A stretch of DNA of 32,000 nucleotides from assembly GCF_012562765.1 (NCBI RefSeq), contig NZ_CP046226.1, positions 150,001 through 182,000 of the forward strand, in the 5' to 3' direction. The number at the start of each line of letters is the position of its first letter. Position 1 is the first letter of the stretch. A program made the translations under genes and the position numbers. The notes under the pieces were generated by a model. The model made no database searches. It was not told the DNA's origin and worked only from the letters and a program-made list of their open reading frames with translations. Positions 1-32,000 of the stretch are shown piece by piece. The stretch is from Candidatus Saccharimonadota bacterium. Lineage in GTDB: Bacteria > Pseudomonadota > Gammaproteobacteria > Enterobacterales > Enterobacteriaceae.

Positions 1-344
1 ATAATAAATTAATAAAGTTTATATTTTATTAAAATTATAATATAAAATATTTAATAATATTTATTAATAATAAATTGTTTTTTTTTATATAGTGATTATT
101 AACTGTATACTTATAAATCTTATTATAAATAATAGATTATTAATAATTATTTCTAAAAAGATTAGAAATTTATGCTAGTTAAATTTTTTCTTATAAAATA
201 TGACATAAAGATAAAAAAATATTAAATATTTTATTTAAAAATAAATTTAAAATTATTAAAATATAAAATTATTTTATTAAACAAAATTATAAATATCTTT
301 AATAATTTATTATTATAATTATTTAATTTTTATATATATAAAAT

Positions 345-1286
345 ATGATAAAACATTTACCAGTTATGTTAAAAGAATCTATTGATAGTTTAAATATAAA
401 AAAAAATGGAATTTATATAGATGCTACATATGGATGTGGAGGACATACAAAATTAATTTTGTCTAAATTAGGAAATAAAGGACGTATTTATGCAATAGAT
501 TGTGATATAAAAACAATATTAATTAATAAAATTTTAGATAAAAGAATAATATATATAAATGAAAAATTTTCTAATTTAATAAATATTTTAGATACTCAAG
601 TTTTAGGTAAAATAGATGGAATATTATTTGATTTAGGATTTTCATCTTTTCAATTAAATGATCCTAAAAGAGGTTTTTCTTTTATGTTTGATGGTCCATT
701 AGATATGCGTTTTGATCAGAATCATGGAATAACTGCTACTGAATGGATTAAACAAGTTAGTAAAAATAAATTAGCTTATGTACTAAAAAAATATGGAGAA
801 GAAAAATTTGCTAATAAAATAGCATGTAATATTAAAAAATACATTATAAAAAATAAATTAGACAAAACTAGTCATTTAAATAAATTAATATTTTCTATAA
901 CATATAAATTAAAAAAAAATAAAAAAATATTTAAACATCCTGCAACAAGAACTTTTCAAGCTATAAGAATTTTTATTAATAAAGAATTAGAAGAATTAAA
1001 AAAAGCTTTATTTAATTCATTAAATATATTAAAAAAAGGAGGTATAATATCTGTAATTAGTTTTCATTCATTAGAAGATCGTATTGTAAAAAGATTTATG
1101 AAAACACATACTACAAATAATGATAAATATCATACTCGTATACCATTAACTGAAAAAGAAATAAATATTTTATCTAAAAAAGATTATAAATTAAAAATAA
1201 TTAATAGAATATTTCCTAGTTCTAAAGAAATTTATAATAATCCAAGATCAAGAAGTGCAATATTACGTGTAGGAAAAAAAATATAA
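345..1286 (+). CDS. rsmH: 16S rRNA (cytosine1402-N4)-methyltransferase RsmH (MraW)
   Basis: 313-aa ORF, collinear with E. coli RsmH. Motifs seen: GIYIDATYGCGGHT (SAM site), DGILFDLGFSSFQL, KHPATRTFQAIRIFIN, SFHSLEDRIVKRF, NPRSRSAILRV. First gene of the dcw cluster. Confidence 0.95.
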   Translation: MIKHLPVMLKESIDSLNIKKNGIYIDATYGCGGHTKLILSKLGNKGRIYAIDCDIKTILINKILDKRIIYINEKFSNLINILDTQVLGKIDGILFDLGFSSFQLNDPKRGFSFMFDGPLDMRFDQNHGITATEWIKQVSKNKLAYVLKKYGEEKFANKIACNIKKYIIKNKLDKTSHLNKLIFSITYKLKKNKKIFKHPATRTFQAIRIFINKELEELKKALFNSLNILKKGGIISVISFHSLEDRIVKRFMKTHTTNNDKYHTRIPLTEKEINILSKKDYKLKIINRIFPSSKEIYNNPRSRSAILRVGKKI

Positions 1287-1342
1287 ATAATTTAATTGTA
1301 TTAAATATTTTAATAAATATTTGAATTTTATAAGGTTAACTA

Positions 1343-2854
1343 TTGACTAGTTATAGATTAAATTTATCAGAATTATTAAATAATTTTATATATGATCATA
1401 AAATATCTAATATTATTATTAATAGAATAGTTTTAGATAGTCGTAAAATTAAAGGTCATCATTGTTTATTTTTAGCTATTAAAGGTTCTAAAGTAGATGG
1501 TAAAATTTTTATAGATGATGCTATTAAAAAAGGAGCTATTGCTATTATAACTTATAGTGAAAATAATATTTATCCATATAATATTATTTATAAAAATAAT
1601 ATTCCTATAATTACTTTACCTAATTTACAAGAACAAATTTCTTTTTTTGCTGGAAAATTATATAATAATCCTAGTCATAAAATACCTGTAATTGGAGTTA
1701 CAGGAACTAATGGGAAAACAAGTATTACTCATTTTTTAATGCAATGGATTAATTTATTAGGAAAAAAAGCAGCAATTTGTAGTACATTAGGTAATGGTTT
1801 TGATAAAAATTTAATAACTACTAATAATACAACAGATTCTGCTATTGATATTCAATATTTATTAAAAAATTTTGTAGAACAAAAAGCAGATATAGCTATT
1901 ATAGAAATATCTTCTCATGGTTTAAAACAATTTAGAGTATCTAATTTAAAATTTTCAGCAGGAATTTTTACAAATTTAAGTAGAGACCATTTAGATTATC
2001 ATCTTAATATGAAAAATTACGAACTAATTAAATGGAAATTTTTTTCTGAACATAAAATTAAAAAGAGAATAATAAATATTGATGATATTATAGGATATAA
2101 TTGGTTTAATAAATTATCTTATAGTAAAAATACTGTTGCTGTTACTACTAAAAAAAATATTTATTTTAAAAATAATTTATATTTTAAAGTTATTAAAATA
2201 AATTTTTTTAAAAATAATACTATTATTGAATTTAATTCAAGTTGGGGAAAAGGAAAAATTAAAATATTTCTTATTGGATATTTTAACGTTATTAACATTA
2301 TTTTAAGTATGACTACATTATTAACTTTAAATTTTTCTTTAAAAGAACTTATAGATACTTCATCTAAATTACATTCTGTTTATGGAAGAATGGAAATATT
2401 TCCTTCACAAAAAAAATATCCAACAGTTATAATTGATTATGCTCATACTCCTGATGCATTAAAAAATGTTCTTTTAACTATTAAATTATACTGTAAAGGA
2501 AAAATATGGTGTATATTCGGATGTGGTGGTGAAAGAGATATTGGAAAACGTTCAATTATGGGTATTATTGCTAAAAAATTTTCAGATATAATAATTATTA
2601 CTACTGATAATCCTAGATCAGAAAATATAATAAATATAGTTAAAGATATTATACAAGGATATAAATATCATGATAACTTACATATAATAATAAATAGATT
2701 TGAAGCAATTAATTATGCAATGAATAATGCTAATAAAAATGATGCTATACTAATAGCAGGCAAAGGTCATGAACAATATCAAATTATAGGGAATAAAATT
2801 TTTAATTATTCTGATTATAATGTTGTTAATAATTTTTTTAAAAAAAATAGCTAA
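1343..2854 (+). CDS. murE: UDP-N-acetylmuramoyl-L-alanyl-D-glutamate--2,6-diaminopimelate ligase MurE
   Basis: 503 aa. Mur-ligase P-loop GVTGTNGKTS; DYAHTPDAL; the DNPR motif (TTDNPRSEN) typical of meso-DAP-adding MurE. TTG start at 1343 preceded by aagg at 1332-1335. Only 56 bp after the rsmH stop. Confidence 0.93.
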   Translation: MTSYRLNLSELLNNFIYDHKISNIIINRIVLDSRKIKGHHCLFLAIKGSKVDGKIFIDDAIKKGAIAIITYSENNIYPYNIIYKNNIPIITLPNLQEQISFFAGKLYNNPSHKIPVIGVTGTNGKTSITHFLMQWINLLGKKAAICSTLGNGFDKNLITTNNTTDSAIDIQYLLKNFVEQKADIAIIEISSHGLKQFRVSNLKFSAGIFTNLSRDHLDYHLNMKNYELIKWKFFSEHKIKKRIINIDDIIGYNWFNKLSYSKNTVAVTTKKNIYFKNNLYFKVIKINFFKNNTIIEFNSSWGKGKIKIFLIGYFNVINIILSMTTLLTLNFSLKELIDTSSKLHSVYGRMEIFPSQKKYPTVIIDYAHTPDALKNVLLTIKLYCKGKIWCIFGCGGERDIGKRSIMGIIAKKFSDIIIITTDNPRSENIINIVKDIIQGYKYHDNLHIIINRFEAINYAMNNANKNDAILIAGKGHEQYQIIGNKIFNYSDYNVVNNFFKKNS

Positions 2855-4221
2855 TGAATAAATTAATTTGTTTAAAAAAAATAACAAAAATTGTGAATGG
2901 TAGATTAATTGGAAAAAATATTAATATATTAAATTTTTCTATAAATAGTAAAAAAATTAATGTTAAATGTTTATTTATTGCTATTCATGGAAAAAATTTT
3001 GATGGACATGATTTTGTTAAAGAAGCTATAAATAATGGTGTAATAGCTATAATTGTAAGTAAATATTTACAAGTAACAATTCCTCAAATAATTGTATCTG
3101 ATACAATTATTAGTTTAGGTAAAATAAGTTTATGGAAAAGATTACAATCAAAATCTCATTTTATAGGTATTACTGGATCATCTGGTAAAACATCTGTTAA
3201 AGAAATGACTGTATCAATTTTAAAAAATATAGGAAATACTTTATTTACTAAAAATAATATGAATAATATTATTGGTGTATCTTTGACATTATTAAATTTA
3301 AATAATCAATATAAATATACAATTATTGAGTTAGGAGCTAATAATTTAGATGATATTAAATATTCAAGTAATTTAGTTAGACCTAATACAGCTATTATTA
3401 ATAATATATCAGAATCTCATTTAGAAGGTTTTAAATCTTTTGAAAATATTATAAAATGTAAAAGTGATATATTTAAATTTTTATCAAATAATGATAGAGC
3501 AATTATTAATTTTGATGATATAAATTATAAAAAAATTTTATATAAATTAGTTAATAAAAAAATATGGACATTTTCTATAAATAATTATAATACTGATTTT
3601 TTTACTAGTAATTTAAAAATATTACAAAATAAAATTTATTTTAATTTACATACTCCAATAGGAGTTATCTTTATTAATTTATTTATTATTGGTGGATTAC
3701 ATAATGTAAGTAATGCATTAGCTGCTTCAGCATTATCATTATCTGCAGGAGCTTCTTTAAAAGATATATCTAAAGGTTTAGCTGATTTTAAACCAGTATT
3801 AGGTAGAATTTCCCCTATAAAATTAGGATATAATAAAATAATTTTAAATGATACATATAATGCTAATCCTCAGTCAGTTATAGCAGCTATTAATGTTTTA
3901 AAAAAAATGAATGGAAAAAAAATTTTAGTAATTGGTGATATGATGGAATTAGGATTTAATTCATTTTTTTATCATAATCAAATAAAAAACTTTATTTTAG
4001 AATGTAAATTAGATTATGTTTTAAGTATTGGAAATTATAGTAAATACATTACAAAAAATAATAATAATGCTGAACATTTTTCAAATAAAAAAACATTAAT
4101 TACAAAATTAATTAAAATATTAGCTAATTTTAATAAATTTACTATATTATTTAAAGGTTCTAGAAAAGCTCAAATAGAAATTTTAATAAATATGTTATTA
4201 GAGCAGGAAAAATTTAAATGA
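2854..4221 (+). CDS. murF: UDP-N-acetylmuramoyl-tripeptide--D-alanyl-D-alanine ligase MurF
   Basis: 455 aa. P-loop GITGSSGKTS, NDTYNANP, VIGDMMELG. The ATG shares one base with the murE stop (TAATG at 2852-2856). Confidence 0.93.
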   Translation: MNKLICLKKITKIVNGRLIGKNINILNFSINSKKINVKCLFIAIHGKNFDGHDFVKEAINNGVIAIIVSKYLQVTIPQIIVSDTIISLGKISLWKRLQSKSHFIGITGSSGKTSVKEMTVSILKNIGNTLFTKNNMNNIIGVSLTLLNLNNQYKYTIIELGANNLDDIKYSSNLVRPNTAIINNISESHLEGFKSFENIIKCKSDIFKFLSNNDRAIINFDDINYKKILYKLVNKKIWTFSINNYNTDFFTSNLKILQNKIYFNLHTPIGVIFINLFIIGGLHNVSNALAASALSLSAGASLKDISKGLADFKPVLGRISPIKLGYNKIILNDTYNANPQSVIAAINVLKKMNGKKILVIGDMMELGFNSFFYHNQIKNFILECKLDYVLSIGNYSKYITKNNNNAEHFSNKKTLITKLIKILANFNKFTILFKGSRKAQIEILINMLLEQEKFK

Positions 4222-5303
4222 TAATAATATTAGTTAAATATTTAAAATATTATTTTCCAATATTAAATATTTTTATTGGTTTAACTTTTCGTGCTATTAT
4301 TAGTCTTTTAACTTCTTTTTTTATTTCATTATATATTATTCCATATTTCATTATATTTTTAAAAAAAAAAAAATATTCTCAAGTAATTCGTTTAGATGGT
4401 CCAAAATCTCATTTTAAAAAAAATAATATTCCTACTATGGGTGGTATAGTAATATTAATATCATTTCTTATTTCTGTTTTATTTTGGTCTAATTTATATA
4501 ATCCATATTTATGGTATGTATTAATCATAGTTATATTTTATGCATTTATTGGTTTTATTGATGATTTTTATAAAATAATTTTAAATAATTCTATTGGTTT
4601 AGTAATTTATAAAAAAATTTTGTTACAAACTATTATAACAATAATAATTGTTACATTTTTTTATATAAATAATACAGAAAAATCTGCGTTACAATTAGTA
4701 ATTCCTTTTTATAAAAATCTTAAAATTTATTTAAATTTTCCTACATATTTAATGATTTCTTATTTAATTATATTATGGATTAGTAATTCTGTAAATTTAA
4801 CAGATGGATTAGATGGTTTAGCTATTATTTCTGTAATATTAGTTATTTTTGGATTATCATTATTATCATATGTTACAGGAGATATAAATTATTCTACATA
4901 TCTAAATATTCCATATTTAAAACATACAAAAGAATTAGTAATTATATGTACTGCTATTATTGGTTCAGGACTAGGTTTTTTATGGTTTAATACATATCCA
5001 GCAATTATATTTATGGGTGATATAGGATCATTATTTTTAGGAAGTGCTATAGGAATGATTACTGTTTTAATAAGACAAGAATTATTATTAATAATTATGG
5101 GTGGAATATTTTTATTAGAATCATTATCTGTAATTATTCAGGTTTTTTTTTATAAATATAAAAAATATCGTATATTTCTTATGGCTCCTATACATCATCA
5201 TTTTGAATTAAAAGGATATTTAGAATCCCATATTGTCATTAGATTTGGAATAATATCATTAATATTATTACTTATTGCTTTATCAATATTAAAGGTATGT
5301 TAA
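4218..5303 (+). CDS. mraY: phospho-N-acetylmuramoyl-pentapeptide transferase MraY
   Basis: 361-aa polytopic membrane protein. Motifs PTMGG, NLTDGLDGLA, FMGDIGSL, MAPIHHHFELKG. ATGA overlap with the murF stop (4218-4221). Contains an in-frame A13 tract at 4361-4373. Confidence 0.95.
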   Translation: MIIILVKYLKYYFPILNIFIGLTFRAIISLLTSFFISLYIIPYFIIFLKKKKYSQVIRLDGPKSHFKKNNIPTMGGIVILISFLISVLFWSNLYNPYLWYVLIIVIFYAFIGFIDDFYKIILNNSIGLVIYKKILLQTIITIIIVTFFYINNTEKSALQLVIPFYKNLKIYLNFPTYLMISYLIILWISNSVNLTDGLDGLAIISVILVIFGLSLLSYVTGDINYSTYLNIPYLKHTKELVIICTAIIGSGLGFLWFNTYPAIIFMGDIGSLFLGSAIGMITVLIRQELLLIIMGGIFLLESLSVIIQVFFYKYKKYRIFLMAPIHHHFELKGYLESHIVIRFGIISLILLLIALSILKVC

Positions 5304-6610
5304 TAAATATGATTAAAAAAGTAGTAATTATAGGTTTAGGAATTACTGGACTTTCATGTATTAAATTTTTTATTAATAAAGGTATTATACCATATATTAT
5401 GGATAGTAGAACTAATCCTCCTTTTATTAAAGAAATACCACCTTTAGTTAAATATTGTATTGGTTATCTTAATAAAGATTGGATTTTAAATGCTAATTTA
5501 ATTGTTATTAGTCCAGGAATTTCTATATTTCATCCATTATTAAAAAATGCTATAAATAAAGGAATTAAAATAATAGGAGATATTGAATTATTTTATTATT
5601 TTTCCAAAAATCCTATAATTGCTATTACAGGAACTAATGGAAAAAGTACTGTTACTAATATGATTGGAAAAATTATAAATAATTATTATAGTGCTGGAAT
5701 TGGAGGAAATATTGGGTATCCTGCATTAGAATTACTATCTAATTTTCAAAATTTTTATATATTAGAATTATCTAGTTTCCAATTAGAAACTATAAAAAAA
5801 TTTAAATCATATATATCTGTTATATTAAATATTTCATCAGATCACATGGATCGTTATCCATTAGGAATAGAACAATATCAAAAAATTAAATTAAATATTT
5901 ATAAAAATGCTTCTATATGTATATATAATGCTAATAATTCTTTAACATATCCAAATAATTTACAAAAAAATCAACGTGCTATTAGTTTTGGTATAAATAA
6001 AGGAAAATATCAAGTATATAAAAAACAAAAAAATATTTATTTAAAAGTAAATAATAAAATAATTTTAAATTTTAATAAAACTAAATTAATAGGAACACAT
6101 AATTATATTAATTCTTTAGCTGTATTAGCAATATCAGATATATTACATATACCAAGAAATATATCTTTAAAAATTATTAGTAATTACATGTTAAATAATC
6201 ATACATTACAGATTGTACATAAAAAAAATGGTGTTATTTGGATAAATGATTCTAAATCTACTAATATAAATAGTACAAAAGCAGCTTTAAGTTTTTTAGG
6301 TAATAATAAAAGAATATGGTTGTTATTAGGAGGATATGATAAAAATTGTGAATTTCATTTATTAAAAAAATATTTAATGAATGATAAGATTCATATTTAT
6401 TGTTTTGGATTAGCTAGTAAAAAAATATTATCTTTATATCCTAAAGCAATACAAGTACAGACTATGTCTGATGCGATAAAAAATATTTCAAAATTTTTAA
6501 AATATGGTGATATAGTTCTATTATCTCCAGCTTGCTCCAGTATTGATCAATTTATTAATTTTAAAGATCGTGGAGAAAAATTTATTGAATTAGCTAAACA
6601 GAATAATTAA
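5297..6610 (+). CDS. murD: UDP-N-acetylmuramoylalanine--D-glutamate ligase MurD
   Basis: 437 aa. VVIIGLGITGLS Rossmann N-terminus, ITGTNGKST P-loop, LELSSFQLE, INDSKSTN, LLSPACSSIDQF. Overlaps the mraY stop by 7 nt. An alternative ATG at 5309 is possible. Confidence 0.93.
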   Translation: MLINMIKKVVIIGLGITGLSCIKFFINKGIIPYIMDSRTNPPFIKEIPPLVKYCIGYLNKDWILNANLIVISPGISIFHPLLKNAINKGIKIIGDIELFYYFSKNPIIAITGTNGKSTVTNMIGKIINNYYSAGIGGNIGYPALELLSNFQNFYILELSSFQLETIKKFKSYISVILNISSDHMDRYPLGIEQYQKIKLNIYKNASICIYNANNSLTYPNNLQKNQRAISFGINKGKYQVYKKQKNIYLKVNNKIILNFNKTKLIGTHNYINSLAVLAISDILHIPRNISLKIISNYMLNNHTLQIVHKKNGVIWINDSKSTNINSTKAALSFLGNNKRIWLLLGGYDKNCEFHLLKKYLMNDKIHIYCFGLASKKILSLYPKAIQVQTMSDAIKNISKFLKYGDIVLLSPACSSIDQFINFKDRGEKFIELAKQNN

Positions 6611-6701
6611 AATAAATTTAAAAATTTAATTTTTCATTAATTTAAATATTTTTACATTATGTTAATATAATTAAATTTATTAAAAATTATATAAATAAAA
6701 A

Positions 6702-7763
6702 ATGTCAAAAAAAATTATTATAGTATCTGGTGGAACAGGTGGACATATTTATCCAGGTCTTAATATAGCATATAAATTAATAGAAAAAGGATGGAATGTT
6801 CGTTGGTTAGGTACTATTAATAGAATGGAAGCAAATATTATTCCTAAAACAGGAATAAAAATTAATTTTATTAAAGTTATAAAATTTGAAAAAAAAAATA
6901 TTTGGTCAAAAATAATTACTTTATTTAAATTAATAAAACCAATTTATGAATCTATTTTAATTTATAAATCTTATAAACCTAATATAGTTTTAACTATGGG
7001 AAGTTATATATCAGGACCTAGTGGAATAGCAGCTTGGTTATGTGGTATTCCTTTAATTATTCATGAACAAAATAGTATTCTAGGAATTACTAATAATATT
7101 TTATCAAAAATATCTACAATAAATATGCAAGCTTTTCCTAATACATTTAAAAATGGTATATTAGTAGGTAATCCTTTAAGTAAAGAAATAATAAAATTAT
7201 CTTTATTTAAAAAAAATATTGTAAAAAATAATTATATTCTTCATATATTAATTATGGGAGGTAGTCAAGGTTCTAATATTATTAATATTATAGGTGTACA
7301 ATTAGCAAAAATTTTAAAAAATAAAGTAATTATATTACATCAAGTAGGAAAAAATAATTTAAAAAATATTTCTTTATCTTTTTTAAATAAATATCAAAAA
7401 AAATTTTATTTTGTAACAGAATATATTTATAAGATTCATAATGCATATAAATGGGCAGATATTATTATTAGTAGGTCAGGAGCTATGACTGTTAGTGAAA
7501 TTTCTGCTATAGGGTTACCTGCTATTTTTATACCTTTTAAACATAAAGATAATCAACAATATTTAAATGCATTAAGATTAGCAAAAATTGGCGCAGCAAA
7601 AATTTTTGATCAAGATAATTTAAATATTAATGATATTATTAATACTTTATTATCTTGGAATAAGAAAACATTAAATATTATGTCAAAAAAATCTCGTAGT
7701 ATATCTTTAATTAATTCTACAGATTTAATTTATAGAGAAATAAAAAATATTTTAATTAATTAA
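6702..7763 (+). CDS. murG: UDP-N-acetylglucosamine--N-acetylmuramyl-(pentapeptide) pyrophosphoryl-undecaprenol GlcNAc transferase MurG
   Basis: 353 aa. SGGTGGHIYPG, IHEQNS, MGGSQGS, ISRSGAMTVSEI. Begins 91 bp after murD, at the position where ftsW sits in the canonical cluster. Confidence 0.93.
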   Translation: MSKKIIIVSGGTGGHIYPGLNIAYKLIEKGWNVRWLGTINRMEANIIPKTGIKINFIKVIKFEKKNIWSKIITLFKLIKPIYESILIYKSYKPNIVLTMGSYISGPSGIAAWLCGIPLIIHEQNSILGITNNILSKISTINMQAFPNTFKNGILVGNPLSKEIIKLSLFKKNIVKNNYILHILIMGGSQGSNIINIIGVQLAKILKNKVIILHQVGKNNLKNISLSFLNKYQKKFYFVTEYIYKIHNAYKWADIIISRSGAMTVSEISAIGLPAIFIPFKHKDNQQYLNALRLAKIGAAKIFDQDNLNINDIINTLLSWNKKTLNIMSKKSRSISLINSTDLIYREIKNILIN

Positions 7764-7791
7764 AATTATATAATATAAAATTACTACAATA

Positions 7792-9255
7792 ATGATAACA
7801 AATATGTTTAGTGAAAAAATAAATTATATAATACCTAAAATGGATAATATCAAAAATATTCATTTTATTGGTATTGGAGGTTCTGGTATGGGTGGTATAG
7901 CTTATATTTTATTGAAAAAAGGATATAATATAAGCGGATCAGATATTATTTCTAATAATATTACAAAAGATTTAATTTCATTAGGAGTAAAAATATATTT
8001 TAAACATAGTGCTAAAAATATTAATAATGCAAATGTAATTGTAGTATCTTCAGCAATAACAAATAATAATCCAGAAATAATTGCTGCTAAAAAAAATAAT
8101 ATTATAGTAATTAATCGAGCTCAAATGTTATCTGAAATAATGAGATTTTATTATGGTATAACAATAACTGGAAGTCATGGAAAAACTACTACTACTGCTA
8201 TAATATATTATATTTTTTCATCGTTAGGATTAGATCCAACATTTATTAATGGAGGAATTTTAAAAAAATCAGAATTATATGCTCATTTAGGAAAAAGTAA
8301 ATATTTTATAGCAGAAGCTGATGAAAGTGATGCTTCTTTTTTAAAATTAAGACCTATAATAAATATTATTACTAATATTGACGATGAACATTTAAATTAT
8401 TATCAGAATGATATTGAAATATTAAAAAATAATTTTTTAAAATATGCACAAAATATACCTTTTTATGGTTGTATTATTGTTTGTATTGACGATACATCTA
8501 TTCGTAATCTTATAAAAAATAATTTAATGCATAATAATATTATTACTTATGGTTTTAGTAAAGATGCAGATATAAGGATATTTAATTATCAACAATTTGG
8601 TTTAAAAAGTAAATTTACTTTATTAAAAGTAAAAGAAAATAAATTTTTAGAAATAAATTTAAATTTACCTGGTTATCATAATGTTTTAAATGCAACAGCA
8701 GCCTTTATTGTATCTTCTTATATAGGAATTAATCATAAATATATTTTAAAAGCATTAGAAAATTTTTCAGGAATTAAAAGAAGATTTGATCTCTTAGGTA
8801 TTTTTAAATATAAAAAAAATAATTTAATAAATAATATTATTCTTATTGAAGACTATGGACACCATCCTACTGAAATAAATATAACAATTAATACAATACG
8901 TATTACTTGGCCTAAAAAAAAAATTATAATGATATTTCAACCACATCGTTATTCTAGAACTATAAATTTATTTAATAAATTTATAAAAGTATTATCTACT
9001 GTTGATGTATTATTTTTATTAAATGTATATCCTGCTGGAGAAGAATATATTACTGGTGGAGATAGTATTTCTTTATATAAAAGTATTAAAAAATATGGAA
9101 AAATTAATCCAATTTTAAGCATATGGAAAAATTATAATGAAATGATTATAAGTTTATATTCAAAATTTACTGGAAATGATATATTATTAATTCAAGGAGC
9201 AGGAGATATTAATAATATCTCAACATTATTAGTAAAAAAAAAAATAAAATTGTAA
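7792..9255 (+). CDS. murC: UDP-N-acetylmuramate--L-alanine ligase MurC
   Basis: 487 aa. HFIGIGGSGMGGIA, TGSHGKTTTT P-loop, AEADESDASFL, DYGHHPTEI. An alternative start at Met5 (7804) is possible. Confidence 0.93.
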   Translation: MITNMFSEKINYIIPKMDNIKNIHFIGIGGSGMGGIAYILLKKGYNISGSDIISNNITKDLISLGVKIYFKHSAKNINNANVIVVSSAITNNNPEIIAAKKNNIIVINRAQMLSEIMRFYYGITITGSHGKTTTTAIIYYIFSSLGLDPTFINGGILKKSELYAHLGKSKYFIAEADESDASFLKLRPIINIITNIDDEHLNYYQNDIEILKNNFLKYAQNIPFYGCIIVCIDDTSIRNLIKNNLMHNNIITYGFSKDADIRIFNYQQFGLKSKFTLLKVKENKFLEINLNLPGYHNVLNATAAFIVSSYIGINHKYILKALENFSGIKRRFDLLGIFKYKKNNLINNIILIEDYGHHPTEINITINTIRITWPKKKIIMIFQPHRYSRTINLFNKFIKVLSTVDVLFLLNVYPAGEEYITGGDSISLYKSIKKYGKINPILSIWKNYNEMIISLYSKFTGNDILLIQGAGDINNISTLLVKKKIKL

Positions 9256-9297
9256 TTTTTTACATTGTCAAAAATATTTTTTATAAAAAAATTAAAT

Positions 9298-10215
9298 ATG
9301 TCTAATAAAATAGCCGTTTTATATGGTGGTGATTCACCAGAAAGAAAAATATCTTTAATTTCAGGAAAAATGGTGTTAAATTCAATGAAATTAATGGGTA
9401 TTCAAGCTTATGGAATAGATACTAGAAATTTTTCTTTATTTTTATTAAAAAAAAAATTTAAAAAAGTTTTTATTGCTTTACATGGAAAAGGAGGTGAAGA
9501 TGGAAGTGTACAAACTATATTAAAATATCTTAATATTCCTTATACTGGTAGTAGAGCATTAGCTTCTTCTATAACTATAAATAAATTTATTACAAAAACT
9601 TTGTGGAAAGAATATGGTTTACCTGTATATCCACATTTTTTATTAAAAAAAAAATATTTTATTAAAAAAAATTATTTAGAAATAAAAAAAAATATTTTAA
9701 ATTTGAAATTACCTGTATGTGTAAAACCTAATTCTACAGGATCAAGTTTAGGAGTTTTTAAAGTAGATAATATTAATTATTTATTTAATGCTATAAAAAA
9801 ATCTTTTATATATAGTAATAGTGTATTAATTGAAAAATATATTGAAGGAATAGAATATACAGTTAGTATTTTAGGTAATAAAACATTACCATCAATTAGA
9901 ATTTCTTCACCTTATGTATTATATAATTATAAAGCAAAATATTTTAATAAAAAAACTCAATATTTTTGTCCTAGTGGGTTAAATAAATATAAAGAAATAG
10001 AAATATCCAAATTAGCTATAAATGCATGGAATGTATTAGAATGTAGTGGTTGGGGTAGAGTAGATATAATTTTAGATAAAAAAAATAATTTTCAATTATT
10101 AGAAATAAATACTTGTCCAGGAATGACTCCTCATAGTTTATTTCCTATAGCTGCTCAAAAAGCTGGTTTTTCTTTTAATGATGTAATTAAAAAAATTTTA
10201 TTTTTAGCTAAATAA
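9298..10215 (+). CDS. ddl: D-alanine--D-alanine ligase
   Basis: MSNKIAVLYGGDSPERKISL aligns with the E. coli DdlB N-terminus. Also HGKGGEDGSVQ and EINTCPGMT (ATP-grasp). I place the start at ATG 9298 rather than the TTG at 9265 used by the ORF track. Confidence 0.92.
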   Translation: MSNKIAVLYGGDSPERKISLISGKMVLNSMKLMGIQAYGIDTRNFSLFLLKKKFKKVFIALHGKGGEDGSVQTILKYLNIPYTGSRALASSITINKFITKTLWKEYGLPVYPHFLLKKKYFIKKNYLEIKKNILNLKLPVCVKPNSTGSSLGVFKVDNINYLFNAIKKSFIYSNSVLIEKYIEGIEYTVSILGNKTLPSIRISSPYVLYNYKAKYFNKKTQYFCPSGLNKYKEIEISKLAINAWNVLECSGWGRVDIILDKKNNFQLLEINTCPGMTPHSLFPIAAQKAGFSFNDVIKKILFLAK

Positions 10216-10336
10216 TTCATATTATTTTTATAAAAAAATATAAAACTATATCAAAAAATATTTTTAATAAAATTATATAAATATCATTTAAAAATTTTAT
10301 TTCTATAATTATATTTTTAAAAAATATTTTATAAAA

Positions 10337-10810
10337 TTAATTTGCTAAAGAAGCTAATTGTTCTATGATATAACGTAATTTTATAGGACTTTTTTTAGCT
10401 AGGTTAAGTAATAATATAGCACTATTTTTACTTAAAGTATTTTGTTTATAAAAATATTTTTTTTTTAATATTTTATTATTTGTTAATAACATTGGATTAA
10501 TTTTAATATTTATATTTTTTAAAGAAGGAAAAATTTCTTTTTTTAAAAGTAATAAAATATTTGATTTTTCATATAAAAATCTCATCATAGAGCTAGCATT
10601 ATATGTTTCTACAATTAAAATATTATTTTTAAAATTTTTTGCATTATAGCAATTACTTAACTCTATTGGGAAATAATTTTTAATTGTTTGATTAATTTTT
10701 TTTAAAATATTTATATATAATTTTAATTTTATGAATATTCTTGAACAAGAAGGATAATTATATTCATTATAAAATATTTTTTCAATTGATAATAACTTAT
10801 TATTACGCAT
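10337..10810 (-). CDS. conserved-position hypothetical protein; candidate DUF721/DciA-like helicase-loading factor
   Basis: 157-aa ORF with no stop codon in a genome where AT-rich stop triplets are very frequent, so it is probably real coding sequence. It is divergent from secA across 130 bp. That is the slot and orientation a DUF721 gene occupies between lpxC and secA in Pseudomonas/Vibrio-type genomes (from my recollection). The core segment NNILIVETYNASSMMRFLYEKSNILLLLKKEIFPSLKNINIKINP resembles the DUF721 strand-helix-strand pattern. No search was run. Confidence 0.4.
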   Translation of the reverse strand: MRNNKLLSIEKIFYNEYNYPSCSRIFIKLKLYINILKKINQTIKNYFPIELSNCYNAKNFKNNILIVETYNASSMMRFLYEKSNILLLLKKEIFPSLKNINIKINPMLLTNNKILKKKYFYKQNTLSKNSAILLLNLAKKSPIKLRYIIEQLASLAN

Positions 10811-10940
10811 AAAATATTTATCCTTTTAATAAAATTAATTAAAAATAATTATTAATTATAAATTATTTAATAATTTATTTATAATAAATAAATTTAAATT
10901 TCTTACATTATAATTATAAATTTTATTTAAGAGTATATAT

Positions 10941-13673
10941 ATGTTTAAAAATTTTTTATCAAAAATTTTTGGTAGTCATAATGATCATGTTTTACGACGT
11001 ATAAAAAAAATAGTTAATAATATTAATTACTTGGAAAAAAAAATTGAAAAATTAACTGATTTAGAATTAAAAAATAAAACTTTATTTTTTAAAAAAAAAT
11101 TAAAAGAAAATTTTACATTAGAAAATATTTTACCAGAAGCTTTTGCTGTAGTAAGAGAAACAATTAAAAGATTATTTGGTATTAGACTTTTTGATGTTCA
11201 ATTAATAGGAGGAATAGTATTAAATAATAATTGTGTTGCTGAAATGCGTACAGGAGAAGGAAAAACTTTAACTGCAACTTTACCAGCTTATCTTAATGCT
11301 TTAACTGGTAATGGTGTTCATATTGTTACTGTTAATGATTATTTAGCTCAACGTGACGCAGAAAATAATAGATTATTGTTTGAATTTTTAGGATTAAATA
11401 TAGGTATTAATTTATCAGGGATGTCACCTAATGAAAAAAAAATATCTTATTTAGCTGATATTACTTATGGTACAAATAATGAATTTGGATTTGATTTTTT
11501 ACGAGATAATATGGTTTTTAGTTATACAGATAAAGTACAAAGAAATTTATATTTTGCTATAGTAGATGAGGTTGATTCTATTCTTATAGATGAAGCTAGA
11601 ACACCATTAATAATATCTGGACCAACTGAGGATAATTCAAAACTATATAAACAAATAAATAAAATTATTCCAAAATTAATATATCAAGAAAAAGAAGATT
11701 CTGATTCTTTTCAAGGAAAAGGACATTATTTTATAGATGAGAAATCACGACAAGCATATTTAACAGAAAAAGGATTAATTTATATTGAAAAAATTTTAAT
11801 AGAAAACAAAATTATTAAAAAAGAAGAATCATTATATTCTAATTCTAATATTATTATTATGCATCATATTATTGCTGGATTAAGATCTCATAAATTATTT
11901 ATCAAAAATGTTGATTATATTGTAAAAAATAATAAAGTTATTATAGTAGATGAACATACAGGACGTATTATGAAAGGAAGAAGATGGTCAGAAGGATTAC
12001 ATCAAGCAATAGAAGCAAAAGAAAATGTAAAAATTAATAATGAAAATCAGACTTTAGCTTCTATTACATTTCAAAATTATTTTAGATTATATAAAAAATT
12101 ATCAGGAATGACAGGTACAGCTAATACAGAAGCATTTGAATTTAAAGAAATTTATAAATTAGATACTATTATTATTCCTACAAATAAACCAATGATCAGA
12201 AAAGATTTACCTGATGTAATATATATTACAGAAAAAGAAAAAATTAAAGCAATTATAGATGATATAAAAAATAAATATGTTATAGGACAACCAGTATTAG
12301 TTGGTACTATTTCAATTGAAAAATCAGAATTAATTTCTAAAAAATTAACTTTAATAGGTATTAAGCATAATATTTTAAATGCAAAATTACATTCAAAAGA
12401 AGCTGAAATTATATCTCAAGCAGGTAAAAAATATGCTGTAACTATTGCCACAAATATGGCAGGAAGAGGAACTGATATTGTTTTAGGAGGAAATATTCAA
12501 TTTAAATTAAATAATAAATTAAATAAAGATCAAATAAAAAACATAAAATTATCTTGGTTAAAAGAACATAATGAAGTTTTATCTTTAGGAGGATTATATG
12601 TTATTGGTACTGAACGTCATGAATCTAGAAGAATTGATAATCAGTTAAGAGGTCGTTCAGGACGTCAAGGTGATTATGGTTCTTCAAGATTTTATTTATC
12701 TATGGAAGATTCTTTAATGCGTATTTTTGCTTCAAATAAAATATCAAAAATAATGCATAAATTTGGTATAAAAAAAAATGAATCTATTGAACATCCATGG
12801 ATAACTAAAGCTATAGCTAGAGCACAAGAAAAAGTAGAAAATTATAATTTTGATATAAGAAAACAATTATTAGAATATGATGATGTAATCAATGACCAAC
12901 GTTTAGCTATATATACACAAAGAAATAAATTATTACAAACTAAAAATATTAGTACAATTATAAAACAATTTCGAAAAGATGTATTTCATAAAATTATAGA
13001 TAAATATATAAAATCTAATTTATTTTTAGAAGATGAATGGGATTTAATAAAATTAAATAATTATTTTACAAAAAAATTTAATTTACATTTACCTATTAAT
13101 AAATTTTTAAAAAATTCTAAAAATAACAAATATATTATTAGTAAAAATTATTTTTTTGAAAAAATAATTAATTTTTCTGAACAAGAATATAATAAAAAAG
13201 AAAATATATTAGGTAATGATATTATTCGTAATTTTGAAAAAAATATAATGCTTCAATTATTAGATAGTTTATGGAAAGAGCACTTATCTGCTATAGATTA
13301 TTTAAGAGAAGGAATTCATTTAAGAGGATATGCACAAAAAGATCCTAAACAAGAATATAAAATTGAATCTTTTAATATGTTTAGTTTAATGTTAGATTCT
13401 TTAAAAGAAGAAATTATTACTATTTTAAGTAAAATTTCAATAGAATTACCAGAAAAAAATATTTTTAATTCATCAATAAAATTACAAAATTTTAGAAATA
13501 AAAATAATGAAAAAATTATAAATAATTTAAGTCTTTCTCAAAAAGATCATAATTATTTTATAAATAAAAAAAAAAGTAATATTAATATTTATTCATTAAA
13601 TAAGATAGGAAGAAATGATTTATGTCCTTGTTCTTCTGGAAAAAAATATAAATTTTGTCATGGTAATAACTAA
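10941..13673 (+). CDS. secA: preprotein translocase ATPase SecA
   Basis: 910 aa. [14 protein letters not shown] (Walker A), [43 protein letters not shown], and the C-terminal zinc motif [14 protein letters not shown]. No secM-like leader ORF is present upstream. Confidence 0.97.
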
Positions 13674-13687
13674 TTAATTTTTTATAT

Positions 13688-13734
13688 TACAATAGAGGAT
13701 ATAAAAAAATAAAAAATTTATACCCTCTATTGTA
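13688..13734. terminator. hairpin between convergent secA and dnaJ (putative bidirectional terminator)
   Basis: tacaatagagg(a)tataaa ... tttata(c)cctctattgta gives 11 bp + 6 bp of stem with one mismatch and an 11-nt A-rich loop. It contains the only G/C cluster in this spacer. On the + strand it is followed by TTAATTTTTT. It abuts the dnaJ stop codon at 13735. Confidence 0.55.
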
Positions 13735-14841
13735 TTAATTTTTTAAATTATCAAAAAAAAGTTTTATATTATTTAAAAATTTTTTATATTTAGGAGTATT
13801 TTTATAACTATCTACTTTAATAAAAGTTTTTCCTAAATTATACAATATTATTTTTTGTTTATCATTTAAATTTACTGGAGTTTCTACAATAACTTTACAT
13901 AATAAATCTCCAATAATATTATCTCTTATTGATTTAATACCTTTATTACGTAATCTAAATATTTTTCCTGTTTGAGTTTCTGGAGGAATTTTAATTTTTA
14001 TAAATCCATTAAATGTTGGAATATCTAAATTACCACCTAATGCTGCTATAGAAAAATTAATAGGTAATTCACAAAATAAATTGTTTTCTTCTCTTATAAA
14101 GAGAGGATGTTTTTTTATTCTAATTTCTATATATAAATCTCCTGATGGAGCACCATTATTTCCTAAATCTCCTTCTCCATTTAATTTAATTCGATCTCCA
14201 GTATTAATTCCTGACGGAATTTTTATAGATAATATTTTATATTTTTCTACTTTTCCTTTTCCTTTACAAATAAAACATAAATTTTTTATTAAAGAACCTC
14301 TACCGTGACAATTAGGACAAGTTTGTTGTACAGTAAAAAAACCTTGTCTCATTTGTATTTGTCCATGACCATTACAAGTATAACAATTTTGAAGAGATCC
14401 TTGTGATCCAGTACCTTTACAATTAATACAGGTTTTTAAAAATGGAATTTTAATTTCTTTTGTTACTCCTTTTACAGCTTCTTCTAAAGAAATATTAATA
14501 GCATATTTTAAATCATTTCCTCTATTAGATTTATGACTTCGTGTTCCTCCAAAAATATCTCCAAAAACATCTCCAAAAATATCACTAAAATCAGTTGCAT
14601 TATTTATATTATCTTGTTCAAAAGCAGAATGTCCATATTGATCATAAGCAGATCTTTTTTGTTTATTACTTAAAATTTCGTAAGCTTGTTTAATTTCTTT
14701 AAATTTATTTTCAGCTTTTTTATTTCCTAGATTACGATCTGGATGAAATTTTATAGCTAAACGTTTATATGCTTTTTTAATTTCACTATCTTTTGCATTT
14801 CTAGTAATACCTAAAATTTCATAATAATCTTTTTCTGACAT
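13735..14841 (-). CDS. dnaJ: molecular chaperone DnaJ (Hsp40)
   Basis: 368 aa. J-domain DYYEILGI...[16 protein letters not shown]; G/F region [13 protein letters not shown]; four CxxCxGxG zinc-finger repeats ([32 protein letters not shown]). Lies downstream of dnaK. Confidence 0.96.
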
Positions 14842-14979
14842 AATATATTACTACCTTTCCTAATCCTATAATTTTAATACCGATTTCTATATTGATAAAT
14901 TTTATTTATAATATATAAACGGTATTAATATAATTTTTATATTCAATTAGTGAAAATAATTTAATGATTGAGGAGGCAA

Positions 14980-16899
14980 TTATTTTTTATTATCTTTGAC
15001 TTCTTCAAATTCAGCATCTACAACATTATTATCTTTATTTTTAGATTTATTATTATTCATATCATTATTTGTTTTTTGCTGATTATTATTTTCCATTAAA
15101 TTTGAAATTTTACTAGATGCTTGAAGTAATAATTGCATTTTTTTTTGAATATCATTTTTATCTTCTGTTTTCAATGATATATTAAGTTGATTTATTGCAT
15201 TTTCAATAAATTCTTTATCTTCTTTAGTAATTTTATCACCTACTTCTTCCATTTTTTTCTTTGTACTATGAATAAGTTGATCAGATTCATTACGTATTTT
15301 AATTAATTCTTCAAAACGAATATCTAATTCAGCATTAGATTCTGCATCTCTTATCATTTTTTCTACTTCTTTTTCATTAAGACCTGATGATGCTTTTATT
15401 ATAATTTTTTGTTCTTTACCACTTTTTTTATCTTTTGCAGAAACATGTAATATTCCGTCAGCGTCTATATCAAAAGTAACTTCTATTTGTGGAATACCAC
15501 GAGGTGCAGGACTAATTCCATCTAAATTAAACTGTCCTAGAGACTTATTATCACTTGCTCTTTTACGTTCTCCTTGAACTACATGAATAGTTACAGCAGA
15601 TTGATTATCTTCAGCAGTTGAAAAAACTTGACTATGTTTTGTAGGAATAGTAGTATTTTTATTAATTAAAGTAGTCATAATACCACCGACAGTTTCTATT
15701 CCTAATGATAAAGGTGTGACGTCTAATAATAATACATCTTTTACATCACCAGCCAATACCCCACCTTGAACAGCAGCACCTATTGCAACTGCTTCATCTG
15801 GATTAACATCTTTTCTAGGTTCTTTTCCAAAAAAATCAGCAACTTTTTTTTGAACCATTGGCATTCTTGTTTGTCCACCCACTAAAATTACATCATTAAT
15901 ATCAGATATAGATAAATGTGCATCTTTTAAAGCTATTTTTAATGGATTTATGGATTTATCTATTAAATCTTCAACTAAAGATTCTAATTTAGCTCTTGTT
16001 ACTTTGATATTTAGATGTTTAGGACCTAAAGAATCTGCAGTAATATAAGGTAAATTTACATCTGTTTGTTGTGTTGATGACAACTCGATTTTTGCTTTTT
16101 CTGCAGTTTCTTTTAAACGTTGCATTGCTAATGGATCATTAGTCAAATCAATTCTTTGATCTTTTTTAAATTCTGATACTAAATAATTAATTAAACGACT
16201 ATCAAAATCTTCACCACCTAAATGAGTATCACCATTTGTTGATAATACTTCAAAAGTTTTTTCACCATCAACTTCATCTATTTCAATAATAGAGATATCA
16301 AATGTTCCACCTCCTAAATCATATACAGCTATAGTTTGATTTCCTTTTCCTTTATCTAATCCATAAGCTAAGGCTGCTGCAGTTGGTTCATTTATAATAC
16401 GTTTTACTTCTAATCCAGCTATACGTCCTGCATCTTTTGTAGCTTGTCTTTGAGCATCATTAAAATAAGCAGGAACTGTAATTACAGCTTCACTGACTTT
16501 AGTTCCTAAGAAATCTTCTGCTGTTTTTTTCATTTTTTTTAATACTTCAGCAGAAATTTGTGGTGGTGCTATTTTTTTTCCTTTAACATATAACCATGCA
16601 TCACCGTTATTTGATTCAACAATTTTATAAGGCATAATTTTTATATCACGTTGTACTTCTTCATCTTGAAAACGACGTCCAATAAGTCTTTTAATTGCAA
16701 AAAGAGTATTTTGCGGATTCGTAATAGCTTGACGTTTAGCTGGTTGACCTACTAGAATTTCACCATCTTTAGTATAAGCAATAACAGATGGTGTAGTTCT
16801 ATCACCTTCTGCATTTTCTAATACACGAGCTTTATTACCATCTATTATTGCAACACAAGAATTAGTTGTACCTAAATCAATACCAATTATTTTACTCAT
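14980..16899 (-). CDS. dnaK: molecular chaperone DnaK (Hsp70)
   Basis: 639 aa, very highly similar to E. coli DnaK along its whole length ([41 protein letters not shown], and the C-terminal [11 protein letters not shown]). GAGGA RBS 8 nt before the ATG. Visibly less AT-rich than its neighbours. Confidence 0.98.
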
Positions 16900-17006
16900 C
16901 TAAAAGGTCCTCAACTTAAATTTTCATTAAATTATCTAAATAATTTAATAAATAAAATATTTTAAAATATTCACATTTTTGAAAATGATAGTCCTTGATG
17001 AAAAGA

Positions 17007-17035
17007 AAATGGGGACTCATATTAAAGCATCAAGG
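17007..17035 (-). promoter_or_regulatory. sigma-32 (RpoH) heat-shock promoter of dnaK-dnaJ
   Basis: The minus strand reads CCTTGATG-CTTTAATATGAGT-CCCCATTTT. This has the same box sequences and the same 13-nt spacing as I recall for E. coli dnaK P1 (CCCTTGATG-N13-CCCCATTTA) and the sigma-32 consensus CTTGAA-N13-15-CCCCATnT. It is a G/C island in otherwise G/C-free spacer, about 100 nt upstream of the dnaK ATG. Confidence 0.75.
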
Positions 17036-17230
17036 TCTAAATGTAAAAATTTTTTTAATTTTATATTATATAAGTATTAATTTTAATTTATAATATAAAA
17101 ATATTTGAAAAAATATTCATATTATTTAAAAATAATTTTAAAAATAATATTTAAACAAATGTTTTAACCAACTTATATTACATGTATAATATAAGTTAAT
17201 TTCTTTCTGTAATACATTTAGAGGATAGAA

Positions 17231-18733
17231 ATGAAATATCTAATGGAAAAAATAAATTTTACAAAAAAATATAAATCAGAATGTATAGTAATTGGAATAT
17301 TTGAGAAATATCAACTTTCTTATATTGCTGATATTATTAATAAAATATCTAATAATTATATATTAAATATTTTAAAAAAAAATAATTTTAAAGGAAAAAT
17401 TAATCAAATATTGATGTTATATGAAGTACCTAACATTTTAATAAAAAAAGTATTAATTATTGGTTGCGGTATTAAAGAAAAATTTAATAGAGAAAATAAT
17501 AAAATAATTATTAAAAAAATAATTAATAAATTAAAAAAAATTGAAATAAAAGATGTTCTCTGGTGTTTAACAGATTTAATAATTAAAAATGTTGATTTAT
17601 ATTGGAATATAAGAGATACAATAAATATTATTGAAGATAAACTTTATATTTTTAATAAATTTAAAAAAATAAAAAAACATAAATTATCTCTTATTAAATT
17701 TAACATAAATGATAATAATATTGAAGTTTATAAAAAAGCAATTACACATGCTACAGCAATTAAAATTGGTATTATAACAACTAAGAATCTTGCAAATTTA
17801 CCTCCTAATATATGTAATCCTAAATATTTATCTTTAGAAACATATAAATTAGCTGAAAAGTATTCAAAAAATATTTCAGTAAAAATTATTAATGAAATAG
17901 AAATGAAAAATTTAGGTATGAATGCTTATTTAGCTGTGGGTAATGGTTCTAAAAATGAATCTATGATGTCTATTATTAAATATGATAATTTATTTGATCA
18001 TAGTCAGCCTATAGTTTTAATAGGAAAAGGTTTAACTTTTGATTCAGGAGGAATATCTTTAAAACCTAGTTTAAATATGGATGAAATGAAATATGATATG
18101 TGTGGTGCAGCATGTATATATGGAGTAATGAATGTTATATCTGAATTAAAATTACCCCTTAAAGTTATTGGTATTATTGCAGGGTCTGAAAATATGCCTG
18201 ATAGTAATTCATTTCGTCCTGGTGATATTATTAAAACAATGTCAGGAAAAACAGTAGAAATAATAAATACGGATGCGGAAGGAAGATTAGTTTTATGTGA
18301 TGTATTAACATATGTAAATAAATTTAATCCTTCTATCGTTATAGATATTGCTACATTAACAGGAGCTTGTGTAGTTGCTTTAGGAAATAATATTAGTGGA
18401 CTTATGTCTAATAATATAAAATTATCACAAAATATAATAAAAGCATCATTAGATGTAGATGATCGAGTTTGGGAATTACCTATTAATGATAAAAATTATT
18501 ATAATCAATTACAATCAGATATTGCTGATATAAGAAATACTGGAAATTCTAACGCTGGAGGAGCTATTACAGCAGCATGTTTTTTATCAAAATTTACTAA
18601 AAAATATAAATGGGCTCATATCGATATTGCAGGAACAGCATGGAATTATAGTAAAAATAATAAATCTTTTGCTTCTGGTAGACCTGTTAATTTATTATGT
18701 CAATTTTTATTGAATTATTCATATAATAATTAA
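17231..18733 (+). CDS. pepA: leucyl (cytosol) aminopeptidase PepA
   Basis: 500 aa. VLIGKGLTFDSGGISLKP, MKYDMCGAA, NTDAEGRLVLCD (M17 metal and active-site motifs). GAGGA RBS 5 nt upstream of the ATG. Confidence 0.95.
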   Translation: MKYLMEKINFTKKYKSECIVIGIFEKYQLSYIADIINKISNNYILNILKKNNFKGKINQILMLYEVPNILIKKVLIIGCGIKEKFNRENNKIIIKKIINKLKKIEIKDVLWCLTDLIIKNVDLYWNIRDTINIIEDKLYIFNKFKKIKKHKLSLIKFNINDNNIEVYKKAITHATAIKIGIITTKNLANLPPNICNPKYLSLETYKLAEKYSKNISVKIINEIEMKNLGMNAYLAVGNGSKNESMMSIIKYDNLFDHSQPIVLIGKGLTFDSGGISLKPSLNMDEMKYDMCGAACIYGVMNVISELKLPLKVIGIIAGSENMPDSNSFRPGDIIKTMSGKTVEIINTDAEGRLVLCDVLTYVNKFNPSIVIDIATLTGACVVALGNNISGLMSNNIKLSQNIIKASLDVDDRVWELPINDKNYYNQLQSDIADIRNTGNSNAGGAITAACFLSKFTKKYKWAHIDIAGTAWNYSKNNKSFASGRPVNLLCQFLLNYSYNN

Positions 18734-18769
18734 TTATAAATAATTTTAAATATAGGATATTATTTCATA

Positions 18770-21622
18770 ATGGATAAAATATATAACCCTAAAGAATTTG
18801 AAAAAAAAATTTACTTTTATTGGGAAAATAATAATTATTTTAAATGTGTAATAGATAAATCTAAAAAAAATTTTTCTATTATGGTTCCTCCTCCAAATAT
18901 TACTGGTTCTTTACATATGGGACATGCATTACAATGTATTATAATTGATATAATAATACGTTATCAACGTATGTTAGGTAAAAATATTTTATGTCAAGTA
19001 GGTACAGATCATGCAGGAATAGCTATTCAAAGCATAATAGAAAAAAAAATATTTATAAAAAAAAATAAAAACGAACATAAAAATAATAAAAATATTTTTT
19101 TAAATGAAGCATGGAAATGGAAAAAAAAATATTGCGAAATAATATTTAGTCAAATGCGTAGACTAGGATTATCTGCAGATTGGAATCGTAAAAGATTCAC
19201 TATGGATAAAAATTTTTCTAAATCTGTACGAAATATTTTTATATCTCTTTATGAAGAAGGATTAATATATAAAAAAAAAAAATTAACTCACTGGGATTTA
19301 AAACTCCATACTGCGATTTCTGATTTAGAAGTAGAACATAAAAAAGTTAATGCTCATATTTGGTATATTCGTTATTCATTAGAAAATAACATGACAACAT
19401 TAACTGGTAAAAATTATTTAATTATTTCTACTACTAGACCAGAAACATTATTAGCTGATACAGCTATAGCTGTTAATCCATTAGATAAACGTTATTCAAA
19501 TTTAATAGGAAAATTTGCAATAGTACCATTAATTAATAGAAAAATACCTATTATTACAGATAATCATGCAGATATAAATAAAGGTACTGGATGTGTTAAA
19601 ATCAGTCCAGCACATGATTTTGATGATTATCAAGTAGCTTTAAGAAATAATTTACCTTTAATTAATATATTTAATACTTATGGTAATATTTTACAAAAAT
19701 ATCAAATTTATAATATTAATGGTAAAAAAACAACAATATATCCTAATAAAATACCTAATATATTTCACAATTTATATTATACAGAAGCAAGAAAAATTAT
19801 CATTAATATGATTAAAAATAATGGTTTTCTTGAAAAATATGAACAAAAATTAATATTAATACCATATAGTTCTCGCAGTAATACTATTATTCAACCTATA
19901 CTAACTAGTCAATGGTATTTAAATATAAAAAAATTAGCTAAACCAGCAATAAATGCAGTTAAAAAAAAAAAGATTATTTTTTTCCCTAAAAATTACGAAA
20001 ATATGTTCTATTCTTGGATGGAAAATATTCAAGATTGGTGTATATCTCGTCAATTATGGTGGGGTCATAAAATACCAATATGGTATGATATTAATAAAAA
20101 TATTTATATTGGAAAAAATGAACAGGAAATACGTAAAAAATATAATTTAAATAAAAATTTTTTTATAATACAAGATCAAAATGTTTTAGATACTTGGTTT
20201 TCATCAAGTTTATGGACTTTTATTACTTTAGATTGGCCTAATAATACACAAGAATTTTATATGTTTCATCCAACAAATGTTATTGTTAGTGGTTTTGATA
20301 TTATATTTTTTTGGATATCTAGAATGATCATGATGACAATGCATTTTGTAAAAAATAAAAATAATACGTCGCAAATACCATTTAAAAATATTTTAATGAC
20401 TGGATTAATTAGAGATGAAAAAGGAGAAAAAATGTCAAAATCAAAAGGAAATGTTATTGATCCCATTGATATTATTGATGGTATTTCATTTTCTAATTTA
20501 ATAAAAAAAAGACTTAATAATGTAACAGAAATAAAATATATAAAATTAATTAAAGATTATACAAAAAAACAATTTCCAGATGGAAGTAAAAGTTATGGAG
20601 CAGATTCTTTAAGATTTACATTAGCTGCTTTATCTTCTACTGGCAGAGATATATATTGGGATATGTCTCGCTTAGATGGTTATCGTAATTTTTGTAATAA
20701 AATTTGGAATGCTAGTATTTTTATATTAAAAAATATAAAATATGAATATATAAATAATAAAGAAAAATTATCTATACCTGATAAATGGATTATTAGTGAA
20801 TATAATTTAGTTATAAAATTATATTCAGATGCATTAAATAAATATCGTTTTGATCAAGCTACTAATATTTTATATAATTTTATATGGAATAAATTTTGTG
20901 ATTGGTATTTAGAATATGCAAAAATTATTTTTAAAGATAAAATTTATACTAAATATTTAGGAACATATTATACATTATATTATGTTTTTGAATCATTATT
21001 AAAACTTGCTCATCCTATTATTCCTTTTATAACAGAAATTATATGGCAAAAAATTAAAAATAATAAAAAAACATATAATAATAGTATTATGGTACAATCC
21101 TTTCCAATATTTAATAAAATAGAAATAGATAATAAAGCTACAAAATTTTTTAATATTTTTATTAAAATAATTACTATTGTTCGTAAAATAAAAATTGAAA
21201 TGTATATAAAAAATAATAAACAAATTAATCTGTATTTAAAAAATAAAAATAAAGAAATATTATTTTTTTTACAAAAAAATAATATTTTATTAAAAAATTT
21301 TTTAAATATTGATAAAATTTTTTTTATATCACAGGAAGAATTATTTCCTAAAATATCATTTATAAAAAAATTAAATGATGTAGAATTATCAGTTCCTATA
21401 AATAATAATTTAATTAATAAAAAGTATATTTTAATTAAAATTGAAAAAGAATTAAAAAATAATAAACAATTAATAGATTATTTGAATAAAAATATTCAAA
21501 ATAAAAAATTTTTTAAACATGCACCTAAAAATATTATTGAAAATAATATTAAAAAATTAAAAAAATGTCAAAATTTACAAATAGAATTAATTAAAAAACA
21601 AAAATTAATTTTAACATTATAA
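18770..21622 (+). CDS. valS: valine--tRNA ligase
   Basis: 950 aa. PPPNITGSLHMGHAL (HIGH), KMSKSKGN (KMSKS), WCISRQLWWGHKIP, and a C-terminal coiled-coil tail. Starts 36 bp after pepA, so holC is absent from its usual position between them. Confidence 0.97.
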   Translation: MDKIYNPKEFEKKIYFYWENNNYFKCVIDKSKKNFSIMVPPPNITGSLHMGHALQCIIIDIIIRYQRMLGKNILCQVGTDHAGIAIQSIIEKKIFIKKNKNEHKNNKNIFLNEAWKWKKKYCEIIFSQMRRLGLSADWNRKRFTMDKNFSKSVRNIFISLYEEGLIYKKKKLTHWDLKLHTAISDLEVEHKKVNAHIWYIRYSLENNMTTLTGKNYLIISTTRPETLLADTAIAVNPLDKRYSNLIGKFAIVPLINRKIPIITDNHADINKGTGCVKISPAHDFDDYQVALRNNLPLINIFNTYGNILQKYQIYNINGKKTTIYPNKIPNIFHNLYYTEARKIIINMIKNNGFLEKYEQKLILIPYSSRSNTIIQPILTSQWYLNIKKLAKPAINAVKKKKIIFFPKNYENMFYSWMENIQDWCISRQLWWGHKIPIWYDINKNIYIGKNEQEIRKKYNLNKNFFIIQDQNVLDTWFSSSLWTFITLDWPNNTQEFYMFHPTNVIVSGFDIIFFWISRMIMMTMHFVKNKNNTSQIPFKNILMTGLIRDEKGEKMSKSKGNVIDPIDIIDGISFSNLIKKRLNNVTEIKYIKLIKDYTKKQFPDGSKSYGADSLRFTLAALSSTGRDIYWDMSRLDGYRNFCNKIWNASIFILKNIKYEYINNKEKLSIPDKWIISEYNLVIKLYSDALNKYRFDQATNILYNFIWNKFCDWYLEYAKIIFKDKIYTKYLGTYYTLYYVFESLLKLAHPIIPFITEIIWQKIKNNKKTYNNSIMVQSFPIFNKIEIDNKATKFFNIFIKIITIVRKIKIEMYIKNNKQINLYLKNKNKEILFFLQKNNILLKNFLNIDKIFFISQEELFPKISFIKKLNDVELSVPINNNLINKKYILIKIEKELKNNKQLIDYLNKNIQNKKFFKHAPKNIIENNIKKLKKCQNLQIELIKKQKLILTL

Positions 21623-21664
21623 TATTAAAAAATTTAATTATTATATTTATGGATAATTATTATT

Positions 21665-22675
21665 ATGAATCAATTTTATAATCGTCATTTTTTAAAATTA
21701 TCAAATTTTTCTAAGAAAGATATTTATGAATTACTTAATATTTCTTTAAAAATTAAAGATGATAAAAATAAAAATAAAGAAATTAAAAAATTATATAATA
21801 AAAATATTGTCTTAATTTTTGAAAAAGAATCAACTAGAACGAGATGTTCTTTTGAAATAGCATGTTATGAACAAGAAGCTAAAATAACATATTTAAGCAA
21901 ATATAATAGTCATATAGGATATAAAGAATCAATTAAAGATACAGCTCGTATATTAGGTCAAATATATGATGGAATTTTATTCCGAGGAAAACATCAAAAA
22001 GATATAGAAATCTTAGCACAATATGCAGGAATTCCTGTCTGGAATGGTTTAACAAATGAATTTCATCCTATTCAAATATTATCAGATTTATTAACAATAA
22101 AAGAAAATTTAATAAATAAATCTTTAGATGAAATTATATTATCATATATAGGAGATATAAATAATAATATTGCTAATACTTTTTTAGAAGCAGCATTAAT
22201 TATTGGATTTAATTTAAATTTAATATCACCAAAAAAGTTATGGCCTAATAATAAATTATTTAATAATTTATTATTAAATAATAATAAAATTATTTTAACT
22301 GATAATATTGATGATGGTGTTAATGGTGCTGATTTTATTTATACTGATATTTGGTTATCAATGGGAGAATCTTCAAAATTATGGGAATCAAGAATTAATG
22401 ATTTACATAATTATCAAGTAAATAAGGAACTTATATTAAAAACTAAAAATAAAAATATAAAAATTATGCATTGTTTACCATCATTACATTTATATTATCA
22501 TTATAAAAAACTTTTTAATCAAACAATAATATCTAAATATAATTTATTTAATGGATTAGAAATTACAGATGAAATTTTTGAATCTGAAAATAGTATTATT
22601 TTTCAACAATCAGAAAATAAACTTCATATTATTAAAGCGATAATATTATCGACGTTATTAAAAAATAAATATTGA
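21665..22675 (+). CDS. argI: ornithine carbamoyltransferase
   Basis: 336 aa, collinear with E. coli ArgI/ArgF. FEKESTRTRCSFE (carbamoyl-phosphate site), WNGLTNEFHPIQ, DIWLSMGE, HCLPS. Confidence 0.94.
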   Translation: MNQFYNRHFLKLSNFSKKDIYELLNISLKIKDDKNKNKEIKKLYNKNIVLIFEKESTRTRCSFEIACYEQEAKITYLSKYNSHIGYKESIKDTARILGQIYDGILFRGKHQKDIEILAQYAGIPVWNGLTNEFHPIQILSDLLTIKENLINKSLDEIILSYIGDINNNIANTFLEAALIIGFNLNLISPKKLWPNNKLFNNLLLNNNKIILTDNIDDGVNGADFIYTDIWLSMGESSKLWESRINDLHNYQVNKELILKTKNKNIKIMHCLPSLHLYYHYKKLFNQTIISKYNLFNGLEITDEIFESENSIIFQQSENKLHIIKAIILSTLLKNKY

Positions 22676-22819
22676 ATTATATTCAAATTAATTATTTTAT
22701 AAAATTTTATATTTTTAATATATATTATGATAAATATATCATTTATAATATTTTAAAAAAAATTTTATTAAATATTAATTTAAAATAATAATAAATTTAT
22801 TTAAGAGTTTATTTTTTTT

Positions 22820-23224
22820 ATGAAAAATATCATTTATACTAAAAAAGCACCTATTCCTATAGGTTCTTATGTTCAAGGAATTGTATTTAATAACATTATT
22901 ATTACTTCAGGTCAAATACCTATTAATCCAATAAATAATAAAATTGATAGTAATAATATAGAAAAACAAACTGTGCAAGTATTAAAAAATATAAAATCTA
23001 TTATTGATAAAGCAAATTTTTCTATTAAAAATATAGTAAAAACTACAATATTTTTAATAAATTTAGATGATTTTAATATCATCAATAATATATATAAAAA
23101 TTTTTTTATTCAAAATAATGCTCATTTTCCAGCTAGAACTTGTGTAGAAGTATCTCGTTTACCACTAAATTCAAAAATTGAAATAGAAGCTATAGCAATG
23201 AAACTAAATAATAATTATTATTAA
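22820..23224 (+). CDS. ridA: 2-iminobutanoate/2-iminopropanoate deaminase RidA (YjgF family)
   Basis: 134 aa. KAPIPIGSYVQG, IITSGQIPINP, VKTTIFL..L.DF, FPARTCVEVSRLP...KIEIEAIA. Matches E. coli RidA end to end. Confidence 0.9.
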   Translation: MKNIIYTKKAPIPIGSYVQGIVFNNIIITSGQIPINPINNKIDSNNIEKQTVQVLKNIKSIIDKANFSIKNIVKTTIFLINLDDFNIINNIYKNFFIQNNAHFPARTCVEVSRLPLNSKIEIEAIAMKLNNNYY

Positions 23225-23238
23225 TAAGGAATATTTAT

Positions 23239-24285
23239 ATGATTTTTTTAATAAAATTAATATTTGTTTTTTTTATATTAAATTTACAAAATATATACTC
23301 ATATGCTAATACTAATAATACAATCTTTTTTTATAATTGGACAGAATATGTTCCTGATGGTTTATTAGAAGAATTTACTAAAGAAACTGGAATTAAAGTA
23401 ATTTATTCAACATATGAATCAAATGAAAGTATGTATGCAAAATTAAAAACTTATAAAAAAGATTCTTATGATCTTATTGTTCCTTCTACATATTTTATAG
23501 CTAAAATGAAAAATGAAGGAATGTTATTAAAAATAAATAAAAATAAATTAACAAATTTTATTAATTTAGATCCTAAATTTTTAAATAAATCTTTTGATCC
23601 TAATAATGATTATTCAATTCCATATATATGGGGATTTACAACTATAGCTATAAATAGTAATAACATAAATTCAAATAATATAAATAGTTGGGCTGATTTA
23701 TGGAATCCTAAATATAAAAATTCAATTTCTTTAATTGATGATGCTAGAGAAGTTTTTCAAGTTGCATTAATGAAATTAGGTTATTCAGGAAATGAAACTA
23801 ATTTAAATCATATTAAAGAAGCATTTCAAGAATTACAAAAATTAATACCTAATATTATTACATTTAATTCAGATAATCCTGGAATTCCTTTTATAGAAGG
23901 AGAAGCTAAGTTAGGTATGATATGGAATGGATCTGCATATGCATTAAAAAAATTAGGCATCCCTTTAAAAATTATTTGGCCTAAAGAAGGTGGTATTTTT
24001 TGGATGGATAGTTTTGCTATTCCTTCTAACGCAAAAAATGTAGAAGGAGCTTTAAAATTAATTAATTTTTTATTAAAAGCTAGAATATCAGCTCAAGTAG
24101 CAGAAATAACAGGATATTCAACACCAAATTTAGCAGCAAAAAAATTATTACCTAAAAATATAATTAATGATAATACATTATATCCAAATGATCAAATAAT
24201 TAAAAAAGGTGAATGGCAAAATGATATAGGAGACAATATTAATAAAGAATATGAATCTTACTTTCAAAAATTAAAAAATTCATAA
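23239..24285 (+). CDS. potD: spermidine/putrescine ABC transporter periplasmic substrate-binding protein PotD
   Basis: 348 aa with an N-terminal signal peptide (MIFLIKLIFVFFILNLQNIYSYA). Long near-identical blocks to E. coli PotD: FYNWTEYVP.GLLE.FTKETGIKVIYSTYESNE.MYAKLKTY, FDPNNDYSIPYIWG, WPKEGGIFWMDS.AIP.NAKN.EGALKLINFLL. No potA, potB or potC lies adjacent. Confidence 0.92.
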   Translation: MIFLIKLIFVFFILNLQNIYSYANTNNTIFFYNWTEYVPDGLLEEFTKETGIKVIYSTYESNESMYAKLKTYKKDSYDLIVPSTYFIAKMKNEGMLLKINKNKLTNFINLDPKFLNKSFDPNNDYSIPYIWGFTTIAINSNNINSNNINSWADLWNPKYKNSISLIDDAREVFQVALMKLGYSGNETNLNHIKEAFQELQKLIPNIITFNSDNPGIPFIEGEAKLGMIWNGSAYALKKLGIPLKIIWPKEGGIFWMDSFAIPSNAKNVEGALKLINFLLKARISAQVAEITGYSTPNLAAKKLLPKNIINDNTLYPNDQIIKKGEWQNDIGDNINKEYESYFQKLKNS

Positions 24286-24292
24286 AAATATT

Positions 24293-25255
24293 TTAACGAG
24301 AATTAATCTTATATTTAAAATAAATATTTATACATTTTTCACTACAACAATTATGATATTTATCCTTACACGAAGAACATTGAATAAATAATAAATGACA
24401 AAAATTATTTTTACAATTTGTATAAATATCATAATAATTATTACATTGATAACAATGTGAAATAATATCTTTAGTTACTAATTCACTCATTCTATTATCA
24501 AAAACAAAATTTTTTCCTTTAAATTTTATAGGTAAATTATTTTTTTTAGCATCATTAATATAACCTATAATTCCGCCTTTAATATGAAAAATATTTTTAA
24601 AATTATTATATATTAACCAAGAAGTAGCTTTTTCACAACGAATACCACCTGTACAATATAAAATAATATTTTTATTTTTATATTGTTGTAAATTATATAA
24701 TAATGTTGACATTTGTTCTCTAAAATTATTTGCTGGTCTAAATATAATAGCATTATTAAAATGACCTATTTTATATTCATAATAATTTCTTATATCTATA
24801 ATAACAGTATTATTACAATCTATCATTTTATTTACTTGATAAGCATTTAAATATTTACCTACAATTATAAATTGTAAGAAATTAAAATTTTTTATACCAT
24901 CATTTATGATATTTTTTTTATTTATAACTCTTAAAACCCAAAATGCATTTTTTTTATTTTCTATTGCCGAATTTATGTATAAATTTTTTAATTGTGGATG
25001 TAATTTATATAAAAAAAATTTCATTATTTCATAAAAATAATTAGGTATACTAATTTGTGCATTTATTCCTTCATAAGAAATATATATTCTTCCAAAAATA
25101 TTTATAGTATTAAATAAAATATAAATATTATTACGAAATTCTAATGGATCATTAATAAAAAAATATTTATAAAAAGATATAATTTTTCTTTCTTCATTAT
25201 TTTTAAATATAATTTTTCTTAATTTAGAATTAGATTCTCTATTATGTAATAACAT
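24293..25255 (-). CDS. trhO: rhodanese-domain tRNA uridine(34) hydroxylase TrhO (YceA)
   Basis: 320 aa, collinear with E. coli YceA. ISFYKYF, FGRIYISYEGINAQISIP, DIRNYYEYKIGHF.NA, YCTGGIRCEKA (rhodanese active-site loop), and the C-terminal Cys cluster HCYQC...CKNNFCHLLFIQCSSC. Confidence 0.9.
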   Translation of the reverse strand: MLLHNRESNSKLRKIIFKNNEERKIISFYKYFFINDPLEFRNNIYILFNTINIFGRIYISYEGINAQISIPNYFYEIMKFFLYKLHPQLKNLYINSAIENKKNAFWVLRVINKKNIINDGIKNFNFLQFIIVGKYLNAYQVNKMIDCNNTVIIDIRNYYEYKIGHFNNAIIFRPANNFREQMSTLLYNLQQYKNKNIILYCTGGIRCEKATSWLIYNNFKNIFHIKGGIIGYINDAKKNNLPIKFKGKNFVFDNRMSELVTKDIISHCYQCNNYYDIYTNCKNNFCHLLFIQCSSCKDKYHNCCSEKCINIYFKYKINSR

Positions 25256-25275
25256 AAAAATTCCTTAATAATTCA

Positions 25276-25359
25276 TTACCGAAGATCGGATTTGAACCGA
25301 TATATCATAAATGATAGTTGATTTTGAATCAACTGCGTTTACCTATTTCGCCACTTCGG
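25276..25359 (-). tRNA. leuX: tRNA-Leu (anticodon CAA), class II with long variable arm
   Basis: I folded the reverse complement by hand: acceptor ACCGAAG/CTTCGGT; D arm GCG-AAATAGGTAAA-CGC; anticodon stem GTTGA/TCAAC with loop TTCAAAA; 5-bp variable stem TATCA/TGATA; T arm ATCGG-TTCAAAT-CCGAT; discriminator A. It is near-identical to my recollection of E. coli leuX through the D and anticodon arms. The 3' CCA is not encoded. Confidence 0.9.
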
Positions 25360-25455
25360 TAAAATAATTCTTCATATATTAATTTATTTTAACATAAAAT
25401 TATCTATTAATATTTATTTAAATTATATAAAACTTAAATATTTTTTATAATTTTC

Positions 25456-25485
25456 TTGACAAAAACATATTTTTAATAATAAAAT
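25456..25485 (+). promoter_or_regulatory. candidate sigma-70 promoter for tRNA-Asn
   Basis: A perfect TTGACA (25456-25461) is rare in this composition. It is followed after 18 bp by TAAAAT (25480-25485), about 17 nt upstream of the tRNA 5' end. The -10 choice is ambiguous in AT-only sequence. Confidence 0.3.
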
Positions 25486-25502
25486 TATTTTAATTATGAT
25501 AT

Positions 25503-25578
25503 TCCTCTGTAGTTCAGTTGGTAGAACGGCGGACTGTTAATCCGTATGTCACTGGTTCGAATCCAGTCAGGGGAGCCA
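25503..25578 (+). tRNA. asnT: tRNA-Asn (anticodon GUU)
   Basis: 76 nt, almost identical to E. coli tRNA-Asn as I recall it: TCCTCTGTAGTTCAGTTGGTAGAACGGCGGACTGTTAATCCGTATGTCACTGGTTCGAATCCAGTCAGGGGAGCCA. Anticodon loop CTGTTAA. The 3' CCA is encoded. There is one T4:G69 wobble in the acceptor stem. Confidence 0.95.
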
Positions 25579-25671
25579 ATAAAATAATATAATTATATTA
25601 TTTAAATCTTTTTAAATAAAAATATAATTTTTAATTTTAATAATTTTATATTTTTTCTTAGTTAATTTTTT

Positions 25672-26616
25672 ATGCATATAAATTTAAAAAAAATTCTTAA
25701 AATAGAAATTATTAATGAACTTTTATCTATAAAAGATATGATTCGTTGGTCAACTAGTTGTTTTAGTATATCTAATATATGGTATGGACATGGTACTAAT
25801 AATCCTTTAGATGAATCTATTCAATTAATATTACCTATATTAGGATTACCACCATATATATTAAATAATGTATGGGATGCAAAATTAACTTTACAAGAAC
25901 GTAAATTAATATTTAAATTAGTATCAAAAAGAATAAAAGATAGAATTCCTATAGTATATTTAACAAATAAAACTTGGTTTTGTGGTCATGAGTTATATAT
26001 TGATAGAAGAGTATTAATACCTAGATCACCAATATCTGAATTAATTAATAATAAATTTCAATTTAATGGATTAAAATTAAATTTTACTCCTAAAAATATA
26101 TTAGATTTATGTACTGGAAGTGGATGTATTGCTATTGCTTGTGCATATTTATTTCCTAAATCTTATATAGATGCTATAGATATTTCTTTAGATGCTATTA
26201 ATATTACTGAATTTAATATTAAATTACATAATTTAGAAAATCGTATTACTCCTATTCATAGTAATTTATTTGAAAAATTACATACTTCTTATTCTTATGA
26301 TTTAATAATAGCTAATCCTCCTTATGTTGATAAAAATGAATTAAATTTTTTACCTAAAGAATATTCATATGAACCACAAATAGGATTATTATCTGAAGAT
26401 AATGGATTAGATCTTATTAATAAAATTATAATAAATTCTTTTTTTTATCTTAAAAAAAATGGTATTTTAATTTGTGAAGTAGGAAATAAAATGAAATATA
26501 TTATAAAAAAATATCATTTTATAAATTTTCAATGGTTAAAAATAAGAAATGGTGGTATAGGAATATTTAAAATAGATCGAAATATAATAGAAAAGATAAG
26601 AATAATTCAGAGGTAA
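25672..26616 (+). CDS. prmB: 50S ribosomal protein L3 glutamine N5-methyltransferase PrmB (YfcB)
   Basis: 314 aa, collinear with E. coli Prm[84 protein letters not shown]. The prmB-aroC adjacency is the same as in E. coli. Confidence 0.92.
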
Positions 26617-26621
26617 AATAT

Positions 26622-27698
26622 ATGTCAGGTAATAGTATTGGTACAATATTTCGTGTTACTACATATGGAGAATCTCATGGAATCTCTTTAGGATGTATTA
26701 TAGATGGAGTTCCACCAGGTTTTCCATTAAAAGAAAATGATTTACAAAAAGATTTAGATAGAAGAAGACCTGGAAATTCAAAATATACTTCTCCAAGAAG
26801 AGAATTAGATATAATTAAAATTATGTCTGGAACATTTAATGGTTTAACTACCGGAACAAGTGTTGGTCTTATGATTAAAAATATGGATCAGAGATCACAA
26901 GATTATAATAATATTAAAAATATTTTTCGTCCTGGACATGCTGATTATACATATAAAAAAAAATATGGTATACGAGATTATAGAGGTGGAGGACGTTCTT
27001 CTGCTAGAGAAACAACTATGCGTGTTGCTGCTGGAGCTATTGCAAAAAAATATTTATTTATGAAATTTAATACTAAAATTAGAGGTTATTTATCACAAAT
27101 GGGAAATATTGTTTGTGATTTTGAAAATTGGTCAGAAGTAAATAATAATCCTTTTTTTTGTCCTAATATTAATCAAATACAAAATTTAAAAAATATGATA
27201 AATCATTTAAAAAAAACAGGTGATTCTATAGGTGCTAAAATTACTATTATTATAGAAAATGTACCTGTAGGATTAGGTGAACCAGTTTTTGATAAATTAG
27301 ATGCAGATTTAGCTCATTCTTTAATGAGTATAAATGCTGTTAAAGGTGTAGAAATAGGTGATGGATTTAAATCTATAACTACATTAGGTAGTCATTATCG
27401 TGATGAAATTAGAGCTAATGGATTTCAAAGTAATCATTCTGGTGGAATTTTAGGAGGTATTAGTACAGGACAAAATATTATTATTAATTTTGCTATGAAA
27501 CCTACTTCTAGTATTTCTATTTTAGGGAAAACAATAGACATTAATAATAATGAAGTTCAATGTACAACACAAGGAAGACATGATCCCTGTGTTGGTATAA
27601 GAGCTGTTCCTATAGGAGAAGCAATGGTAGCAATAACATTATTAGATCATTTATTAAGATATCGTGCACAATGTTCAGACGTTTTTTTAAAAGATTAA
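26622..27698 (+). CDS. aroC: chorismate synthase
   Basis: 358 aa. [79 protein letters not shown] within the end of prmB. Confidence 0.96.
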
Positions 27699-28300
27699 TA
27701 TAGTTGTTGTATATTATTAGTTAAATAATCTGAAATACCTTTTGATGTAGGTATTATACTTTTTTTACCTTTTTCCCATTGAGCAGGACAAACTTCTCCA
27801 TATTTTTCATAATGTTTTAAAGCATCAATCATTCTTATCATTTCATTAATATTTCTACCAAATGGTAAATCATTTACTAATTGATGTCTTATAATACCAT
27901 TTTTATCTATTAAAAATGAAGCTCTTAATGCAATTCCTAATTCAGGATGTTCAATACCATATTTTTGTTGAATTTCTTTTTTAAGATCAGATACTATTGT
28001 AAATTTTATTTTTCCAATTCCACCTTTTTGAATTGGAGTATTACGCCATGCATTATGAGTAAATTGTGAATCACATGAAATACCTAATATTTTTACATTT
28101 CTTTTATTAAAATCATTATAATGATTATTAAATGATATTATTTCTGAAGGACAAACAAATGTAAAATCTAAAGGCCAAAAAAATATAACAGTAATTTTAT
28201 TCTTAGAATATTCTTTAAAATTAAAATTATCAATTATTGAACCATCATTTAAAACAGCTGAAGCATTAAAATCAGGAGCTTTTTTTGTAACTAAAATCAT
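27695..28300 (-). CDS. ahpC: typical 2-Cys peroxiredoxin (AhpC/TsaA family, about 200-aa thioredoxin-dependent type)
   Basis: 201 aa. Peroxidatic Cys in [14 protein letters not shown] and resolving Cys in [20 protein letters not shown] 7 nt before the ATG. Its stop codon overlaps the aroC stop within TTAA (27695-27698). Confidence 0.88.
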
Positions 28301-28432
28301 AATAATTTCCTAAAATTTTGTTTGATCAAATATAATTTTTTGTGTTATTTTATACAATATTTAGTTATCATTCAATTAATTATTTTTAAATATAAAAATA
28401 ATTATAATTTTAATTATTAAGGAATAAAATAA

Positions 28433-28777
28433 ATGAATTTTTTCATTTCTAATATAGAAGCAGCTACACAAAATGACATACATTCTAAAGAAAATATTAT
28501 TTCTTTATTTATTATGATTTTAATTTTTGGTATAATATGTTATTTATTAATAATTAAACCTCAAAATAAAAAAAATAAAGAACAAAAAAAATTAATAGAT
28601 TCTCTTACTAATGGAGATGAAATATTAACAACAGGTGGTATTATTGGTAAAATTATTAAAATTTCAGATTATGGATATATTACTGTTTTAGTAAATAATA
28701 ATAATCAAATTCTTATTAAAAGAGATTTTGTTGTTTCAATTATACCAAAAGGTACTGTAAAAAAATTTTTTTCATAA
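28433..28777 (+). CDS. yajC: preprotein translocase subunit YajC
   Basis: 114 aa. FFIS...AAT, a single TM segment, KPQ.K..KE.KKL.DSL..GDE.LT.GG..G...K....GYI.......IKRDFV....PKGT. Collinear with E. coli YajC and located upstream of secDF. Confidence 0.9.
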   Translation: MNFFISNIEAATQNDIHSKENIISLFIMILIFGIICYLLIIKPQNKKNKEQKKLIDSLTNGDEILTTGGIIGKIIKISDYGYITVLVNNNNQILIKRDFVVSIIPKGTVKKFFS

Positions 28778-28801
28778 TTTATTATTAATAGGAATTTTAT
28801 T

Positions 28802-30628
28802 GTGTTAAATAAGTATTATTGGTGGCAATATATTCTGATAGTTTTATTTATTATAATTGGAATTATATATTCATTACCAAATATATATACAGATATTCCT
28901 ATTATACAAATTAATATTTCTAATAAAAATTTGTCAAAAATAAAAATTTTAGAAAATATTAAAAATAAATTAAATGTTAATAGAATTAGTTATAAAAAAT
29001 ATTTAATTAAAAAAAATAATATTAATATTATTTTTTTTAATATAGAAAACCAATTACAAGCATATAAAATAATTAAAGAAAATTCTAATAATAAATATAG
29101 TGTAATAATAAAATTAATTTCAACTATTCCAAAATGGTTATCTTTTTTAAAAGCTAAACCAATTAAATTAGGATTAGATTTAAAAGGTGGAATATATTTT
29201 TTATTAAGAATTAATAATGATTATATTTTTCAAAAATTAAGAGAACAAAACATTACAGATTTAAAATTAATATTAAATAATAAGAATATTTCATTTCAAT
29301 TAAAAAGATTAAATAATTTTAATTATAAAATTATTTTTAGTAATAATGTAATAAGAAATAAAGTATTTAATTATTTAAAAAATAAAAATAATAATTTTGT
29401 TAATTATATTATAATTAATAATGGTTTATTAGTGTCTATGAAAAACAAATGGTTTTTAGAATTAAAAAAAGCCATTATAGAAAACAATATAGATGTATTA
29501 CGTAAACGAGTTAATCAAATAGGTATTTCTGATTCTATAGTACAAAAAAAAGGAATAGATAATATTATTATAGAACTTCCTGGAATACAAAATCTTTCAG
29601 AAGCAAAAGAAATATTAGGTAGTACAGCAACATTAGAATTTCATTTAGTTGATAATAATATAAATAATATTCAAAATAATAATTTTTCTTATTATTTATG
29701 GAAAAATAAAATTCCTCTTTTTTTAAATAAAAAAATAATAATAGATGGATCTAATATTATTCATTCAAATATTAGTAGAAGTGAATATAATCAACCTCAA
29801 GTAAATATTTTTTTAGATGATAAAGGTGGAAATATTTTATCTAAATTTTCTGAAAAACATATTGGAGATAACATTGCTACAGTATTAGTAAATTATATAA
29901 ATAGTGATAAAAAAGATAAAAAAGGAAATTTTATACAAAATAAAAAAGAAGAAATAATAAATATAGCTACTATAAAATCAAAATTAAATAATAGTTTTGT
30001 AATAACTGGATTAAAAAATATAAAAGAAGCAAAAAATTTATCAATTTTATTAAGATCTGGTTCATTAAGTGCACCTATACAAATAATAGAAGAACAAAAT
30101 ATTGGTCCTTCAGTTGGTAAAGAAAATATTAAAAAAGGAATGAAAGCTTGTATTATAGGTATTTCAATATGTATTATATTTATGATATTTTATTATAATA
30201 TATTTGGTATAATTGCAGTTATTGCTTTATTTATTAATTTAATTTTTATTATAAGTTTACTTTCTCTTTTACCTAATGCTACATTAACAATGTCAGGTAT
30301 TGCAGGAATAGTTTTAACATTAGCTATTGCCATAGATGCAAATGTTTTAATTAATGAAAGAATAAAAGAAGAACTAGATAATGACATATCTATTCAAAAA
30401 GCCATAGATTATGGTTATAAAGGAGCATTTTCTAGTATTTTTGATGCTAATATAACAAATTTAATTATTTCTAGTTTTTTATATAGTTTAGGTTCTAGAG
30501 AAATACAAGGATTTGCTGTTACTACTTTTATTGGTATTTTAACATCTATGTTTACTTCTATAATTATTACTAGAGCAATAGTAAATATTATTTATGGTGG
30601 TAAAAAAATAAAAAAATTACCTATTTAA
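28802..30628 (+). CDS. secD: protein translocase subunit SecD
   Basis: 608 aa. GTG start. N-terminus MLNKYYWWQYILIVLFIIIGIIYSLPNIY parallels E. coli SecD. LGLDLKGG, VELPGIQ-like IIELPGIQN, a large periplasmic domain, and C-terminal RND-like TM helices (LTMSGIAGIVLTLAIAIDANVLI.ERI.EE). Confidence 0.93.
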   Translation: MLNKYYWWQYILIVLFIIIGIIYSLPNIYTDIPIIQINISNKNLSKIKILENIKNKLNVNRISYKKYLIKKNNINIIFFNIENQLQAYKIIKENSNNKYSVIIKLISTIPKWLSFLKAKPIKLGLDLKGGIYFLLRINNDYIFQKLREQNITDLKLILNNKNISFQLKRLNNFNYKIIFSNNVIRNKVFNYLKNKNNNFVNYIIINNGLLVSMKNKWFLELKKAIIENNIDVLRKRVNQIGISDSIVQKKGIDNIIIELPGIQNLSEAKEILGSTATLEFHLVDNNINNIQNNNFSYYLWKNKIPLFLNKKIIIDGSNIIHSNISRSEYNQPQVNIFLDDKGGNILSKFSEKHIGDNIATVLVNYINSDKKDKKGNFIQNKKEEIINIATIKSKLNNSFVITGLKNIKEAKNLSILLRSGSLSAPIQIIEEQNIGPSVGKENIKKGMKACIIGISICIIFMIFYYNIFGIIAVIALFINLIFIISLLSLLPNATLTMSGIAGIVLTLAIAIDANVLINERIKEELDNDISIQKAIDYGYKGAFSSIFDANITNLIISSFLYSLGSREIQGFAVTTFIGILTSMFTSIIITRAIVNIIYGGKKIKKLPI

Positions 30629-30668
30629 TGAATTAATAATTTTATTATTATGGAGAATATTAAATAAT

Positions 30669-31616
30669 ATGTATTTTTTTTTTAAAAAAATAACAAAAAT
30701 TAAACAAAACACAATAAAATATTATGATTTTATGAAATGGAATAACTATGCTTTAGTTATTTCAATAATTTTAATTATATCTTCTATAATTATTATATCA
30801 TATAGAGGTTTAAATTGGGGAATAGATTTTACAGGTGGTACAATAATAGAATTATATTTTAAAAAACCAATTAATAAATTAAATAATACTAGATTATTAA
30901 TTCAAAAATTATATTCTTCAAAAATTGAAATTAATTTAATAAATAATAACCATAATTTAACTATTAAATTATCAAAAAATAAATATATTGTAAAAAATAA
31001 TCAAATAATTGATCCAAATTTAATAAATTTAATACAAAATTTATATAAACAAAAATTTATAATAAAAAAAACTGAATATATAGGTCCTAATATAGGTAAA
31101 AATTTAATTTTATCTGGTATCGCTACTATAATGATTGCATTAATAGGTATATGGACTTATGTAGGCTTACGTTTTGAATGGTATTTAGCATGTAGTACAG
31201 TAATGTCATTACTACATGATTTAATTATTACTATGGGTATAATTTCAATTTTTTATATTGAAATAGATCTTTCTATTATTTCTTCACTTATGTCTATAAT
31301 TTGTTATTCACTTAATGATAGTATTGTTATTTCAGATAGAATACGTGAGAATTGTCATAAATTAAGAAAAAGTAATATTTATTATATTATTAATTTATCA
31401 ATTAATCAAACTCTTAAAAGAAGTATTATTACTTCATTAACAGTATTAACTATGATATTTATTTTATATATTTTTGGAGGAATTATATTAAATAATTTTT
31501 CTTTAATTATGTTTATAGGGGTAATTTTTGGAACTATATCTTCCATATATGTTGTATCATCTGTAGCATTAAAAATGGGTATGAATATTAATCATATGAT
31601 TGATTATAAAAAATAA
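30669..31616 (+). CDS. secF: protein translocase subunit SecF
   Basis: 315 aa. YDFMKW, GLNWGIDFTGGT, EYIGPNIG, YVGLRFEW, HDLIITMGI.S.F.IEIDL.II.SLMS.I.YSLNDSIV.SDRIREN. Collinear with E. coli SecF. Confidence 0.93.
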   Translation: MYFFFKKITKIKQNTIKYYDFMKWNNYALVISIILIISSIIIISYRGLNWGIDFTGGTIIELYFKKPINKLNNTRLLIQKLYSSKIEINLINNNHNLTIKLSKNKYIVKNNQIIDPNLINLIQNLYKQKFIIKKTEYIGPNIGKNLILSGIATIMIALIGIWTYVGLRFEWYLACSTVMSLLHDLIITMGIISIFYIEIDLSIISSLMSIICYSLNDSIVISDRIRENCHKLRKSNIYYIINLSINQTLKRSIITSLTVLTMIFILYIFGGIILNNFSLIMFIGVIFGTISSIYVVSSVALKMGMNINHMIDYKK

Positions 31617-31644
31617 TCATTTTAAATTATTATTTTATCAAAAA

Positions 31645-31673
31645 AATAAGTTTAAATATAATTTAAACTTATT
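31645..31673. terminator. perfect 13-bp-stem palindrome between convergent secF and rsmC (putative bidirectional terminator)
   Basis: aataagtttaaat-ata-atttaaacttatt has 13 perfect pairs and a 3-nt loop. It is flanked on the left by an A7 run, which is a U-tract for the minus-strand rsmC transcript. On the right a second small hairpin (aagtt-a-aactt) is followed by aattttt. The stem has only one G:C pair, so it is weak. Confidence 0.4.
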
Positions 31674-31703
31674 AAGTTAAACTTAATTTTTATATTAAAT
31701 TAA

Positions 31704-32000
31704 TTAAATATTTTTAATACTATATACAGTAAAACTTTTATTTTTACATAAAATATTAATTTTAAAAATTTTTTTAAATAATTTTAAATATGGTAAAAAA
31801 TTATTTGCAACAAAACGAAGTTCTCCACCATATTTTAAATAATTTCTTGCATTATAAATAATTTTATATATTACATCTAAAGAATAATGTAATCCTATAT
31901 GAAAAGGTGGATTAGATATAATTAAATCAAATTTTTTATTAATATTAGAATATATATTACTAGGAAATACATATGTATTTTTAATATTATTTATAAAAAT
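31704..32000 (-). CDS. rsmC: 16S rRNA (guanine1207-N2)-methyltransferase RsmC, C-terminal part (5' end lies beyond the window)
   Basis: Not in the ORF track because there is no start codon in the window. My minus-strand translation from 32000 reads IFINNIKNTYVFPSNIYSNINKKFDLIISNPPFHIGLHYSLDVIYKIIYNARNYLKYGGELRFVANNFLPYLKLF...FTVYSIKNI*. This parallels the E. coli RsmC C-terminus (FDMIISNPPFH...GGELRIVANAFLPY...FKVYRAI). Stop codon at 31704-31706. Confidence 0.8.
   Translation of the reverse strand: MFINNIKNTYVFPSNIYSNINKKFDLIISNPPFHIGLHYSLDVIYKIIYNARNYLKYGGELRFVANNFLPYLKLFKKIFKINILCKNKSFTVYSIKNI

Follow-up and report, generated by a model that had tools for sequence, protein, structure and literature searches.

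The reed beetle Plateumaris pusilla houses an obligate gut symbiont, a relative of E. coli, whose dcw cluster has lost the cell-division genes and keeps the genes for lipid II synthesis intact. The common ancestor of the Donaciinae symbionts lost three blocks without leaving a residual base, namely, ftsL-ftsI, ftsW and ftsQ-ftsA-ftsZ-lpxC, and also lost mraZ; the remaining tight, co-directional block rsmH-murE-murF-mraY-murD-murG-murC-ddl is predicted from its sequence to make lipid II. The best reading is that of an FtsZ-less symbiont walled by its elongation machinery only, like the Chlamydiae or Wolbachia supergroup J. This explanation as a whole, a streamlined dcw remnant combined with FtsZ-less division via the elongation machinery, is considered probable. 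The locus was analysed in one 32-kb stretch of DNA (the window); proteins encoded there, the mraY product among them, are 100% identical to NCBI proteins of this symbiont. The chromosome of the P. pusilla symbiont measures 514,699 bp (Reis et al. 2020).

The features of the locus are as follows, with family-model scores from an NCBIfam scan.

1..344, no strand: AT-rich, non-coding leader upstream of rsmH, without mraZ
345..1286, plus strand: rsmH, 16S rRNA m4C1402 methyltransferase, first gene of the remnant cluster (TIGR00006, 335 bits, cut-off 154)
1287..1342, no strand: junction of 56 bp, slot of ftsL and ftsI; no ORF and no tblastn match
1343..2854, plus strand: murE, meso-DAP-adding ligase (NF001123, 608 bits, cut-off 586; GTNGKT P-loop and DNPR)
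2854..4221, plus strand: murF, D-Ala-D-Ala-adding ligase (TIGR01143, 385 bits, cut-off 289; GSSGKT P-loop)
4218..5303, plus strand: mraY, lipid I synthase (TIGR00445, 379 bits, cut-off 192; motifs present)
5297..6610, plus strand: murD, D-Glu-adding ligase (TIGR01087, 378 bits, cut-off 212)
6611..6701, no strand: junction of 91 bp, slot of ftsW; sequence read, no ORF
6702..7763, plus strand: murG, lipid II synthase (TIGR01133, 301 bits, cut-off 250; GGTGGH and GGSQG)
7792..9255, plus strand: murC, L-Ala-adding ligase (TIGR01082, 498 bits, cut-off 335)
9298..10215, plus strand: ddl, D-Ala-D-Ala ligase (NF002378, 346 bits, cut-off 243)
10216..10336, no strand: junction of 121 bp, slot of ftsQ-ftsA-ftsZ-lpxC; sequence read, no tblastn match
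10337..10810, minus strand: dciA (DUF721), putative DnaB helicase operator (Pfam DciA, E = 1.2e-4)
10941..13673, plus strand: secA, customary downstream neighbour of the dcw cluster (NF009538, 1197 bits)

The start codon of murE is uncertain (TTG at 1343). The longest ORF of ddl begins at TTG 9265 and the NF002378 alignment begins at residue 11; the ATG at 9298 is the likely start.

Each cluster enzyme matched its family model over the full length and above the curated cut-off. The order rsmH-murE-murF-mraY-murD-murG-murC-ddl-dciA-secA was read from the ORF list and the NCBIfam scan, with rsmH to ddl and secA on the plus strand and a single 157-aa ORF (dciA) on the minus strand. The first-pass annotation had described this order and reported ftsL, ftsI, ftsW, ftsQ, ftsA, ftsZ and lpxC as missing from it, and the ORF list, the NCBIfam scan and tblastn confirmed both points. 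The start/stop overlaps that it had listed were likewise recovered, namely, murE/murF by 1 nt (TAATG), murF/mraY by 4 nt (ATGA) and mraY/murD by 7 nt (ATGTTAA). The co-directional series murE-murF-mraY-murD-murG-murC-ddl headed by rsmH identifies the locus as a dcw cluster, in the order found in Wigglesworthia glossinidia; the division genes that interleave with and follow this series, and the upstream mraZ, are absent. The arrangement is far from chance when judged against 82 other gammaproteobacterial dcw loci, in which ftsW lies between murD and murG in all 63 loci having both genes and ftsZ is present downstream in all 54 full-length loci. Wigglesworthia (L002) shares the order and orientation of rsmH, murE, murF, mraY, murD, murG and murC, has secA downstream and shows similar overlaps. 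However, with a 0.70-Mb genome and a locus of 24% GC, it keeps ftsL, ftsI, ftsW, ftsQ, ftsA, ftsZ and lpxC in their slots, whereas all seven are gone here; mraZ is missing from Wigglesworthia too.

The gaps across the cluster measure 56, 91, 28, 42, 121 and 130 bp, and the claim that they hold no pseudogene remnants stood, with zero ORFs of at least 25 aa and zero tblastn similarity. Queries of Wigglesworthia FtsL, FtsI, FtsW, FtsQ, FtsA, FtsZ and LpxC and of Pantoea FtsA, FtsZ and LpxC gave no tblastn match in the window (all E > 0.1), with RsmH recovered at 5e-76 as the positive control. No similarity to the division genes was found by tblastn in the corresponding loci of a Donacia symbiont (CP046182.1, L001) and an independent Logan SRA contig (L003). 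The absence of mraZ upstream of rsmH was also upheld: positions 1-344 are closed in every minus-strand frame, the sole plus-strand ORF is 28 aa, and 'MraZ' has 0 entries in the 26-genome table described below. The promoter of the block presumably lies in this leader; a promoter scan of 1..344 was uninformative.

The minus-strand ORF at 10337-10810 scored 22.6 bits against Pfam DciA (PF05258), just under the gathering score of 24, and 8 of its 16 clade orthologues match DciA at E <= 0.01. The product, which is conserved throughout the clade, carries the NCBI name 'DUF721 domain-containing protein'. In beta- and gammaproteobacteria, dciA is positioned between lpxC and secA (PMC5109545). Here, as in the Donacia symbiont and the Logan contig, it lies directly upstream of secA, beside the slot of the lost lpxC. 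On sequence and position, the ORF is read as a resident dciA that encodes a putative helicase operator; it would have occupied the lpxC-secA slot ancestrally, and it delimits the deletion on the right. Neither 'DnaC' nor 'helicase loader' has an entry in the 26-genome table. The first-pass annotation had counted secM among the missing genes; because the slot is held by the putative resident dciA, this would not be a loss relative to a likely dnaC-less ancestor. The loss of lpxC accompanies that of the entire lipid A pathway.

Continued selection on lipid II synthesis, proposed earlier from the coupled genes and catalytic motifs, was supported by intact lengths and motifs, low dN/dS and retention of the genes in 26 genomes. 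The P-loops of MurC/D/E/F and the DNPR of MurE are retained; MraY keeps DDxxK, NxxNLTDGLDG and HHHFE, and MurG keeps GGTGGH and GGSQG. Between two related symbionts, dN/dS was 0.10-0.35 for the mur genes and 0.18 for secA; the mur genes are under purifying selection. The lipid II pathway is represented by MurC/D/E/F, MraY, MurG and Ddl, intact in the window, and by Alr, MurI, UppS, UppP and MurJ, listed for this genome in published annotation; murB has been named for one Donacia symbiont.

Two published annotations were used to follow division and elongation genes genome-wide. One is a RAST/OrthoMCL orthologue table of 26 reed-beetle symbiont genomes, in which the present genome is the column Ppus; the other, independent of it, consists of KEGG KO tables for the RefSeq proteins of four genomes. 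The 26-genome table holds no FtsZ, FtsA, FtsQ, FtsW, FtsK, LpxC or ZipA, and no amidase, RodZ, lytic transglycosylase or Tol-Pal is annotated in it. The four-genome KEGG tables gave zero matches to ftsZ/A/W/I/Q/L, K03531, K03590, K03588, K03587 and lpxC. The KEGG 'Cell cycle' category contains only Lon, ClpX, ClpP and RseP. As positive controls, mreB, minC, mraY, murG, rodA, mrdA and murJ were recovered from the published tables. The Ppus column lists MreB 5, MreC 6, RodA 292 and MrdA 293, all outside the window, together with MurJ and DacA. The conditional proposal of the first-pass annotation, that an organism lacking fts genes genome-wide would be FtsZ-less and still make peptidoglycan precursor, is therefore supported by the RAST and KEGG annotation. 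From this annotation, and one RAST 'FtsI' call aside, we infer that no FtsZ-based divisome is encoded elsewhere in the genome.

Since no divisome is annotated and MurJ, RodA-PBP2, MreB/MreC and DacA are kept, lipid II would be flipped by MurJ and built into the wall by the elongation machinery alone. The loss of the FtsZ-based division genes would therefore leave a Z-ring-free mode of division, unstudied in this group. The most likely route of division would be wall synthesis directed by MreB/RodA/PBP2 at the site of constriction, by analogy with the Chlamydiae and with the proposal for Wolbachia supergroup J. Wall hydrolases or mechanical help from the host may contribute, because neither amidase nor lytic transglycosylase is annotated. 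The wall is probably kept for osmotic protection, as the symbiont alternates between intracellular and extracellular stages, the latter in the egg jelly coat and the lumen of the Malpighian tubules. Symbiont cells are elongated or short depending on life stage.

A different account of the same gene content is tenable and, in our judgement, less likely to be correct: the divisome was lost and peptidoglycan has no role in division, with proliferation being L-form-like or by host pinching (membrane extrusion-resolution, or host dynamin-like or vesicle machinery) and lipid II serving only envelope integrity in extracellular stages or as a host immune signal. The missing amidase, lytic transglycosylase, Tol-Pal and RodZ annotations are consistent with this account, as are the pleomorphic, elongated cells in larvae and the documented extracellular stages, and the peptidoglycan of extracellular stink-bug symbionts has been proposed by others to be retained for integrity. 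In Angomonas, endosymbiont division is under the control of a host dynamin-like protein; we know of no host division factor in beetles. However, according to the annotation, MreB, MreC, RodA and PBP2 are kept in 26/26 genomes over 75-100 My, and these proteins drive division in the only FtsZ-less walled bacteria that have been well studied, which argues against this account.

The Min system bears on a more far-reaching proposal, which we regard as doubtful. It holds that for 75-100 My the symbionts have kept a complete peptidoglycan pathway without a Z-ring, FtsA/Q/L/B/W/I/K or annotated wall hydrolases, with division either elongasome-only, which would be new for Proteobacteria, or host-supplied (beetle amidases or lysozymes, or a membrane-pinching protein), and with MinCDE kept and expressed in 16/26 sister lineages without its only known target. 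If true, it would imply an FtsZ-independent Min function, such as positioning MreB/RodA-PBP2 synthesis or segregating chromosomes. The retention of minCDE is odd if FtsZ has been absent for 75-100 My. In the Plateumaris symbionts minCDE is gone entirely, and its patchy, repeated loss across the clade is consistent with selection having relaxed once its target, FtsZ, was gone.

A mere rearrangement, with intact fts genes elsewhere in the genome and conventional division, had been raised in the first-pass annotation; it is not supported and is very unlikely. It would account for a CDS adjoining ftsH that RAST labels 'Cell division protein FtsI' (cluster172) in 26/26 genomes, and for the retention of minCDE, whose known target is FtsZ, in 16 of them. 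However, this 'FtsI' call is without KEGG confirmation and its PGAP counterpart in one genome is a singleton without KO; no FtsZ, FtsA, FtsQ, FtsW, FtsK or ZipA name occurs in the orthologue table, nor any such KO in the KEGG tables, although the controls were recovered there, and few bacterial proteins are as easily recognised as FtsZ. Similarly, the hypothetical proteins might include an FtsZ that has diverged strongly, or some other cytoskeletal protein that goes unrecognised, working with MinCDE, as minCDE retention and expression in many clade members and several conserved hypothetical clusters in the table would allow. This is highly improbable: Wigglesworthia FtsZ is still 75% identical to Pantoea FtsZ despite its reduced genome and AT-rich locus, the Plateumaris symbionts live without any minCDE, and the table names no tubulin or GTPase.

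The arrangement is ancestral (75-100 My) rather than an assembly artefact, because the order is common to the separately assembled Donacia genome, the Logan contig and, by CDS index, the 26 genomes. Comparison with related symbiont genomes, as proposed in the first-pass annotation, showed that the gene order of both loci matches the window and that the junctions are equally free of division genes, with lengths here, in the Donacia symbiont and in the Logan contig of 56, 65 and 63 bp for rsmH-murE, 91, 66 and 35 bp for murD-murG and 121, 37 and 30 bp for ddl-dciA. The rsmH-to-secA difference in CDS index is 9 in 25/26 published genomes and 10 in one, and murD follows mraY and murG follows murD by one index in 25/26. 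The authors of the genome paper report perfect synteny among these genomes, whose stasis extends over 75-100 My. Assembly collapse or misjoining at the junctions, an option left open earlier, has a negligible probability given this recurrence and synteny. No evidence favouring an artefact was found.

To our knowledge, FtsZ is nearly universal, with few walled exceptions (Chlamydiae, some Planctomycetes and Wolbachia supergroup J), and FtsZ-less walled bacteria are the main window on alternative division. With the reed-beetle symbionts, an independent case would be added from within the Enterobacterales, whose divisome is the best understood, and the apparent FtsZ-less state of this clade seems to have gone unremarked in the literature. 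The authors of a 2025 study assume that the symbionts regulate their own division; the present reading would correct the recent assumption of self-regulated division through minCDE and mreBCD, and it prompts one to ask whether functions in wall cutting or constriction come from the beetle. The 26 syntenic genomes form a natural series that varies in the presence of MinCDE and of a class A PBP, and the extracellular stages of the symbionts can be imaged. Given that the genomes have been released and that precedents for the phenomenon exist, the clade provides a useful, unremarked example and no new principle.

Several known systems share parts of this pattern. Chlamydiae are host-restricted and, as the annotation indicates for the reed-beetle symbionts, FtsZ-less with a complete lipid II pathway, MreB, RodA and PBP2; they belong to a different phylum with an independent loss, and their division uses PBP2 and PBP3/FtsI, inhibitors of either affecting division. 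Chlamydia also keeps FtsW, FtsK, FtsQ/L/B-like proteins, RodZ and an amidase, none of which is found in the reed-beetle symbiont tables. Wolbachia supergroup J has lost FtsZ and nearly all divisome genes and kept MreB, RodA, PBP2 and most lipid II genes, a pattern resembling the annotated gene content here, and MreB has been proposed as its FtsZ substitute (review PMC10591338). However, it is strictly intracellular and lacks MurJ and FtsW, whereas the reed-beetle symbionts are Enterobacterales with MurJ, Alr, MurI and extracellular stages. Buchnera aphidicola of Lachninae aphids, also an enterobacterial insect symbiont in which the division and wall genes are partly eroded, shows the opposite pattern: only ftsZ and ftsA are kept and mraY, murG, ddl, pbp2 and rodA are lost, whereas here the wall genes stay and ftsZ and ftsA go. 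In Angomonas deanei, a reduced endosymbiont divides via the host dynamin-like protein ETP9 at the division site; that endosymbiont is a beta-proteobacterium in a protist, and the many mentions of ftsZ in the paper suggest that FtsZ is still involved there. The extracellular, reduced Enterobacterales of stink-bug guts keep all mur genes and, unlike reed-beetle symbionts, ftsZ and ftsA. Among these, the Edessa symbionts have lost lpxC, as here, but retain ftsZ beside secA. Pantoea sp. Mhis of Murgantia histrionica (L004) has broken ftsI, ftsW and ftsQ beside intact mur genes, with remnants still visible where none are left in the reed-beetle symbiont, thereby possibly representing an early stage of a similar erosion.

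The division and cell wall (dcw) cluster lies in the first part of the window (GC approximately 20%), and its genes were located from the ORF list and an NCBIfam scan.

Features of the cluster (window coordinates; rsmH to ddl from the ORF list and NCBIfam scan)
345-1286, plus strand: rsmH
1343-2854, plus strand: murE
2854-4221, plus strand: murF
4218-5303, plus strand: mraY
5297-6610, plus strand: murD
6702-7763, plus strand: murG
7792-9255, plus strand: murC
9265 or 9298 to 10215, plus strand: ddl, with two possible starts
10337-10810, minus strand: 157-aa ORF between ddl and secA
10941-13673, plus strand: secA, 3' of the minus-strand ORF

All cluster enzymes matched their NCBIfam models end to end with scores above the curated cut-off. 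From rsmH to secA, the gaps between genes were 56, 91, 28, 42, 121 and 130 bp, none of which held an ORF of at least 25 aa, and the 344 bp 5' of rsmH were non-coding. Searches of the 32-kb window by tblastn with FtsL, FtsI, FtsW, FtsQ, FtsA, FtsZ and LpxC of Wigglesworthia, and with FtsA, FtsZ and LpxC of Pantoea sp. Mhis, returned no match (all E > 0.1); the positive control RsmH was recovered at 5e-76. The Mur ligase P-loops were intact in MurC, MurD, MurE and MurF, and the motifs DNPR (MurE), DDxxK, NxxNLTDGLDG and HHHFE (MraY), and GGTGGH and GGSQG (MurG) were retained. The gene overlaps of 1, 4 and 7 nt described in the first-pass annotation were seen as stated, and its observation of a dcw cluster free of division genes was confirmed in every detail by ORFs, NCBIfam models, gaps, tblastn and motifs. 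The locus is a compact lipid-II operon remnant from which all division genes have been excised. No match was obtained within the cluster by tRNA and Rfam scans, and a promoter and terminator scan was uninformative at 20% GC (153 sites vs 171 expected).

MraY and the 157-aa ORF were each 100% identical to an NCBI protein, and the record identical to the ORF is named 'Enterobacteriaceae endosymbiont of Plateumaris pusilla'. The chromosome of this symbiont is 514,699 bp; reed-beetle symbionts ('Candidatus Macropleicola' and relatives) have chromosomes of 454-517 kb with 403-454 protein genes and show perfect synteny among 26 host species, the diversification of which is estimated to span 75-100 My (Reis et al. 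2020, PMC7289800). Gene order was identical in a Donacia symbiont locus (CP046182.1; critical junction gaps of 65, 66, 37 and 114 bp) and in an independent Logan assembly (SRR32619173 contig 4, 14.9 kb), which was also fts-less and whose proteins share 90-95% amino-acid identity with those of the Donacia locus. In Supplementary Data 1 of Reis et al., mraY, murD, murG, murC and ddl have consecutive CDS indices, and the difference in index from rsmH to secA is 9 in 25 of the 26 genomes. The symbiont of D. crassipes alone has a difference of 10, with one additional CDS index between murD (123) and murG (125), which might stem from the splitting of a gene or be a short leftover ORF where ftsW would lie. 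RefSeq accessions are likewise consecutive for mraY, murD, murG and murC in published KEGG tables (PMC12508126). In this comparison with related symbionts, which the first-pass annotation had proposed, the fts-less order was common to both loci and, by CDS index, to the 26 genomes, and an assembly artefact is rejected on this ground. The division-gene-free order is ancestral to the clade.

The 157-aa ORF carries the NCBI name DUF721 and is kept throughout the clade; it scored 22.6 bits against Pfam DciA (threshold 24), and 8 of 16 orthologues matched DciA. PF05258 genes sit between secA and lpxC in beta- and gammaproteobacteria, and Enterobacterales without dnaC retain dciA (Brezellec et al. 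2016, PMC5109545). Because of this slot rule, and because DnaC has no entry in the 26-genome table, the ORF is considered the resident of the ancestral lpxC-secA slot and would mark the exact right-hand edge of a ftsQ-ftsA-ftsZ-lpxC deletion. The secM gene, listed as missing in the earlier reading, is thus not a loss, a dciA homologue being the probable ancestral occupant there. The presence of the dciA homologue implies that the symbiont derives from a dnaC-less Enterobacterales lineage in which DnaB would be loaded by DciA. A non-enterobacterial origin, prompted by the DciA match, was rejected because dnaC-less Enterobacterales hold dciA in exactly this slot. Directly after secA, dnaJ-dnaK (13735-16899, minus strand) occurs in place of mutT, as it does next to secA in the Donacia locus and the Logan contig; the downstream border has thus undergone a rearrangement or deletion common to the clade. 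Elsewhere in the window, a potD gene (spermidine/putrescine-binding protein; 23239-24285, plus strand; 556 bits, slightly below the 582 cut-off) is isolated between ridA and trhO, and potA, potB and potC do not adjoin it.

The control sample comprised Wigglesworthia, Pantoea sp. Mhis and 80 arbitrary gammaproteobacterial dcw loci among the matches listed in a MraY-alignment search, none from a reed-beetle symbiont. Among the matches listed, ftsW lay between murD and murG in 63/63 loci with both genes, and ftsZ was downstream in 54/54 and ftsI present in 53/54 full-length loci. Wigglesworthia (genome 0.70 Mb, dcw locus 24% GC) has kept its division genes in the order rsmH-ftsL-ftsI-murE-murF-mraY-murD-ftsW-murG-murC-ftsQ-ftsA-ftsZ-lpxC-secA, and Edessa stink-bug symbionts (approximately 0.83 Mb) have lost lpxC and retain ftsZ adjoining secA (PMC8032781). 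In the 1.0-Mb stink-bug symbiont Pantoea sp. Mhis (SZZX01000004.1; 5500-7100, 12450-13510 and 16900-17240), ftsI and ftsW were each found in two broken alignment pieces and ftsQ as a C-terminal piece only; the mur genes, ftsA, ftsZ and lpxC were intact, and ddl was not detected in the locus. This locus is possibly an intermediate stage of divisome erosion in a draft assembly in which some breaks could be sequencing errors.

Genome-wide absence, on which the first-pass annotation had made its reading conditional against relocation of the fts genes, was assessed from two published annotation sets, namely, the RAST/OrthoMCL table of 26 genomes, which leaves out unannotated singletons only, and KEGG-KO tables for four symbionts of Donacia and Macroplea, based on their RefSeq proteins (PMC12508126). 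The 26-genome table has no entry for FtsZ, FtsA, FtsW, FtsQ, FtsK, LpxC, MraZ, ZipA, RodZ, amidase or lytic transglycosylase, and no tubulin, GTPase or Tol-Pal name, a TolQ-like protein alone being listed in three genomes. Under the KEGG heading 'Chromosome and associated proteins' it contains only RodA, YccV, MreB, MreC, MinC, MinD, MinE and EngB, and under 'Cell cycle' only Lon, ClpX, ClpP and RseP. The KEGG-KO tables of the four genomes gave zero matches for ftsZ/A/W/I/Q/L, K03531, K03590, K03588, K03587 and lpxC, and none for glmM; the positive controls mreB, minC, mraY, murG, secA, rodA, mrdA, murJ and ftsY were all present. FtsZ, FtsA, FtsW and FtsQ therefore occur in neither set. The discrepant call is the RAST-only cluster172, 'Cell division protein FtsI' in 26/26 genomes, which adjoins ftsH and ftsJ (CDS index 309 in the P. 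pusilla symbiont, outside the window); this position received no KO from KEGG, and in the D. marginata symbiont the PGAP CDS there is a singleton with weak expression.

Genes for wall synthesis and elongation are annotated outside the cluster.

Wall genes of the P. pusilla symbiont (CDS index in the published 26-genome table)
5: MreB
6: MreC
292: RodA
293: MrdA/PBP2
351: MurJ
66: DacA
14: Alr
342: MurI
222: UppS
234: UppP

RodA-PBP2 is the sole annotated synthase pair in this symbiont, which lacks the class A PBP that its four fellow Plateumaris symbionts have. LPS-category genes in the table are gmhA and hldE alone, confined to Plateumaris symbionts, so lpxC was lost along with the entire lipid A pathway. 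Between two Donacia-type loci at 90-95% amino-acid identity, dN/dS (NG86; rough at 20% GC) was 0.10-0.35 for murE, murF, mraY, murD, murG, murC and ddl, and 0.18 for secA. The earlier claim of continued selection on lipid-II production is supported by these ratios, the intact motifs and the 26-genome conservation, which indicate purifying selection.

MinC, MinD and MinE are annotated in 16/26 genomes, FtsZ in none. Most symbionts of Donacia, Macroplea and Neohaemonia carry MinCDE, which is absent from 5/5 Plateumaris and five Donacia symbionts, and this patchy, repeated loss fits relaxed selection. Given that MinCDE is expressed and regulated in reed-beetle symbionts (published data), an FtsZ-independent role is possible.

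We consider it probable that the symbiont lacks FtsZ, keeps its wall by the elongation machinery alone and divides under elongasome direction. On the annotation, lipid II would be flipped by MurJ and the wall built by RodA-PBP2 under the organisation of MreB and MreC, with division independent of FtsZ and most likely directed by the elongasome. In the egg jelly coat the symbionts live outside host cells, in larval midgut organs inside them and in Malpighian tubules in both states (PMC7289800); they switch between elongated and short cells across host stages (PMC12508126). The wall is probably retained for the extracellular stages, an argument also published for extracellular stink-bug symbionts (PMC8032781). 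The main rival is that the host supplies wall enzymes or imposes fission, for which the lack of annotated wall hydrolases in the 26-genome table leaves scope. Together with the missing glmM match, that lack prompts the questions of what cleaves the wall and from which source UDP-GlcNAc is drawn.

In the paper library searched, no article discussing ftsZ in Donaciinae symbionts was found. Because Reis et al. 2020 (PMC7289800) make no mention of fts or cell division, and a 2025 paper (EMBO Rep, PMC12508126) infers self-regulated symbiont division from minCDE and mreBCD, the divisome absence seems unremarked in this clade. Elongasome-directed, FtsZ-free division has been shown in Chlamydia, and the division proposed for the reed-beetle symbiont agrees with it. 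In Wolbachia supergroup J, FtsZ is gone along with most of the divisome, MreB, RodA, PBP2 and most lipid-II genes remain, and elongasome-directed division has been proposed (PMC10591338). FtsZ-less, wall-retaining, elongasome-only, host-restricted bacteria are thus already known, and the reed-beetle symbiont would represent a case within Enterobacterales.

Follow-up and report, generated by a model that had tools for sequence, protein, structure and literature searches.

Sequence searches indicate that the symbiont of the reed beetle Plateumaris pusilla, a member of the 'Ca. Macropleicola' clade, has lost its entire divisome and been left with the elongation machine alone, and that this holds for its whole genus, which GTDB places in the family of E. 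coli (Enterobacteriaceae in the NCBI classification). As neither FtsZ nor a divisome appears to be encoded, the predicted gene complement implies that these cells must divide in a non-standard and previously undescribed mode. The loss of division genes goes unmentioned in the clade's own papers.

The genome is complete (completeness 98.55%, 2 contigs) and consists of a 514,699 bp chromosome and a 5,276 bp plasmid. Absences were assessed on both replicons with HMMs and with tblastn and phmmer, the latter two using E. coli queries, and genes at the locus were called with curated NCBIfam profiles and their per-family cut-offs. The comparison set comprised 23 congeners (24 genomes of the genus including this one) and 17 outgroup genomes, and a free-living family member (G116) served as reference for the ancestral dcw order.

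The pruned dcw cluster

The window, a stretch of 32,000 nucleotides (positions 150,001 to 182,000 of contig NZ_CP046226.1), contains a dcw cluster from which mraZ, ftsL-ftsI, ftsW, ftsQ-ftsA-ftsZ-lpxC and secM have been removed by clean ancestral deletions. Between positions 345 and 13673 the order is rsmH-murE-murF-mraY-murD-murG-murC-ddl-(dciA, minus strand)-secA:

345..1286, plus strand: rsmH, at the head of the pruned cluster and encoding the 16S rRNA m4C1402 methyltransferase (TIGR00006, 335.5 bits, cut-off 154; 46% identity to E. coli RsmH)
1287..1342: junction of 56 bp, the ftsL-ftsI slot; both genes lie here in G116, and tblastn and phmmer find no remnant
1343..2854, plus strand: murE, meso-DAP-adding ligase (NF001123, 608 bits, cut-off 586)
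2854..4221, plus strand: murF, overlapping murE by 1 nt (TIGR01143, 384.9 bits, cut-off 288.6)
4218..5303, plus strand: mraY, overlapping murF by 4 nt (TIGR00445, 378.8 bits, cut-off 192)
5297..6610, plus strand: murD, overlapping mraY by 7 nt (TIGR01087, 378.3 bits, cut-off 212)
6611..6701: junction of 91 bp, the ftsW slot; G116 has ftsW between murD and murG
6702..7763, plus strand: murG (TIGR01133, 301.2 bits, cut-off 250)
7792..9255, plus strand: murC (TIGR01082, 498.5 bits, cut-off 335)
9298..10215, plus strand: ddl, D-Ala-D-Ala ligase (NF002378, 345.9 bits, cut-off 243); ATG 9298 aligns with residue 1 of E. coli DdlB
10216..10336: junction of 121 bp, the ftsQ-ftsA-ftsZ-lpxC slot; G116 has all four between ddlB and dciA, and none was found genome-wide
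10337..10810, minus strand: dciA, DnaB helicase loader with a DUF721 domain; it keeps its ancestral place and lies outside the loss
10811..10940: junction of 130 bp, the secM slot; in G116 and E. coli secM lies ahead of secA, and there is no SecM match
10941..13673, plus strand: secA, downstream boundary gene (NF009538, 1197 bits, cut-off 814)

All plus-strand ORFs exceed the curated cut-off for their named enzyme, and chance cannot account for ORFs of 300-900 codons in DNA of 19% GC. The longest ORF for ddl begins at a TTG at 9265; the remaining spacers are 28 bp (murG-murC) and 42 bp (murC-ddl). Upstream of rsmH lies an 803-aa minus-strand ORF, read from its N-terminal sequence alone as a putative mutS. 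The order, coordinates and gap sizes given in the preliminary description agree with these ORFs, and the start/stop overlaps that it pointed out follow directly from their coordinates.

The reference order in G116 is mraZ-rsmH-ftsL-ftsI-murE-murF-mraY-murD-ftsW-murG-murC-ddlB-ftsQ-ftsA-ftsZ-lpxC-(dciA)-secM-secA, so that each gene described as missing from its slot can be seen there in the free-living relative. The conserved murE-murF-mraY-murD-(ftsW)-murG-murC-ddl series behind rsmH, which defines the cluster in E. coli and G116, is present in the symbiont, and the order and orientation of everything from rsmH to secA are unchanged; the differences from the canonical gammaproteobacterial cluster are that the interleaved and following division genes, together with lpxC and secM, have been excised to spacers of 56-130 bp and that mraZ no longer stands first. 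As had been noted for the upstream region, mraZ has no tblastn or phmmer match in the window, nor has it one in the genome.

The minus-strand ORF is no oddity but dciA, which in the free-living family member likewise lies between lpxC and secM/secA; the two proteins, encoded on the same strand in the same slot, are 37% identical. As a single sequence it scores 22.6 bits against Pfam DciA, just below the cut-off of 24, and 10 of its 23 congener orthologues match that family; a profile built from 23 dciA orthologues recovers PDB 8a3v_C, a DUF721 protein, with E 1.9e-11 over residues 25-154. DnaB is retained (73% identity) and E. coli DnaC and DnaT queries match nothing in the genome. A DciA-type loader is present in place of the phage-derived loader DnaC.

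Both the locus order and the short junctions are identical in 23/23 congeners, at protein identities of 52-94%, and neither FtsZ nor FtsA was found in any of them. The loss must therefore be older than the diversification of the hosts, which has been dated to 75-100 My (PMC7289800). Continued selection on the Mur genes, proposed from the window, finds support in ORFs that remain intact across 24 genomes while their proteins have diverged to 52-67% identity; the exception is the murG of one congener (G016), whose single frameshift could stem from an error in sequencing or be overcome by slippage.

Division and wall-synthesis genes genome-wide

The FtsZ HMM, which is FtsZ-specific so that a very divergent tubulin-fold protein lies beyond its formal reach, has no match on either replicon, and across the comparison set it detects FtsZ in 0/24 genomes inside the genus versus 16/17 outgroup genomes. 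The FtsA HMM yields only MreB/DnaK cross-matches under the cut-off, and those for FtsK, FtsQ, FtsL and FtsB nothing more credible than sub-threshold cross-matches. With E. coli queries, tblastn and phmmer find no FtsZ, FtsA, FtsQ, FtsL, FtsB, FtsK, FtsN, ZipA or FtsX anywhere in the genome, nor any MinCDE or LpxA-D. FtsW-like and FtsI-like matches are limited to the adjacent mrdB/mrdA pair; as candidates for FtsW and FtsI these were rejected, being 33% and 23% identical to them as against 54% and 51% to RodA and PBP2. These searches show both replicons to be devoid of recognisable divisome genes, which is the stronger of the two possibilities originally raised.

The weaker one, that the fts genes have moved elsewhere in the genome or to the plasmid, or that the junctions are products of assembly collapse, can be given virtually no credence. 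Nothing was found in its favour: all three search methods are negative on both replicons, the plasmid codes for nothing but an inverse autotransporter, a prephenate dehydratase and TrfA, and a published ortholog table covering 26 genomes has no ftsZ entry. An assembly artefact is ruled out because the same order and short junctions recur in the 23 other complete genomes.

The lipid-II pathway, by contrast with the divisome, has been kept (MurA, MurB, MurC, MurD, MurE, MurF, MurG, MraY, Ddl, MurI, Alr, DapF and UppS), as have the flippase MurJ and the carboxypeptidase DacA. Since glmS, glmM and glmU were not found in the genome, the cell must take up UDP-GlcNAc from outside. All 24 genomes have exactly one SEDS gene and one transpeptidase gene, adjacent to each other; the only SEDS gene of this symbiont is rodA (C1:327187-328224). 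RodA (378 bits, Pfam) retains W102, D159 and D262, and PBP2 (226 bits, Pfam) the STVK, SAD and KSG motifs. MreB (488 bits) is 91% identical to that of E. coli. MreC is present; MreD was not found, a mere 171 bp following mreC, and a domain-level query with the C-terminal part of RodZ (RodZ_C) gave no match in the genome. No GT51 domain was found, mtgA is a pseudogene, and searches for Amidase_3, SLT, M23, NlpC/P60 and YceG domains came back empty.

Among the 19 genes for which it was measured, constraint is strongest on MreB, with an NG86 dN/dS of 0.035-0.08 versus 0.24-0.42 for secA, rsmH and the majority of the Mur genes, and PBP2 and MreC evolve fast (0.48-0.82); these values are inflated by the 20% GC of the genome and meaningful only relative to one another. 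In congener RNA-seq data the baseMean of mreB is 24,570-28,866 versus 1,372-2,320 for mreC (PMC12508126 supplements). It is highly likely that peptidoglycan is still made and that an MreB-guided Rod complex is the sole polymerising machine in the genome. Retention of MreB, MreC, RodA and PBP2 very probably turns a mere capacity to make lipid II into wall-making by the elongation machine only.

Other bacteria with reduced division systems

Division of walled cells without FtsZ is known in very few lineages, namely Chlamydiae, Planctomycetes and one Wolbachia supergroup, each of which still has part of the late divisome, unlike the reed-beetle symbiont genus. The parallel with Chlamydiae drawn in the preliminary description stands as regards the missing FtsZ: both are host-associated with reduced genomes, lack FtsZ and FtsA, make and flip lipid II through a complete pathway with MurJ, and keep MreB, RodA and PBP2. 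It fails for the late divisome module and septal amidase, since Chlamydia retains FtsK, FtsQ/FtsL-like proteins, FtsW, FtsI/PBP3, RodZ and an amidase (PMC10591338, PMC11975371), all undetected in the symbiont, which is moreover a gammaproteobacterium whose E. coli-like MreB has no special N-terminal extension. Wolbachia supergroup J is likewise an obligate symbiont with ftsZ and ftsA at 0% and murA-G, pbp2 and rodA retained (Table 2 of PMC10591338), but it is an alphaproteobacterium in which ftsK and, in part, ftsQ still score as present; for these the reed-beetle symbiont has no equivalent. Planctomycetes also divide as walled cells without FtsZ, but are free-living with large genomes; in Planctopirus FtsK appears to be essential and MreB, FtsW and FtsI are dispensable, whereas the symbiont lacks a detectable FtsK and has MreB as its most constrained gene.

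Among insect symbionts of the Enterobacterales, Buchnera aphidicola of Lachninae aphids has likewise been left with only one half of the genes for wall and division, but as a mirror image: ftsZ and ftsA are retained and the Mur pathway, MreB, RodA and PBP2 lost (PMC10591338). The adelgid symbiont Ca. Ecksteinia adelgidicola (0.98 Mb, G174), of the same GTDB family, has no FtsZ genome-wide, and its dcw cluster keeps rsmH, murE, murF, mraY, murD, murG, murC and ddlB and lacks ftsL, ftsI, ftsW, ftsQ, ftsA and ftsZ. It differs in that gaps of 1.6, 1.1 and 2.5 kb persist in the fts slots and lpxC is kept; having neither MreB nor any SEDS gene, it is therefore not a Rod-complex organism.

Possible modes of division

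The observations as a whole are, on balance, probably best explained by clean pruning of the dcw cluster, a wall made by the Rod complex only, and FtsZ-independent fission. The mechanism to which we commit is more tentative, its chances being in our judgement slightly less than even: the cells would grow as filaments powered by the Rod complex and undergo fission without FtsZ, and any wall synthesis required where they split would come from the same MreB/RodA/PBP2 machine. As none of the known families of peptidoglycan hydrolases was detected, cleavage of the wall for growth and separation would have to come from the host's enzymes or from proteins that go unrecognised. Such a scheme would resemble that of Chlamydia in principle, minus the FtsK/FtsQLB/FtsWI module. 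Congener symbionts have been observed as filaments or irregular cells in the larva and as round cells in the adult, a pattern that would fit elongation in cells lacking a regular divisome; against this, an active Rod complex would not be expected to give the round cells of the adult stage. Also against this mechanism, FtsK, FtsQ/L-like proteins, FtsW/FtsI, RodZ and AmiA/NlpD, which support the MreB-dependent division of Chlamydia, were not detected, MreD was not found either, PBP2 and MreC evolve fast, and the enlarging and splitting of a cross-linked sacculus is hard to explain without detected hydrolase domains. That MreB-MreC-RodA-PBP2 alone has been enough for a walled Gram-negative cell both to grow and to divide for 75-100 My, with no FtsZ, FtsA, FtsK, FtsQLB, FtsWI, RodZ, MreD, aPBP or hydrolases of its own, and that Min of the 16 congeners with a selectively maintained minCDE targets something besides FtsZ, is together an unlikely proposition; the Min target would then be such as MreB/Rod positioning or chromosome partition.

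Fission might instead be passive or driven by the host, the Rod-made wall serving only shape and osmotic robustness, mainly in extracellular stages (the egg jelly coat and the Malpighian tubule lumen), and the filaments being severed independently of both divisome and MreB; this could proceed through membrane dynamics like those of L forms, through mechanical breakage of the kind known from Streptomyces ftsZ nulls, or through host enzymes that cut the filaments. Such extracellular phases provide a division-independent reason for a wall (PMC7289800), the septal toolkit and every recognised wall hydrolase are missing, the changing cell shapes of the congeners would fit, and a planctomycete is reported to tolerate the loss of MreB, FtsW and FtsI (PMC6952346). 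However, the exceptional constraint on MreB and its high transcription in congeners seem more than a role in shape needs in a sheltered cell, and a cell inside a closed, cross-linked sacculus is unable to pinch off unless the wall is locally remodelled; we consider this mode somewhat unlikely. A further reading, that the Mur pathway is mainly non-structural, sending lipid-II or muropeptide signals to the immune or developmental system of a host in which the symbiont has no functional sacculus, is very improbable. The undetected wall hydrolases, aPBPs, MreD and RodZ, the missing UDP-GlcNAc synthesis, the frameshifted murG of G016 and the Mur genes of Ca. Ecksteinia would accord with it, but in 24/24 genomes RodA and PBP2 are intact and keep every catalytic residue and, like the retained MurJ, DacA and MreC, are needed only for a polymer outside the membrane; the murG defect, for its part, is one frameshift with the possible explanations given above.

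The minCDE operon is kept under selection in 16 congeners, all of which lack FtsZ. In PMC12508126 minC is read as a 'Z-ring positioning protein' and minCDE as a regulator of symbiont division, an assumption to be corrected, as no Z-ring protein is encoded in these genomes. The genus bears directly on the minimal machinery for division of a walled cell and on the role of Min without FtsZ, and its proteins are close enough to those of E. coli (MreB as above; MinD 72-76% identical) to bring genetic and biochemical work in that species within reach. The 24 genomes also form a natural series, with minCDE present or absent, MtgA present or absent, and one frameshifted murG.

A dcw cluster without division genes

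Between positions 345 and 13673 of the window, where GC content is 17-26%, there are ten long ORFs, nine of them on the plus strand, and each of these nine scores above the curated NCBIfam cut-off as, in order, RsmH, MurE, MurF, MraY, MurD, MurG, MurC, Ddl and SecA. The ORF coordinates place start/stop overlaps at 2854, 4218-4221 and 5297-5303, and the remaining features of the cluster are as follows:

1287-1342: spacer of 56 bp
6611-6701: spacer of 91 bp
remaining dcw spacers, in order: 28 bp, 42 bp, 121 bp and 130 bp
10337-10810, minus strand: dciA, in the slot adjoining secA (profile match and synteny with the free-living G116, which belongs to the same GTDB family)

The 42-bp spacer is set by the most likely start of ddl, an ATG at 9298 that aligns with residue 1 of E. 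coli DdlB. The order, overlaps and gaps reported in the preliminary description are thus accurate, the ORF coordinates and NCBIfam matches being in agreement with it. The ancestral state is seen in G116, which has mraZ-rsmH-ftsL-ftsI-murE-murF-mraY-murD-ftsW-murG-murC-ddlB-ftsQ-ftsA-ftsZ-lpxC-(dciA)-secM-secA; compared with it, what has been excised from the window locus is exactly the division genes together with mraZ, lpxC and secM.

The minus-strand ORF, searched alone, reaches 22.6 bits against Pfam DciA, slightly below the threshold of 24. A profile built from the 23 orthologues aligns over nearly its full length with the DUF721 chain of PDB 8a3v (E 1.9e-11), and in G116 the corresponding slot, between lpxC and secM-secA, is occupied by an ORF of equal orientation and 37% identity. 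E. coli DnaC and DnaT queries found no match in the whole genome of the Plateumaris pusilla symbiont studied here (G000). On all this evidence we identify the ORF as dciA in its ancestral slot and not as a remnant or an insertion. DciA is the ancestral DnaB loader, and its presence in a conserved slot, with DnaC and DnaT absent, indicates that the lineage descends from a DciA-type rather than a DnaC-type member of the family. Nor is the gene an anomaly in a symbiont classed with the Enterobacteriaceae: dciA occurs in four of the other 13 genera in the GTDB family and in most of the order's families, and it adjoins ftsZ-lpxC where this was checked.

The G000 genome, in which the window spans C1:150001-182000, comprises 514,699 + 5,276 bp at 20% GC (estimated 98.55% complete), and the 23 congeneric symbionts with which we compared it have about 0.45-0.52 Mb each, in two contigs. 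An FtsZ HMM recognises its target in 16 of the 17 outgroup genomes, and in every or almost every named control genome, but has no match in G000 or in any congener. In each of the 24 genomes the FtsA HMM picks up only MreB and DnaK, below its cut-off. HMMs for FtsK, FtsQ, FtsL and FtsB/DivIC yielded no credible match in G000; a DivIC match (12 bits) and an FtsK match (12.6 bits) lie inside frames of 516 and 423 aa, respectively, and were dismissed, as were FtsE matches, which are other ABC ATPases with no FtsX partner found. E. coli K-12 queries run by tblastn and phmmer against the whole of G000 and its six-frame translation recovered no FtsL, FtsQ, FtsA, FtsZ, FtsB, FtsK, FtsN, ZipA or FtsX, and no MraZ, MinC/D/E, SecM, LpxA/B/C/D, MrcB, RlpA or MreD. 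The sole FtsW- and FtsI-like sequences are two neighboring genes on the chromosome (C1:327.2-330.2 kb), in the mrdA-mrdB arrangement, with 54%/51% identity to RodA/PBP2 versus 33%/23% to FtsW/FtsI; across the genus each genome has exactly one SEDS gene (RodA/FtsW family) and one transpeptidase-domain gene. A published ortholog table of 26 genomes is without any ftsZ entry. The plasmid, C2, which encodes an inverse autotransporter, prephenate dehydratase and TrfA, is no refuge for fts genes either. Of the two readings offered in the preliminary description, relocation within the genome is therefore rejected by the whole-genome searches, and the stronger, genome-wide absence, is correct.

The syntenic 15 kb fetched from all 23 congeners has the order rsmH-murE-murF-mraY-murD-murG-murC-ddl-(dciA)-secA in every case, short junctions included, and protein identity to the window falls to 52-67% in the most distant of them. 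This concordance of 24 genomes dispels the earlier concern that the junctions might be assembly artefacts, and the presence of the same locus in all these diverged genomes implies that the deletions are older than the radiation of the clade; the host diversification was dated to 75-100 My by the authors of PMC7289800, the genome paper. The Mur reading frames have stayed open since the deletions in the 24 genomes, one murG excepted, and the earlier view that selection still acts on them is supported. In the exception, a Donacia symbiont (G016, L043:7501-8561), murG is interrupted by one frameshift, located past residue 68 or so in A/T-rich sequence, while all the neighboring Mur genes are intact. 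The cause may be a sequencing error, a frameshift tolerated through slippage or a very recent inactivation. Being just one frameshift, this murG "pseudogene" is not good evidence for dispensability of the pathway.

The remaining wall machinery

G000 encodes MurA, MurB, MurI, MurJ, UppS, DapD, DacA, MreB, MreC, RodA, PBP2, Alr and DapF. PBP2 keeps its STVK, SAD and KSG motifs and RodA keeps W102, D159 and D262, while MreB is 91% identical to that of E. coli, N-terminus included. Against four sister Plateumaris symbionts, NG86 dN/dS is by far the lowest for MreB (0.035-0.08), followed by secA (0.24-0.30), most Mur genes (about 0.27-0.42), rodA (0.38-0.51), and pbp2 and mreC (0.48-0.82); AT bias inflates these values, dS being compressed at 20% GC, such that they serve for relative comparison only and the absolute selection test was dropped. 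The grouping murB, aroQ (minus strand), mreB and mreC lies at L017:1536-5142 (G000:C1:5535-9141). Here mreC encodes 270 aa (E. coli 367) and is followed, after 171 bp, by a gene for a PmbA/TldD-family peptidase; the E. coli neighbors of mreC, namely mreD, yhdE and rng, are missing from this locus. The 363-aa ORF 3' of rodA is not RlpA but a class-V aminotransferase, which we take to be serC.

Domain searches of G000 detected no RodZ C-domain, Amidase_3, SLT, Peptidase_M23, GT51, YceG/MltG or NlpC/P60; M23 matches of 13-14 bits fall inside 1402- and 517-aa frames and were dismissed. The published annotation table has no entry containing "murein", "lytic" or "amidase". DacA is the sole wall-trimming enzyme found, and MreD and a class-A PBP were not found either. 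The four sister symbionts (L079-L082) possess an MtgA-like, monofunctional GT51 gene of 256-289 aa. The syntenic interval in G000 (C1:380604-381633, 1,030 bp) retains 68% identity to this gene, with many stops and a longest open stretch of 52 codons, and is therefore a recent pseudogene, which leaves RodA as the sole remaining polymerase. The flanking genes, named by reading their protein sequences, are presumably htpG and aroK.

An E. coli CdsA query had no match in G000, and GlmS, GlmM and GlmU were not found there, GlmU being listed for only one of the 26 genomes in the published ortholog table. In their absence UDP-GlcNAc, the first substrate of the Mur pathway, must be derived from the host.

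Min operons in genomes lacking FtsZ

FtsZ and FtsA are absent from all 24 genomes of the genus, including those that bear minD, which is present in 16 of the 23 congeners, though not in G000. Flanked by rnt and tsaB, the operon is intact in most of these 16:

L044-L059, coordinates in each: minC about 290-1070, minD 1097-1907, minE 1866-2205

MinD of the congeners is 72-76% identical to that of E. coli, and median dN/dS, again in relative terms, is 0.12 for MinD, 0.24 for MinE and 0.37 for MinC (0.50 in its N-domain, 0.31 in its C-domain). The Min system is under selective maintenance in bacteria lacking FtsZ. Its states across the genus form an erosion series: minE is only partial in G003 and G014; the Neohaemonia symbiont (G017) has lost minE and retains only the C-terminal half of minC; and the operon has been cleanly deleted in both Plateumaris genomes examined for it (G000 and G015) and in three Donacia genomes (G008, G018 and G006), where rnt and tsaB are now 150-860 bp apart (syntenic gap in G000, C1:126157-126305). 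In G013, G019 and G011, too, no minD was detected by HMM.

FtsZ-less relatives and cell division

Loss of division genes is a known theme in obligate insect symbionts, and walled bacteria without FtsZ are also known. We screened 400 genomes sampled evenly over the GTDB order and found FtsZ missing in G000, in the 1.0-Mb genome of Ca. Ecksteinia adelgidicola from the same family, in ten genomes of 0.2-0.3 Mb that have no MurG, MreB or SEDS gene, and in one fragmented 5.2-Mb assembly, where an assembly gap is most likely. In Ecksteinia (CP045239.1, L002:1101-20716) rsmH, murE, murF, mraY, murD, murG, murC, ddlB, lpxC and secA are intact, and gene-free gaps of 1.6, 1.1 and 2.5 kb occupy the ftsL-ftsI, ftsW and ftsQ-ftsA-ftsZ slots; genome-wide it has MurG but neither FtsZ, MreB nor a SEDS gene. 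This makes two independent cases in the family, with Ecksteinia at an earlier stage of the selective loss, and the pruning of both loci indicates that selective fts loss from the dcw cluster recurs in symbionts. The combination of no divisome with a full Mur pathway and an intact Rod complex (MreB/MreC/RodA/PBP2) is confined to the reed-beetle genus in this sample. According to reviews (including PMC10591338), the FtsZ-less lineages with peptidoglycan genes are Chlamydia, Planctomycetes and Wolbachia supergroup J, all of which keep FtsK and other late divisome parts. The reed-beetle symbiont is a new variant and a more extreme one, and its E. coli-like lineage is tractable. The loss has been overlooked in the literature on the clade: PMC7289800 notes the retention of peptidoglycan synthesis and nothing further, with ftsZ and division unmentioned, and FtsZ is not mentioned in PMC12508126.

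These cells, then, have no divisome yet retain a conserved lipid-II pathway and Rod complex, and this state is ancient. We infer that their peptidoglycan is made by RodA-PBP2 guided by MreB. Retention of the Mur pathway for signalling only is unlikely, the periplasmic enzymes being conserved. The fission route that we favor, at slightly less than even odds, is independent of FtsZ but relies on the MreB/RodA/PBP2 machine. This proposal is preferred because MreB is the most constrained gene and is highly expressed (baseMean about 25-29 thousand in the PMC12508126 supplements, with mreC at 1.4-2.3 thousand and minD at 1.6-2.1 thousand), and because Chlamydia, the only walled, host-associated lineage without FtsZ that has been studied experimentally, works via MreB. 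The main rival, rather less probable, is that filaments fragment passively, in an L-form-like or host-assisted manner, and that the wall does no more than make cells robust in the extracellular stages. Larval symbionts are described in PMC12508126 as filamentous in Donacia thalassina and irregular in Macroplea mutica, and adult cells as round. No recognised wall hydrolase was detected, which fits neither MreB-dependent fission nor passive fragmentation cleanly and points to host enzymes or unrecognised proteins.

Among public sequences, the 5.3-kb plasmid is matched best by that of the Macroplea mutica symbiont. Its inverse autotransporter (L015:1-2808, plus strand) is an intimin/invasin-type protein of 935 aa with IAT_beta (216 bits), BIg21 and InvE adhesion domains. 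The autotransporter gene adjoins those for prephenate dehydratase and TrfA and goes unmentioned in the main text of PMC7289800; the protein may help the symbiont attach to host cells or enter them.

Follow-up and report, generated by a model that had tools for sequence, protein, structure and literature searches.

How does a bacterium build a cell wall and divide when its dcw cluster has kept genes for lipid II synthesis but none for division? This question is raised by a locus at positions 345–13673 of the window (the whole stretch of 32,000 nucleotides analyzed here), in which the gene order is rsmH-murE-murF-mraY-murD-murG-murC-ddl-(dciA, minus strand)-secA. Judged by its size and GC content, the genome is that of the Plateumaris pusilla symbiont, from the 'Macropleicola' clade of reed-beetle symbionts, and comprises a chromosome of 514,699 bp (20.3% GC) and a 5,276-bp plasmid (20.5% GC) bearing trfA and a prephenate dehydratase gene; both replicons have been described (PMC7289800, Table 1). 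The collinear genes from murE to ddl between rsmH and secA follow the Enterobacterales dcw order and match both E. coli and a relative from the same family (G024), whose full mraZ-to-secA cluster, with ddl-ftsQ-ftsA-ftsZ-lpxC within it, represents the ancestral state. The ftsL, ftsI, ftsW, ftsQ, ftsA and ftsZ genes that are interleaved in a dcw cluster were found neither as ORFs nor as similarity in the gaps of the locus.

The ORF layout agreed with the order, coordinates and junctions given in the initial annotation, and each enzyme of the locus scored above the curated NCBIfam cut-off of its family. All genes except dciA are on the plus strand. The remnant cluster opens with rsmH (345..1286; TIGR00006, 335 bits against a cut-off of 154), encoding a 16S rRNA m4C1402 methyltransferase that is 46% identical to E. 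coli RsmH. Next is a 56-bp gap (1287..1342; 9% GC) at the site of ftsL and ftsI in relatives, without similarity to FtsL or FtsI; it measures 46–135 bp in 24/24 genomes of the genus. The gene for the meso-DAP-adding ligase, murE (1343..2854; NF001123, 608 bits against 586; P-loop GTNGKT), starts with TTG, as do 21/24 orthologues, and has AAGG 7 nt upstream. The last base of its stop codon is the first base of murF (2854..4221; TIGR01143, 385 bits against 289; P-loop GSSGKT). This 1-nt overlap is followed by overlaps of 4 nt between murF and mraY (4218..5303; TIGR00445, 379 bits against 192; D115/D116 and D267 contexts conserved) and of 7 nt between mraY and murD (5297..6610; TIGR01087, 378 bits against 212; P-loop GTNGKS), and all three, reported earlier, were real. 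A fusion of MraY with MurD in one orthologous locus (G018) was considered and rejected, as a stop codon is present.

Downstream of murD, a 91-bp gap (6611..6701; 3% GC) at the ftsW slot of relatives showed no FtsW similarity. It is followed by murG (6702..7763; TIGR01133, 301 bits against 250; H19 and E269 contexts conserved), murC (7792..9255; TIGR01082, 498 bits against 335; P-loop GSHGKT) and the D-Ala-D-Ala ligase gene ddl (9298..10215; NF002378, 346 bits against 243). The longest ddl ORF runs from a TTG at 9265, but because an ATG is present at 9298 and the orthologues are 305–307 aa long, the gene likely starts at 9298, and the 42-bp murC-ddl gap of the initial annotation fits this start. 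The catalytic motifs that had been claimed for the Mur, MraY and Ddl enzymes were found as the Mur ligase P-loops, the MraY DD pair and D267, and MurG H19 and E269. A gap of 121 bp (10216..10336; 4% GC) corresponds to ftsQ, ftsA, ftsZ and lpxC of relatives and showed no similarity to them, and one of 130 bp (10811..10940) corresponds to secM, which in relatives lies in the order dciA-secM-secA. The locus ends with secA (10941..13673; NF009538, 1197 bits against 814), the product of which is 63% identical to E. coli SecA. The intergenic gaps of the locus are 28–130 bp long with 3–9% GC; as had been proposed, they hold no pseudogene remnants, since no similarity to fts genes, lpxC, mraZ or secM was detected even at E≤10 with a word size of 2. 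They also contained no tRNA and no Rfam family. A promoter/terminator scan was uninformative at 6–20% GC: about 140 promoter-like sites were expected and 127 were counted.

The minus-strand ORF (10337..10810) was left unnamed in the initial annotation. A profile of its 24 orthologues matched a DUF721 protein (PDB 8a3v_C) over nearly its full length (E=4.8e-12), and 16/24 orthologues matched Pfam DciA, although this single sequence scored 22.6 bits, under the cut-off of 24. In five relatives, tblastn with the ORF matched a DciA gene flanked by lpxC and secM (E from 1e-17 to 1e-23), with identical position and strand (ftsZ-lpxC-<dciA-secM-secA). On the evidence of orthologue profile and synteny, the ORF is dciA, the gene for a loader of the replicative helicase DnaB, at its ancestral position, and no division gene. 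DnaB is present in the genome, and DnaT and the alternative loader DnaC are absent. We considered whether DciA marks an origin outside the Enterobacterales and rejected this, as dciA is found, at this very position, in 93/178 genera belonging to the symbiont's own GTDB family.

The absence of fts genes could reflect relocation or loss, and the initial annotation had allowed for both. The genome (two replicons, 98.55% complete) was searched by six-frame HMM and tblastn, and the positive controls were detected. No FtsZ was found genome-wide with three HMMs, among them PF12327 and PF00091, or by tblastn, and the FtsA HMM matched MreB only, leaving no FtsA in the genome. Genome-wide tblastn with E. 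coli queries gave no match for FtsQ, FtsL, LpxC, MraZ or SecM, which bears out the earlier claim of a missing mraZ well beyond the upstream region, nor for FtsK, ZipA, FtsB, FtsN or FtsX. The DivIC HMM search was likewise negative genome-wide, and tblastn found no MinCDE, Tol-Pal, LpxA/B/D or RodZ. FtsL, FtsQ and RodZ were searched by tblastn alone, and the small, fast-evolving FtsL, FtsB, FtsQ, FtsN and RodZ could evade this method at 20% GC. AmiC, NlpD and MltA were not found genome-wide by tblastn, and the Amidase_3 HMM was negative; the genome has no class A PBP, and DacA was the only peptidoglycan hydrolase detected. Relocation was rejected by these whole-genome searches, and the absence is genome-wide.

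The same stripped locus, with the same gene order and intact ORFs, was present in 24/24 genomes of the genus at protein identities of 52–94%. Because these 24 separately assembled genomes share order and junctions, the loss is ancient and no assembly artefact; mraZ, ftsL, ftsI, ftsW, ftsQ, ftsA, ftsZ, lpxC and secM were deleted from this cluster before the 24 lineages split. That fts genes are present but were missed, being relocated, highly diverged or collapsed in the assembly, is very improbable. Small divisome proteins are indeed hard to detect, but the large, conserved FtsZ, FtsA, FtsK, FtsW and FtsI were also not found while positive controls were; FtsZ was detected in 0/24 genomes of the genus with TIGR00065; and identical junctions recur in all 24 assemblies. 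The authors' published annotation agrees with the absence, as FtsH and FtsJ are the only Fts names in the gene table published for these symbionts. Continued selection on the lipid II enzymes, proposed in the initial annotation, is in line with their intactness and conservation in the 24 genomes; crude dN/dS values (NG86, which is crude at such base composition) were mostly 0.27–0.41 for the mur genes versus 0.24–0.30 for secA. Identity across the genus was 90–99% for MreB and 55–89% for MurB. In 16 sister genomes MinCDE is kept under purifying selection although FtsZ is absent.

With FtsZ gone along with all other known division genes, the symbiont must divide in a non-standard way, a point on which published work on these symbionts is silent; no paper combining ftsZ and Donaciinae was found in the literature searched. 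MurA, MurB, MurI, Alr, UppS, BacA, MurJ, DacA, MreB and MreC are present and intact, and the enzyme set from UDP-GlcNAc to lipid II is retained (MurA, MurB, MurC-F, Ddl, MurI, Alr, MraY, MurG, UppS and BacA). The statement that all lipid II genes are intact thus holds from MurA onward, but GlmS, GlmM and GlmU are missing, as are IspD, IspF and IspG, the genes tested from the MEP pathway, so that UDP-GlcNAc and isoprenoid precursors must be supplied by the host. MreB is 91% identical to that of E. coli. The single SEDS protein, encoded outside the dcw locus, is 54% identical to E. coli RodA versus 33% to FtsW, and the single class B PBP is 51% identical to PBP2 versus 23% to FtsI. Their genes lie side by side, with holA upstream, in the mrdAB synteny of E. 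coli, and the catalytic motifs are intact (STVK, SAD and KSG in PBP2; the D262 context in RodA). Judged by sequence, the sole synthase pair is therefore of the RodA-PBP2 elongasome type and not FtsW-FtsI. Of the two alternatives in the initial annotation, the one in which FtsZ and the FtsW/FtsI pair are lacking holds, but the annotation had not reckoned with the RodA-PBP2 pair, MreB and MreC, which remain.

These findings probably reflect an elongasome-only cell, reached as reductive evolution eroded the enterobacterial dcw cluster of an obligate beetle symbiont. In such a cell, peptidoglycan would still be built, and cytokinesis would be MreB-directed and independent of FtsZ. The wall would be made solely by the MreB-guided Rod machinery from host-supplied UDP-GlcNAc and isoprenoid units. 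Cytokinesis would most likely proceed by MreB-directed wall synthesis where the cell constricts, a mode also put forward for Chlamydia and Wolbachia supergroup J, both of which lack FtsZ and have MreB, RodA and PBP2 (PMC10591338). Filamentous cells may in addition be broken up by the host or by mechanical forces. In larvae, reed-beetle symbionts take filamentous or irregular forms, and in adults they are small, round cells (PMC12508126), which fits loose division control. The genes mraY, murB and murI of sister symbionts are transcribed and show differential expression (PMC12508126).

The change of shape with host life stage would also suit a division driven by the host, in which constriction is imposed by an imported or wrapping host protein, by the symbiosome membrane or by antimicrobial peptides controlling cell length, and the role of the Rod system is limited to upkeep of the sacculus. 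The symbiont genome has no recognizable cytokinetic protein, and host-supplied UDP-GlcNAc and isoprenoid units would give the host a handle on symbiont growth. We consider this unlikely, however, as the symbionts also occur extracellularly, in Malpighian tubule lumina and the egg jelly coat, where an intracellular host machine could not act, and the 90–99% identity of MreB argues for an essential bacterial cytoskeleton. The irregular, filamentous larval cells, the missing divisome and the lack of detectable known septal hydrolases might instead recall L-forms, which proliferate by blebbing, tubulation and scission through excess membrane with peptidoglycan dispensable or residual; FtsZ-less L-forms of E. 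coli are known (cited in PMC10591338). Such proliferation is improbable here: at least 20 wall-related genes are intact in 24 lineages and MreB is nearly invariant, which is unexpected for a dispensable wall, and the genes for phospholipid synthesis appear depleted rather than boosted, with no CdsA, PlsY or FabZ found by tblastn.

The probable elongasome-only cell can be compared with known systems. Chlamydia, which the initial annotation named as a parallel and in which division is MreB-dependent and involves a septal peptidoglycan ring, likewise has a host-associated, reduced genome without FtsZ and with the full lipid II pathway, MurJ, MreB, MreC, RodA and PBP2 (PMC10591338, PMC5814848). 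It belongs to the PVC group, whereas the reed-beetle symbiont is from an enterobacterial lineage with FtsZ-using relatives. The parallel is apt but partial, because Chlamydia keeps FtsK, FtsQ, FtsL, FtsB, FtsW, FtsI/PBP3, RodZ and a septal amidase as MreB partners and none of these was found in the symbiont. Wolbachia supergroup J, an independent loss in Alphaproteobacteria, has lost FtsZ and nearly the whole divisome while keeping MreB, RodA and PBP2 together with the majority of its lipid II genes, and its mode of division is inferred, as in the reed-beetle symbiont; it lacks MurJ and FtsW (PMC10591338), whereas MurJ is intact in the symbiont. Buchnera aphidicola, the standard example of a reduced enterobacterial symbiont, shares the enterobacterial origin, the tiny AT-rich genome and the absence of LPS genes, and has MinCDE, but it took the opposite course, keeping FtsZ and FtsA (and FtsW and FtsI in Aphidinae) and losing MreB, RodA and PBP2 (PMC10591338, PMC5814848).

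The reed-beetle symbiont is thus an independent, enterobacterial addition to the short list of bacteria with a peptidoglycan pathway and MreB, RodA and PBP2 but no FtsZ, and its accessory set is smaller still than those of Chlamydia and Wolbachia supergroup J. Going further, we suggest tentatively that the Rod system alone (MreB, MreC, RodA and PBP2) might carry out both growth and cytokinesis without any divisome protein or known wall hydrolase, and that in the 16 sisters with MinCDE under strong purifying selection, Min might act on something else than FtsZ, for example on MreB, on the chromosome or on membrane patterning. If true, the Rod system on its own would be the most minimal apparatus known for wall-based division. 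A 2025 study on these symbionts ascribed division control to MinCDE and termed MinC a "Z-ring positioning protein", but none of the clade genomes encodes FtsZ. Being abundant and dissectable, with a filament/coccus switch tied to host stage, reed-beetle symbionts could serve for studies both of FtsZ-independent, wall-dependent division and of any role that Min may have apart from FtsZ.

It is well known that symbionts with tiny genomes can lose FtsZ, and the reed-beetle symbiont system is not categorically new. The initial annotation had regarded a broken-up dcw cluster as unusual, but among reduced enterobacterial symbionts it is not: nine further genera of symbionts without FtsZ, all from this GTDB family (G045, G129, G201, G211, G054, G059, G070, G193 and G148) have similarly stripped clusters without ftsL, ftsI, ftsW, ftsQ, ftsA and ftsZ, in the order rsmH-murE-(murF)-mraY-murD-murG-murC-(ddl)-(lpxC)-secA. 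MinD was found in 0/15 of the other FtsZ-less symbionts of the family. Two genera (G054 and G070) have gaps of 1.1–2.5 kb at the fts slots and a third (G148) has fragmented mur genes. The 1.1–2.5 kb gaps yielded no fts remnants at E≤0.05, so that calling these two genera an intermediate stage is based on gap position and size only. Unlike the reed-beetle symbiont, several of the nine genera are missing murF, ddl, MreB or the SEDS protein. The survey of the family suggests a repeated route of genome erosion, with the divisome disappearing before lipid II synthesis does, which mirrors the course taken by Buchnera. Both MreB and a SEDS protein are kept in G129 and G201, and likewise in G045, in which the SEDS gene is split.

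The dcw (division and cell wall) locus occupied positions 345–13673 of the window, in which a six-frame ORF listing gave ten long ORFs, all but one of them on the plus strand. NCBIfam profiles assigned RsmH, MurE, MurF, MraY, MurD, MurG, MurC, Ddl and SecA, each of which reached its curated family cut-off. Start and stop codons overlapped at murE/murF (2854), murF/mraY (4218–4221) and mraY/murD (5297–5303). The longest ddl ORF began with TTG at 9265, but because its orthologues are 305–307 aa long and an ATG lies at 9298, the murC–ddl gap was set at 42 bp. The ORF coordinates thus reproduced the 1-, 4- and 7-nt overlaps and the 42-bp gap described in the initial annotation. The non-coding gaps measured 56, 91, 28, 42, 121 and 130 bp (3–9% GC). 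They contained neither a tRNA nor an Rfam family, and searches relaxed to E≤10 still matched none of the E. coli dcw proteins to them, in agreement with the earlier view that they leave no room for gene remnants. Of the catalytic motifs said to be kept, the Mur ligase P-loops, D115/D116 and D267 of MraY, and H19 and E269 of MurG were indeed intact. The mur operon opens with murE, whose start (1343–1345) was TTG in 21 of the 24 genomes of the genus, a conserved weak start; in the window it was preceded by AAGG 7 nt upstream.

The initial annotation had proposed that the division genes were either absent from the whole genome or moved elsewhere in it. FtsZ was not found in the symbiont genome by PF12327, by PF00091 at E≤1 or by tblastn (13 of 14 control genomes were matched), and the FtsA profile matched only MreB, with no FtsA. 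Searches by tblastn with E. coli queries detected no MraZ, FtsL, FtsQ, LpxC or SecM; no FtsK, ZipA, FtsB, FtsN or FtsX; no MinC, MinD, MinE or MreD; no TolQRAB, LpxA, LpxB or LpxD; and no AmiC, NlpD, MltA or RlpA. RodZ, Slt and DnaC/DnaT were likewise negative by tblastn, as were the class A PBP glycosyltransferase, Amidase_3 and DivIC in HMM searches, and DacA was the only wall hydrolase detected. In the supplementary gene table of the genome authors (PMC7289800), the only Fts names are FtsH and FtsJ, and FtsZ is not listed. These whole-genome HMM and tblastn negatives ruled out relocation of the fts genes; the division genes were lost, not moved.

Exactly one SEDS protein and exactly one class B PBP were encoded. 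The former was 54% identical to RodA vs 33% to FtsW, and the latter 51% identical to PBP2 vs 23% to FtsI. Their genes lay side by side behind holA, the arrangement known from E. coli, and the STVK, SAD and KSG motifs of PBP2 and the D262 context of RodA were intact. Judged by sequence, this sole pair is RodA–PBP2 and not FtsW–FtsI, in line with the absence of the latter that the initial annotation had considered. The genome also kept MreB (contig C1, the larger of its two, 7252–8301; 91% identical to E. coli MreB), MreC, MurA, MurB, MurJ, MurI, Alr, BacA, UppS and DacA. The claim that all lipid II genes are intact therefore held from MurA onward; it failed upstream, where GlmS, GlmM, GlmU, IspD, IspF and IspG were not found by tblastn. 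The cell must therefore import UDP-GlcNAc and isoprenoid units, and the host must supply the precursors of wall synthesis. CdsA, PlsY and FabZ were also not found by tblastn, and phospholipid-synthesis precursors probably come from the host as well.

The minus-strand ORF between ddl and secA scored just under the Pfam DciA cut-off by itself, whereas 16 of its 24 orthologues matched Pfam DciA, and a profile of the 24 matched the DUF721 chain of PDB 8a3v (E=4.8e-12). Across the family, 93 of 178 genera carried DciA. Five relatives had the order ftsZ-lpxC-dciA-secM-secA with dciA reversed, and the window ORF aligned with their DciA. From the family match and the position shared with relatives, we therefore identified the ORF as the retained helicase loader DciA in its ancestral place; secM is truly lost. 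DnaB was present and DnaC absent (tblastn).

FtsZ was found in none of the 24 genomes of the genus, against 16 of the 17 further genera that were sampled within the order. When the locus was compared among the related symbionts, all 24 shared the order rsmH-murE-murF-mraY-murD-murG-murC-ddl-(reversed ORF)-secA, with intact ORFs and gaps of 18–227 bp, although the identity of dcw proteins to those of the window dropped to 52–60% in the deepest branches. A single stripped order in 24 diverged genomes indicates that the deletions predate the radiation of the clade, and the recurrence of the same short junctions ruled out assembly artefacts. By a crude Nei-Gojobori estimate against three Plateumaris relatives, dN/dS was mostly 0.27–0.41 for mur genes (0.69 in one ddl comparison) and 0.24–0.30 for secA. 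RNA-seq of sister symbionts showed mraY, murB and murI to be expressed and regulated (PMC12508126). Identity across the genus was 90–99% for MreB, 55–89% for MurB and 36–86% for MreC; MreB was far more conserved than every other protein compared. MreD was matched with the E. coli query in two congeners (G012 and G006) and not in three others (G015, G002 and G017) or the window's own genome. In one congener, G016 (locus L043, about 7780–8882), murG aligned over 291 of 353 residues after a 227-bp gap behind murD, which may reflect an N-terminal truncation or a frameshift confined to this species.

What the data show is gene content, conservation and ancestry; for the mechanism of division, we infer the following. 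The symbiont cannot divide by a Z ring. Lipid II would be built from UDP-GlcNAc and prenyl units supplied by the host, flipped by MurJ, polymerised by RodA and cross-linked by PBP2 under MreB/MreC guidance, and DacA would trim the peptidoglycan. Two documented models come nearest: Chlamydia, with a septal peptidoglycan ring organised by MreB, and Wolbachia supergroup J, for which such a ring is only proposed (PMC10591338). The analogy is incomplete, because the Chlamydia partners RodZ, FtsK, FtsQLB, FtsW/PBP3 and amidase were not found in our genome. Division imposed by the host and L-form-like scission are both possible alternatives to an MreB-organised septum. By FISH, larval symbionts are filamentous or irregular and adult symbionts are small cocci (PMC12508126), a shape change that fits any model with loose, stage-dependent control of division.

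MinD, absent from the window's genome, was encoded by 16 of the 24 genomes that represent the genus, all of them without FtsZ. Six Donacia symbionts were checked (G023, G022, G012, G010, G004 and G007; loci L031–L036, about 700–2570 of each), and each had minC, minD and minE intact. MinD was 72–75% identical to that of E. coli, with a dN/dS of 0.05–0.13 (crude Nei-Gojobori). MinC of the Donacia symbionts kept the MinD-binding RSGQ motif and carried Q at E. coli G10 and K at R172, residues that we take to matter for FtsZ inhibition. To our knowledge, FtsZ is the only known Min target, and Min is maintained here without it.

The genus belongs to the Enterobacteriaceae in the broad sense of GTDB, in which the FtsZ of a 5-Mb member shares 99% identity with the E. 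coli protein. Of 401 genomes sampled evenly from 178 genera of the family, 38 lacked FtsZ; those among the matches listed (20 of the 38) were 0.2–1.0 Mb in size. The 15 FtsZ-less genomes of other genera among these matches had MraY in 9, MreB in 4, a SEDS protein in 4 and MinD in none. Their dcw loci were stripped alike, so the window is one case of a recurrent erosion route among enterobacterial symbionts, a pattern that it fits, and not a singular one. G129 and G201 showed the full elongasome-only configuration seen here, as did G045, with a split SEDS gene. In G054 and G070, gaps of 1.1–2.5 kb lay exactly at the ftsL/ftsI, ftsW and ftsQ/A/Z slots, with no leftover fts similarity found in them, and in G148 the mur genes were fragmented. 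G054 (L075), G211 (L071), G059 (L076) and G070 (L077) kept mraY, murG and other mur genes, with no SEDS protein found; MreB was kept by G211 and absent from the other three. In these four, lipid II may be produced with no known polymerase to use it, class A PBPs aside. Buchnera took the opposite route, keeping FtsZ and FtsA and losing MreB, RodA and PBP2 (PMC10591338, PMC5814848).

Peptidoglycan biosynthesis is stated as retained in PMC7289800, the main text of which does not contain ftsZ, cell division or mreB; PMC12508126 names MinC a "Z-ring positioning protein" and leaves ftsZ unmentioned. No paper combining ftsZ with Donaciinae was found in the literature searched, and a mention outside that scope is possible. 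The absence of FtsZ thus appears to be visible in public annotation yet not discussed. The symbiont joins the known bacteria in which wall synthesis and the elongasome persist without FtsZ, a case apparently undiscussed so far and not categorically new, of moderate to high interest to researchers on bacterial division and symbiosis. The overall observation of the initial annotation was confirmed, and its interpretation gained support with refinements on the pathway from MurA onward, RodA–PBP2, DciA and recurrence.

The remainder of the window (13735–32000) had ordinary symbiont content: dnaJ and dnaK (minus strand), pepA, valS, argI, ridA, potD, trhO (minus strand), tRNA-Leu, tRNA-Asn, prmB and aroC. 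The gene that follows secA in E. coli, mutT, was absent. The genome totals 519,975 bp in two contigs of 514,699 bp (20.3% GC) and 5,276 bp (20.5% GC). The latter is a plasmid, described with trfA and prephenate dehydratase by Reis et al. 2020 (PMC7289800); besides these two genes, it encoded a 935-aa inverse autotransporter of the intimin/invasin type (contig C2, 1–2808, plus strand) with IAT_beta, BIg21 and InvE adhesion domains. Such an adhesin was unexpected in a 0.5-Mb symbiont genome and may be linked to an extracellular transmission phase.
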